A DNA stretch of 64,000 nucleotides from Paraspadella gotoi (taxonomy: Eukaryota > Animalia > Chaetognatha), in NCBI GenBank assembly GCA_051294375.1, contig CM119264.1:1807298-1871297 (forward strand), written 5' to 3'. Below the pieces are notes generated by a model. It did no database searches. It was not told the DNA's origin and saw only the letters and a list, made by a program, of their open reading frames with translations. Below, one piece after another: positions 1-64,000 of the stretch. A program made the translations under genes and the position numbers. Within the stretch, counting starts at the first letter, position 1, and every line of letters begins with the position of its first letter.

Positions 1-386
1 TTTTACTATAAATCACCAAAAAAAAATATGAAAAACTCACGTCCGCATCGAATGGGCGATTTGTACGGACGCCGCCGGTGATTGGTGACCGGACAAAGCG
101 GCCATCGGGTTGACCGGGTTGACCCCGGGGAAGACCCGCCGTTTAAGCGTTGACCGGACGAGTGAAACTCGTCTCCAATTTTTTTTTTTTTNNNNNNNNN
201 NNNNNNNNNNNNNNNNNNNNNNNNNNNNNNNNNNNNNNNNNNNNNNNNNNNNNNNNNNNNNNNNNNNNNNNNNNNNNNNNNNNNNNNNNNNNNNNNNNNN
301 NNNNNNNNNNNNNNNNNNNNNNNNNNNNNNNNNNNNNNNNNNNNNNNNNNNNNNNNNNNNNAAACAATTTCACAGCGGCCTGAAAA

Positions 387-3300
387 ATGCAACACGCGCA
401 ACCAGGAAGACCGATCAAGTGCGTCGTGGTTGGCGACGGAACTGTTGGCAAGACATGCATGCTCATCAGTTACACCACGGATAGTTTTCCGGGTAAATGT
501 GATAANNNNNNNNNNNNNNNNNNNNNNNNNNNNNNNNNNNNNNNNNNNNNNNNNNNNNNNNNNNNNNNNNNNNNNNNNNNNNNNNNNNNNNNNNNNNNNN
601 NNNNNNNNNNNNNNNNNNNNNNNNNNNNNNNNNNNNNNNNNNNNNNNNNNNNNNNNNNNNNNNNNNNNNNNNNNNNNNNNNNNNNNNNNNNNNNNNNNNN
701 NNNNNNNNNNNNNNNNNNNNNNNNNNNNNNNNNNNNTTTTTTTTTTCTAATTTATTTAAAAAATAAAATTCATCCCAAATGAAAACTCCCACCTCAAAAA
801 AATCCGCACAAAGTTCAACAATTCCCTAACTTTTTTAATGTCAAGTACTGATAATTTACTTATTATTAACAAAAACTAAAGAGGAACAGTACATATAATT
901 TCATTCATTAACAAATACTAAAGAGAAAAAGTATAAAAAATTTATTATATCCCCAGGTCATTTTTTTTTCCTTTGGATCTATCTATGACAGAAATGATTG
1001 GTATCGATTCTACATGCGACCGAGAGGAACGCCAAGGATCTCTCGTTAAGTCGTCTCATCTTGACAGGTCAACGTCTCAAAAGGCTCTGGATGTCATTCT
1101 TGACGGGTTTTTGCCCAAAGTTAGTCATACTATCGAGCGGTTTTCATTACCTTCGGCCAGGCATGAAGGCACAATTATTAAGTAATATTACTTTAAAGCG
1201 GGGATCATTACAAACTCTCCACGATTTGGAAAGTGAAACATTTATGCGAAAAAATAATCAAAAGATCGAACAATGCCCATCTCGAGTCTCTACATCTTTA
1301 ATAGCCATCCACGTGTGGCCACCGTGCACATCCCGGGAAGGAAATTTCCGATCTACCGGGACAAAACAAACAGCAGTCCTTTATGTTTCGTTCGGTACGG
1401 ACTGACGCGACGACCAAAAGACGATGCAAAAAAATTGCCTTGTTTTCCCTCTTTTTCTTCTATTGTAATCTTTTGCTTTTCTCCCTTTTTTTTAACCCAG
1501 CATCAAATTCGCGCGACAACGCTGTAACCATCTTTTCCCGAGTCGACTCCCACGCAAAATCGGCTTCAGCCACATCACGAAGGCCACATTTCTCGTCACG
1601 CGGAAATCCGACCCAATCAAAAAACACAGAGAAAAAAGACTCGTTACTTTCGGTTTCTAACTCGGCCATTCTTTCTCGAAAACAAAAAAGCTTTCGTGAT
1701 ATAACCCTGAAAAAATGAAGGAGAGAAAGCGGGGCGAGAGAGAGATTAACGAAGAGAGGAGAGAATGAGGAGCACGAGCAGATGCAGCAGAGAGAGCATG
1801 AGAGAGAGAGAGAAGACAGAAGAGAGATGAAAACAACTGAGAAGCGAGGGAACGTGAAGAGCGAGATATTTTGATAAGAGAGAGCAGAGGGCACGGTGAA
1901 AATAGGCCAAAAAAAAAAACTGCTGAATCTATCTTAGTGGAGTGCATCACAAGAGCAGGCTTTGCCTTTCTCTCTCTCTCTCTCTCTCTCTCGTCTCTCT
2001 CTCCTCTCTCTCTCTCTCTTCTCTATCTTCTTCTTCTCTCTCTCTCTCTTCTCACTCTCTCTCTCTCTCTCTCTATTTTTTTTATCGACGAGCCGTCTCT
2101 GTCTCCACTCTATGTCTTCGAGATGAACGCCGTGATCGTTTGGGAAGTTCCCGTGGATTCGTGATTTCTGGCATTAAATCACTAAATTCACCAAACTCGG
2201 AGAAAAAAAAAACTATTCAAGCGTATATATCTACTATATTTTGTTAAAGACTTAAAAACAAAAATCGCTTTTACACTACTAAATCACCAAAAAAAAAATA
2301 TGAGACAAAAACACTCACGTCCGCATCGAAATGGCCGATTTTTTGTACGCGACGTCCGCCCGGTGATTTGCCGCTGCACCGGCAGCAAAGCGGGCCATCG
2401 CGAGCATTGACCGGGTTGCAACCCGCACTGGGAACGACCGCCGTTAAGCGCTTCGACCGGCACGAGTTGAAACTCGTCTCCCAATTTTTTTTTTTTTTTT
2501 TGATTTCGACAAAACACGCGATTTATATTTTCTCTCTCTCTCTTTTTTCTCTGCTCTCGACGAAAAAACTTCGACAAACACAAAAAAAAAACGGCATACA
2601 CGTCTTCGTCGAATAAAATTTAAAAACAATAACAAAACTCAAACATATTTTCAGCACGCGGCACTGAAAAATGCAACACGGCGCAACCCCAGGAAGACCT
2701 GCAATCAAGTGCGTCACGTGGTTGGCCGACGGAACTGTTGGCAAGAACATGCCATCGACTCATCAGTGTACACCACGGATAGTTTTCGAGGTAATGTGTG
2801 ATAAGACGTGGCTACTAAATATGATAAGTGGATATAAATGTTAAAGGGGATATACATGTGAAAGGGGAGCGTATAAATGCTCTGTATGAAGGGCGTATAC
2901 ATCAGCTGAAAGGGGATCGATATCACTGTTAGATAAGGGGGAATAAGTCGCCTGAGGTAGCGGGTTAGTGATAAATAGGTTTGATGAGTGCATTGATGTT
3001 GGCTTTTGACGAAAAAGGCACCTTGTTAACATTATAGGTACAATTACCTAATTAACTTTTCAAGCACGACGAACTTAGAGAGTTCGCGCCAGTAAAGTTT
3101 TAAGCGTTATTGATCCCTTATCTNNNNNNNNNNNNNNNNNNNNNNNNNATCTTGAATTGTGAAGCTAAAAACATGTAAATATGTTGTTAGATATAATGAG
3201 GGATTTTTTTTTAAATTTATTTTAAAAAAAAATTCATCCCAAATTAAAACTCCCACCTCAAAAAAACCGCACAAAGTTCAACAATTCCCTAACTTTTTTA

Positions 3301-5499
3301 ATGTCAACAAATATAATTCATCCCATTTCTGTTGGACTTTTCTTTCCTTTTTTTTTTCAAATTTCGATCAGTGAAAATCTCAGGAGAGAGAGCTAGAGAG
3401 AGAGAGAGGGAGAGAAAGAGAGAGAGCGAGATGGAGAGAGAGAGAGAGGACATGTGCTTGCTTTTTTTTTCCCCTAGATTTCTCCCATGATCTCAAATTT
3501 TTTTAGAAAAACCAGCCGTATTATGCAAATAAAAATATTATCGTCACCGAGTTTCATTAAAAACTCTTACTATAAATAAACAAGTTTTCGCCTCCGATGC
3601 CTATATATATATTAATTTTGATGGTTTAAAAAAACTCCTCTTTAAAATCCGTCGGAGGAAGAACTAATGAAATAAACTTTCTCTCCAACTAAAGAAAAAA
3701 AACGGGAGACCCTTTTCAATCAATTATAACAATTCTATTTTTTTTTTTTTAGTTCAAGGTAAAATTAATTATTTCGAGTTCCGTCGTTGCCGACAGATTA
3801 CGGCCTTTGTCCTACATCCACAGACGGTACGGTTCTTTATCATCNNNNNNNNNNNNNNNNNNNNNNNNNNNNNNNNNNNNNNNNNNNNNNNNNNNNNNNN
3901 NNNNNNNNNNNNNNNNNNNNNNNNNNNNNNNNNNNNNNNNNNNNNNNNNNNNNNNNNNNNNNNNNNNNNNNNNNNNNNNNNNNNNNNNNNNNNNNNNNNN
4001 NNNNNNNNNNNNNNNNNNNNNNNNNNNNNNNNNNNNNNNNNNNNNNNNNNNNNNNNNNNNNNNNNNNNNNNNNNNNNNNNNNNNNNNNNNNNNNNNNNNN
4101 NNNNNNNNNNNNNNNNNNNNNNNNNNNNNNNNNNNNNNNNNNNNNNNNNNNNNNNNNNNNNNNNNNNNNNNNNNNNNNNNNNNNNNNNNNNNNNNNNNNN
4201 NNNNNNNNNNNNNNNNNNNNNNNNNNNNNNNNNNNNNNNNNNNNNNNNNNNNNNNNNNNNNNNNNNNNNNNNNNNNNNNNNNNNNNNNNNNNNNNNNNNN
4301 NNNNNNNNNNNNNNNNNNNNNNNNNNNNNNNNNNNNNNNNNNNNNNNNNNNNNNNNNNNNNNNNNNNNNNNNNNNNNNNNNNNNNNNNNNNNNNNNNNNN
4401 NNNNNNNNNNNNNNNNNNNNNNNNNNNNNNNNNNNNNNNNNNNNNNNNNNNNNNNNNNNNNNNNNNNNNNNNNNNNNNNNNNNNNNNNNNNNNNNNNNNN
4501 NNNNNNNNNNNNNNNNNNNNNNNNNNNNNNNNNNNNNNNNNNNNNNNNNNNNNNNNNNNNNNNNNNNNNTCTGTTTCTCTGTGGTACATTGAGATGGGTC
4601 GTTGGTCATCTTGTCATTTTTTTTTTCAGCGCAACTTTGTTTTAAATTAGTTTGATTTGGTAGTTGGGTTCTTACTTTGGTGGATTATTTATTAAATTAC
4701 TCGGTTAATCGGTTATTAAACCAGAGATAAAGAACGATTTCTAGGTAGTATTTTTAAACTATAGCCAAGTACTTTGCGATATAAGAAACTAGACTGTGAG
4801 ATAGTCTTGATTGAAAGCTTAGAGGGTCTTCCGATGAAATTTTCTTGATATTTATTTTATATTTTAAATGAAAGGCTAACTGAATAAAAAAGTTAAAGTT
4901 AAAGTTAAGGGAAGGACAGTTTATGAAAGAATAAATGGATTATTATATACATTTATTGTATTAATTACATTAAAAGGGGTAATACGAGCGATTATGGTCA
5001 TTAGTTTTCCCTTCAAACGGTAACGAATAGTTAAAAATTGTAGCAAGAGAATAGATATAACTTGATTAGTTTAATATATTTTACTTTTTGATTTTTATTA
5101 ATTCCCCCACATTTGACCCCATTCCTTAATGACCCTTGACGCCACCCCACTCCACCCTACCCCACCCTTCAGGTCTCCCCCACCTCCTTCGACCACGTCC
5201 TCACGAAATGGTATCCCGAGATCAAGCACCACTGTCCCGATTCCCCCGTCCTCCTCGTCGGCACAAAAATCGACCTTCGCGAAAACAGAGACGCTCTCCT
5301 CGAACTCGGGACCCAAGGCATCACGCCCATCAAGCGAGACGCCGGCGCCAAAATGTGCAACAAGATTCGAGGCGTCAAATATCTCGAATGTTCCGCGTTG
5401 ACGCAGCGCGGACTGCGGCAGGTGTTCGAGGAAGCGGTGCGGGCGGTGCTGTATCCTCAGCCGCGTCAGGCGCGGCAGAGAAAGTGCGTGCTCTTGTGA
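387..5499 (+). CDS. mig-2: Rho-family small GTPase, Mtl/MIG-2 type (multi-exon; middle exons damaged by gaps and noisy sequence)
   Basis: Exon 1 387-492 encodes [35 protein letters not shown] with a GT donor. An indel-damaged [16 protein letters not shown] lies at ~3792-3844 and CFSV|gt at ~4570-4583. The last exon 5173-5499 encodes [36 protein letters not shown]...[24 protein letters not shown]...CVLL* (CAAX). [16 protein letters not shown] is the Mtl/MIG-2 signature. The switch-I/WDTAG exon is not visible. Confidence 0.9.
2270..2805 (+). other. Indel-laden duplicate of 1-500 including Rho exon 1 (probable assembly artefact)
   Basis: Same sequence as 1-504 with many 1-2 bp insertions, e.g. 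atgcaacacggcgcaaccccaggaagacctgcaatc vs atgcaacacgcgcaaccaggaagaccgatc. 740-845 also recurs at ~3205-3306. Confidence 0.85.
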
Positions 5500-5684
5500 T
5501 TGGTCGAGAAAAGGAGGGGGGGCGTGGCTGCGTCGTAAAAAAATATCGGAGGCGTCATCTCTTCATTTGTTGAGCGAAAAAAAAAAGACTCGGGGTCGAA
5601 AAATCTCAATTTGGAAAACTTTTTTAGCGTGCAGTTTCCATGGAAACGCGAATTTTGAGGCGAGGTAAAGACGAGCTACATCTA

Positions 5685-6263
5685 CAGTCCTGTGCAAAAA
5701 TTAAGTAGCGCTCGTTTTACGCACATAATATAAAAAATTATGAATGAAAAATGTAGATTTTGAAATGGAAAATCCATATGTGTAAGTTAAAAGAAAATCG
5801 GTCCAAGCTCTCGAAAGACAAGTGGTCAAAAACATTCGTCATTTGTCGCTTCAAAAAACTATTTTTGAAGATCTGCCAAAAGCTGAGGATATTTTTTAGC
5901 CTTAATTTATGGGCATTGTATTTGTTTGTTTTTTTAATTATGAATGTTAAATAAGGACATTTAAAAGAGGAAATCATATGTGTAACTTTAAAAAAAATCA
6001 GTTCTGTCATTCCAGAGCTATAGCACCTTAAACACAAAAGTTTTGCTCTAACATTCTGTTTGAGTACTTAGGAGTTGTAACTGAGTAATTACTTTTTAAA
6101 AATCACTGCTTTGTAACGGATAGCCATGGATTAACCAAATTTATACCAATAGTTCCTTTTTCCATAAATATTATTCACTCATAATATATCTTTTTTTAAA
6201 GGAATCTAAATTGATTTATTTTCATCATGTTTTTGGGTGTCCTATTTATTTTGCACAGGACTG
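5685..6263. mobile_element. Tc1/mariner-type MITE downstream of the Rho stop codon
   Basis: TA|CAGTCCTGTGCAAAA ... TTTTGCACAGGACTG|TA: 15-bp perfect TIR, TA target duplication, no ORF. Confidence 0.85.
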
Positions 6264-7373
6264 TACAGATCGGAAGCAGTCATTTTTTTATATTATGGTC
6301 GTTTTCAAAGTTATATTTAAGGATATAATGTCATAATCTATTTTTACTGTAAATTAACTAGTCGAATTCGCTCGCAATTGGAAACGGAAGTAATGTTACT
6401 AGTATCATCGAAACTTCTACCGTGTAGTAGTATTATTTATTAATCTCGAGTATGGCTCAGTTTATTCATCGTTTTATATATATACTTTTTTGTTTGTTGT
6501 CATAAAATTCGTCAACTGTTTACCTTGACAGCTCTTCTAAGTCAAAAAGGCAGCGGTTTTGTCAGTGAAAATTATTTATCATGCTTTTTTTTATTTTTTT
6601 AACTTTCTTGCTTAGGGTAAACATTTGATGAAAAAAATGTTAGTTTAAATTGGTCGATTTAACATTTTATTTATATAAATTTAAAGTTGCTGGGTTGGCA
6701 TAATGTTTTGGTTGCTATAATATTCAATTATCTTTTTCTGAGGTTTTGTTTGATTTATAGTATTTGGATATAAACTTTTTAGAATCTTTCGGGAGTATCT
6801 TGTTAGTCTATCTACTAATTAACTAATAAATAGATCTTTATTTTGCTTTATAAGGTACAACCTCAATAATTATAAATTATTCGACGATGATGAAAAATTT
6901 GTGATAACGAAGTATCATATCCATTTTACAAATTATATGCTTTTTTTTTAACAAAAAATACTGGTAATTTTATAGTATAATATCTTGTATATAATCATGG
7001 GATCCTTGTTTCTTTTACTTTATAATCGGTCGTATGTATCGACCGAAAATAAAAACATTTGTACATATATGATATATGTTTGTCCTAAATTGTATATTTC
7101 ATCAATCATTTATTGTTGATGCCAAACGATAGGGGGAATTAATGATGTTTGAGTTATTGACATGTTTTCATATAATTGTTTCGTTTTGCTATCAAGGAAT
7201 GGCTTAATTTTTTTACGAATAAAGTTGTTTTGCACGTAACGTTATCTTTTATTTTTCAAAGAAGCTTAGCTAGTTTTGAAGTGTTTCAGATTTCATTAAT
7301 TTTGAGGGTTAATTCTCTCAACTTTATTTATTACACAGAAGACTGTAAGAAAATTGGGATAAACTTGACATAT

Positions 7374-10300
7374 TTAATTAAAAGCGCTTCGTCTACGGTC
7401 ATCGTACCTGTATGAATTAATAATAACGTGATGATCATTAATCGAATTATACAGTAATTCTCTTAAAACCGTAGATGGATTTTTTTATGATTTTAAATTT
7501 TATGAAATACTATCGTTAATACCCTACTGATAATAATTTCACTACTGCTTACCATTTTTGAATGCTTTTCGCTTTGGGTCGAAGATAACGCGTGTTCTTA
7601 ACCGCTTTCCAATCTGAATAAGGAAATATGCCTATCACCTACCACCTACCACCGACCACAGTTTTTCGGAAGTGGCTTATTTCTGTTTCTTAATAAAATT
7701 TAATTTTAGTCTTCTTTAGTCTGTAACTTTAATCCTTAATCTTCATCATTAACCCTATTCCTAATTCTTTAACCCTTATCATTAACCATCTTTAATTTAA
7801 ATTTTAATCTTAAAAAATAATCAACTTTTTGAACTTAGAAAGTAAAAAACTTTTTTGAATCATTTTTGGATAAAAAAAAACTCGACTCCATGAAGTAACA
7901 TATATATAAATATTTTTCTCCTCTGCCAAATTCTAAACCTCTCTTTGCTCGGACGAGAATGGTTTTTGGCCTCACCTTTTTAAACAATAACTTACCCTCC
8001 GACGTAGACAGGGATCTCCCAAAGATTTGAGGCGTCGTTTTTCTCTCTTGATTCTGATTTCCGATGAGTCGTTTGGAATCCATGGAGTAGATGGGGGGAA
8101 GGCGAGTTGGGGGGAGGTGATGCAGGGGGAAAACTGTTAAGGGGGGGGAGAAGGAATCAGGGTGGGGATAAGAGGGGGAGGGTCGGGGATTGGGGATTGT
8201 TAATTCTGTAGTATTGTATAAAATGTATAGCATAGGATAGAGAACGAGGGAAGAGAGAAAGGGAGGGAAAGGGACGGAAAGAGAGTGAAAGAGACGGAAA
8301 GAAAGAGACTTTGACCGAAAGAATGGTGGAAAGTAAGAGAGAGATAGAGACAGAGACAGTTTCTCACCATCATCATCCTCGTCTTCCACTTCCTCAGTCT
8401 CTCTCTTTGTTTCTTCATCTGAATAAAATTTTAAAAAATAAATAAAAGTCAAACGCGTAAACAAATGAACACCGAGAATTAAAATTATTTTATATCATTA
8501 AGTCTATCATAAAATCTCGTCACGTCACAATTAGGACTTAAATCTATCATTGATTGATGACAGTGCCAATTCTATTTGATCCACCGATCAATCTACTCAA
8601 ATGTCAGTCAGTCTGTTGAAAAGGCGCTCAGTGGACTGAAGACTATTAATAATATTATTAATATTATTAATTATTAATAATTTTCAGCAGCAACGGAACG
8701 GGTCCTGTGCTTTGAACCAGGTTTTTCCACCCCGCCGAGTCGGTTTACGATCGTTTTCAATGCTTCCCGATGGGTTGGTACCATTGGTGATCGATCCCCG
8801 GCATCTGAGGGTCATGAGCTGAAGGTACCGGTACCGGTTCACAACCAGAGGCTGCATGTCTCAAGGTGGGGGTGAACGTGGCGCAATGCGTCAGTCCATC
8901 AATTCCTCAGGCCATCTGTCCATCAGACNNNNNNNNNNNNNNNNNNNNNNNNNNNNNNNNNNNNNNNNNNNNNNNNNNNNNNNNNNNNNNNNNNNNNNNN
9001 NNNNNNNNNNNNNNNNNNNNNNNNNNNNNNNNNNNNNNNNNNNNNNNNNNNNNNNNNNNNNNNNNNNNNNNNNNNNNNNNNNNNNNNNNNNNNNNNNNNN
9101 NNNNNNNNNNNNNNNNNNNNNNNNNNNNNNNNNNNNNNNNNNNNNNNNNNNNNNNNNNNNNNNNNNNNNNNNNNNNNNNNNNNNNNNNNNNNNNNNNNNN
9201 NNNNNNNNNNNNNNNNNNNNNNNNNNNNNNNNNNNNNNNNNNNNNNNNNNNNNNNNNNNNNNNNNNNNNNNNNNNNNNNNNNNNNNNNNNNNNNNNNNNN
9301 NNNNNNNNNNNNNNNNNNNNNNNNNNNNNNNNNNNNNNNNNNNNNNNNNNNNNNNNNNNNNNNNNNNNNNNNNNNNNNNNNNNNNNNNNNNNNNNNNNNN
9401 NNNNNNNNNNNNNNNNNNNNNNNNNNNNNNNNNNNNNNNNNNNNNNNNNNNNNNNNNNNTCAGTCCGTCAATTCGTCAGTTCATCAATTCCTCAGTACGT
9501 CAGTCCGTCAGTCCATTTATTCCTCAGTCCGTCAGTCCGTCAGTCCGTTTATCCGTCCACTCTCCCCTACCCACCTTCCCCTTCCTCTTCTTTCTCTTCG
9601 ACTTCGTCAATGAAGATGGATTCAGTTGGCGCAATCGTCTTCAGCCAAAGAAGTTGCTTCATCGTCAGACCAGATTCGAATCCTGGAAAAAATGATATAT
9701 TGTTTAAAGTTTATTGTTTAATTAGTTATTTTAGTTAAGTTTGAGGTTTTTTTTTAAGCTAAGTTTTTTTTTTGTCACGTTTTAAGTTAAGTTTTTAAGT
9801 TTATTAGATTTAATGTGGACGAACGAACGAAACGAAACCTCAGTTGTGACCTTAAAACTCCCTCTCTGTCTTTCTCTCTGTCTCTCTCTCTCTATTTCTC
9901 ACTTACTATTGTCTATTAATTATTAATTAACTATTACAAATTAGCAGTCCATGTGCTTTGGATGAGGCTGTAGATTGTAGATTGTAGAAGTGTAACTTCA
10001 TGCTAGCACATGCGGGCTCAGTATATTCTCCTAACTATTCAGCGGCGACCGAGCTAAAATACCGGACCTTTAGATTGGAAGACGAATGACTTGCGTCCGG
10101 CTTCGATGGTGGCTGTTCATGAAGTAGTCTCATCGATTATGATTTGATTGATTGATTGATTAATTGTTCCTCCAACTAATTAAAGCATTTAAAGTGAAGA
10201 TGACTTTTCATATTTTATTTAGCCCCTTTTTTCCTGAGTGGAACAAGGTCCAGAGCTTTGAACGAGGCCGCTTCCAACAGGTAATGTACCGGGTTAGTAC

Positions 10301-12107
10301 TGAACGTGAGAGCTGTTGGCTTTTCTCTGTGAGCCACAGGGTAACGATTAAAAATGTCGAGGTCTATTGACTGGTAGAAACCAGATTATTAAACCGCTAC
10401 AATTCGATTAATAGATTAATAATAAGTTTTAATAATTTATTGATTAATAATAGGTTTTAATAATTAATTGATTAATTATAATTCGTAAACATGGTTAATC
10501 TTCTCCCGTCGCGAGGTTTGACTCACAACTCACCCCCGCTAATCGATCCCCGTTGAAGCGATGATTCCCTGTGATTCGATCCCCACTCGTGACTCGTTCT
10601 TCCAGTGAATGCGTGATTGTGTGAGAGCGAGCGCGCCGTCGTCCCTTTTCCCATCAACGTCTTCGAATGAAAGAGAAAGACATTTAACATATATATATAT
10701 ATATATATATGAAAGACACTAAGGGAACAGGGAACTATGAAATTGATACAATCAATATGCAAATTCTATCAAGACACTCTCTCACAGTCACGTTTATTTA
10801 CTCCCAGTGAAACTCGCTTCCCTATCAATGAAGTGGTATATATATGAGCAATCAATTTATTTTTTTGGATTTAATTAATTCATTTCTTAATATATTTTAA
10901 TTAATTAATTCTTAAATCCCAATCACCTGGATTCTCTCCTCTAATTCCTTTTCTTTGGAGGATGGAATCTTTTTCTTTTGCCTCCGCTTCGAGGTGGCGC
11001 CTCCTCCTCCTCCTCCTCCTCCTCCTCCGCTTTTCTCTTCCTCATCTTCAGTTTGTGTGACGCTAGGAAGTCGGCTCGATCCTTGGATTTGAGGCAAGCC
11101 TGGAACATTGATTGATTGATTGATTGATTTTTTATTAATTCATTTATTGATTGGTTGATTGATTACCCCCTCCGAGGCTTTTCGATCTTTTTTCTTCTTC
11201 TTCTTCTTCTTCTTCTTCTTCTTCTTCTTCTTCTTCTTCTTCTTCTGCTTTTCTTTGTTTGTTGGTTTCTTTTATTTTCCTTTCAGATTTCGACGAAATT
11301 TCTTTTTCTTTTTTCATCAAATCTTTCGTCGTGATTTTTTGAAGACTCGAACCTCGATGATGCAGCGTCGGTCTGAAACGGGAGAAGAAGCTCATTTATT
11401 TTGTGTGTGCGCGGATCTATTTTCCGTAAGCGCCCCATTTCTGATCGTTAATTTAACCTTAATATTTAACCTAAATATAATCCTAAACCTATGAACCAAT
11501 CCCTCACCCAAAGAAAAGAGAGCCCCCCCCTCACAAACCTCTTCGTGGCGCCATCTTCCGTCGTGACGGACGGAAGGAGATTTCGTCTCATTCGTCTCAT
11601 CTCGTCGTTGATTTTCATGTTCGCCGCCTTTTGTTCGATTTCGATTTGACTGGAGACAAAAGGACAATCCATGATTGACATTGAGTTGATTTATTTATTT
11701 ATTTAGTTTTGTAGTAATTTAGTGATTTAGTTAATTATTTATTTATTTATTTATTTATTCATGACCGGGTTCAATCCCAACCCGGTAGCTACCCTGCGGT
11801 AAGCGTGAGGACGGCCGTAAACCGTGGAAAACCCTCATGCCTTCTTCACAGAATTGCCTCATTCATTCATTCATTCATTCATTCATTCATNNNNNNNNNN
11901 NNNNNNNNNNNNNNNNNNNNNNNNNNNNNNNNNNNNNNNNNNNNNNNNNNNNNNNNNNNNNNNNNNNNNNNNNNNNNNNNNNNNNNNNNNNNNNNNNNNN
12001 NNNNNNNNNNNNNNNNNNNNNNNNNNNNNNNNNNNNNNNNNNNNNNNNNNNNNNNNNNNNNNNNNNNNNNNNNNNNNNNNNNNNNNNNNNNNNNNNNNNN
12101 NNNNNNN

Positions 12108-12143
<36 letters not shown>

Positions 12144-12376
12144 TTAACAATAACATTAATTATTAATTTACTTGGACAATTGACGATGGGCGACTTTTTC
12201 TAAGATGTTTTGTCTCGAGATCACACTGTTGCGCGACGCCTGTGAAAAAAAGAAGTGAATTCCAAAAATGGCGGATACCAATTTATCTTTTTTTAAACTA
12301 AATATTTTGGTTCTTTAAAGTTTATTTTAGTAAAAATACTTTTTACCTGCGATAATATTTCTATGTGGTCGTCCAT
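7374..12376 (-). CDS. Unknown multi-exon protein with coiled-coil N-terminus, poly-E/poly-G tracts and a C-terminal WxxVxNxRYLR motif
   Basis: GT-AG-bounded exons: MDDHIEILSQ (12376-12347), ASRNSVISRQNILEKVAHRQLS (~12239-12172), QIEIEQKAANMKINDEMRRMRRNLLP (~11649-11539), poly-E exon (~11372-11167), LPQIQGSS..GGGG..EERIQ (~11099-10927), FESGLTMKQLLWLKTIAPT (~9682-9574), EETKRETEEVEDEDDD (~8418-8367), DSKRLIGNQ..STSE (~8085-7996), WKAVKNTRYLRPK (~7613-7553), last exon from 7407. Some junctions are unresolved. Confidence 0.55.
8685..8857 (-). mobile_element. tRNA(Met)-like SINE, family C (degenerate), with divergent twister-like core
   Basis: Sense strand has ctcatga (CAT anticodon loop) and ggggatcgatc (T-arm), then TGAA..CGATCG TAA ACCG...CCTGG TTCAAAGC ACAGG. 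Homologous to 52180-52358(-) and to the fragment at 11758-11845(+). Confidence 0.5.
9943..10122 (-). mobile_element. Degenerate copy of tRNA-derived SINE family A
   Basis: Shares agcagtcc..gcttt.gat.aggctgta and ccggaccttt.g.ttgg.ag.cgaatgacttgc.tccggc with 27122-27262. Confidence 0.6.
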
Positions 12377-13179
12377 CGTCGCTTTTTAAATATATATATA
12401 AATCAATATTAAATGATCAACATTTATTTTACTTTTTTTTTCATTCGACGTCGGAACGTTTTTTCGAAAAATCAATTTCGCCGACATAAATAAATTTCGA
12501 CAAAGTTTAAAGGTTGGAAATAAGTTGATCGTCGTTCTTTGTCATGTTTTGCATAATCACCAAATCTNNNNNNNNNNNNNNNNNNNNNNNNNNNNNNNNN
12601 NNNNNNNNNNNNNNNNNNNNNNNNNNNNNNNNNNNNNNNNNNNNNNNNNNNNNNNNNNNNNNNNNNNNNNNNNNNNNNNNNNNNNNNNNNNNNNNNNNNN
12701 NNNNNNNNNNNNNNNNNNNNNNNNNNNNNNNNNNNNNNNNNNNNNNNNNNNNNNNNNNNNNNNNNNNNNNNNNNNNNNNNNNNNNNATTTTGACTAGTGA
12801 CATTAATTCTCGAACGAATAGAAAAGTTAAAAGGTGAGAAACTTGGAAATAATTGACACAGGAATTTTTATAATTAATTTTAAAAATAGATTAATGTAAT
12901 TAAAATATAATTAGCCTGTAATTGTATATTACGAAAACTTCAAAGAAGCCGCGATTACANNNNNNNNNNNNNNNNNNNNNNNNNNNNNNNNNNNNNNNNN
13001 NNNNNNNNNNNNNNNNNNNNNNNNNNNNNNNNNNNNNNNNNNNNNNNNNNNNNNNNNNNNNNNNNNNNNNNNNNNNNNNNNNNNNNNNNNNNNNNNNNNN
13101 NNNNNNNNNNNNNNNNNNNNNNNNNNNNNNNNNNNNNNNNNNNNNNNNNNNNNNNNNNNNNNNNNNNNNNNCGGGCACA

Positions 13180-13585
13180 TTCCTATAGGCGCAATATTAT
13201 GTGTTCAATTCTATGGGCAATACTATGGGTTCTATCCAGGGATGCTGGAGGCGCTAAATTTCGCCCGCCTCCACTCCCCGCCTCCCGAGACCCCCCTCGC
13301 CTCCGGTTTTGCGTTCGCCTCTCATTTTTTTAGCCCGGATCGCCTCCGCGTTCGCCTCCTTAACGCCTCCGGCTTTTTGTTAAAAAATGTATTTATAGAT
13401 TTGTATTTGATATTTTTTTTTTAAATTCAGATCAATGGNNNNNNNNNNATTATGTGTTCAATTCCATTGGCAATACTATGGGTTCTATCACAAAGACGCA
13501 ATACTATGGGTTCAGTCCTATAGGCGCAATACTATCGGTTCAGTCCTATGGGCGCCCTACTATGAGTTCAATCTTGCAGACACAA
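13180..13585. repeat. ~27-bp minisatellite (taggcgcaatactatgggttcaatcc-like), interrupted by a GC-rich (cgcctcc) insert
   Basis: Repeated gcaatactatgggttc/gcaatattatgtgttc units at 13180-13235 and 13450-13585. Confidence 0.7.
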
Positions 13586-13657
13586 TCCTTTATTGTGTTG
13601 AAGACGTGAATAAGAGAAACCGATCGTACTAAGTCGCCACAATGGACGCAATCTTAC

Positions 13658-13867
13658 GTCATTTTGGCTCGATAGCGAGGCCCTATGGTATTTTCCGTCA
13701 GCCACCCTACTAGGCTCTTATAGTGTAGTCATTCTGGTTCGATAGCGAGGCCGTGTGATATTTTCCGTCATCCACCCTACTAAGCTATTATAGTGTAGTC
13801 GTTCTGGCTCGATAGCGAGAACCAGTGATATTTTCCGTCATCCACCCTGGTAAGCTCTTATAGTGCG
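13658..13867. repeat. 70-bp tandem repeat x3
   Basis: Units start at 13658, 13728 and 13798: gtcattytggytcgatagcgag...tattttccgtca.ccaccct..ta.gct.ttatagtg. Confidence 0.9.
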
Positions 13868-14799
13868 TCAGTGGAATACTTTGGGTTTAATATTATGTGG
13901 GCACAATCTTTCGTGGTTTCAATCCTAGATTAAAAAAATAGATTGAAGTGGGTCTGGGAGATTTTTCCGTCAGTTGCCTTGCTTTCCGGAACTTCGGATC
14001 CGGAGGTAGGCTTGTTACCATTGGGTTTGAAGATGAAGCGGTAACCCAGTGCGCTCTTACGGCGCTGATGGAAAGAAGAGTCGTATCCAACGGGTAGTGA
14101 TACCACATCACCACAAGATAATTAAATAAATTACGTGTAAATGATTAACGATAATTAATAATTAATAATAATAATAATATTAATAATCGAGCGATTTATC
14201 GCAGATATTCCCTATTCCCTTATTCCTTCAAAATTCACGTTCTGTCTTGTCCCTCGCATAACGTCTTTCGATTCGGTTATCGTTATCCGTCTTCGTCTTC
14301 GTCTTCGTTCTCTCCCCCTTTTCTGCTCGTCGTTCTTAATCTCCTCCTTTTTTTTCGTCGTCCGTTTCTTCGCGTCTTACGTCGTGTCTCGTTCGTCTTT
14401 TCCGTCGTCGTCATTTTTTCGCTTTTCTTTCCTCCTTTCCCTCTTCTTTTTCTTTTCAATCCTCACTTCCCCCAAAATTCATTTACACGATTTTCCAACG
14501 GATTTTTTTTGATCAGAACGCTTTTTCTTTCTTTTTTTTTTTTTTTTTTTTTTGCGGATCGCACAGGGAAAAACTCTTGGTTCTTCCCAACGTCCGATCC
14601 CGCAGGTACCCGCCGCAGGCTCCGTCGCCGGCTGCCCCCCGCCGCCGCATGTCCAAATCGCAGCAGGTCCGAGACAGGACACCCCCCCACGCCTTTTCTC
14701 CGCGGGCCTCTTCCCCCTTCAGCTACCTTCTTTTGTAGCTGCCTCAATGCACGGATGCCATTATGAAAGAGAAGATTTTGGTTTGGGGTCAAATGAGTT

Positions 14800-17700
14800 G
14801 CTAAAGCTTGATTGAATTTATTGACGGTACAAAAAATATTAAATTAGAGAAATAATCGCATTTCTATTTTATTTACGTTAGCTTATTTTGTGTGACCTCA
14901 CAGGATATCTGACATAACGACAGGAATGGAATATGTAGTTATCCGGACCTGAGGGCAAGAGGGAGGGATGGATGGATGGAGGGATATTGAGGGGATGATG
15001 CAGTGACGGACGGAGGAAGACGGAGCGGACGGATATAGGACAAGAAAATTTGGGCTCTTAGTTTTTTCACATCTTCTCGGGCTCCGAAAGGATTAAATGC
15101 TTTCTGTATTATTTCAATCAACAAGCAAATTTTAACAAAGGTGGTCGACAACAGAATTTAGAAAGTTGTTCAAGCGTGCAAAGTAATTATACCTCTCAGT
15201 TATCATTAGCGTAGGACGACTTCAATAGTCTAACGAGAAAACAGAGTGCTGCAGTGAGAGCGTTGATGATGGTAGATAAGTTACCTGCGAATGTCTAGAT
15301 TTCTTCTTATAAATTGATGAAGCGTTTTTCTAATAACTACAATTTTTTTTTGTATTCGCTGTTACTGAAGTTTAGAATTTCACAATGAAGTCGTTAAAAA
15401 TTATGTTTTCTCGTCCTCACGAAATGGTATCTTACATAACGTATACTGGGCGGGTACAAAGTAGAGTGGTGAGTTAAACGAAAGTATGTGCAGCACCAAC
15501 GAGTGAGGAACCGAGTTGACATCCAAGTGGAACGCCGATTAATGGATACTGGAACTGAACAGCCCGTTGCAATTAGGTCTCGCAATAAAACGCAGAGGGA
15601 TGACCAATCGCCGGCTCCATTTTGGGCGCTCGGACAAGCCAGAATTCCAGACTCCTCGCGGTCAAAAATGTGGCAACAAAAAGTCGACGAAAGCAGAATG
15701 GGACACGTGGAACATGCCGTTTGAGTATCGGGTTTGGTGTGTCGGTTGTTGTGTGTCGGTTATGCGGGGGTCAAGTTTCCTCGGCTTCGTCAATTAAGAC
15801 TTGTTTTAACTATAGATCACTATTACTCAGTCAACACAATAAGGTTTTTATTATAAAATATTATATAGTTATACTAAAAACGGTGTGACAAGAGTAAAGT
15901 GTTGATTAACGGATCTGGGTTTTTCCATTATCCATCTTTAAGCAGGAAATGAAATATCCACGTAGTAGCGAGATGTAGGATTTGAAGATGGATAGAGCTC
16001 TAAGTCCCTCAAATATATAAAAATACGCGAGTATTGGAAAAAGATAAATTTTGTATATGAATTTGGTTGAAGTAAAGGATTTTTGGTCTATTAACCTGTC
16101 ATCCAGCCGAATGATTAGAAACGGACTTACAATTGTATAATACGCCAAGAATGGTGTATTAGTTTTAGTAGCTGGGAAGTGCAGATTGTATTAAATTTTC
16201 ATAACGATTAAAACTTTTGTCCTAGTATTGTAAGGGGAATTTGGTAAAGGATTCTAGGACCGAGAATAAGGAATATTTATAATAATATTTTTGTAATTGT
16301 TGTATGCAATACTAACATTATATAAAAAAATAGTAAATAGGGTAATTAAATGATTGTTATATCGTGTAAATTACTTGATCTTTTAATCTCTTAGATTATG
16401 AGTGTTTTAATCATCTATGCTCATGGCCACTTTATGGTTGCATCAAACTGACACTCAGGTCGGGATAGGCAAGTATTTTCCGAGTCAGAGACGCAATTTC
16501 CCAATCAAAAAGAGAGTTTTTAAAAAGATATATGATATGATATAGGACTCTGGTTAAGAATTGAAAGTACCTGGGGATTTATATATGTTAAGTCGATTTT
16601 AGTTTGATAGAATTTAAATAAGATTTGGTTGTAAAAATGGAGTCATGGATTATAGCAAATTGAACTATTAATAAAAATTAGTGTATTAATAAAACAAGGT
16701 TGAGATTGGTTAGTGCGACAAATTTATGTTTTGGAATCAAATGGGGTCAAAGTCTGCAAGTGTACCACATACTGGTATTTAGTGGGTTGTTATTGCTAAA
16801 AGTAAAGACCGGACTTACTGATCTCCTCTCTCTTGTCTATGTCGCACTTCATCGAGTCTGATCGCCGGGTAAGCCACTCTTCGCTCCGCAGTAGAGGTAA
16901 GTTATTAGATGTATGCAGATGTAGTAATAATATTTTCACCACGCCGCCTCCACACCCGAAGACGAATCCATTGAATGCAAAAGAAAACGAGTCGACGGTT
17001 AGAGAGACCAGTAGTGATTGAGTAGAGAGAAGCAGAGATGAATGTAACGAATTGATAAGACATTAATTAATTAATGTTTGACATTGTACCAATTAGGGTG
17101 ACGATGGCACGGACTTTTCTTTAAGTGTTCTTGTTTCCTGCGAGAATTCAATCTTTTTTCAATCAGTTGGTGTGTCTTGGGTTTGGGCGGCGTTCGAACG
17201 CCCCCGCCGGCTGGTAAGAAAGGAGACGTGGTGAGGCACTTTGCGCAACAATGGCGGATACAGAATTTGATAGCTTTTTGTCAGAGATCGGTTCCTCTCA
17301 CCTATCTGGGTGTTGTGATTAAAACGTAACACCCTGCACCCACCGTTTGTCCCTTCTTGTGTGTATAAGTTGTAAGAAGTCCCTAGCCTAAGTAGCTTGT
17401 TTTTTTTAGCGTGTGGCCGGAGTACATATTCTACGCCCCTGCGCCCTGTGATATCGATCTTACCGCCCCGGGCCCTCCCCCTGACTCGACCTCCGCCGCC
17501 GCTTGTTTGCGACCTGTTTTAAGCTTTATTTTTATTTATTTGATTGGAAGATGGCGATTATAAGTGGATTGGCGCCGTTTGTAAACATATTAGTTTTACT
17601 TTCTTTTTCAATTCGACGTTTTGCTGAGTAACGTGTCGCTCCTCTTCCTCCGCGTTCCGCCCCCGCACCACACACCTTCCACAACGCCAGGTTTCGCCCG

Positions 17701-20700
17701 CCCCGCCCCCCCCGCCGATTTTTTTTTGTTTGCTCCGCCCCCGACCCATCCAACATGCTACCCCCACCACCTCTATCCATATGACGCAAGGAGGCCCCAC
17801 GTGTTAGAAGGTCTGGAAAATAAGTGTTGTGTTCGCGCCCTGTCTCCCCCGCCCTGTCTATGCTTGGTCCCCCACTAGCCGATCTTCCTCCGCGCCCGAT
17901 TTCTTTCTTCACACTCTCCACCCACGCGCCCCGAAATCGTGCATTCGTCTCCCCGTCAGTCCTCCCTCTAGACCCCCCCCCGCCCGTCTCTTTTCCCCCC
18001 CACACCCCCCCCCCTCGTCTTGTTCTTCTCGTTCGTCATCGAATGCTGCTCTCTACGTCATCTCATCTCGTCATCTCTACCTCCCTCTTGAGCTGGTCAT
18101 TTCTCTCTCTCTCGTCGGGCGGACATCTCCATTTTACGACTTTGAACGACTACAGGGCGGTGATTACTGTAGTAACCTTATCTTTATTTAGAACCAAGCA
18201 GGTCACGTCTTAAATTTTTGACAAGTAACATTAATTCTGCCGGAAGAAATAGAAAAGTTTATAAAGGTGGAGAAAACTTGAATGTAATTGACGACGGAAT
18301 TTTATAATGTAATGCATTTTAAAAATTAGATTAAAGTAACTTAATTAGTAATTAGCTTGGCCAAATTGTATTATTAGCATTGAAAACTTCGAAAGAAGTC
18401 TCTCTGGCGATACATATTCTCTATACGCACTCCTTGAAGTTAGTCTTGTAATTCTGTCTCTTACAAATATTTCGCGAGCAATATAAGTTTATTAGTAAAA
18501 TCGTTGTTCATTTTTAGTGAGAGGTTAGCGTAGAGTGGGAAATTACGGGTTAAGAATATTTGGTTAAGAACTCGCACTCTCTCAGTATGAGAGATACAAT
18601 GTTAAGCCAAATAATACTTTTAGTAAGTATTCATCGCATCTTGTATTACTTTTATATTTCATGGCTCTCCGAATATTCTATTTTGCGATGTGGACAAATT
18701 ACAAAAGCGAGTTTTAATATATTCCCGAGGTGTGCCTATGTACTGAAGTTCTATCGCAATTTGAATTGATATTATTGTGATATGTAGCACTATTTAATAG
18801 GCTGTCTTTTCTTTTTCAGGCTAATCATGAGTTTAAATTAATGATATAGGAGAGGTGTTAAGGTTAATGATAGGTTATATGGTTCTTGAATCATGTGCGC
18901 TGTTTGCTTGTCTGGAGCATCCTAATTTTCTACAATGATGTAGAGTTCCAGGGTGCACTGTCAAGCGGTCAGAGATATTGAGCCGTCATCCGGGTGTTCC
19001 GGATAAAATCATTCCTTCGTGCGATTGTGAGGAAGCAAATATACTTTTCTGCCAATGGTGCGCGCGTATTACTTGTCAATAAATACTATATCTAAAGGGA
19101 AGACGCAATACTGTACAGGATTCTTCCGCGCCCACTAGAGTTACGATAGGGTGTCTCACCTTACATTACGGCATGTCTATATCATATCTCACATTGAGAT
19201 CGCGAAGAACGCTACTGTAAATGTTCGAAGAGAGTAGTCTCATTGCTCTCTATGCTGCGCGTTCTGGAGTGCTCCTAGCTTTCAAACGTGGTCAGTCTTC
19301 AGTCTGTCAAAATTCATTGCTGTCTGCATGCGCAACACAATAATCAATCCCTCTGAGGTTGTACCTCGGTCAGAGTTTTGGAAGAACTGTCGTATATAAA
19401 ACTATGAAAATAAAACGGGCAAGGTTGAAATATTCCAAAGGAGTAAACTGCATCTTAAAGGATTAAGAAGGAGAAAGCGGTTGGCGCCAGCGACTATGGG
19501 CAGCACGAATATGGTCTTGAGCCCGCATCAGTATCGGCTGTACGGGCTCTGCGCGCTAAATATTTCTGTAATCCGAGTCAAAGGAGGCACGAGAATAGGA
19601 AGATGTCTCTCTTAAAATTGCTCATTGAGATGTGTGACAAGAGGAGAGGTAATTTTGTCAAATCCTTAAGAGAAAAGGAAACCCTAATGGCAGCACTGAA
19701 GAGGGACCTTTTTGATCAGGAGGAGAGAGAGAGAAGAGAGTAGCAGAGTAGAGAGAGAGGGAGAGAGAGAGAGAGATGAGAGAGAGAGAGAGGAGAGAGG
19801 AATAGAAGATTTTGTAGCAAATCGGTTTGGTTTAGTTTGTATTGGGGTTTTGGGCCTTTTGTTTGCCGGCAACTAACATGAGGATATAAGGCGAGATAGA
19901 TAAGGGGGAGGTATTCGGGGTTGAGTGGAGGCACCGAACGGCTCTGACCATTATGAAGAGGATTCGTTAGAGCTTTACGGTGGCAATATGTACGGTAGGT
20001 TACGATTGAGTTAGAATCCTAACACCGGGGGAGGACGAAGAATGTTAATTCAAGACGGACTTGTGATGTATATTTCGGCCGGTCATACGCAACGTCTTTT
20101 TGCGGACTAGCTTATATTGCTTATTATAGGATCTTACCCCGTTGACGTCAGATAGATATTAATGAGTCAATGTTGGTTGTTTTTACTTTGAGTAATCTAT
20201 GTGGGGTCTTTACAAATGGCATCTTCGCTGTTACAGCAGATGCATAGATTAAGAAGACTATTGTAAGCATGTAATTTATATTATGTAACTAGTACCCCAG
20301 AATGGCGGAGCGGATGGCGTGGACGGCTAACTTAGTCAAAAGATTATAGTTTAATGTAAAATACTTGTCGGAGAAAAACTCTACCGAAGACTGAATGGGG
20401 CTTATAGTGCGATTAGAATAGAACATCGTAGTTAATTATTGCATGTTAATTATAGTACGTGTATATGATTAGGAGTTGTAATAGCATTGTAGTTGGTGTA
20501 TAGTAATTTATTAGTTTAATAGGTTGATACTGAGAAATAGCATGATTACTTTGATAGTCGATGACTAATCATGTCAGTTGATGCGAGAGTAGCCGATGAG
20601 TAGTCTGAGCTTCATCTTTAAGCAATAGTGATGTATAGTGCATTCACTGAATAATTGGTGTAATGATGTGTGTCAATTCATCAGTGTACTTCGGCGTTAT

Positions 20701-22600
20701 GTTATGCTGACGTATGTGCATACATAAGTTGCGACGTTGACATATGGACGTGTATGAGGAAAAGAAGTTAGAAGAAGAGAGAGTAAGATATGTAAGGCAG
20801 ATGAGTGTGAGATGGAAGACGATGAGAGGAGGAATGAGAGTGCTAGTGAGTGATGTAAGAGAGATGAGAGACGATGGATAGCAAGGAGTAATAGGAAGTA
20901 TGTAGAGAGTGACGATAGACTAAGTAGTATAGTAGTCAGATCGCAACGATAAAATCTCGGGGGACCATCAGAGATGTAAAATAAGTAAGTGGATTGATCT
21001 ATGAAAAGCTTATAAAATTATGGGCAGGCGAAAAATTATCGTTAATCATATTAAAAGTCTTTAGGATTAGGGCTAATGAAAGAAACATATCAGGATATTA
21101 GATATTATCTTAAGAAGAGTTTGGAAGCGTTATCATGGACGGTCGCCCAGAGAGTTATGACTAGTAAGGAGGACAAGAGCTAGACTTTGATCACTATGGA
21201 GACTGCGCCGCACAGCGAACGCCGTGTAGAGAGGCAGAGAGATGAGACGGAGAGAAAATGAGAGACTGGAGAGAGAAGGCGGCCGTCTAGGTGACTGCAT
21301 GTTTAGTAAAAAAGAGCTAAGGATTGGAAGAAAAGAGGGGCGATGTAATAATTGAATTCGAAGTGACAAGGGTCGTGAGTAGAGAGACGAGATGAGCCAG
21401 CTGCTACTGCCTGGCTTTAGCCTGCAGACAGTACCGGAGCGGTGGGTGATGTTAGGCGAGGTGGGAGTTCGTGGGATTGAAGAGCGTCGTCGTTGCATGC
21501 TGGCGGCCGGAGGATCATGAGTAGGGCAACAGGTAGAGCCTCTACTCTAAGGCACGTCAAAGTGAGCGCGTGAGCGTGACCGAGTTTTGAGCGCAAACCT
21601 GTTCGCTACAGGTGCGATCGGTTTTTTTATTAGTGAGCACTGCAGACTAATAGTTTCAAGTGACGGCCAGTCCATTAAGCGACGGATAAATATAAAGTGT
21701 ATGTAAGAGTAGAAAGAAAATAAGATATTACTGAGAGTGGTAGAAGTTAATGATGAAGTAGAGATGAGAGAAGAGAGTAGTAGTAGTTGAGTAAGAAGAG
21801 GAGTAGAGAAGTAAGAAAGAATATATGAGCTCAGACAGAGCGCTAGCAGTAGGGCGGACTCACTCCTCGTTTTAGACAAATCAGAAGAAGCAGTGTACGA
21901 GAAAAAAGAAGAGTAGAGAGAAGAGCGACATATTTATTTTAAAAAGAAGGAGAGAAAGAGAGAGGCCGAGCCAATATAATAAAAGTTTTTGTTTTGTAAA
22001 TCTAAAAACAATAAACAAATTACGAGAATATTGATATGAACATGAAGAATTTTTAAGATCGTTGAGGATTAGGAAGGGCATATTACTCGAAGTTTGGCAA
22101 CTTATGCACTTGATATCAGCACTTATCAGAAGGCGGCATCGATTGGGCTCAAGATTAATAAGCTGTGAACTGGCGAGGGTAAAGCTAGAGTAAGCGCGGC
22201 CGAATCAAAATCTTGCCAGGACGGGCTTTGCCCGCCCTGGCTGCGATAAAAATAGAATGGAAGTGGGTCTGGGAGATTTTTCGCGTCAGTTTGCCATTGC
22301 TTTCCTGAACTTCGATCCGAGGAGGTGGCTTGTACGACCATGGGTTTTGAAAGATGAAGCGGTAACCCAGTGCGCTCTTACGGTCGCTGATTGGAAAGAA
22401 GAGTCGTAATCCAACGGGTAGTGATACCACACTCACCACAGATAATTAAATAAATTACGTGTAAATGATTAACGATAATTAAATAATTAATATATATTAA
22501 AATAATCATAATAATAATATTAATAAAGAGCGATTTATCGCATAAAGATAACTTCCCTATTCCCGTTAATCCCTTCAAAATTCCAAAAAAGCAATTGTTA
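14800..22600. other. Low-quality, raw-read-like sequence (probable gap fill) containing noisy duplicates of neighbouring loci
   Basis: 18215-18400 is an indel-rich copy of 12788-12958. 22230-22580 is an indel-rich copy of 13930-14235. A 20-bp match to the Rho last exon lies at 15412-15431. No credible ORFs. Boundaries are approximate. Confidence 0.7.
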
Positions 22601-23909
22601 CAGTACAGTTTTTTCCTGTATTATTACATCAGGAATATTATTGTANNNNNNNNNNNNNNNNNNNNNNNNNCTTTTTCTAGGATAACACCATTGTAATAAG
22701 ATGTAATGATTGTAAGAAAATTCGATGTAAATATGTAAATGAAATTTTAAAAGAATGTAAATAAGTTAGTGCATGAGTAAGAGAACTCATTCAACAAAGT
22801 TAGGAATTCTGGTTTCTTGAGTGGATGACGATGACCACCTTCTCCGTCGGCGTGTACTAGCTAGATTTACGACTCTTCGTGAGCCAATAAACAAATATTA
22901 ATTACAAAATGCTCATTTTTGTTCATTAAAAATTCTGGNNNNNNNNNNNNNNNNNNNNNNNNNNNNNNNNNNNNNNNNNNNNNNNNNNNNNNNNNNNNNN
23001 NNNNNNNNNNNNNNNNNATAAAATACTTCTTATTCTAGATTTAAGCCAAGTTTTCTGTTCAAGTACTATAATGATAATCCTTACTCCTGATTTTAATTGA
23101 CATAATTTCTAGTGTCCCCGATTGATTCCTAATTGTTAATTTTGTTTAATTATCGTTTTATTTTTAGTCTTGCTCGATGCTTTTTAGCCCTTTACGCGTT
23201 AAATTTTTTATTCTTTTTATTTCAGAAAAAAATAAGGGGAAACAAAAATTTAGGAGCGTAGTTCATTGTCAGATTTCAAAAAGGGAGGGTCAGGATGTAC
23301 GCAATTTCGCCTTATTTGTTAAAAGTGACAAACTGCAAAAAAAAACAAAGTCGACATTCCGCAATCTCAATCGAATCGAAATGAGCCAGACCAACTATTT
23401 CCCCTTTTTTCGTTAACATGTTCAAACTTGCCCGTCGGAGACGACGATAATTAGGACGACGACGATGATCGAACGAGTACAATGTTTTCTCAGAATACTT
23501 CTTCTTTTTCTTCTTTTTCTTCTTCTTCTTCTGACTTCTTCTTTTCCTATTCTTTTTCTCCTTCTCCCTTTTCTTTCACTATCACTTCTTCCTCTTCCTC
23601 TTCCTCTTCATTCTCCTTATCTCTTGTTTTTGTTTTTAAGCCCGACGTGGCCCGAACAAGCCCGAAAATGTAATATCTTTAGCGAGATATACTTTAAATT
23701 GGCGCACGTATATACGTCAAAATATTGATAAGCGAGTTTTTCTACTTTTCCAATGTGACGAATTACTTAAAAATAGAATCACAATAATTTCCAGTTTTTT
23801 ATAACGACGCATTTACAAATCCAATAATACTATGAAGATTTTATTTCATCACTTATTATAAAAAATTGTAAAAAAATTTCGTTCTAGTCGTCAAAAAAAA
23901 GTAATTTTT

Positions 23910-24948
23910 TTTTGACCGATGAAATACCATGATGGAAAAAAAAACTTGTCGCGGTTTGGAAAAGTCGGTTAATTTCATTGTCAAAAATATTTTTTAGCCA
24001 CTAAATAGGTTTTAATATGTAATATAACTTCTCTAGGACTGAATAAAAAAATTGTTTTTTAAAAGCATAAAATTATTTAATGCATACAAATACTTCCAAA
24101 GGAGGTTGTCTCCAACTGTTTTTACCTTTTATTTATCAAGAGGACTACCTCATATTCATATTAATATTATATCTCTGACATTATATTTTTATCAGATTTA
24201 GGGTAAAAAAATGGTCTTGGCAAGTAGTGGAAAAAGATTGATCCCCTATAAAGTAAACGAGTTGAGTTTTACTGCAAAATGTGATGATGCATTATGATTA
24301 TCTTTTACTTCAACAAAATCTTTGATTTTTTTTGACTCATTTGATACTTGATTCTGATAATTACATCCAGAGGTAATTAAAAATGATAAACTTTGCTCAC
24401 AAAAAGGTTACCAGGAGCCTTATTAACTTTTATTGATACTTTTACATATTAAAAGAGAATATTCTGGAGCATTTATAGCATCAATGTATTTGTAATACCG
24501 CTCTTTTTTGACATATGAATTAACATTCATCCTGAATCTATCTAATGGAGATGATGCAATAACCATTTGACATGAAAAAGAAAAAGGCATGATTTTTAAT
24601 AGTAATGGTTTAACTCAAAAAGTAATAAAAAGAACCGGATAATTAATATAAATAAAAAGTGGAGATTTGAAAAAAATAAAAAAGAAAGAGAAGCATTTTT
24701 TGGAACAACTCATTTTTTTTGCATGGAACTCTTGAATTTTTTGTCATACATAAAGTGAGGACACAAGCTATATATAATCACAAGAGGCCCAAGTTTTTTT
24801 ATATCTAAATTTTATATTCGATTCTTATTATGAAAATGCTGAAAAATAGCTGGAAAGTGACCGCGACAATTTTTTTTTCCATCATGGTAAATAAATCTGA
24901 GTTCTTGACTCGTCAAGAACTCAGATTTATTTATTTCATCGGTCAAAA
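23910..24948. mobile_element. ~1-kb non-autonomous TIR element with a 42-bp palindromic insert in the right TIR
   Basis: Left end ttttgaccgatgaaataccatgatggaaaaaaaaacttgtcgcggt. Right end accgcgacaa(t)nccatcatggTA[aataaatctgagttcttgac tc gtcaagaactcagatttatt]TAtttcatcggtcaaaa. Confidence 0.75.
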
Positions 24949-27071
24949 TAGTTAACATCCTTACAATCGTACTTTAATTAACTTTAATATAAGCAAAAGT
25001 TGCAAAAATAAAATAAAAAGTAAAAATTAATATAAATAGTTTATTATGGACTTAGTTTCGTTGCGTTTGAATTAAGAGAAAAAGAATTTGTTTGTTTTTG
25101 TTTACATAATTTTGAGCTGATGAAGGCCAACAACAACAACAACAACCATGCCAAAACTATTCCTTTTTCTCTTTGTGGATTGAATTTTCGTTGTATGTAA
25201 ACAAAAACTAAACAAATTATTTTTCTCTTGTCTATAAATATTTTAATAATACAAATAATAATTCGCGAATCTAATCCCAGTACGTCGCATCTACCCAAAA
25301 AACGATGTGGTTTGCAATTCGTCTCCGTGATTCTCAACGAAATTTATCAATTTTCGAGATAAATGACGAAGCCAGCGTCGGTCTGTCGGTCTCTCTGTCT
25401 GTCGGTCTGTCCTCGCGTCAAAAAAAGAATCTGCACCAGCATATTTTTTTTTCTCCACTTAACCATCGATTTTGGGTCAACATTTCGAGCGACGACGACG
25501 ACGACGACGACGACGAACGCCGATTGGGGGAAAATTTAACTTTATTGTGACGCAATTAATAAATAATTTGTTTATTATCTTTGTTTGTTTAGTTCCTAAT
25601 TAAATTTGAATGTTACCTCATGAATATAAAAGGGGTTTTATTTTTGTTCTTATTAAAAACGTTCACCTATCATACTAAACGAAAAATATCAAAAGCTACT
25701 ATTAAAACAAAAAAAGATAATCACATTAATAATAAAAATAATAAATGACTATAAATATTGCGTATTAAAGTTCCTCAAACCACCTCAGGCCTAATCGAGC
25801 GAAAATGGTTTTTGTTTCGTCTGCCAAAAATTGTGGGAAAATTCTTTGTTTTTTTTAGTTTTTAGGAAATAGTTTTTCGAATCGACCATTTTAGTCACAG
25901 TCTTGACTTCACATTTTTTTTCACAATTTCTCAAATAAAATTAAAAAAGGAATAAAAGTTTACTTCATTGCTCGGTATGGTATCGTACTATAGATGTTTA
26001 CTAAAAACCAATGGCTGATGTCAAATATACTTATATAACAATCTTTAATTTAAATTTAGTTTAAAAAAGCTATATTTTAATAATAAAATTTTTATACGCA
26101 ATTTTTATCTAATAAAAATATTAGCCTTAGATTAACAATAAAATTAACCAAAAAGCCTATCTGCCCGGGGTTCGAACCCCACCTTCTCTCCCTTCCCAGT
26201 TTTTCTCTCATTCCGCGAATGCATCGGGCGGGTTTGGACTTGGCCCGCCGCGTCGGCTGCCGTCGCTGACGCCGCTCCTGTCGTCGTGGCTGCGTCGGCC
26301 GCTGCTCCTCTCTTCTCATTTCTCAGTCGTCGGCCTGTCAGATCTGGACGCTGCCTCAGCGAGAAATAAAATAACCTTTCTATTTTTTTTTATTATATAA
26401 TGTTAAAATTGCGCAATTTTTTATCCTCTATCGACGAAGTTTAATTTAAAAATGGATTTAATATCGGTTGGGAATTCTCAGCTCGACTAAATCCTAGATG
26501 TTTACTACCGCGTGGTCGGTGATAAGAAAAAACGTGGTGACCAAAAAATAACTTGCGACTCATTGAAAGACTGAATTATTTGGGAAATTTTGTAATTTTA
26601 CTTCCTCGTTGATAACAAGATATAGTTTTGATAAGCTAATTTAGTGTCGAGGGGACCATGGGTATAAAAAGTATTTTCTCCCCAAAAAATTTATTTTGTG
26701 TTATGATTGGTTCGATTTCTCGATTTTTGTATATTTATTTAAAATTCCATAAAAATATTTTTTTTAAAATATATTTAGAAAAATAAAGTTTTTTTTTAAA
26801 AACATGTGCATAAGTTTTATCACAATCGGTCAAGTGGTTTATGATTTTTTAAACTTTTAAAACAAGAAGGGAAAATTAAATATTATTCAAAATCTTCAGA
26901 ATCATTGATCTCTTATTCATCTTATTTTTCAAAAATTTAAAAACTATTATTTAAGGATCTGGGTCAACCTAGTTAAGTAGTTATCCAGTTATCCCTTGAA
27001 AAAGGGGGCTTCTTTGAAAACAAGTGCCCAATTTTAATTCATTTTTTCTTCACTTCAATTTATTAAAACTT

Positions 27072-27305
27072 TGAAGAGACAGTAATTATTGATAAGTGTT
27101 AATGACAGAACCGTTCAATATAAGCAGTCCCTGAGCTTCGGATCAGGCTGTAACACCATGTTACAGGCGGGTTAAGCGCCCCGTCTCTCTTAACTGCCAA
27201 ACGACCACCGGGCTAGAACCCCGGACCTTTGGGTTGGGAGGCGAATGACTTGCCTCCGGCACCAATGGCCACTGATGAACGGTTGGTGGATTTTAGTTCA
27301 CCATA
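27072..27305 (-). mobile_element. tRNA(Gly)-like SINE family A with twister-like core
   Basis: Close copy of 29834-30066(-) and 37046-37265(+). Has a 5' hairpin, a tRNA-like region with A/B boxes (ccggggttctagcccgg) and the core GA CGGG GCGC T TAA CCC GC..CCTGA TCCGAAGC TCAGG. Confidence 0.8.
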
Positions 27306-28111
27306 ACTTAATATATTAATCAATTTCGGCACTTGTTTTCAAGGAAGCCCCCTTGCTGCGGCTCCTAAAGCAGCGGATTCAAACACATGCACAAAAATTG
27401 TATCTTTTGCTACTTCCATCATTGCAACTGATTCCTCCATTGTTCAAATTATCGTCGTCGTTTCTGTCGATCCCGATCCTGACTCTAAGTCATCCAGCCA
27501 GAGAGAGAGTGAGAGAGATTCGCAAAGGGTAAAGGGCAAAGGGGCATCGATGATTGAAAAGGCCGGACGGGGATCAGTGGTGAGAATAGGCCAAGGGTAA
27601 GGAGAGATTGAATTTAGTTTTGAAAAGAAGTGAAATGGTCAATTGGGAAGAGAGAGGGAGAGAGAAAATAATTCATTTCTTAAAGTCTTAATTAATTTCT
27701 TAAGACTTAATGTACTTGTAACAGTTGAAAAGATTTTTGTATACTGAAATTTTTAACATTAATAAATAATTGAAGAAAAGAAAATAGAAAGTGAAAGAGA
27801 TACATTTGGTGATATGAGGGATAGCAAAGTAATTAGTAAAGTGAAAAGTTGGCTTTTCTAAATGAGAGGCTTGGACGATGAGGCCGGGTCATTGACGTGT
27901 TCAGAAGACAGTTCGACCGAGCATGTTAGTGCTGGATTGAGTAGACTTCTCTTTGGCCTGATACGCCGCCGGCTTCCCTCTTCTCGCCTTCTGGCGGGGT
28001 GGGTGGTGTCCATTCTTGCCACTTTTGGGAGGAGAGACATGCGCTTCATCCCCCTGCTTCGTACTCTCATATGCGAGAGTCCTGGGGGCGGCTGTCTGGT
28101 GGTCCTATCAC

Positions 28112-28340
28112 CACAGATGGATTAAAGCCGTTTCTTTCGCAGCGCCTCAGTGGCTCAGTAGACTAATGCACCATCCCAATGTGCGTCCCTGGTTCGAGCC
28201 CTGAGGTTGTCATGTAGAAAGTGGGATGGACCGGGTAAACCGCCTGTAGGCATGGGCCTACTGCCAGATCCAAAGCTCTGGACGACATGAACATGCTGTC
28301 TCGCTGTCGCCACGATGTGACACCGCTCCGGGTGTGGCGC
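28112..28340 (+). mobile_element. tRNA-derived SINE family B with twister-like core
   Basis: A-box gtggctcagtag and B-box ggttcgagcc (28192-28201), followed by the twister-like fold at 28210-28290. Confidence 0.7.
28210..28290 (+). ncRNA. Twister-like ribozyme (P5-type permutation), family B
   Basis: TCATGT(P5) agaaagtgg GA TGGA(T1') CCGG g TAA acc GC c t GTAGGC atgg GCCTAC(P3) t g CCAGA TCCA AA GC TCTGG(P4/L4) acg ACATGA(P5'). P2 is imperfect. Confidence 0.65.
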
Positions 28341-28816
28341 CCTGTAAAACCAGCCTCTTCATTATAATACTAAAATAATAATAATAATATTAAATTTTTT
28401 TTTTTTTTAGTTTATTTTCTCATATGCTTTTCGAGCAGAGTAAAATCTAGGATCGCTTCACAGGATATTTTTTAAAGGCTGATAAGTGGCAGGTTTTTGA
28501 AGTTTATGGGGTATAGTTTATGGTTTTAAATCGTCAGTGATAAAATTTAAAGAAGAATACTTATTACTTAACGATTTGGCATAAATTCACAGTACGTTTT
28601 AAAGATAATAATTATAAATTTGTCATGCCCAGACTTTTTGAGACACGACTCGTGATAAATTTTGCATCCCGCTGTCTCCTAAAAGCTTCGTCATAACTTT
28701 TTAGACAACACATCCAACTCCTCATTTGACATTTTTTTTCCTTCCTCATCTTGCAGTCCATCTGAATTTAAACCACGCGCTCCGTTCTGGCCGAAAGTGT
28801 AGGAGACGCTAGCCCC

Positions 28817-31447
28817 ATGGGCGTAATGTCTCACTCCAGCGACCAAGTGACGTCCTCCGTCAACACCAGCATTCCGCCGCCTCCGCCGCTCCACCCGGGT
28901 GTTGATTCAGGGGTCGCCGCTCCTTCAACCGGCCCCGGCCGACCCTGCGCCGCTTCACCGAAACTAAGCATCCCCTCCACTAAGAATTACCCCGGAATTT
29001 ATGGGTTCAGACTGACCTTGAAATCGACTGATCGAAGTAAAGAGACAAAATCTACTCGATGGACTTTCTCCAAGCCTTTGAACAGGATTTATTGCCGGAT
29101 GGGAGTTGCAGTGCCAATCACGGTGAGTCGTAACGTGATATTAAAACTTATTTTATTTCATGTCGCGCGTCGTTGTCTTGTTTAGAAAACGTCAAAATGG
29201 CAATGATTTTATTTTTATAGTTATCAACCCAATGTTACTTACTGTAAAAAACAAGTTGATTGGCCGAAAATCTTTATTCCTCAGATACTTTATAATCTCA
29301 AATCGCAATATGCAAACGAGATTACGATTTCTCTTGATTTAAATCTCGTTATCTCCAGTTCCGCTGTTCCTCTTCGCCGCCCCCCGATTGCGTCGTCCGC
29401 GCCATGGTCGTCTACACAGACTCTGAGCACGTGCAAGAGATCGTCGCCAGGTGCCCGACGCACGCGCAGACCAAAGACGACGCCTTTCCGCATCCCCTGC
29501 ACCTGCTGAGAGCCGACGACTCACGCGCCGTCTACTCAGACGTCGACCGTAACTTCGGACGCCACGCTGTTGACGTTCCGTGGCGTGAGCCGCAGTTGGG
29601 GGCGGAGGAAACTAGTTACATTTACAAGTTTATGTGTTTGAGGTGAGAATTTTTCAGGGAGGAACAGTTGCCATGGGGAAAAGATAAAAAAAGGGGGTAG
29701 AATTAGATTTTTGTTTTTACTACACATTTACCTTGTTAATTTAAGATTTAAGTTATTTACTAAAAACAATTTTATATGTTTTTATTTTTAAGTGGTATAA
29801 TTGCAGGACTTTCTATAGTTTTATTGTAGATACTGAAGAGACTATAATAATTGTTATGAATTAGTGACAGAACCGTTCAACATAAGCCGTCCCTGAGCTT
29901 CGGATCAGGCTGTAACACCGTGTTACAGGCGGGTGAAGCGCCCCGTCCCTCTGAATTGCTAGGCGACCACCGGGATATAACCCCGGACCTTTGGGTTGGG
30001 AGGCGAATGACTTGCCTCCTGCACCAATGGCCGCTGATGAACGGTTGGTGGATTTTAGTCCACCATAATACCAAAATATTGTTGTCTGCTTAGGTTTGTA
30101 AGCAATAAAACAATATTTTAGCGTTTAAAATTTATAATTAAGTTATTATTACTCTCGTTATTATATGAGCAATATTTCAAACGTAGTACTTGCGTCGGCG
30201 GCATCCATCGGCGCTCAACGGAAATCGTCTTCACTCTGGAATGCGTCGCTACCCACGAGACCCTGGCCCGCGCCACGGCCAGCTTCAGGGTGTGCTCTTG
30301 TCCCGGACGAGATCGTCGAAGAGACGAGGACATTCTGGCCAAAGCGTCGAACCCTTCGCAGTCGGAGGAGGCGGGCAAGCGGATCGACAACGGAATTTGC
30401 GGTACAGATTATAATCTTCTTGAAGGATCAACTATTTATTAACTAATTATTAAATAAAAAAAACGGATAAACCTTAAATTCTAAATTGAATTGATTTTAA
30501 CCTGCTTGAAGCAGTTACACTTTGCTTTCTCTAACCTGCTTGAAAAAACGCTTTATACGTATATGCTTTTAAAGGTTCATTGATTTTTGATTTACTAATA
30601 AAGTTGAAATGCTTAAAATTGCGTATTACGCACGTGAAATGGCAAACAATCTTAGACTTATGTATGGTGAAGACGAATCGGTTTCAAATATTTCCAAATG
30701 ACTGAGATTATTTCGAGTCACCAGAATATTAATAATTTAATTTATCATTTTCCGTTTATTTGAAAATTTATATCTTAATCATCATTAACATTCTCTTTTA
30801 CAGTCAAAACGAAAAAACGTCCTCTCTCTCTAGACGTGTTGGAGGATCGGTCTAAAAGAGTCTCCGCATCCCGCTCCTTCTCTCGCCCTCTTCCTTCTTC
30901 CACTCTACTTCCCTCCCTCCCGNNNNNNNNNNCTTACTCTCTCCACCCTCACCTCCCAACCCACCCTCCACCGCCTGGACTCTACACGGTCTCCACGCGT
31001 CACTGGAGCGACTACGAAATCCTCTTTCGCGTCAAGATGGCGTTGGAATTGGCGCGCGCCGCCACTGAGGAGACGAAAGGCGCCGTGATGGTAAAGACTG
31101 AGAGCGAAGTGAGTCATTCCGTGACGCCGCCGCTGCCGCCAACGAGTCGTCATTATTCTGCGCCGTCATCTTTGTCACATCCGTTTTTGACTCCGCCATC
31201 TACAACGACGACATCGACGCCTCCTTACAACGGAATCGGGTCTCCTTCATCTCTCGTCAGCGACAGTTTCCGCTCGGGATTCCCCACCGACTCCACGATG
31301 AACTTCAACGTGATGGAGCAACATCCTCCTCCGCAGCTGCAACAGCAGCAGCTGTCCTCCGGCGGCGGCATGTTTCACTATTTTACCCGAGAGCGTTGCA
31401 TATCGACGAGGATCCTAAATTCGATCCTTCGATCAACGTCCTCGTGA
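28817..31447 (+). CDS. TP53: p53-family transcription factor (DBD + NLS + tetramerisation domain; no SAM seen)
   Basis: Exons 28817-29122 (PSTKNYPGIYGFRL..TKSTRWTFSKPLNRIYC), 29359-29642 (VRAMVVY..IVARCPTH..HLLR..YKFMCL), 30187-30401 (STCVGGIHRR..FTLE..FRVCSCPGRDRR) and 30804-31447 (KTKKR; LYTVSTRHWSDYEILFRVKMALELA). Equivalents of Zn ligands C176/H179/C238/C242 and of R175/R248/R273/R280/R282 are intact. Orthology within the p53/p63/p73 family is not resolved. Confidence 0.93.
29834..30066 (-). mobile_element. tRNA(Gly)-like SINE family A in a p53 intron (cleavage-site TAA changed to TCA)
   Basis: Acceptor-like stem GCGGCCA/TGGTCGC, anticodon-like ttcgcctcccaa, T-arm ccggggttatatcccgg and P3 hairpin tgtaacac/tgttaca. 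Confidence 0.82.
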
Positions 31448-32874
31448 TTTCTCGAGATCTTTGGCCAACGGAGGCCCATCTGTTCCGAAGGGGCGCGGCG
31501 CCAGGAATCCAAGTGCCCGACCCTTTGCGGCGCCCGGAACGACGCGTCGGCCACGCGAGGGGCGGGAAGCGCCGTCCGCTTGGGTTCGAACGCCGAAATC
31601 TTAGAGTGGAAATGGTCGCGGAACGAGTCTCCAAGACGCGGCAGACACCACCACGATTACTTCCAAGTCTTCTTCGCCGCTGAAAAAGCAGGCGAGATAA
31701 CGCCTCCTGCGCGCAGAGCGTCTCCGCCAGCGCGTGCGTCTCCGCGGCAGCACGTTGCGTCTCCGCTGCAGCGCAGCGCCTCGCCGATCGAAGTAAAGAA
31801 AGAAAAAGGGCAGAGTTATTCTTCACCGGAAACGCGAAACGACGACGGCGATAACGACGATGACGACGACGACGTTTATACAGTCAATGGTCTCGCCGAG
31901 GCCTCTGCTTCCGAATCCATTTCCCTCGCTGGGGTTGCTGCATGCTATGAAGTCAAGAATGCTGCAAGAAATTCGGCCAAGGATGCTGTGCGCGATAAAG
32001 GAGAGGTGGCAAGAGATTCTGCCAAAGCCCAGGCCATTGATGACGGGAAAGAAAGAAAGGAACAAGAAAACGACGCGGCCGATGCCGCCGTTGCCGCGGA
32101 TTCGCTATTGCTTCTTCGTCGGCGTCGAATGAGGAATAATTAAGTCTGGTTTATTTATTATTTTATCGTTTTTGTCTTTTTTTTTCGAATATAAGCTTAT
32201 TAAGCATGCTGGTGATTGTTTTACGGTTTATTAGTAGCTGTAGTTATATAGTTATACATACTAAAATTGCAAAGCTTGCAATTGCGTTTCTTATTTACCT
32301 TTACCGTTGATTCTAATTATTGTTATTTAATGACATTTTTTTTCCTTGCCATTGCTCTGCTTTTATTAATATTAATTATTACTCTGCAAAGTTGCACATT
32401 TGTTTACTTCTAGATTTTGTATTTTCGGTTTTAATTTTTAAATAAACGAACTTTCTAGTTTTTTTTTTGTTTGTTTGTTTTTTTTTTGTTAAGTCGCAAA
32501 AATTAGTCTTGAAAGTTAGATAGAAAAAAGAATAAATAATAAAATTACCTACAAGATAATGACATGGTTAAGTGGAGGACATCGTAACACTTAACTAGAA
32601 TAGCTTGTTGCTACCATCTAAGACGTCATTTTTATATTTAATATTAAAGTAATAAAAGCATCCCAAAACGAAGGAACGATTTGCTTAAAATAATGTTATC
32701 CTGATATCACGAGGGTCGAGGGTTTTGCTCAAGATTAAGCCCTTCTCGAGTCAAGTAGAAAATAATCGGTCCTTTGTTCACAAGCAGTGAGAATTTAACA
32801 GATGCTTCATAAAATCCCGTTAAAAGTCGATAGTTATTTGAAGTTATTTATTGACAAAAAACTAACGACTCAAA

Positions 32875-35636
32875 ATGTCGCTAAAACTTTTCTTATTGTC
32901 GGCCATTTCCGTAGTCGCTGTGACGCTGGCGGACGAGCGTCCAGAGTTTTGTCGGGGACGTGATTGTCCGAAGTATGAACTTCTCGAAAAACATGAGGTC
33001 TGGATTGGGAGGGGGCGAGGTTAATAGTTAACTAAAACTTATGGTAACATCCGAGTTGCCTGTGATGCTCATTGGGATGGGGCATCTCACCGTTGGCTTT
33101 GGGGGCTTCCGACCCTCACTGACGCATCCAGTCACTGGCGCGGTTACCCTAGGACGGTCTCGCTTTGCCAACAGAGAGGGAAGTCGTTAGGAATGTTGAT
33201 GGAACACAACGACTGGGATGGTGCGTTCCCCCTCTGAGCCAAAGGTATTGCATTAACTAAGGATGTGAGGCGGTGTGAAAATACCGCCACAAATGGTTAA
33301 TTTTTTTTTAGCGGGCATGTTAAAATTTAATCCTAATCTGAGAAAAACTCGACTGGAATATCAAAGATATACGCGTTTACTTTATTTTTAATACTCTCAG
33401 GCCTACGAAGTGAGAAAATATCAGTGGAGTCGATGGGCTTCGACCGAAGTGGAGACCTTCACCTGGGCCGCCGCTGCTCACATCGGATTCGGGAGACTCT
33501 TCAACTACTTTTTGGGAAACAATGACCAGGGTATGGTCGTTACTAAGGGCGAATAAAACGCCGTGATGCCATTAATGCGTTTTGAATGGCAGACTTGGAA
33601 CGTATGGTAAAATTAGTAAAAGTTCTATGCCTTAGGAGGTGGCGTCTCTTATATATTTTTGTCACAAACTATTTGTGTCAGTCGAAAATGACGATACCAA
33701 CGAGGATATCAAAGAAAACTATCTTTAAATTATCACAAACGTAAAACTATCATTTATGATGAAAAAAAAAACGAAAGTTAAGAAAAAGGGATGTATAAAA
33801 TATCTTCTCTTATCTGGGACAATTGAGTTTGGGCAATTGCCCAATTACACATTAAGCCCATTGGACATACTTAAAAATAGTTTTACTTGGTATAACATAA
33901 TATTCTACCTCCCGTATTGAGGTCGCCGCATCATCATGACTTCGCCGGTTCGAACCCTGGTCCAGCCTCACCAAGCTAAGCCTTATACAATCAGTTTCAT
34001 GCTTCCCTATGACATCGGAAAAAGGCCTAATCCAAATGATCCCTCAATTACTCTCCGCGATGATCCCGATGACCAAATCCGCTACGTTGCGTGAGTTCAT
34101 CTTTCTAGTATAATTATTCTTTATCATTACGTAATAATATTTCTTAAACGTCATCTCAAGCACAGGGAGTAATATTGATATGCCAACATCATTAATAATT
34201 ATCAATTTTTACTCTGTTGCTTACTTGAAAATATATGCCGTAATATCTGGTAAATTTTATTTTGCTTCTAGCACTGCTTTCTCGAAAGAAAATTAAAATA
34301 GCAATTTAAAGTAAATTGTATTTTGTTAATTTTTGTTTTAATTATAAACCTCCGCCACAATATTATGTAAGATCGTTAATAGATTAGATAAGCTCCAATC
34401 TCTTGAGTCAGATTGAAAATAAAAAGTGTTGCGGCAAAAAATAAGAAAAACTACCATTGATCTTATGACTTATTTTATTTATTTATTTATTTATTTTATT
34501 CATTTATTTATCTTATGATTTATGTTATTTAATTTGTCAGTAAAGGTTAAGTCTCCCTCGTTGTAAATCTTAATTAATATAACTCGATAATTACAATGTG
34601 TTTCATTATAATTGGACCGTCTTTCGTAGTTGGTCAGTTTGGAGGCAACTTTCATATTCTCGATCCATTTTAGCGATAGTTTCTCAAGATAATTCCTCTA
34701 CCTTCAGCTCTTTTTCCGGTCAAGCCACTGAACAGTTATGGGACGAATGCGCGAAAAACCTGACCAAAGCCATTGGAGACGCCCCAGTTTTTGACAGGTC
34801 CATTTTTTTTTTACTATAACAAATTTTTTTTTATTTTTAAATCAAAGTTTGAAGAGAGATTTAACAACGATTTTTATTTCATCGTTGTTAAATCTCTCTT
34901 CAAACTTTGTTCTAAATCAAATCACAACGAAACAGAAAGGAAAAAACACAATGATTTTTAAATCATAAAACCGGAAACAGTAAAAAACGAAAAACGATTA
35001 ACACAAAACAATAACAGTAACGGTATCAACAACAGATTAAAATGACTGGAATGGTATCGGTAACTAATACATAAAAACTATAAAATATAACATAACAATA
35101 TAACAATAACAATATAACATAACAATATAACAAATCGTGTTTTATTTTACTCTTTTCATTGCCTTTTCTAAGACTGTACCAGTAAATAAATAGAATTCTA
35201 TTATTCGTGAAATTAAATGGTAAAAAAAGTTAATCAAATTTACAGTTTGATCCAAGTTAAGCTGTGAGAATATCCAGATGGAAAATTTGACCGCATAAAT
35301 TACCTATTTGGACAATCAGTTGTTGAATAACAACCTCTTCATATGTGCATAATTTAGGAGTTATGAAATGCTTTTTATTCAACAAATTAGTACATTTAGC
35401 AACTTCTTTTATGGGCGTAGCGCGTTTATTTTCCTGGTAAAGCTGTCAGTTTTTAGAGAAATGACAAAAAATTTTCAAAATGTAACTTAGGTAATATTTA
35501 ACTGTATAAAATTGAAATTATGTGAATAAATATTTGTATTTTTGTCAGGTGGTATGAACTCGCGGAATATGATTCTCCTCATCAGATTTTGCACCGACAC
35601 AACGAATGTTGGATTACGAAGAGAAGTAAACAATAA
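32875..35636 (+). CDS. Secreted SOUL/heme-binding protein (HEBP2-like), paralog 1
   Basis: Exons 32875-32997, 33401-33530, 33922-34090, 34708-34797 and 35549-35636 join in phase. Signal peptide, FCRGRDCPKY, YEVRKY..WAST, GFGRLFNYFLGNN, MTSPV, TISFMLP, YDSP..HRHNECW. Confidence 0.9.
33039..33291 (-). mobile_element. tRNA-derived SINE (family D-related) with twister-like core, in SOUL1 intron 1
   Basis: 5' hairpin tgtggcggt..accgcctca, A-box-like tggctcagaggg, and a 3' end ggtgagatgcccc..catcacaggc..gttaccataa shared with 58815-59072. Confidence 0.7.
33092..33172 (-). ncRNA. Twister-like ribozyme (P5-type permutation)
   Basis: Sense: GTTGGC aaa GCGA GA CCGT CCTAGG g TAA CCGC GC CAGTGAC tggatgc GTCAGTG AGGG TCGG AA GC CCCC aaa GCCAAC. 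Confidence 0.7.
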
Positions 35637-36857
35637 TAATTTTAAAAGTCTTGTAATGAAATCAAAGCCGTGACGTGTCCTTATTTGGTATTAAAATCCT
35701 CTAGGACAAAAATAGGTCCATGAGTGCTTATTGTATATTGTCACAATTTAATCGACTGTGTATCGTTACTAAATACAAATAAGACAAATATCTAAGACTT
35801 TTTAAATATAATTACTATAAGTGCAGCTGGACAACGACACGGATTTCAAATGGTAGTGAAATGAAAAGATGATATTAACTAGAGTGACTTCATGTTTTGC
35901 ACCCTAGTAAAAAAAATCTCTCACTTTTTTCTTTTTCAAATCTTAATAATCAAGCTTGCTTACTTTTTTAGCTATGAGCTTATCAATGCTATGGTCCAAA
36001 TTAAAAAAAAATTATTGCTAAAATATATATTTCAATAAAAAGAAATAAATTGTGAAAAAAATGACAGTTTTTTTCACCATATAGTTTATTAATTCAAACT
36101 TATAAAAATAAAAATTTTAGCTTCGAAAAAAAATTACAAAGAATAATATGTGAACATAACACTTTTCAGATTAAAAATAATTGCATTCTTCAATAAATTA
36201 ATAACAATAACAGTCAAAAGGCTCAGATGCTAAATCTAAAACAATGGTATTTACAAGGTCATAGTTTGACCATAAGAAAAAGAGGGTAAATGATCGAGGG
36301 TAAGGTCATTTCAGTCACTATTATCTAGGTTGCGGGTTGTCGTTGTTGTTGCTTCCACAAATGATCAATTTGTTATGTAGGAATATAAATGTCAGAGAAT
36401 TTTTCAACTAATGAAATGATCAAATATAATGATAGTCAGACAGATAGTCAGACAGATAGACAGTTAAAAGAGTTATAAAAACTATTTTATTTCACTGCCA
36501 TTTGAAATCCGTGTAAGACAACAGAATTTCACAATTTCTTTCTTATTTTATTAGTTATAACATTTAATTCAATAAAATTCATATTAGTCATTTTTTTTAT
36601 TTAAATTTTAGTACACCTTACTTTGTTCTTCTTGTTGTATAAGGGGCCGCGTGATAAAACAGAATAGATTAAGCCGTGCGTACTCTTCTTCTTACGAAAA
36701 CAATTTCGAAAGTTCATCTCGTTTTATAATCGATTCTTATCTTCGACTTCAGGTATAAAAACTAAACTTCTGATCAATTTTTCACAAAAACTTATAAACC
36801 TTTTTCTAAAGTTTAGAAGAAAAACAGGAAAACAGAAAAACATCCAACATTTTAAAA

Positions 36858-38374
36858 ATGATCTGGCAAATCCCGCTGGCGTTATTCGCCTTCGTCGCGG
36901 CCTCAGACGCTGAATTTCAGAAACCCAGTTTTTGTCGTGACCTCGATTGTCCCCCGTTTGACACCGTCAAGAAATTCGTAAGTAATTCAATGTATATTTT
37001 ACTGTATTTGAAAAAAATTTGAACTAGATTTTTAGGATGAAATGGTATGGTGGACTAAAATCCACCAGCCGTTCATCTGCGGCCATTGATGCGGTAGGCA
37101 AGTCATTCACCTCCCATCCCAAATGTCCGGTGGTCGCCTCGCAGTTTAGGGGGACGGGGCGCTTAACCTGCTTGTAACATGGTTTACAGCCTGATCCGAA
37201 GCTCAGGAACTGCTGATATTGAACGGTTCTGTCACTAACTCATAACAATTATCAATGTCTCTTCACCTGTAATGATATTGGTACAGCCAATATAAAAATA
37301 ATTCGTTGAATCAAGAAAAAAGCTATCTCTCTCTTACCAACTGACTGTTCTGTTCTTTTGACTATTCCACGTCACTGTTGCCATTCACAGGACGGATTCG
37401 AAGAGCGACGCTACGCCGCCAGCCGATGGGTGTCGACAAACATCTCCGTAATTTCGAATCCGAGCGAACACATCAAATTTAGCAAAGACATTTCCGAAGG
37501 ATTCTTTCGTCTTTTTAATTATATCCAAGGGGACAATGTTGACAGTACGTACCGATGTGAGATCATACGTTATCTAATTTCTTTAGTTGTCATGTCTCGT
37601 AAGTATTGATTTTTGTCTCATGACGCTGACTTTATTTACTAATAGTAACAGTGACAAGCTTAACGTTTTTGACCTGTGAATCTGTAATTTTGACCACTCT
37701 GCGAACTTAACATTTTCCCCATATTTTTAAGTGATAAACAATTATATTTTCTTTAAAGATATATGTATAATTAAATAATACAGATTAAATAGTAAAGCCT
37801 TTATAAATTAAAAAAATAGAAAAGAGTGAAACAAGTAATTTTGCAAATTTTCATAAATAGAATCATTATTTCTCTAATGACTAATTCTATTTTAAATCAT
37901 CAGAACGCAAAATCAACATGACGGCTCCCGTCCGGACTAAAGTGACCCCGGGTGAAGGCCCCGCCTGCGAGACAAACTTGACGATCAGCTTCATGGTTCC
38001 ATTGCACGAGAGGACCCCTCCGCAACCGTCGAAACGCAACGTCTTCCTGCGTAACGATCCAGGCAGCGTCCAATACGTCAAGTAAACGATTAATAGAATA
38101 TAATAAACTATATGTAACTAAACTAACTATATGTAAAGTCGTTAATTATTATCTGGGGCGGTTTTCTAACAGATCTTTCGGTGGGTTCGCTTCGGACGAG
38201 GAATGGGAACAGTGTGTTGTTCAGCTGGAGAATCAAGCCTCCTCCGCCGGCCTCGCCGTTCGAAGAGACTTTTATTACGTCGCCGGTTACGATTCACCGT
38301 TCACTCTGTTTAATCGTCACAACGAATGTTGGGTCACGGCCGCCCACCAATCTATCTTCTTGACCCAGAATTAA
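36858..38374 (+). CDS. Secreted SOUL/heme-binding protein (HEBP2-like), paralog 2
   Basis: Exons 36858-36977, 37391-37544, 37904-38081 and 38173-38374 in phase. Signal peptide, FCRDLDCPPF, FEERRY..WVST, GFFRLFNYIQGDN, INMTAPV, TISFMVP, YVKSFGGFA, AGYDSPFTLFNRHNECW. Confidence 0.92.
37046..37265 (+). mobile_element. tRNA(Gly)-like SINE family A in SOUL2 intron 1 (T-arm deleted, best twister core)
   Basis: Reverse-orientation homolog of 27072-27305 and 29834-30066. Confidence 0.82.
37141..37213 (+). ncRNA. Twister-like ribozyme (P5-type permutation), family A; predicted cleavage between T37164 and A37165
   Basis: GCAGTT(P5) tag GGG(P2') GA CGGG(T1') GCGC t TAA CCT(P2) GC t TGTAA catggt TTACA(P3) g CCTGA TCCG AA GC TCAGG(P4/L4) AACTGC(P5'). 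Confidence 0.72.
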
Positions 38375-38828
38375 TCTGTACTTAAATCGGTTAAATTCGG
38401 ATGTAAATTAATATCATCTGTCAATATTAATTATTTGTCACTAGACGGATGTATTTCAAATGATATAAAAGAATGAAGCAAGCGGACGAGATAGATAAAT
38501 ATATACGAACTATATAGATTGTGTAAATGAACGAAAAATTGATTATGAGTCGAAAAATTTTCCAATTTAGAAACAAAAGGTACACAAAACGTAGGAGAAA
38601 CATTTTATAAATCAAGTTTTCATTTGTAGCTAATAATCCCGTGGGTCGTAGGGTATTTAAATGACATGAGAACATGATGTCAAACATGACAACATGATTT
38701 ACGTAGTTTGTTTACCCGATGACAAATACTGACGTACTATATACTATATAGTGCTACATTATCTAACAACAACAACTTCTTAATGTCGATTTGTCATTGG
38801 GATTTTTCTCCATTATCCAATATGTTGA

Positions 38829-41664
38829 TTAGTTTCTTTTCTCTGACGTCCTTAAGAGGAGAAAATCCTTCAATCTCGCCGGCAGAGGGATCGACTTAAG
38901 TTTATCCGGGAGATAACATCCGTGTCCAAGAGATTTCCTGATGGTCATGCGGCAAAAGTCTTGCAGCTTGCGAGGAGACGGTTTTCCGCAATTTAAGACG
39001 CTGCGACGAATTCGGGCGACGACTACCCCATGCTGCAACTGGGAGGTGTTGGCGTTGGCCGAGTTGGAGGAGCTGGAGAAAAAAAACTTAAAATTTATTA
39101 AAATTTTCTCTTTTTGGTCGGCCTTTCAGATATTTAAATATTTAACACAAAAAATATCATAACAAATAAACCAAATCGTAAATAATAAATATTTTTTTAA
39201 ATATTTTAAAAATAGCAATTTTGATAACCTAGTTTTCCTGCTGCTGTTGCGACTCCCGGTATTGATGATAAGCGAGTCTCGTATGGACGAGGCTCTAAAT
39301 AGAATATCAAAACTGTAAGGTTCAGATCTTCTCGGATCGCGAAAATTAGTGGGATTCGGAAACGCGCGGCAGATAACCTGTGATGCGAAAGTGATAATAA
39401 TAATAATTGCTAATAATAATTAATTAGCCCTGTCGGGCCATCAGAAATTGCTAGGCGGACTATGTTTCAAGTCCTTCCCAGCGGGGTATTGGGATTAGTT
39501 TTCAATTAGCAATAACCGCGCCTCAGTTAATACTTCACTGGCTACGGTATCGCCACTGCGCAAAGCTGGTGAATCAGCTTTCTTTCAAGACATGAATTTT
39601 CTTTCGAATTTTTTCCATTCAACGGAAATGAGATTAATTATTTTAGATAAATAAATGCTTGAACCGTATAATTACAATTTTCAAAAGAAAAACGATTTTA
39701 AATATAAATATTTGATGATAAACAAAGGGTATTTTGTTCAAACCCTAACGAACCACCAAGCTTTAGACCTTTGATCATAAAAAAACGCCTATACTAATAT
39801 ATGCAAATGAGATTATTCGATCTTGCTCACGAATGGAATATACTTGCCTGGAGCGGATTCCACCCCATTCTATTTCGCATTCTCATATTCGGATTATAAT
39901 CCAAAAGGATCTTGAGCACTTGAAGGTTATCTTCTCGACTTGCTTTGTGGACGGGTGAGTCCCCTTTATCGTTAACGGCGTCCACGCGGGCGCCGCGCGA
40001 GAGGAGAAGCTTAGCGGCGCGCGACTTAGGATTGGAGAATTTGGGTATTGGAAAAGAGAAATTGATAGACAGACCGACCACCGGAGTGCCCAACCTGTCC
40101 TCCAGAAGCCGCGCAATGAAGCGGCGTCTCTCCTTTGAAAGAACGCAGGTGGACGCGCCGCTCGATCTCGGTATCGTCTTCGGCTTCGGCAAAGAGGATC
40201 TTCACCAAACTCTCAAAGTGACATTTGGCCGCGTAGTGAATAGCGGTTTTTCCGGATAAGTCGGTAGCATCCGCCTTGGATGGAGTAGGAGAAATCTAGG
40301 CATCATTTCAGTTAAGATTCACTTAAGATATATTTCAATACAAAACTCTCTTGGACAGAATTGCAAAATAACAAACACCTGCACCACATTTATAGTACCC
40401 TCGCGCCGCAAATAATCGCGCTGCAAATAATCCGGCACTGTATTAAAAAAATTCGAATACCCTGGCGCAGCATTGAAAGACTAATGCCATAGCCTGGCGC
40501 CACATGTAAGAGAGGAAATATTTTTACGCCTCATAGAAATACTCGAAGAGGCGTCGTAATTAAACACAATTTCCCTCACACCGTAGTTAAAATAAAAAAA
40601 CAAATACCCTGGCGCCATATTTTAGTAGCAAAAGAACGGCGGGAAGGTTTTTCATTCGCGCGGCGAAGTGGAGTGGCAGCCAATTAGCGTGATTCTGGTT
40701 GAGGTCAAAACCAGAGGCTTTGAATTCTTTCAAGTGATCTTCAAGAGCGGAAATCGACTAGAAAGATTGAAAGGAGTGAAGTAAATTAAGTTTGTAGAGT
40801 CATCACATGCACTGTTTAATTAATGATTAAGAAAACGTCCAATTTGGGATCAAGTGCAGTATTTTTTTTCTTTTATTGAAAACCAATATTTCGATCTTAT
40901 TGATCATCGTTCAGGGTAAGAGTGAAATGACCCTCTTCACTCTCACCCTGAACGATGATCTGTCAAATAAGATCGAAATATTGGTTTTCAATAAAAGAAA
41001 AAAAATACTGCACTTGATCCCAAATTCGACGTTTTCTTAATCAGTGAAGTAAATTATTTTTTTAGTTTTAATTACCTAAATAACATGTCGTAAAAAAAGT
41101 ACAGGGAACCTTCAAAACTTTTTTTTACTTTTTAGTCGTCCGTTTCAAATATTTTTTTACCGTGAGGTTATCATTTCTACACCTGCTTTACTTGCCCGAT
41201 GCCCAACGTCCAACAACAGCTCCGACAAACATTGGAGCAGCTTAGGGTAACCAAATTCGGATCATAGACATTATTGTATCATATTGTATCAAAACTATAT
41301 TATATATTGCAGTAGTAGCAATCACAATTTCTCACAGAACGAAAGAAGATTAATCAAAATTTCAACCCTTGTCAACGAATTTTAAAGAAACACCGCTGCA
41401 TTAGACAATTTCCACCCCCCCCCCAAAAAAAAAAAATATTACCCTCGGATGAGTCCCTTGGTCGCCAGCTTGTCTCCGGTCAGTTGGATCAGTCGCAATA
41501 TCGCGTAGTAAAACGTTCGTCATCTCCATCTGATTTTGAATGGATTCCAAGACATGATACATTTTCGGATCTACTCTTGAGTTATCGTCATTACGATTAC
41601 AATTGCTATTTTGATTACGACTACTTCTATTCAGATCACGGTAAAATATCGATAGTTTAGACAT
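38829..41664 (-). CDS. Ankyrin repeat and SOCS box protein (ASB-like)
   Basis: Exons 41664-41443, 41240-41196, 40757-40608, 40274-40095, 40024-39848, 39377-39229 and 39072-38829. Ankyrin repeats LPLHFAA, GKTAIHYAA, GETPLHCAA, GDSPVHKAS, GWNPLQ. SOCS box PRKLQDFCRMTIRKSL...IPLPARLKDFLL. The model needs two GC donors. Confidence 0.88.
39425..39567 (-). ncRNA. RNU4: U4 spliceosomal snRNA, copy 1 (inside ASB intron, same strand)
   Basis: Sense AGCTTTGCGCAGTGGCGATACCGTAGCCAGTGAAG..TGAGGCGCGGTTATTGCTAATTGAAAACT..CCCAATACCCCGC, Sm site AATTTCTG and 3' hairpin; 143 nt. Confidence 0.95.
39801..39808. promoter_or_regulatory. Octamer (DSE-like) for U4 copy 1
   Basis: ATGCAAAT ~235 bp upstream of U4 +1. 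The 16-mer atatgcaaatgagatt is shared with the same position of copy 2. Confidence 0.7.
40789..41042. mobile_element. Fold-back insertion (~220-bp near-perfect palindrome) flanked by a 14-bp direct repeat
   Basis: Arms of ~105 bp (40824-~40926 vs ~40935-41043). agtgaagtaaatta occurs at 40775-40788 and 41043-41056. Confidence 0.75.
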
Positions 41665-42063
41665 CGGGATTGTTAGTGTAAATGGTTTTCATTCGTGTTA
41701 GAACAGGCTGTCGACGTCGAGTGGCCACTGCTGCTGCGGAATCAGCAACGTCGCACTGTCGCCGTCGCAGCCGCTGCTCGGAATCTCCTGCTGCATTCGC
41801 TGCTCAAAATGCTCTTCCGCTTCCTCCTCCCATTTGTTCACTCAATAATGTTTTATTATAATTTGGCATAATTTAATACTCCCTAAAGGTACAAAATAAA
41901 ATTGAATGACCCTTGTTGTGATGTTAACTAGCCGATGTCATTGCTAAGAAATAAAGGTTTCCGAATGTAGATACAATTAAACGTAACAATTTTCAGTTGC
42001 TCTTTTGTCATTTGCTCTCGATTCTAACCTAGCGCGCTCGAGGCGACAGAGTTTGTTCATATT

Positions 42064-42077
42064 GTTGCCTAGGTAAC
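42064..42077. promoter_or_regulatory. RFX X-box in the divergent ASB/CCDC178 promoter
   Basis: GTTGCCTAGGTAAC fits the X-box consensus GTTNCC-N2-GGNAAC and lies between head-to-head start codons (41664 minus, 42408 plus). Confidence 0.65.
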
Positions 42078-42407
42078 AAAAGACTCGTAACGTGTAGTTT
42101 TCAAACTTATTTTAATCATATTTACTTAAAGTCGAGTAGAACTCAGAAAAGCTTAGAAAGAAAGCATTTAACAAGCATTCAACAACGCTACCAAGCAGAA
42201 CGACGGGCACGAAACTGTAATCGTCGGGTTTACCAAAAAATAAGTCAATAGTCAATTAGAAAAAATAGAATTGAAGCATTGACAATAAAGATAAGAATCA
42301 AAGATGACAATTCTCGATTTCCATGAAAGCCGATCGGCGATAAATTAGCCGATTAAAAAAAAATTGAGCCGAATGATTTAAAAGAGTCGGAATCTTTAAT
42401 ATCAACG

Positions 42408-45400
42408 ATGAAGAAATTCGGCGGCGTGACGTTGGAGGAAGCGTCGAAGAATTGGAGAAACAAGATGGCCGCCGAATCTTACGAAAGCGTCGATACGACG
42501 GACACGACGACCCGAGAGACCTCTTCGGGTGAGTATACGGTTTAAGGATTTTATGGATGATTTTGTACATGTAGGAGTATATTATATATCAATTTCGTTT
42601 TCGTCTTTTACCTTTTTCCTCAAAAACATTTTATTAAATTTGTATATAATCTCAATTTAATGATATTTATCCACTTTTATCATTTAATTATTTATTGAGA
42701 TAAGTTATCATGAAACTTCATCTCATTGATAAATATTTTTGAAAACATTTTAGAGTAGTCAGAACTTAATGTTTTATAATGATATTGTACAAATCAAATC
42801 AAATAATTTTTTTTCGGTTTTTATTCAAAAGTATTTTTTTTAATTGAACATGTGAATTGAATATAATTTAAATTGAACATCATTCATTCTTAAATAAAGT
42901 TATTTTTTAATTTATTTCATTTGTTCATTCATTCTTTTCCGTCAGGCGCGCCACTTCGAAGCAACGAAACTCTGGATCATTTTCCAAACGATTTGGTCCG
43001 ATCTTCTTCCTTGAAATCCATATCGAATCCATTGCCTCTACCGGGTAAATTTGATTGAGATCTTTACTGATTGATTGATTGATTAATTGATTGGCTTATG
43101 GATTGATTGATGTATTCAAGGCTTGCTTCATGACTGAGTGGCTTCGTGGATCGAACCATTGATTAATAGTTTTATCGATTTCTTTTTTTTGTTTTTTGTT
43201 GTTTTTTTTTTCATCAGGTGAGATGTTTTTATTGCGTTACTGATTTTTTTTTGTTTTTTGAGTGAATAAAATAAAGCAAATAAAATGTTTTCAATTTGTT
43301 TATCTTTTCATTCATTATGACTCCATCCTCCGCCAGAGGGGCTCCCTTCCCCGTCGGACGGCGCGACCCCCCAACGCTTCGTCAGCGCCCGCGAGTTGAT
43401 CGACCGTCGGAGCATCAGATCACGAGCGGCCAAGTTCCCGCGAGATTGGCCCAAGTCTCGTTTGGGACAAATTAGGAGACGAAGGCGAGTCGCCATTGTG
43501 TTGGTTATAAAGGAGTAGTCCTTTTATACAATTATATTATATTATTATATTATATTATACAATACAATTATACAATTAAGGAGGCAAGGAGAGATAAACT
43601 AGACTGTGAAAAAGATTTGAAATAGACATTATTACACCATAGACTGTCCGAAGACAGGGGCAAGGTAGCTTTTTTATTTAATGAATGAATTGAATAAATC
43701 AATTTATATTGTTCCTGAAAGTACAACCAAATTTGTCTCAAAGTCAGAGAATTAAATTTTAAATTCTATTGCAGTTGTACGAGCGCCAACCTTTTGCATC
43801 CCTGTGTCAAAAAAGCCGTATCGCATTTGGAACTTTTGCAAATGGCCATTGAAGATTGGTTCATCGATCAGCAGAAAGATCAGGAGCCTAAAGTATGTTA
43901 ATTTATGAATAGAATTCTAACATTGAATAAGGAATTTATTAGCCTTCAAAGGCCATCAGAAATTGCTAGGCGGACTATGTTTCAAGTCCTTCCCAGCGGG
44001 GTATTGGGATTAGTTTTCAATTAGCAATAACCGCGCCTCAGTTAAGACTTCACTGGCTACGGTATCGCCACTGCGCAAAGCTGAAGAGGAAGGAAAAATT
44101 TGGTTTATATAAGGACTCTCTAAATCCAAACCCATCCATCTATAATATTAATGTTTATCTTTGCTTTATTAAAAATTCTAGAAAATTATTACAAGTTTAT
44201 CTATAACGTTATCGTACAGCAACAGTAATTATACTTGGATATTTATGATTGGACCCATAAATTATTTAACATAGCTGTTCTATGCCAAATAGCGAATTAC
44301 TACAATATGCAAATGAGATTTTGGAGCCATAAGTGAATCGGTTCTTCCTTTTCTTAAAAGTTAACTATTATTTGAAAGCTTATTTTTAGTTGAATGTTGT
44401 CTTTTCTATGGCATAGTACCTACTAATTATTAAATCTGCTAGTTAATGCTTTATTAATCGACCAGGAACCGTCAGTCGAACCAAAAATTGGCGGCCGATC
44501 CACGTGGCAATCTGGCCTAACCTTCATTTCGAGACAAGAAACAGAAAGAGACGACGCCTCGATTCACACGAGTAAATATATACTATACTAAATTATATTA
44601 TGTATTATATCATATATTATACTAAAATAAAGAGGAAAGGGACAACTCTTGACTTCACGGAAAGATGGAAGGGGTCGCAGAGGAAATGGTGTCATGAATA
44701 ATTTTGCGGAATCAAATAAGATTTCAAAAAAAAAGACAATTTTGAAAATTTTTCTCTTTAATTAACCTAATATTGCCAAATTGTGAGGTAAAAAAATGTT
44801 ATTATCAATATATTTTAATTTGAAGTTTAAATTTAAAACTTGCAACTATTTTTTTGTTGATTCCTTCTTTAATCCATTAAGACGACAGCGGAGAAACTCT
44901 CGACGACGAACCATCACGAACCGCATCTGTTCCTCAAAACCAAGGAAGCAAAACTGACAAGGCTTTCGACCCAAACGCCATCTCTAAAGAGTCGCCCGCC
45001 ATCTGCAAAGAGTCACCCGCCAATCGCGGGTCAAAAGCGTCACACGCCAGCCTCGCGTCAAAGCCTTCCGCCACGAGTCTCGCGTCTAAGTCTCACGCCA
45101 CAGAGACGCAGGACGCTGACGTCAACGTCAAGTCTCGCGTCGATGACGACGATGACGCGGACGATAATGAAGCGACGACCGGCGCCGTGTCCTCCACACG
45201 CGCTACGCCGGGACAGCGCGCAGCACGCGCTACGCACGTCTCGCGCGTTCCGCCATTGTCTTCGATCGCATCGTCAGTCTATCAACGCGAAGAGGAGGAA
45301 GAAGAAGAAGAGGAGACGCGGTTTGAGGAGAACTACGTTGAAACCGAAGTTGAGGAGGAAGAGGAGGAAGAGGAACGCTTCCAGCTGCCGGAGATCAGCG

Positions 45401-48400
45401 CCGAAGAGATCGTGAGTGAAGTGATGCAGCTCCTGCAGCGGCTGGAGCGGGACCGGATTAGGTTGGAGGACCGGGTCAAGCAGGAGCGCAATCTCATAGT
45501 GCGGCTGCAAGAGGTTAGATAATTTCGTTGATGGGATTGGGACTGGTAGGTTTTATTTGTGCTCACTGTTTTCTGTTTACTATTTAGCTATCTCTAGTAG
45601 AATACATACTTAGTAATAAATGCAATGTATAAAAGACTGAAAGAAAAAAAGAGTTTCGATCATTAGTTTTAATTTAATTCTCGCTTCAAAAAAGCATGTA
45701 CATGTCAATGCTGGTTTTATTCAAGATTAATACGTAAGATTATTTTGAGGCAGATAATTCTTTAAGAATCATTAAAATCTAAAATCATTTAATTGTGCAT
45801 TTCCCACATTTTCAAATTCTGAATAACAGCGACTCGACCATTTGCGACCTTGTCTACCTTGATACCGTAACATGTATAACTTCCAACATTTATCATTGGA
45901 ACTTCGAACGTCTTTTCCTCATTTAATTTGACAAACTTTGTTTTCACCTTCATTAATGTTTTCCAATGTTTTTCGTCATTGGATGCAACCAACTCGAATT
46001 CAGTCGGCGATTGGTAAAACACATAATCGATCCGAGATGAGAAACCAATTTTTACAATCTTTTTTGGGCTACTGAATTTGTACCAAACCTTTTGGGGCAA
46101 CTTTGCTCCATCTTTGTTTGCCCATGGAAATTTTCCGCGAGTTTGTGGAACAAACGCCCTCATTGCATTATGATCATTGCGCCAGATTGAGTCGGCATAA
46201 GCATGACCATTTTCGAATACCACGGGGGTTATTGTCGTTGCTGCAAGGAAATAATGAGTAGTTTTTATTTAAATATTAAATATTGAGCAAGTAAAAATAT
46301 TTATACCTGGACTTGATTGTTCCAGAAGTTTCCACATGCGTAGATTCTGAATGACGGCAATATCTCCAACGGCAACGGAATTAACTTTAATGCCATAGCA
46401 TTTGTAAGGTTTTGCCTTTTCTATCGGAACCTCAAAAACTTTTTCTTGGTTTAATTTTGTAAACTTTGTTTTAATCTTGACAATGGTTTCCCAAGTTTTG
46501 CAATCATTTGATGCAACTAATTCAAATTCCGTTGGTGATTGTGTGAATATATAATCAATTCGTGAGGAAAATGAAAATCTCAACACAGTGATAGGTTGTG
46601 GAAACTGATACCAAACCGTTTGTGGCAACCCTGATCCAGCTTTGTTTGCCCAGGGAAATTTTCCTTTTGTTTGTGGTATGAAGGCTCTCATTGCATTGTG
46701 ATCATTGCGCCAGATTGAGTCAGCATAAGCATGACCATTTTCAAATGCCACGGGGGTTATTGTCGTTGCTGCAAGGGAATAATGAGTAGTTTTTATTTAA
46801 ATATTAATTATTGAGCAAGTAAAAATATTTATACCTGGACTTGATTGTTCCAGAAGTTTCCACATGTGCAGATTTTGAATGACAGCAATATCTCCAATGG
46901 CAACGGAATTAACTTTAATGCCATAGCATTTGTAAGGTTTTGCCTTTTCTATCGGAACCTCAAAAACTTTTTCTTGGTTTAATTTTGTAAACTTTGTTTT
47001 AATCTTGACAATGGTTTCCCAAGTTTTGCAATCATTTGATGCAACTAATTCGAATTCCGTTGGTGATTGTGTGAATATATAATCAATTCGTGAGGAAAAT
47101 GAAAATCTCAACACGGTGATAGGTTGTGGAAACTGATACCAAACCGTTTGTGGCAACCCTGATCCAGCTTTGTTTGCCCAGGGAAATTTTCCCTTTGTTT
47201 GTGGTACGAAGGCTCTCATCGCATTATGATCATTGCGCCAGATTGAGTCAGCATAAGCATGACCATTTTCAAATGCCACGGGGGTTATTGTTGTTGCTGC
47301 AAGGGAATAATGAGTAGTTTTTATTTAAATATTAATTATTGAGCAAGTAAAAATATTTCTACCTGGACTTGATTGTTCCAGAAGTTTCCACATGCGTAGA
47401 TTCTGAATGACGGCAATATCTCCAACGGCAACGGAATTAACTTTAATGCCATAGCATTTGTAAGGTTTTGCCTTTTCTATTGGAACCTCAAAAACTTTTT
47501 CTTGGTTTAATTTTGTAAACTTTGTTTTAATCTTGACAATGGTTTCCCAAGTTTTGCAATCATTTGATGCAACTAATTCGAATTCCGTTGGTGATTGTGT
47601 GAATATATAATCAATTCGTGAGGAAAATGAAAATCTCAACACAGTGATAGGTTGTGGAAACTGATACCAAACCGTTTGTGGCAACCCTGATCCAGCTTTG
47701 TTTGCCCAGGGAAATTTTCCTTTTGTTTGTGGTACGAAGGCTCTCATTGCATTATGATCATTGCGCCAGATTGAGTCAGCATAAGCATGACCATTTTCAA
47801 ATACCACGGGGGTTATTGTCGTTGCTGCAAGGGAATAATGAGTAGTTTTTATTTAAATATTAATTAATGAGCAAGTAAAAATATTTCTACCTGGACTTGA
47901 TTGTTTTAGAAGTTTCCACATGCATAGATTCTGAATGACAGCAATATCTCCAACGGCAACAGAATTAATTTTAATGCCATAGCATTTGTAAGGTTTAGCC
48001 TTTTCTATAGGAACCTGAAAAACTTTTTCTTGGTTTAATTTTGTAAACTTTGTTTTAATATTGACAATGGTTTCCCAAGTTTTGCAATCATTTGATGCGA
48101 CTAATTCGAATTCCGTTGGTGATTGTGTGAATATATAATCAATTCGTGAGGAAAATGAAAATCTCAACACAGTGATAGGTTGTGGAAACTGATACCAAAC
48201 CGTCTGAGGCAACCCTGATCCAGCTTTGTTCGCCCAGGGAAATTTTCCCTGTGTTTGTGGCACAAAGGCTCTCATCGCATTGTGATCATTGCGCCAGATC
48301 GAGTCTGCACCTGCACGACCTTGAGTGAAATCCACTTTGACGAGAGCTGATGAGGGAAAAGAAAAAAAGAAAAAGTTTTTATCTAGATTAAAGGAGAATT

Positions 48401-48665
48401 GAAAATAAAAGTGAATATAAACGCATTTCAAATGGGGCTAAAAAATTCTCAATTTGTTTTACAGGAAAATAAACGTTAGGAATTTTTTTAACAAATAAAT
48501 TGGACCAATATCAATCATAATCGGCTAGGAGTTGTCACAACTCTTTTCATTTCACTACCTGTAATTTACATTGAATATTACTAGTAAAAAATTCATCTAA
48601 ACAAAGAAAGAGAGAGTGACATCTTTAGAGAGATAATGAAAGAAAAAAAAAAGAAAGAAGAAAAT

Positions 48666-48714
<49 letters not shown>

Positions 48715-48718
48715 AGAA

Positions 48719-48771
<53 letters not shown>

Positions 48772-49260
48772 GATTGAACGATGAACAAGTAATTTTTCAC
48801 AATCATTCCCTCTTTTTTAATCACAAGCGTTTAAAATAACCTCTAGTGACCCTCAGCAAAGGTTGTCACGATCAGGCGTCAGGAAAAAGTACCTGGCTTT
48901 TCCTTTTCCAAGTCAATCAGTTCCCACATTTTGATATTCTGAATCAATTTGACCCATCAAACGTCTGTTCCTCATTTAATTTGACAAACTTTTTGAGGCA
49001 ACGAAGCTCTTTCCTTACTTGTAATTCCTATCTTTCGCAACCAAAAATATTTAACTAATTGATTATACATTAAATAACATTTTATTCCATCACTCAATTT
49101 CACTGATTGTGGAAAGAGTCAGGGAGGAAGGGAAAGGAAAATATTTAAATTTTGTGAACAAAAATTGTATCATTTGATATAACTCACATTTCACTCTGGG
49201 TAAAATTCATGAAGGAAAGGGTGAAGACAAAAACTAGTATGAAGAGAGGCAGAGACACAC

Positions 49261-49319
<59 letters not shown>

Positions 49320-52300
49320 ATCAGACTAAACGTTTTAACTAATGATTAATGAATAGTAACTTATTTAGATTCTTTTCAATCACTTGACGTTAAAATATCC
49401 TCACATAACTCTCAATAAAATCTCCTAACGAATCAGGCGTCAGGCGAACTGCACCTGGCTTTTCCTCTTCCTCTTCCACGCAGACCCTCTGGACGAGCGA
49501 CTTGGCGACTCGGCCGACGTCGTCGAAATCCTTTGCTATCACGACTCGATCTTCGGCGCCGGCGATGTCCACGAGTCCTGATCTTTTGACGCCGGTTCCG
49601 ATCCCAATCGCGTAGACGACGACGCCGTCTTTGGCCCAAAGGGACGCCGCTTTTTTGGTTTTGATCTCCTGGGTGACGCCGCTTGGATCCCCGTCCGTGA
49701 AGACGAAACAGAACTGAAACGGAGATGACATTCGAAGAGACAAGACGATGTAAAAGAAAACAGGCTTTACATTTAGAGAAACAGGGTTGATGTGAGAAGA
49801 AAACAGAAGAAACACATCAAATGAAGAACAGACTTTAAAGAATCTATTGCCATCAGAAGAAACTGACCAAATTCCTAAACAATGAAAAAAAAACATACCA
49901 GTGAAAAAAAGGTCGGATTTAAAACAATATTGGTTTTATCAATTTCATAGTGTTCCTGAACTAAAATATACTAACGGTAAAAACAAAAAAAATCATTTTC
50001 CTTAAACCACAAAAAAACAGAACATTAAAAATATCCAAAAAAACCTACAACCAAACCAATACCGGGCCTTATTTTCGTAAAGAGTCCCATTTCACATTAA
50101 ATTCTAAAATATATTTTTTTTAGGTTCAAATATTAGGATACCATCACAGATGAATGAAACTCGGAAACAGAGGAAAGGATTAAGGAAGAGGATTCCGGAA
50201 GAGGAAGAAGATTCTGGAACGATTTCGAACGGGATTTTGGAAGCCAAATCCAGAAAAGGAACAATAGTTTCCGGAAGAGGAAAAGAAGGTTCCAGAAGAG
50301 GAAGAGGAGGATTCCGGAAGAGGAATCTGGCTTCGTCTACTTGCCCATTATAAATAGCCTCTGTTTCTGCTTTGATTAGGTTTAAAATTAGGTCAAGGAT
50401 TAATGTTAGGGATTAGGTTAATGGATTAGGGTTAATGACTTAAATTTAGAGTTTTAAGTTGAAGATTAGGCAATAAGGTTTAGGGTTCAGGGTAATGATT
50501 AGGTTAAGTTTAGGGAATTAGGGATTAGGGTTACAGATTAGATTAAAAGTCTAGTAACAAATTATTTTTAAATAAGTAACTAAATTAAAAATGTTCAGGG
50601 GTAAAGGAACCGAAATGGGGCGTTTTGGGAAAAGAGAGCCACAGTACCATTATTATAATCGACCAATGGACCAATCGTATTCCTCACCCTCCCAGTGTCC
50701 TTGTCTTTTCTCTCTTTCACTTTGAAACGAACAAAGGCTTTTTCCAAAGCGTCGCCAGTCAGAGTTCCCCCAGGAACGTAGGAGCTTTTTCTGATTTCTT
50801 CTTGCAAAGAATCCTTGGTTAAGAATCTGAAGGGAGTTGGAGTGAGATTTTTAGGGGGGGGGTTGGGGTCAGTTGGAGTGAGATTTTTAGGGGGGGGGGT
50901 ATGGGTCAGTTCGAGTCGGAGTTCACAATTCGGGGGGAATTTTCGGTGGACATAGGCCGCCTTTGTCGCGGTTTGAGCTCTTTTTGAAATTTGAGTCTTT
51001 CGAGTTTATTTTGTCTTACTCGTGGCAGCAATGTATTATTTTAAATATATTTATCAATGATATCAATATCTAGTACTTTAAAGATATTTCAGTTCTCACT
51101 TGTCCAACGGAAATTCGTCGATCATTTTGGAGGAAAACTTGAAGAGTCCAACTCGCGCTTTGTCTTGACCGATCTCCAACTGGCTCACCACGGAATCTGC
51201 AATTTCCTGAATGACATTTTTATAAACCATTAAGATTTGAACATTACTCTCTTTTGATTAAATTTTAATTTGAAAAAATACCGACCTTCATCACGTGACG
51301 ATAACGCTCCTCGCCCACGCTGCCGGACGAGTCGACGATCAGTTGCAAGTCGATTTTGTGATTTGTCTTGCAGGATTTTCTCGCATCTCCTGGGACATTG
51401 ATGGAGGAGATGAAGATAAATGAAACAAATATTTAATTTTTTAATACTATATTTACCGTAACGAAAGAGAATTTGAGAGAAAACGACAAGAAAGAAAATC
51501 AATTTCATTTTCAATAATTAGATTATTGAAAATATAATCGGCAAATTTTGGAAGAAGAAAGCAAACATTTTAAAAGTTCGACTCTTTATATACAGTGAAA
51601 TTTAAAAAAAATAATTGTTTGCTAAGTAAATACACTTCACGTTTTGTCAGAAAAACCTTTTTTATTAGAAAAACCATGACATAAACTAACTCCGGGGGAT
51701 GCGGCGTCAAGCAGAGCTTTAACTTATTTTCTTTAAACAAACATTAAACATAAAATATAATTTACATATTTTAATCACGTCAATCTAATTTATATACATA
51801 ATTCTAGTTATCGGAAGATCAAAAGAGTTTTAAGGATTAAAAAGTTTTAGAAAAGTGAATAACCGCGAAGTTGCCACCAAAAAAAATTGATTTAGCGGAT
51901 CGGTGGGAAGCGTTTCCATTAAATTATATGGTTAAACTAAAACGTTTAATGAGACTTTTTTCAACATTCGTATGAATTATGACAACAGATTTGATTGATT
52001 TTTGTCTGAGATTTAAAGTTCTGTTTGTCCAACGATCGAAAAATCACCGCCCGAGTTGAAATGATTAATTCGACAAACAATTAAGTCGTTGTCTTCATTA
52101 TTTACCTAAACCGTTTTTGTCCGAATTGTGGAAATGGCTGAAGAGTCCAGAGTGCTATCCGCAACTTCTTTAACACCCTTTAGCAGCCATGGAACTGGTC
52201 TTGAGCTTGGAACCAGGCGTGAGGTTATTCCACGCCCCCAAGGCGGTTTACGGCCGTCGTTAAGATTTCCGTAGGGTAGGTACCATTAAGGATCGATCCC

Positions 52301-55300
52301 GATACCTTGTGGTCATGAATCGATGACTTTTCTCAATGAGCCACCGGGTCACAGCTGAAATTATATACAGGCGGGCGTGTACTTGTTGCAATACCGGACT
52401 ACAGAATTATAATCTTGTGGCAGCAAGACTTAAAGCTGCCTCACTGCTGTCCGTCCTTAGCCTCGTCTCAATGGCTGAGCAGGCTAAATCATCTCATTCC
52501 ATCCGTGCGTCCCGGGTTCAATCCCTGGGCATCCCGGTTCTGGCTTAAATGTGACGGTGCCGGTATAAACATGCCGGTGACAGGAGGCGGCCCCTACGCC
52601 AGTTGGTGAGATACCCCGCGCCCCGGGTATCATATCATATCATATCATATCCCGTTGCCATAATCTTTCTTTTTTTTTTATAAAGAGCAAGACCCAGTTA
52701 TATAATTGCAATCATTTCTTCCTCCCGCAATGCAATGCCTCCCATTGCAGGAAATCGACGCCCTCATGGTGCAGCGGATGAAGGATCTACCGGTTGCTGT
52801 GCAACGTGAGCACGAGAGTTGCATGTTGGACGTGACAGAATTGCAATGGCACGTCAACTATCGAGGCAGAGTGAGAACGAGGACAGAGAAGAAGGTTAAC
52901 AAGGCGAGGGAGTTCAACGCCAAGCTCAAGGCAGAGTTGGAACACATTAGCAAGCAGGTTTGATTGTTTGCTTGTTTTATTGTTTGAGATCGGGTTTCCA
53001 TTTCATTTATAGGAGCTATTTTTTTATTTAATTATCACTTACTTCATTCTTTTATATTTATGTATTCATTCATGTATTTTATCTCCTTCAGCCACAAATT
53101 TGACTTATTTATTTATTTATTAATTTATTCCAATTTTAAATCCAGGGCCCCTTAATCCAAGAGAAGCTCGGTCTCCTCGCCAACGCGACGATCAAAATCG
53201 GAAAGGGACAAGATTCGCTGGAGCGAAGTTTACTGGAGCAACAGGCTAATCTTGCGAGGAGCGAAGCGAGGGCTGCGGAGACGCGGAACAAGGCTCAGAT
53301 GGAGCGAGGGCTCATGGGAAAAGAGCAAAGAGGACTCGGGGAGGAAATGGGTCTGTGTTTATCATTATATGAGATGTAATAACATTAAATTAATGCATTC
53401 ACTTTACTTATTATGAATTCGAAAATGAATTCAATAATTAATACATTCCTTCATTTACATCCATTCATTCATGTATTAATTTATGTATTTTTTATAAAAT
53501 AATTAATTTAGTCAAACATCAATTCATTCATACATCAATTCAGTCGTTCATAAATTAACTAATTCATTAAGTGTTTAATTTATTTATTCAGTCCTTTTTC
53601 AATTCATTTAGCAATCTATTTATTTATTTATTTATCAATTAATTCATACATTAAACTCAGCCATTATTCCTACATTCCATTCATTCATTCATTCCATCCA
53701 TTCATTCGTTCATTTCATTCATTCTATTCATTCATTCATTCTATACATTCATTCATTCATTCATTCATTCCATTCAGCCCGCTACACTAAAGACCTTCTC
53801 CGCGCCAACGAGCTCCACGATCAGTTGAAGACAGAGTGGAGCTCCTTTGACGCGAAGATGCGTCGAGCGGAGGAGGCGGCTGAAGCGCTGGAGCTGAAGT
53901 CGGAGAGTGTAGCCGCGACTGAAGAGGAGCTGGAGAACGAGATCAGAGAACTGCAGATCAAGATCAGGGAACAGGTGAGGGCATCGGTAGATCGGGGAGC
54001 AAGTTCGGGAATAGGTGAGGGGATCAAGAAATCGGGGATCATGTTCAGTGAGCAAGTGAGGGGATCGATAGATCGGGGATCAAGTTCGGGGAATAGGTGA
54101 GGGGATCAAGAAATCGGGGATCAAGTTCAGGGAACAGTTGAGGGGATCGATATATTCGGTATCAAGTTCGGGGAACAGGTGAGGGGATCAAGAAATCAGG
54201 GATCAAGTTCAGGGAACAGGTGAGGGGATCGATATATCCGGTATCAAGTTCTGGGAACAGGTGAGGGGATCAAGAAATCGGGGATCAAGTTCAGGGAACA
54301 GGTGAGTGGATCGATATATCCGGTATCAAGTTCGGGGAACAGGTGAGAGGATCAAGAAATCGGGGATCAAGTTCAGGGAACAGGTGAGGGGATCAAGAGA
54401 ACAAGAGTTTGAAGTTTAGCATCAAGAAAAAGCTAATTGTATCGAGATATTCAGTGATCAGCCAAGTTACATACAGAATTTAACCAATCAAAAATCTCCT
54501 TTCCAACCAATCAATCAATCAATCAAGGAATTAGAAGTTGGCCGCGTCTCCGAAGCCAACGCCATCTCCACCCAAGAGAAAGAAGCTGAAGACGAATTGT
54601 GGGCGGAGACGTTGACGTCGCTGGCGACCGACTTGAAGGGTCGGACAAAGTCGCTCCAGGAAGTCATGTCGGGCATCAAAGAGAATAAAGGGAAGATCGA
54701 CGAAACGCTGGAGCGGATTCGCTCCTGTCACGGAGACAAGATGGAAAGGGTCAAGACGCAGGTGCTGGAGCGGAGGGGGTTGGGATAGTGGGGCGTGCTG
54801 GAGCTGATTAGCTCCTGTCATGGTGACAGGATGGAAAGGGTCAATCCCCCTCTAACAAAGACGCAGGTGGGAGTGCTGGAGCGGCAAGGGTGGCGATAGA
54901 GGTGGAGCGAATTGCTGGGGCGCTTTACAATGACAGGAGATTAATTTGTCTTACCTTTTCCGTTTGCTTCTTTTTTTTTTAAATTCGGGGGGAAAAACAA
55001 TACTTTAAAATAGATATTAATTAATTAACAAAAGAGACCAAAATATGAAACATTAACCAATAACCACAAACACTTTATTTAAATGTCTACGATTTAATTT
55101 CTATCTGAAAAAAGTACATATATTTGAGAACGAATATCAAAACTTTGATACTCAAGATTTTATCGTTAGACGAATTCACTCCTTACCATTTGTATATTGA
55201 AATTAACTTTGTTTTCCTCACCCGCCCTCAACCCAAAAAAAAGGAAAACCACAAACGGGAAATCGGGAAAAATGAGGAACAGATGGAGTTCGTGAAACTG

Positions 55301-58300
55301 GAGTTGAAGAAGGCGAGGAAAATCCACGAAGGAGTTGGGGCGAGACTGGATGAGGTGAACGCGAAAATCGTCGCCGCCGAAGACGATTTGAGGGCGAAGG
55401 CTGTGGATCTGAAGGGGAGGATCAAGGAAGAGAGACAGAGTGAGTTGAAGAAATGAAATCAATCAATCAATCAATCAATATCGCAGCCGATTAACACGTA
55501 ATGTAATTATATTATAAATTACTTTGAATCTAATCGAATCAAACGTTCAATCAATTAATCATTCTCTCAATCAATGCAATCAAATCAATTAATTCATTAA
55601 CATTAAATCAATCAGTCAATCAATCAATCAATCAATCAAATCGCAGCCAAAACCACGATCGCGACCAAGATCCAAACGGAGCGCGAGGATTTCGACCGAC
55701 TGCAGGCGGAAGCCGTCTTCAAGATGGAGCGCGTCCGCAAGAAGGCGGCCGAAGTCGAATCCGTCGTCGAGGGTCTGCAGGTGGGGGTCTTGAGGTCGGG
55801 CCGAGGTCTGCAGGTCAGGTCTTGAGGTCGGGCCGAGGTCTGCAGTTCAGGTCTCGAGGTCGGGCCGAGATCTGCAGTTCAGGTTTTGAGGTCGGGCCGA
55901 GGTCTGCAGTTCAGGTCTTGAGGTCGGGCCGAGGTCTGCAGTTCAGGTCTTGAGGTCGGGCCGAGGTCTGTACACTCATGTGCAAAAAAAAAAAAAAAAA
56001 ATGCGCCACTTTATAACTTTAAATTCCAGATGCTCCATAAAAATATTTTTAAAAATTATATTAAGAAATAAAGTTGTTTAAAAAAAAAATCAATGAGTAC
56101 AATCGGTCAAGCGGTTTAAGAGATATGATTTTTTAAACTTGAGTGTTCCAAATCAAGAAGGGAAAATCAAATATTATTCAAAGCTTCAGAATCACACTGA
56201 GGTCGAGAGAATTAGGTCTTGAGGTCAGGTCTAGAGATCTGGCTAAGGTCGTGAGGGTTAGGTCTGCAGGTCTTAAGGTCAGACTGAGGTCGTGAAAATG
56301 AGGTCTTGAGGTGAGGTCTCGAGGTCTGACTGAGGTTGTGAGGGTAAGGTCAGGGTGAGAAAAGGTAAGGTGTTTTGTTATTTCGAGTAAGGTCATCAGA
56401 AGTTGCGAAATTTGAGTAAGTTATGTTTATCAGGGCCTTTGAGGTTCCCTTTGCGGATCCCTAAGCTTGGAATCTGCTTGGGTTAATCGAAAAGCTTGCT
56501 ATTTACCTGAATACTGACAACGATTTTTTTAAAAATTATTATTAATAAGTTTTTATTGATTATTTTCTTAGGCTAAAGTGGAGAAACTTCGAAATTCTCA
56601 CGATGAAAAAAATCGCGTGGTCGAAGTTTTGGAAGAACAAATGAATCACATCGCGGGGAAAAAAGCGAGGGAGAAAGAAGGAGGAACTTAAGAGGTGGAG
56701 GGGAGGGAGGGAGAGAGAGGGGAGGAAGTGAAGGGGGAAGAGGGAGAAAGAGGAGGACTTAATGAGGTGGAGGGGAGGGAAGGGAGAGGAGGGAGGAAGT
56801 GAAGGGGAGAGAGGGAGAAAGAGGAGGAGCTTAATGAGGTGGAGGGGGAGAGGGAGAGGGAGAGGAGGGAGGAAGTGAAGGGGAGAGAGGGAGAAAGAGG
56901 AGGAGCTTAATGAGGTGGAGGGGTAGAGGGAGAGGAGGGAGGAAGTGAAGGGGGAAAGGAGGGAGGAAAGAGGAGGACTTAATGAGGTGGAGGGGGAGAG
57001 GGAGAGGAGGGAGGAAGTGAAGGGGAAGAGAGGGAGAAAGAGGAGGAGCTTAATGAGGTGGAGGGGGAGAGGGAGAGGAGGGAGGAAGTGAAGGGGGAGA
57101 GGGGAGAAAGAGGAGGAGCTTAATGAGGTGGAGTGGGAGAGGGAGAGGAGGGAGGAAGTGAAGGGGAGAAGAGGAGAAAGAGAGGAACTTAATGAGGTGG
57201 AGGGGAGAGGGAGAGGAGGGAGGAAGTGAAGGGAGAGAGGGAGAAAGAGGAGGAGCTTAATGAGGGTGAGGAAGATAGGGAGGAATGTGAGGGGGAGGAG
57301 GGAGAGGGAGAGGAGGGAGGAAGTGAAGGGGGAGAGAGGGAGAAAGAGGAGGAGCTTAATGAGGTGGAAGGGGAGGGTAGGAGAAAAGTAAAGGGGGAGA
57401 GAGGGAGAAGGGGAGGGAGGAATAAAAAAAGTTGGTGGGGAAAGGGATTTTGGTGATGCACAATTATAATAGCAATCCCTTCGTAAGAGATATTGCTTCA
57501 ATATTTATTAATAGGAAATATCTATTTTGACAACTTTCTCGAGTTTAAAAGAGTATGATTGCAAAAGATTATAACGTCACTTTATAGATAATAAGTTATT
57601 ACTATAATTTACATGTATTTTTCTCAAACGCCTACGTCTTTTGTTTTCTCTCTCAGCAAATCGACAAGTTAGAACCGGTGGCGACCTCTCTCAACAAAAA
57701 GAGAAAAGAATTCGGAAGGAAACAAACGTTCATCGCCGAACGAACGGCTGAAATTAAGGCGAGGGACTCGGCGTTTAATTAAAAAGAATCAATAGTTATT
57801 TATCAATATTATAATTAAATATTATATTATTATTTTGTAGGAAGAAACTGAAAAGATGGAGAAGGAAGAAGTTTCGTTGAAAGAAGAACTCGATTCTGTC
57901 GATGCGGAGGTTGAGGAATTAGAGGATTGCTTGAAGGAGGTGTGGGAAGGGGGAACTGTGTCGAAGGGCGGTGTGGGAAGGGGACACTGTGGGAAGGGGA
58001 CACTGTGGGAAAAGGCGATGTCGGAAGGGGCTATATGGGAAAGAGGAACTGTGGGAAAAGGCGGTGTCGGAAGGGGCACTGTGGGAAAAGGCGGTGTCTG
58101 AAGGGGCACTGTGGGAAAGGGGAACTGTGGGAAGGGGCAACCTGGAAAAGGGGAATTGTGGGAGTGCAGCGGTGGTGTGAGGAATTGAATATGTAAAAGA
58201 ATTACTATAATTTTAAGGAATTTTAATTAAAAGAAGTATACCGAAATCTTTTAACATCAATATTTTCGATTTCTGCTTCAATTTTAAATATTCCACTTTT

Positions 58301-60354
58301 TCACCATCCCTTTTTTTTTTATTTTTCTAATATTCCACCTTCCCATTTTACAATTTTCCACTTTCCCTTTTTTCCATTTTTCACTTTTCCACTTTCTTTT
58401 TTTCCATTTTTCGACTTTTCAGGCGGAGACGCGACTCGATTCCTCAGAGAAAATTCAATCTCAACTCAAAAAATTAAAAGAAGAAAACGAAAAAAGAAAA
58501 GAAGAAATGAAAAAAATTCACGAGTCTCACATGGAAGAGAGGAGAGCGGTGAAAGAGGGGTTGATAGAGAAGTAAGTGATTGATTGATCGATTCATGGAA
58601 GAGAGGAGATCGGTGAAAGAGGGGTTGATAGAGAAGTAAGTGATTGATTGATCGATTCATGGAAGAGGGGAGATCGGTGAAAGAGGGGTTGATAGAGAAG
58701 TAAGTGATTGATTGATCTATTCATCAAAGAGAGGAGATCGGTGAAAGAAGGGTTGATAGAGAAGTAAGTGATTGATTGTTGGTTTAATAGATTCTCATCG
58801 ACTTATTGATTGTTTTATGGCAACGGGAGGAAAGCCTGTGATACCCGGGGCGTGGGGTATCTCACCAACTAGCGTAGGGGCTGCGGACTGTCAGTGACCG
58901 CCTCCTGTCACTGGCATGTTTATACCGGCACCGTCACATTTAAGCCAGAACCGGGATACCCAGGGATTGAACCCAGGACGCACGGATGGAATGAGATGAT
59001 TTAGCCTGCTCAGCCATTGAGACGAGGCTGAGGACCGACAGCAGTGAGGCAGCTTTAAGTCTTGCTGCCACAGTTTCTAATTTATAAGACGAATGATTGA
59101 TTCAGATACATTGATTATTTAATGAATTATATTCTATAGATTGTTTTGCCTAATAATTGATTGGTTGATGATGCTTTATTGATTGATAAACCCTTTTAAT
59201 CAGACTGACGTCCGAGCGGATCCGCAACGCCGAGCTGGCCTCTAATTATCGGCGACTTCGCGCGGCGACTCTGCAGAAAAAGTCCGAGGCGATGGAAACG
59301 TTTGACCTGAAGAACAGATCCGAAAACGGACTGAAGGACATGAGAACGGTAGTGGGATATCGATCGATCGTTGATAGGAATCTAAGATTATTTTCGTTGT
59401 TGTCGTTGTTTAGTATTTTTTATTATTTGTTGTGAACTTAATTTTGTTCTTTTTTCCCAGAGCAACCAATTTCGGTTCTTTTATCCAGGAATTTAATTTT
59501 AAATTTAATATTTAGCTTAAACATGTTCTTAAATTTATAACCCTAATCCCTAACCCAATCCTAAACCGTAATTTCTAACCTTAACTCCTAACCTTAAACC
59601 TTAGTCACTAACCTTAATCCTTAATATAATCCCTAAACTTAATCATTATTATAATCCCTAACCTTAACTTATAACTTAATCTTTAACTTAAAAAATTAAA
59701 TGGTGTCTTTTGGGAAAATAAGGCCTAAATGTTAATGATAAAGACCAGGCTTTAAAACTAACTAACTTTCTTCCTTTCTTTCTTGACGATTTCCGGTTTT
59801 CCTTTTTTTTTCTTCTTTCTTTTTTTTTCTTTCTCCATATTTCTTTCTTTCTCCTTTCCAAATATTTTTCTCGCCATCTCTTCTTTCACTTTTCCCTCCG
59901 TTTTTTCTTTCTCATTTTTCATTCCTTTTTTTGCCTAACCTGCCTTTTTTCTCCCTTCATATTTTTCTCTTCTCCTTCTCTCATTGTTCTATCTTCTCTA
60001 ATCATAACTTCCCTTCCTTTTCCTCCCTTCCTTTTCCTCCCTTTCTTCCCCACACTCATCATTCCTATCATCCCTTTTTCATATTCTATTTTCCTTTCTT
60101 TATCCCTTCCTGCTTTTCCTTCTCTATACTTTCCCCCCCCCAACCAAAAACAGCTGCGCCTCCTCCAAGAGCGGATGTCTACTGCTCTGCGCGTCTACTT
60201 CAGGCTGCGCGGCGTCTTCGGCGCTGACGTCGTTGCCGAATTCACTGAAGAGTCGACGATCAGTTCCGAGAGAATGGAAGAGTTGAAGGCGGAGATGGGG
60301 GAGGCGCTGGGGAAGATTGATGCCTTCTTGGAGGTCTATGCCAAGACTGTTTGA
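42408..60354 (+). CDS. CCDC178: Coiled-coil domain-containing protein 178-like (~20 exons)
   Basis: Motifs recognised from CCDC178: IPCVKKAVSHLE (~43795), EVMQLLQRLERDR..KQER (45418-45513) spliced to EIDAL..DLPVAVQREHESCMLDVTELQWHV (52751-52957), long heptad exons 53146-59348, and last exon 60154-60354 LQERMSTALRVYFRLRGVF. The start codon and some 5' junctions are tentative. The exon at 56572-56694 needs a +1/-1 indel correction. Confidence 0.8.
43940..44082 (-). ncRNA. RNU4: U4 spliceosomal snRNA, copy 2 (antisense in CCDC178 intron)
   Basis: Identical to copy 1 apart from one loop substitution and a 3' hairpin that stays paired (GCCTT/AAGGC vs GCCC/GGGC). Confidence 0.95.
44308..44315. promoter_or_regulatory. 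Octamer (DSE-like) for U4 copy 2
   Basis: ATGCAAAT ~226 bp upstream of +1. Confidence 0.7.
45789..51508 (-). CDS. Nested secreted protein: signal peptide + VWA domain + 5 discoidin/F5-8 type C-like domains (~984 aa)
   Basis: Exons 51508-51457 (MKLIFFLVVFSQILF), 51389-51286 (IDLQLIVDSSGSVG), 51206-51100, 50826-50688 (GGTLTGDAL), 49713-49455 (FVFTDG..VYAIGIG), then phase-1/1 exons 48346-47891, 47824-47363, 47296-46835, 46768-46307 and 46240-45789 (ADSIW..AMRAF..W..LPQTVWYQF..SPTEFELVASND..W..YKCYGIKV..IQNLRMW). All phases match and the MIDAS is complete. Confidence 0.9.
46200..48310. repeat. 528-bp tandem repeat of exon (462 bp) + intron (66 bp)
   Basis: ORF-track ORFs recur every 528 bp (46269, 46797, 47325, 47853). 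The introns are nearly identical. Confidence 0.95.
48892..49010 (-). pseudogene. Relic sixth discoidin exon with internal deletions
   Basis: Sense fragments LPQK | FVKLNEEQTF | IQNIKMWEL..EKEKP followed by ccag|gt. Confidence 0.65.
50065..50640. mobile_element. MITE-like family with imperfect TIRs and internal degenerate TTAGGG-like repeats
   Basis: Ends ggccttattttcgtaaagagtcccatttc / gaaatggggcgttttgggaaaagagagcc. Related copies at ~59447-59725, ~62894-63302 and possibly ~7660-7830. Confidence 0.55.
52180..52358 (-). mobile_element. tRNA(Met)-like SINE family C, head-to-head with a family D copy
   Basis: Sense gtggctcattgag..ttcatgacc..gggatcgatcc..GACGGCCG TAA ACCGCC..CCTGG TTCC AA GC. 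Homologous to 8685-8857. Confidence 0.55.
52416..52663 (+). mobile_element. tRNA-derived SINE family D (twister P3'/L4 segment deleted)
   Basis: Inverted close copy of 58815-59072. A-box tggctgagcagg, B-box ggttcaatcc, internal (tatca)n expansion. Confidence 0.8.
53955..54400 (+). repeat. ~41-bp tandem repeat (~11 copies) seeded on an exon end and splice donor
   Basis: Unit gatcaagttcagggaacag|gtgaggggatcaagaaatcggg; the true donor is at 53974. Confidence 0.9.
55769..55970 (+). repeat. 32-bp tandem repeat (~6 copies) seeded on a splice donor
   Basis: Unit gaggtctgcag|gtcaggtcttgaggtcgggcc; the true donor is at 55781. Confidence 0.9.
56665..57400 (+). repeat. ~70-bp purine-rich tandem repeat (~10 copies) seeded on a splice donor
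   Basis: Unit gggagaaagaggaggagcttaatgag|gtggagggggagagggagaggagggaggaagtgaagggga. Confidence 0.9.
58530..58778 (+). repeat. 63-bp tandem repeat x4 spanning an exon end and donor
   Basis: Unit catggaagagaggagatcggtgaaagaggggttgatagagaa|gtaagtgattgattgatcgatt. Confidence 0.92.
58815..59072 (-). mobile_element. tRNA-derived SINE family D with twister-like core (58869-58948)
   Basis: Sense core CTGGC ttaa ATGT GA CGGT GCCGGT a TAA ACAT GC CAGTGAC aggaggcg GTCACTG acag TCCG CA GC ccct ac GCTAG. P4 is degenerate. Confidence 0.8.
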
Positions 60355-61434
60355 TGGAGTGGAATGAAATGTTGCAGAGGGTGTTGAGCTGGAAAGGAAG
60401 GCCGAAGGGAAACGACAGGAACACCCGGCTGCCCGCAGCACTTGAGGAAAGGCATGGGGCTGGAGAGATAAATGCTGTTGATGGATTGTCATTAACGGTG
60501 AAAAATTCGGACGAAAAATATTTATTAACATTAGAATTGATATTTTTAGCGAAGATTAGAAAACTTTTAATTATTTGTTTCATCAAGAAAGTACCAACTT
60601 CGTAGCGGTCGTGTTTAGAAAACTAAAAATAGTAACATTTATAAAAAAAATCGTATTCTTTAAAACTAACTTACAAAACCCTTCTAACAACATTCGCCAT
60701 TCAATCTCATATGGAAACCGAAATGAGTAAATAAGTTTTGTGGTTAAATCGTAATTTTATTAATTAATAAATACACTTGGTTGTATCATTTCATCTTTGT
60801 TAAATTATTTACATTAGGAATAATGACTTTAAAAGTATCAATATACGTACAAACAGGGAAATAATGTGATTAGAATTTAGATAGACTTCTAGGTCGAAAA
60901 TTTTGTGCATCATTGTGACATGCATACGCTGATGAACAAGGGCTACAATACATTACAGAACAATTTTGAGCGCATGAAATAAACAAATAGATGTTATAAG
61001 AAAAATTCAAATCATATTACTATGAAAAATTATGCAAAACTTTTTGCATGGCTGGGCCTTTTAAAGATTGAGTCAAATTTAAGCCCCAATCCGAGTCAAT
61101 CTGACGACACACCAATGTCTTCTTTCAAACACTCCGTCAGGTTCCACACTAAAGCTCCCACAGCTTGCACTCTTACCAAGCTTTTTCTATGCTTCCCTTA
61201 GCTAAAAAAAACTTTTTCTACCTTTGCCTTGGCCTCTAAGATCCTAACTTGGCCTCAATATCCTCTCTTGTCCTCCCTGATCCCCCTTGGCCTTTAATCT
61301 CTCCCCTGGCTTCTAAGCTCTGACTTGGAATCAAAGCAGCCCCTCGGCCTCAAACCTAAGATATCTCTTTTCCTCTAATTTTCCCCTCGCCTCAAAGATC
61401 TCCCTCCTTTGGCCTCTAAGCTCTAGTCTTGGCC

Positions 61435-62709
61435 TCAAAGCTCCCCACTGGCCCTAAGCTCATTGACAGTCTCTTGTGCTTCATTGGCGATTTCTTGCGG
61501 AGTCTTGTTGGCTTCTCTCTCGACTTCTCCTGGTTCTTTGGGTTCAGACGCTTCTTTCGTCAGTTCCGCTTGAGTTTTGGCGGCGTCTGCGCCTGCGCAG
61601 TAAAGATAGAATTGGAGAATATGGCGGGAAACGAGCTCTTTTTTTCCCTAACTATAGTTATTATGAAATTGGTACAACCAATATAATAATTAACCATTCA
61701 TTCAATAAATAAGCTATCTTGCCCCTCACTTTGGTTTAAGGCCTCCATCACTCTTACAAGATAATGACATAGCAGGTCCCTGCAAACTTTAAATCAAGAC
61801 TCTCTCACGGTCTTGTTTATTCACTCGGAGAGTACGTTGGCTTCCCTATCAATGAAGTGGTATAATATTTCAAAGAATGTTTCAATTGTATTATGAAATT
61901 GGTACAACCAATATAAAAATTATCCATTCATTTAATAAATAAGCTATCTTGTCCCTGACTTTGGACAGGCTTTGGTGGTTTAAGGCCTCCATCACACTTA
62001 CAAGATAATAACATAGCAGGTTTCTGCAAGCTTTCAATCAAGACTCTCTCACAGTCTTATTTATTCACTCCCAGTGAACCTGGCTTTCCTATCAATGAAG
62101 TGGTATAATATTTCAAAGAATGTTTCAATTGTATAAATTCGTTAGATGGGGTAATCGTTTTTAAGCAAGAACTTAAAGGTTGTATTTGAAAAGGAGTGGA
62201 GATGCATTCACCTACTTAACCCCCGAGTGTGTTCAATTACTAATGCAGTTTGGCAATTTTACGTTTTACCCATCAAGACCACAGTGCAATCCGCAATTTT
62301 TAACCGAGCTCATTTAATAGTTCTGCTTGCCTGTCTCGCGCCAAATTAGCCATTTCCACTACAAGCGAGACTCACCTTGAAAAAAGGAAGTCGCCTTCTC
62401 GGCCGAAACCACGAAATCATCCAGAAGAGCCGCTTCAGTCTCCTTGAAAAATCGTGGACAATTTGTGAGTTTAGTATTGATAAATTGGTTAATGAAGTTA
62501 AGCCTTAACTTAAGCCTTAACTTAAGCTAACTAACATTGATTGAATTACATTAATTACGTGATTGATACCCTATTCATTCATTCATTCATTAAGTAATTT
62601 ATTCATTCATTCATTCATTCATTCATTCATTCATTCTCACCCTCGTTGTCTTAGCGACGATCGCCGCGACGAATACGACGGCGAAAACGAATCTCAGCGA
62701 CGAATTCAT
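61435..62709 (-). CDS. Small secreted Glu-rich protein (3' end uncertain)
   Basis: Exons 62709-62641 (MNSSLRFVFAVVFVAAIVAKTTR), 62442-62376 (ETEAALLDDFVVSAEKATSFFQ) and from 61592 (ADAAKTQAELTKEASEPKEPGEVEREANKTPQEIANEAQETVNELR) join in phase with GT-AG sites. Confidence 0.5.
61661..62133. repeat. ~230-bp tandem duplication of an interspersed repeat
   Basis: Units start ttatgaaattggtacaaccaatata at 61661 and 61891. Related fragments lie at ~10736-10840 and ~37275-37327. Confidence 0.85.
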
Positions 62710-63589
62710 CTTGAGGCGAATCAAAGATTTCGTCTTTCGATTAAAAGATTCGGGCGGCGAAGTTGAAACTAATCGGCGAAGACGAACGGCGAAGTCGATC
62801 GTCTTTTTCCCGCTTTTAATATGAGTAAAAAAGTAATAAATTACCAGTAGTTTGTATGAATATTAATAAAATTAACATTGAGTTTTAAAAAAAGGCGACT
62901 TTTTTTTGCGAAAACGCCCTATTTCAGTTTAAATTAAAAATTAAGTTTATTTTTTAGGTGTAAATATTTGATTAGGAGATGGGGAAAGGGATTAGGTTAG
63001 GGAATAGGTTAGGGAATAGGTTAGGGATTAGGGTTTTGGATTTGGGGATATGGTTAGGGTTTTTATGAGGAAATAGGATAAGGGGTAAGGAGATAAGGTT
63101 ATGGATTAAGGCGAAGGATTAAGGATTGACATTTGGGATTAGGTTAGGTTAAGTAATAAGGTTGGGGATTTTAAATTTTTTTTTTATTTTTAATACCAAA
63201 AACAGTATTAACATTTTAAAAGAGATAAGGATTATTTTTTATAGTGAAAATTAAGTTCAATGGTTAAGGAACAGAAATTAGGTTCTTTGGGAAAAGCGAG
63301 CCAAGGATTAATTCTCGTAATAATTTAAAACAAAACAAAAGCAAACATTTTTAAAACAAAAAACGAAACAAAAAATAACGAGAATAAACAAAGTAGAAAG
63401 GAACAGAAACGTTCACTGTTCGCTGTTTATCGTTCGCCGTTCACACTGTTGTTTCTTTTTATGCGAATCGAAATAAATAATAAAACGAAACTCATAAAAA
63501 TGTTTTTTTACCTTTTTTTCTCGCGCTCGTTCGCCGGTTGTTATCGACGTGAGGTTTTTTTGTTTGTTCGTGTTTTTTTAAACGGATAT

Positions 63590-63669
63590 CATCATGGTTA
63601 TTATCATCTTCATCATCGTCGCCGTCGTCATCGTCATCATCGTCATCATCATCATCATCATCATCATCG

Positions 63670-63720
<51 letters not shown>

Positions 63721-63776
63721 TACTTTGTCATTCCATCTCCTTCTCTTTCATCTTTGTCTTTGCTTTCCTTCTCTTC

Positions 63777-63858
<82 letters not shown>

Positions 63859-63925
63859 ATTCCTCTCTCTCTTTCTCTCTCCCTCCCCCCTCTCCACCTT
63901 CTCTCTCCCTCTCTCTCTCTCTATC
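63590..63925. repeat. (CAT)n and (CT)n microsatellites
   Basis: Direct inspection. Similar (CT/GA)n, (CATT)n, (GAAA)n and (TGAT)n tracts occur throughout the window. Confidence 0.95.
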
Positions 63926-64000
63926 TCCACAACATCTCTTTTCAACATTCATTGGCTTCTTCATCGACGATCCAAATCTTCATTGTTTCACCTCACGATG

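Follow-up and report, generated by a model that had tools for sequence, protein, structure and literature searches.

Twister ribozymes of type P5 (RF02684) follow the order P5-P2'-GA-T1'-P1-UAA-P2-T2-(P3)-P4-L4-P4'-P5' in descriptions of the twister permutations (PMC10085705, PMC6765202), with an 8-nt L4, two pseudoknots and a catalytic G and A. Natural twisters tolerate defects in P1, P2 and P4, as well as replacement of A by C at the trans A.A pair, whereas they do not tolerate changes to the catalytic A and G or to the pseudoknots; about 94% of the natural candidates cleaved in a large test (PMC11662667). P1 was dispensable in tested twisters (PMC5113685, PMC11662667). The presence of twisters in retroelements has already been published for the 5' ends of RTE elements (PMC8501958, PMC7761336).

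Other ribozymes and other short elements provide further points of comparison. Plant LTR retrozymes carry a ribozyme in the LTR and generate 4-bp duplications, and their solo LTRs have been proposed to come directly from circular RNA templates (PMC4918200). The animal Helenus elements belong to the TRIMs; their LTRs are tRNA-like and often occur as solo LTRs, and their insertions are flanked by 4-bp duplications (PMC10886601). For animal retrozymes a link to Penelope-like elements has been described (bioRxiv 10.64898/2026.07.22.740005). In Penelope hammerheads stem III is a palindrome, and these ribozymes are thought to cleave as dimers (PMC6765202).

We have analyzed a 64,000-nt stretch of DNA, called the window below. 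It is animal DNA, with two U4 snRNA genes at 39427-39567 and 43943-44082 (both on the minus strand, and about 111 bits each in an Rfam scan) and exons matching the P53, SOUL, VWA and ankyrin families, and it holds 12 N gaps. An initial annotation had proposed that a twister-like fold lies in the middle of several tRNA-derived SINE families. The fold and its carrier have fared differently, and they are taken in turn.

Five repeat families with the order of a type-P5 twister

Self-BLAST of the window grouped the repeats into families A, B, C, D and E (Table 1). These five divergent families show the type-P5 order, with the same 8-nt L4, two pseudoknots and positions of the catalytic G and A, and the units of A to D are 220-290 bp in size. 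The order that the initial annotation gave for four elements (A1, B1, C1 and D1) is present in every one of them, as are the P5, P4 and P2 pairings that it quoted. T1 is also paired, and is best read as three Watson-Crick pairs (CCG/CGG, CCA/TGG, CGG/CCG and CCG/CGG in A1, B1, C1 and D1 respectively). Two further copies of family A placed at about 27.1 and 29.9 kb are real, and both lie on the minus strand. Family E and a decayed sixth family, I, had been missed.

Three features depart from the described type-P5 twister. P1 is a loop-less palindrome of 6-8 nt in every family, P3 is long in families A to D, and P2 in families A, B and E comprises three base pairs and a one-base bulge as read by eye, with four base pairs in C and D. 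T2 is generally GC/GC.

Table 1. Positions in the window of the elements and their twister-like motifs.
Feature	Position	Strand	Remarks
Family A, copy A1	37046..37265	+	Ends TA..CA; internal deletion in tRNA-like part; no target duplication
A1 twister-like motif	37141..37213	+	P5 from 37141, GA 37153-54, T1' 37155-57, P3, P4, 8-nt L4, P5'
A1 palindromic P1	37158-63	+	U of UAA 37164; predicted cut 37164/37165
Family A, copy A2	27072..27305	-	4-bp target duplication AAGT; twister GA 27185, U 27174
Family A, copy A3	29834..30067	-	4-bp target duplication GTAT; A box 30026; UAA mutated to UCA
Family A, copy A4, decayed	9942..10166 (approximate limits)	-	Own covariance model E 1.7
Family B, copy B1	28070..28361	+	5' end inferred, 3' end family A-like; A box 28151, B box 28191
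B1 twister-like motif	28210..28290	+	GA 28225, P1 28230-35, U 28236
Family C, copy C1	33040..33291	-	Ends TG..TA; termini related to D; duplication 2/4 letters
C1 twister	33092-33172	-	GA 33159, 8-nt P1, U 33146
Family D, copy D1	58816..59072	-	Ends TG..TA; 4-bp duplication AAAC; A box 59016, B box 58974
D1 twister	58869-58948	-	GA 58935, U 58922
Family D, copy D2	52416..52662	+	4-bp duplication ATCT; twister internally deleted over P3'-P4-L4
Family E	61659..62134	-	Head-to-tail pair, units ~230-245 bp, no recognisable tRNA part
Family E, intact twister (E1)	61946-62006	-	GA 61993, U 61982, T2 changed to AC/GU
Family E, deleted twister	61715-61762	-	
Family E, fragments	37262-37328, 43635-43690, 4763-4847, 10758-10845		Variable ends
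Family I, copy I2, decayed	52160..52400	-	A and B box, then palindrome CGGCCG before TAA, 8-nt L4; read by eye
Family I, sister copy	8660-8900	-	Palindrome CGATCG before TAA
Family I, sister copy	11760-11860	+	

Some neighboring features deserve mention. A fragment of family E lies immediately against the 3' end of A1, in opposite orientation, and D2 and I2 lie head to head. The p53-family DNA-binding exon or exons (PF00870) at 28772-29642 on the plus strand have B1 just upstream and A3 just downstream, and one contig of run X9, which is possibly an RNA run and whose contigs also span the elements, links 28424-29121 to 29358-29642 as if spliced. Moderate repetition is also seen at 28010-28069, upstream of B1. 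A repeated stretch at 27848-27900 (plus strand) runs on in other contigs, with loose ends at 27900, into A-box-like sequence, and probably represents the 5' portion of a further family with a tRNA promoter. Elsewhere, 45895-48320 (minus strand) holds about 4.6 tandem units of 528 bp; each unit is an open frame that weakly matches F5/8 type C (discoidin). A Rho-GTPase-like exon in the list of open reading frames has a near-duplicate 2.3 kb away beside N gaps (375-505/2658-2804 and 5-191/2275-2497); the pair may be an assembly duplication.

Two indel-rich copies of a further element, at 13934-14236 and 22248-22583 and read on the minus strand, start with a TGTGG hairpin like C and D. They contain a P4-like stem of 5 bp, perfectly paired and capped by an L4-like loop of 8 nt, and GA/T1' lies outside the P5 position. 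This is possibly a seventh decayed family. Its reading as a P1 twister is unsupported, and a type-P1 descriptor found nothing in the window. The two copies, like the pair at 12788-12948 and 18216-18398, may be assembly duplicates near N gaps.

Evidence for the twister fold

We searched the window with a strict descriptor comprising GA, a 3-bp Watson-Crick T1, UAA, P2, a 2-bp T2, an 8-nt L4, P4 and P5. It matched five times, at A1, A2, B1, C1 and E1, compared with a mean of 0.12 and a maximum of 2 in 400 local dinucleotide shuffles of the window; as the descriptor was composed after the elements were known, this significance is somewhat overstated. The descriptor does not demand a palindrome, which therefore provides an independent check of the fold. 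A self-complementary P1 core is present in all five real matches but in only one of the 49 shuffle matches.

Base pairing was examined in a MAFFT alignment of seven copies, three of which belong to family A, with P5 and P2 omitted as they are out of register. For the nine pairs of T1, T2 and P4, 95.2% of cells are paired, and seven pairs change on both sides. None of 500 column shuffles, and no slid register, approached the pairing observed. Both pseudoknots are paired in 100% of cells, with change on both sides in two of the three T1 pairs and one of the two T2 pairs.

A different view of the families comes from public-run contigs aligned to the window, using four runs over 27000-30150 (families A and B) and three over 58796-59100 (family D). 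The families are very abundant, with a summed contig depth thousands of times that of unique flank or single-copy sequence, although this is not a copy number. Individual copies carry mismatches, as had been noted: P4 of D1 has only two of its four pairs formed and A3 has TCA for TAA. Both are restored by the majority letters of the contigs, as are most mismatches of the A, B and D copies in the window; these letters are unlinked column majorities and, for the 27000-30150 set, rest on 40 of the 87 rows listed. In family D the majority letters re-form both broken P4 pairs of D1 (58889 and 58890) and a P5 pair (58871) at >99% of summed depth in all three runs. At 28239, 28284, 27186, 29935 and 29956 they restore the fold at 92-100% in all four runs. 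In B1 the first two of these mend P2 and extend P5 to 8 bp, respectively. In family A they mend P2 (27186), UAA (29935) and P5 (29956 and 29888), with restoration at 29888 being weaker at 53-77%.

All five families retain the catalytic G of GA, the two A nucleotides of UAA and both pseudoknots, with restoration by the majority letters. Family D keeps a C at position 5 of L4. The tolerated change at the trans A.A pair likely covers this C, where we infer that the tolerated A corresponds to that of L4. The twister-type fold of families A to E is real; catalysis is predicted, at U^A. From the sequences it is very probable that active families contain a functional twister. The proposal of a twister-like fold in several retroelement families with a tRNA promoter is supported by the anatomy, the compensatory changes across families and the majority letters.

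Standard models perform less well. The Rfam twister models, which the initial annotation had suggested as a check, gave no match for A1, B1, C1 or D1 at E<=10. Twister-P5 finds family E unprompted, at 25.6 bits and below the cut-off of 37.6 bits, with a P1 loop of zero length. The failure with the other families may be explained by the model, which has 58 positions and no P3 in its alignment to family E. No hammerhead family was found in the Rfam scan of the window. Minimum-energy folding recovers P5 in all five cases but not the full set of stems, with z-scores between -1.6 and +0.2; the pseudoknots lie outside the folding model. A covariance model of our own found its seven training copies together with D2 and the second unit of family E, and found I1 and A4 only at E 1-2. 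A soft scorer placed seven element copies at 32-36, but a score of 32 was also attained four times among 14 shuffled windows, and the score of 27 for family I is within the shuffle noise. A loose descriptor with 11 matches, against 1-7 in 20 shuffles, was too noisy to use. A pattern scan for relatives gave 10 loci in metagenomes and 3, 4 and 2 loci in viral contigs, which on inspection were without P4/P5 and chance-like. The motifs of families A or D had no matches in the viral and prokaryote-genome scans.

The retained catalytic residues bear on the possibility that these RNAs no longer cleave, and are twister-derived structures kept as a dimerization or packaging signal in which the palindrome acts as a kissing site. 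The failure of Rfam to find the four named copies, the lack of a P1 stem, the bulged P2 of families A, B and E, the C at position 5 of L4 in family D and the weak folding z-scores would all be consistent with that. Yet the G of GA, the two A of UAA and the pseudoknots are just those features kept in the five families and restored in the majority letters, and stem defects of this kind are tolerated by natural twisters, most of which cleaved when tested (PMC11662667). We consider loss of cleavage improbable.

The carrier elements and their mobility

The internal Pol III A and B boxes are clear in families B and D and divergent in A and C, and the tRNA-like parts align across families. ARAGORN found no tRNA genes in the window, and the heads of the elements are tRNA-like rather than tRNAs. 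The tRNA-like part begins 40-56 nt inside the element, with the A box located 41 nt from the 5' end in A3, 50 nt in C1 and 56 nt in D1 and D2, and is preceded by a small hairpin. Family A has sharp ends at 27072 and 30067, supported by 100 and 99 contigs of run X1, and the ends of A2 coincide with loose ends of contigs. Family D has sharp ends at 58815/58816 and 59072 (27/18 and 39 contigs of run X3). The elements stop at a constant 3' position and carry neither an A-rich nor a repeat tail. Perfect 4-bp target duplications flank four of the six copies for which both ends were placed, i.e. A2, A3, D1 and D2 but not A1 and C1; B1 lies outside this count as its 5' end is not fixed. The termini are TA..CA in family A and TG..TA in C and D, and so differ from the canonical TG..CA. 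Among plant Copia LTRs, both TACA and TGTA are known as non-canonical termini (PMC9804982).

Next to family D, the flank consensus favors 4-mers resembling ATAT/GTAC. In an 8-contig consensus of run X1 and in one contig of run X9, D follows a common sequence whose last part, 3 nt upstream of the TG, is a G-run purine tract; the consensus of run X3 shares only the first four letters of the tract. The sequence upstream of D in the contigs has no match within the window. Two sharp ends, the lack of a tail and 4-bp duplications are marks of integrase-type insertion. An integrase/LTR route is reasonably probable for families A to D.

These ends bear directly on the claim that the elements are SINEs with the ribozyme as a central domain, i.e. 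tRNA-headed elements mobilized by a LINE through target-primed reverse transcription. The A and B boxes of B and D, the alignment of the tRNA-like parts across families, the SINE-like size and abundance, and the lack of a visible internal region are all in keeping with a SINE. But as the tRNA-like part lies well inside the element, a solo Pol III transcript could not regenerate the 5' end. Moreover the fixed, tailless 3' ends and the 4-bp duplications do not conform, and a cut in mid-element would part the promoter from the tail. The end structure largely refutes this reading, which we now regard as very unlikely.

Fixed ends and 4-bp duplications (in D; C1 has two of four letters) could also belong to MITE-like non-autonomous DNA transposons in which a tRNA-SINE and a ribozyme were captured as passengers. 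Families C and D have imperfect terminal inverted repeats of 9 bp, as this would lead one to expect. Family A has none, however, and the compensatory changes that keep the RNA paired in five or six families imply that an RNA intermediate has been under selection. A DNA transposon is therefore extremely unlikely.

The palindromic P1, from which the initial annotation drew no consequence, suggests how the RNA might act. For the P1 strands the self-duplex has an energy of -8.1 to -11.0 kcal/mol, whereas the best forced hairpin is at +2.7 to +6.0 kcal/mol in all six cases. The intramolecular P1 stem-loop of the type-P5 twister is thus unfavorable in every one. Unable to close as a hairpin, P1 would form between two copies. 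The inner four nucleotides of the palindrome vary with family (GCGC, CCGG, CUAG, CCGG and GGCC, with GAUC in one copy of family I), and that six families have kept palindromes of differing sequence argues for selection of pairing between copies. Equally, given that P1 is dispensable in tested twisters, a monomer might cleave, and the palindrome could have some other function. On the strength of the palindrome and the calculated duplex energies, we think it fairly probable that P1 formation is dimer-dependent.

Our preferred explanation, which we hold at about even confidence, is that families A to D are solo LTRs of a gene-less, Pol III-transcribed LTR retroelement resembling Helenus/TRIMp3 that contains a twister, with cutting as a dimer. 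Pol III would start in the 5' LTR of a source copy with two LTRs and read through to the 3' LTR. There is no T4 run inside A, B or D, so that Pol III would indeed read through. Two twisters would then be present in one RNA, and their palindromic P1 strands would pair with each other. The paired twisters would cut out a unit RNA able to be circularized, and a Gypsy-type reverse transcriptase and integrase acting in trans would copy it, mostly into solo LTRs. The same outcome has been proposed for plant LTR retrozymes. Within the window there is no two-LTR copy and no primer-binding site (PBS). The contig rows listed contain no PBS either, and no end-to-start joint occurs among the contig joints listed, 15 of 150 in the A/B region and 15 of 21 for D, a weak search because contigs break at such branch points.

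The main competitor retains the ribozyme and exchanges the carrier. The elements would be Penelope-type (Naiad) retrozymes that are non-autonomous and have a Pol III promoter derived from a tRNA, the twister counterpart of Sm-alpha; dimeric twisters would release monomers from tandem source arrays, and a Penelope-like reverse transcriptase/endonuclease would reinsert them. Family E, with its head-to-tail pair, scattered partial copies, variable ends and absence of a tRNA part, looks much like this, and loop-less palindromic stems acting as dimers are known from Penelope hammerheads (PMC6765202). Naiads, which are without canonical hammerheads, favor (TA)n targets and have a 30-40 bp extension (PMC8557442), resembling the ATAT bias and the 40-56 nt leader described above. 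Families A and D behave differently: they have two sharp ends and uniform 4-bp duplications instead of 5' truncation and partial tandems, and no full head-to-tail joint was found for D among the 15 of 21 joints listed. Nor is there a long open reading frame near family E, the longest listed being 120 aa. We judge this origin to be unlikely. Nevertheless family E may be of Penelope type rather than LTR type, so that the two routes may coexist here, with A to D taking the LTR route.

The LTR reading can be extended to a whole superfamily of Pol III-driven LTR retrozymes in animals. Its twister would act solely as a dimer, so that the RNA is cut only in the full LTR-to-LTR transcript, and Gypsy enzymes would copy its circular RNA mainly into solo LTRs that mimic SINEs. 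In this complete form the proposal is possible but doubtful.

Comparison with known systems

Like the Helenus/TRIMp3 elements, those described here have A and B boxes tens of bases inside the unit, 4-bp duplications, solo units and, in a few contigs next to D, a G-run purine tract upstream (PMC10886601). The Helenus/TRIMp3 LTRs examined differ in ending shortly past the B box and in their TG..CA termini, and the available text of that paper mentions no ribozyme. Their two-LTR form is not seen for the elements of the window. Four L4 motifs gave three matches in the available Helenus supplement, all in internal portions, where line breaks may hide more. Plant LTR retrozymes similarly place a ribozyme in a short terminal repeat and have 4-bp duplications, many solo units and no coding sequence (PMC4918200). 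Here, however, the host is an animal, the ribozyme is a twister and not a type III hammerhead, and there is an internal tRNA-like promoter. If our interpretation is correct, the range of LTR retrozymes would come to include animals as well as plants, the animal forms having a Pol III promoter.

In the dimeric hammerheads of Penelope elements and animal non-LTR retrozymes one stem is likewise a palindrome that pairs two copies (PMC6765202, PMC7229834), and Schistosoma Sm-alpha likewise joins a tRNA-type promoter to a ribozyme (PMC6765202, PMC7229834). They differ in the class of ribozyme, and families A to D have fixed ends and 4-bp duplications in place of tandem arrays, with only E in tandem. 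A natural dimer-dependent twister, if confirmed, would parallel the dimeric hammerheads in an unrelated fold. The Perere-3 RTE twister T-variants also place a twister with a non-standard P1 in a retroelement (PMC8501958). Those are terminal: they occupy the 5' end of an autonomous LINE, where the DNA that flanks it completes P1 (PMC8501958), whereas the twisters of the window are internal, P5-permuted and carried by non-coding elements. If they act as proposed, twisters would have a second role in retroelements of eukaryotes, in addition to processing the 5' ends of RTE LINEs.

Given that Rfam misses these motifs, and that annotators would call the elements SINEs, many such ribozymes may be hidden in invertebrate genomes. 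In the open literature, to which our search was confined and which included PMC11662667, PMC10085705, PMC5680766 and PMC7229834, we found no twister with a palindromic loop-less P1, and none in an LTR or tRNA-promoter element. Every part has a precedent in the systems described above, and it is their combination that appears to be new.
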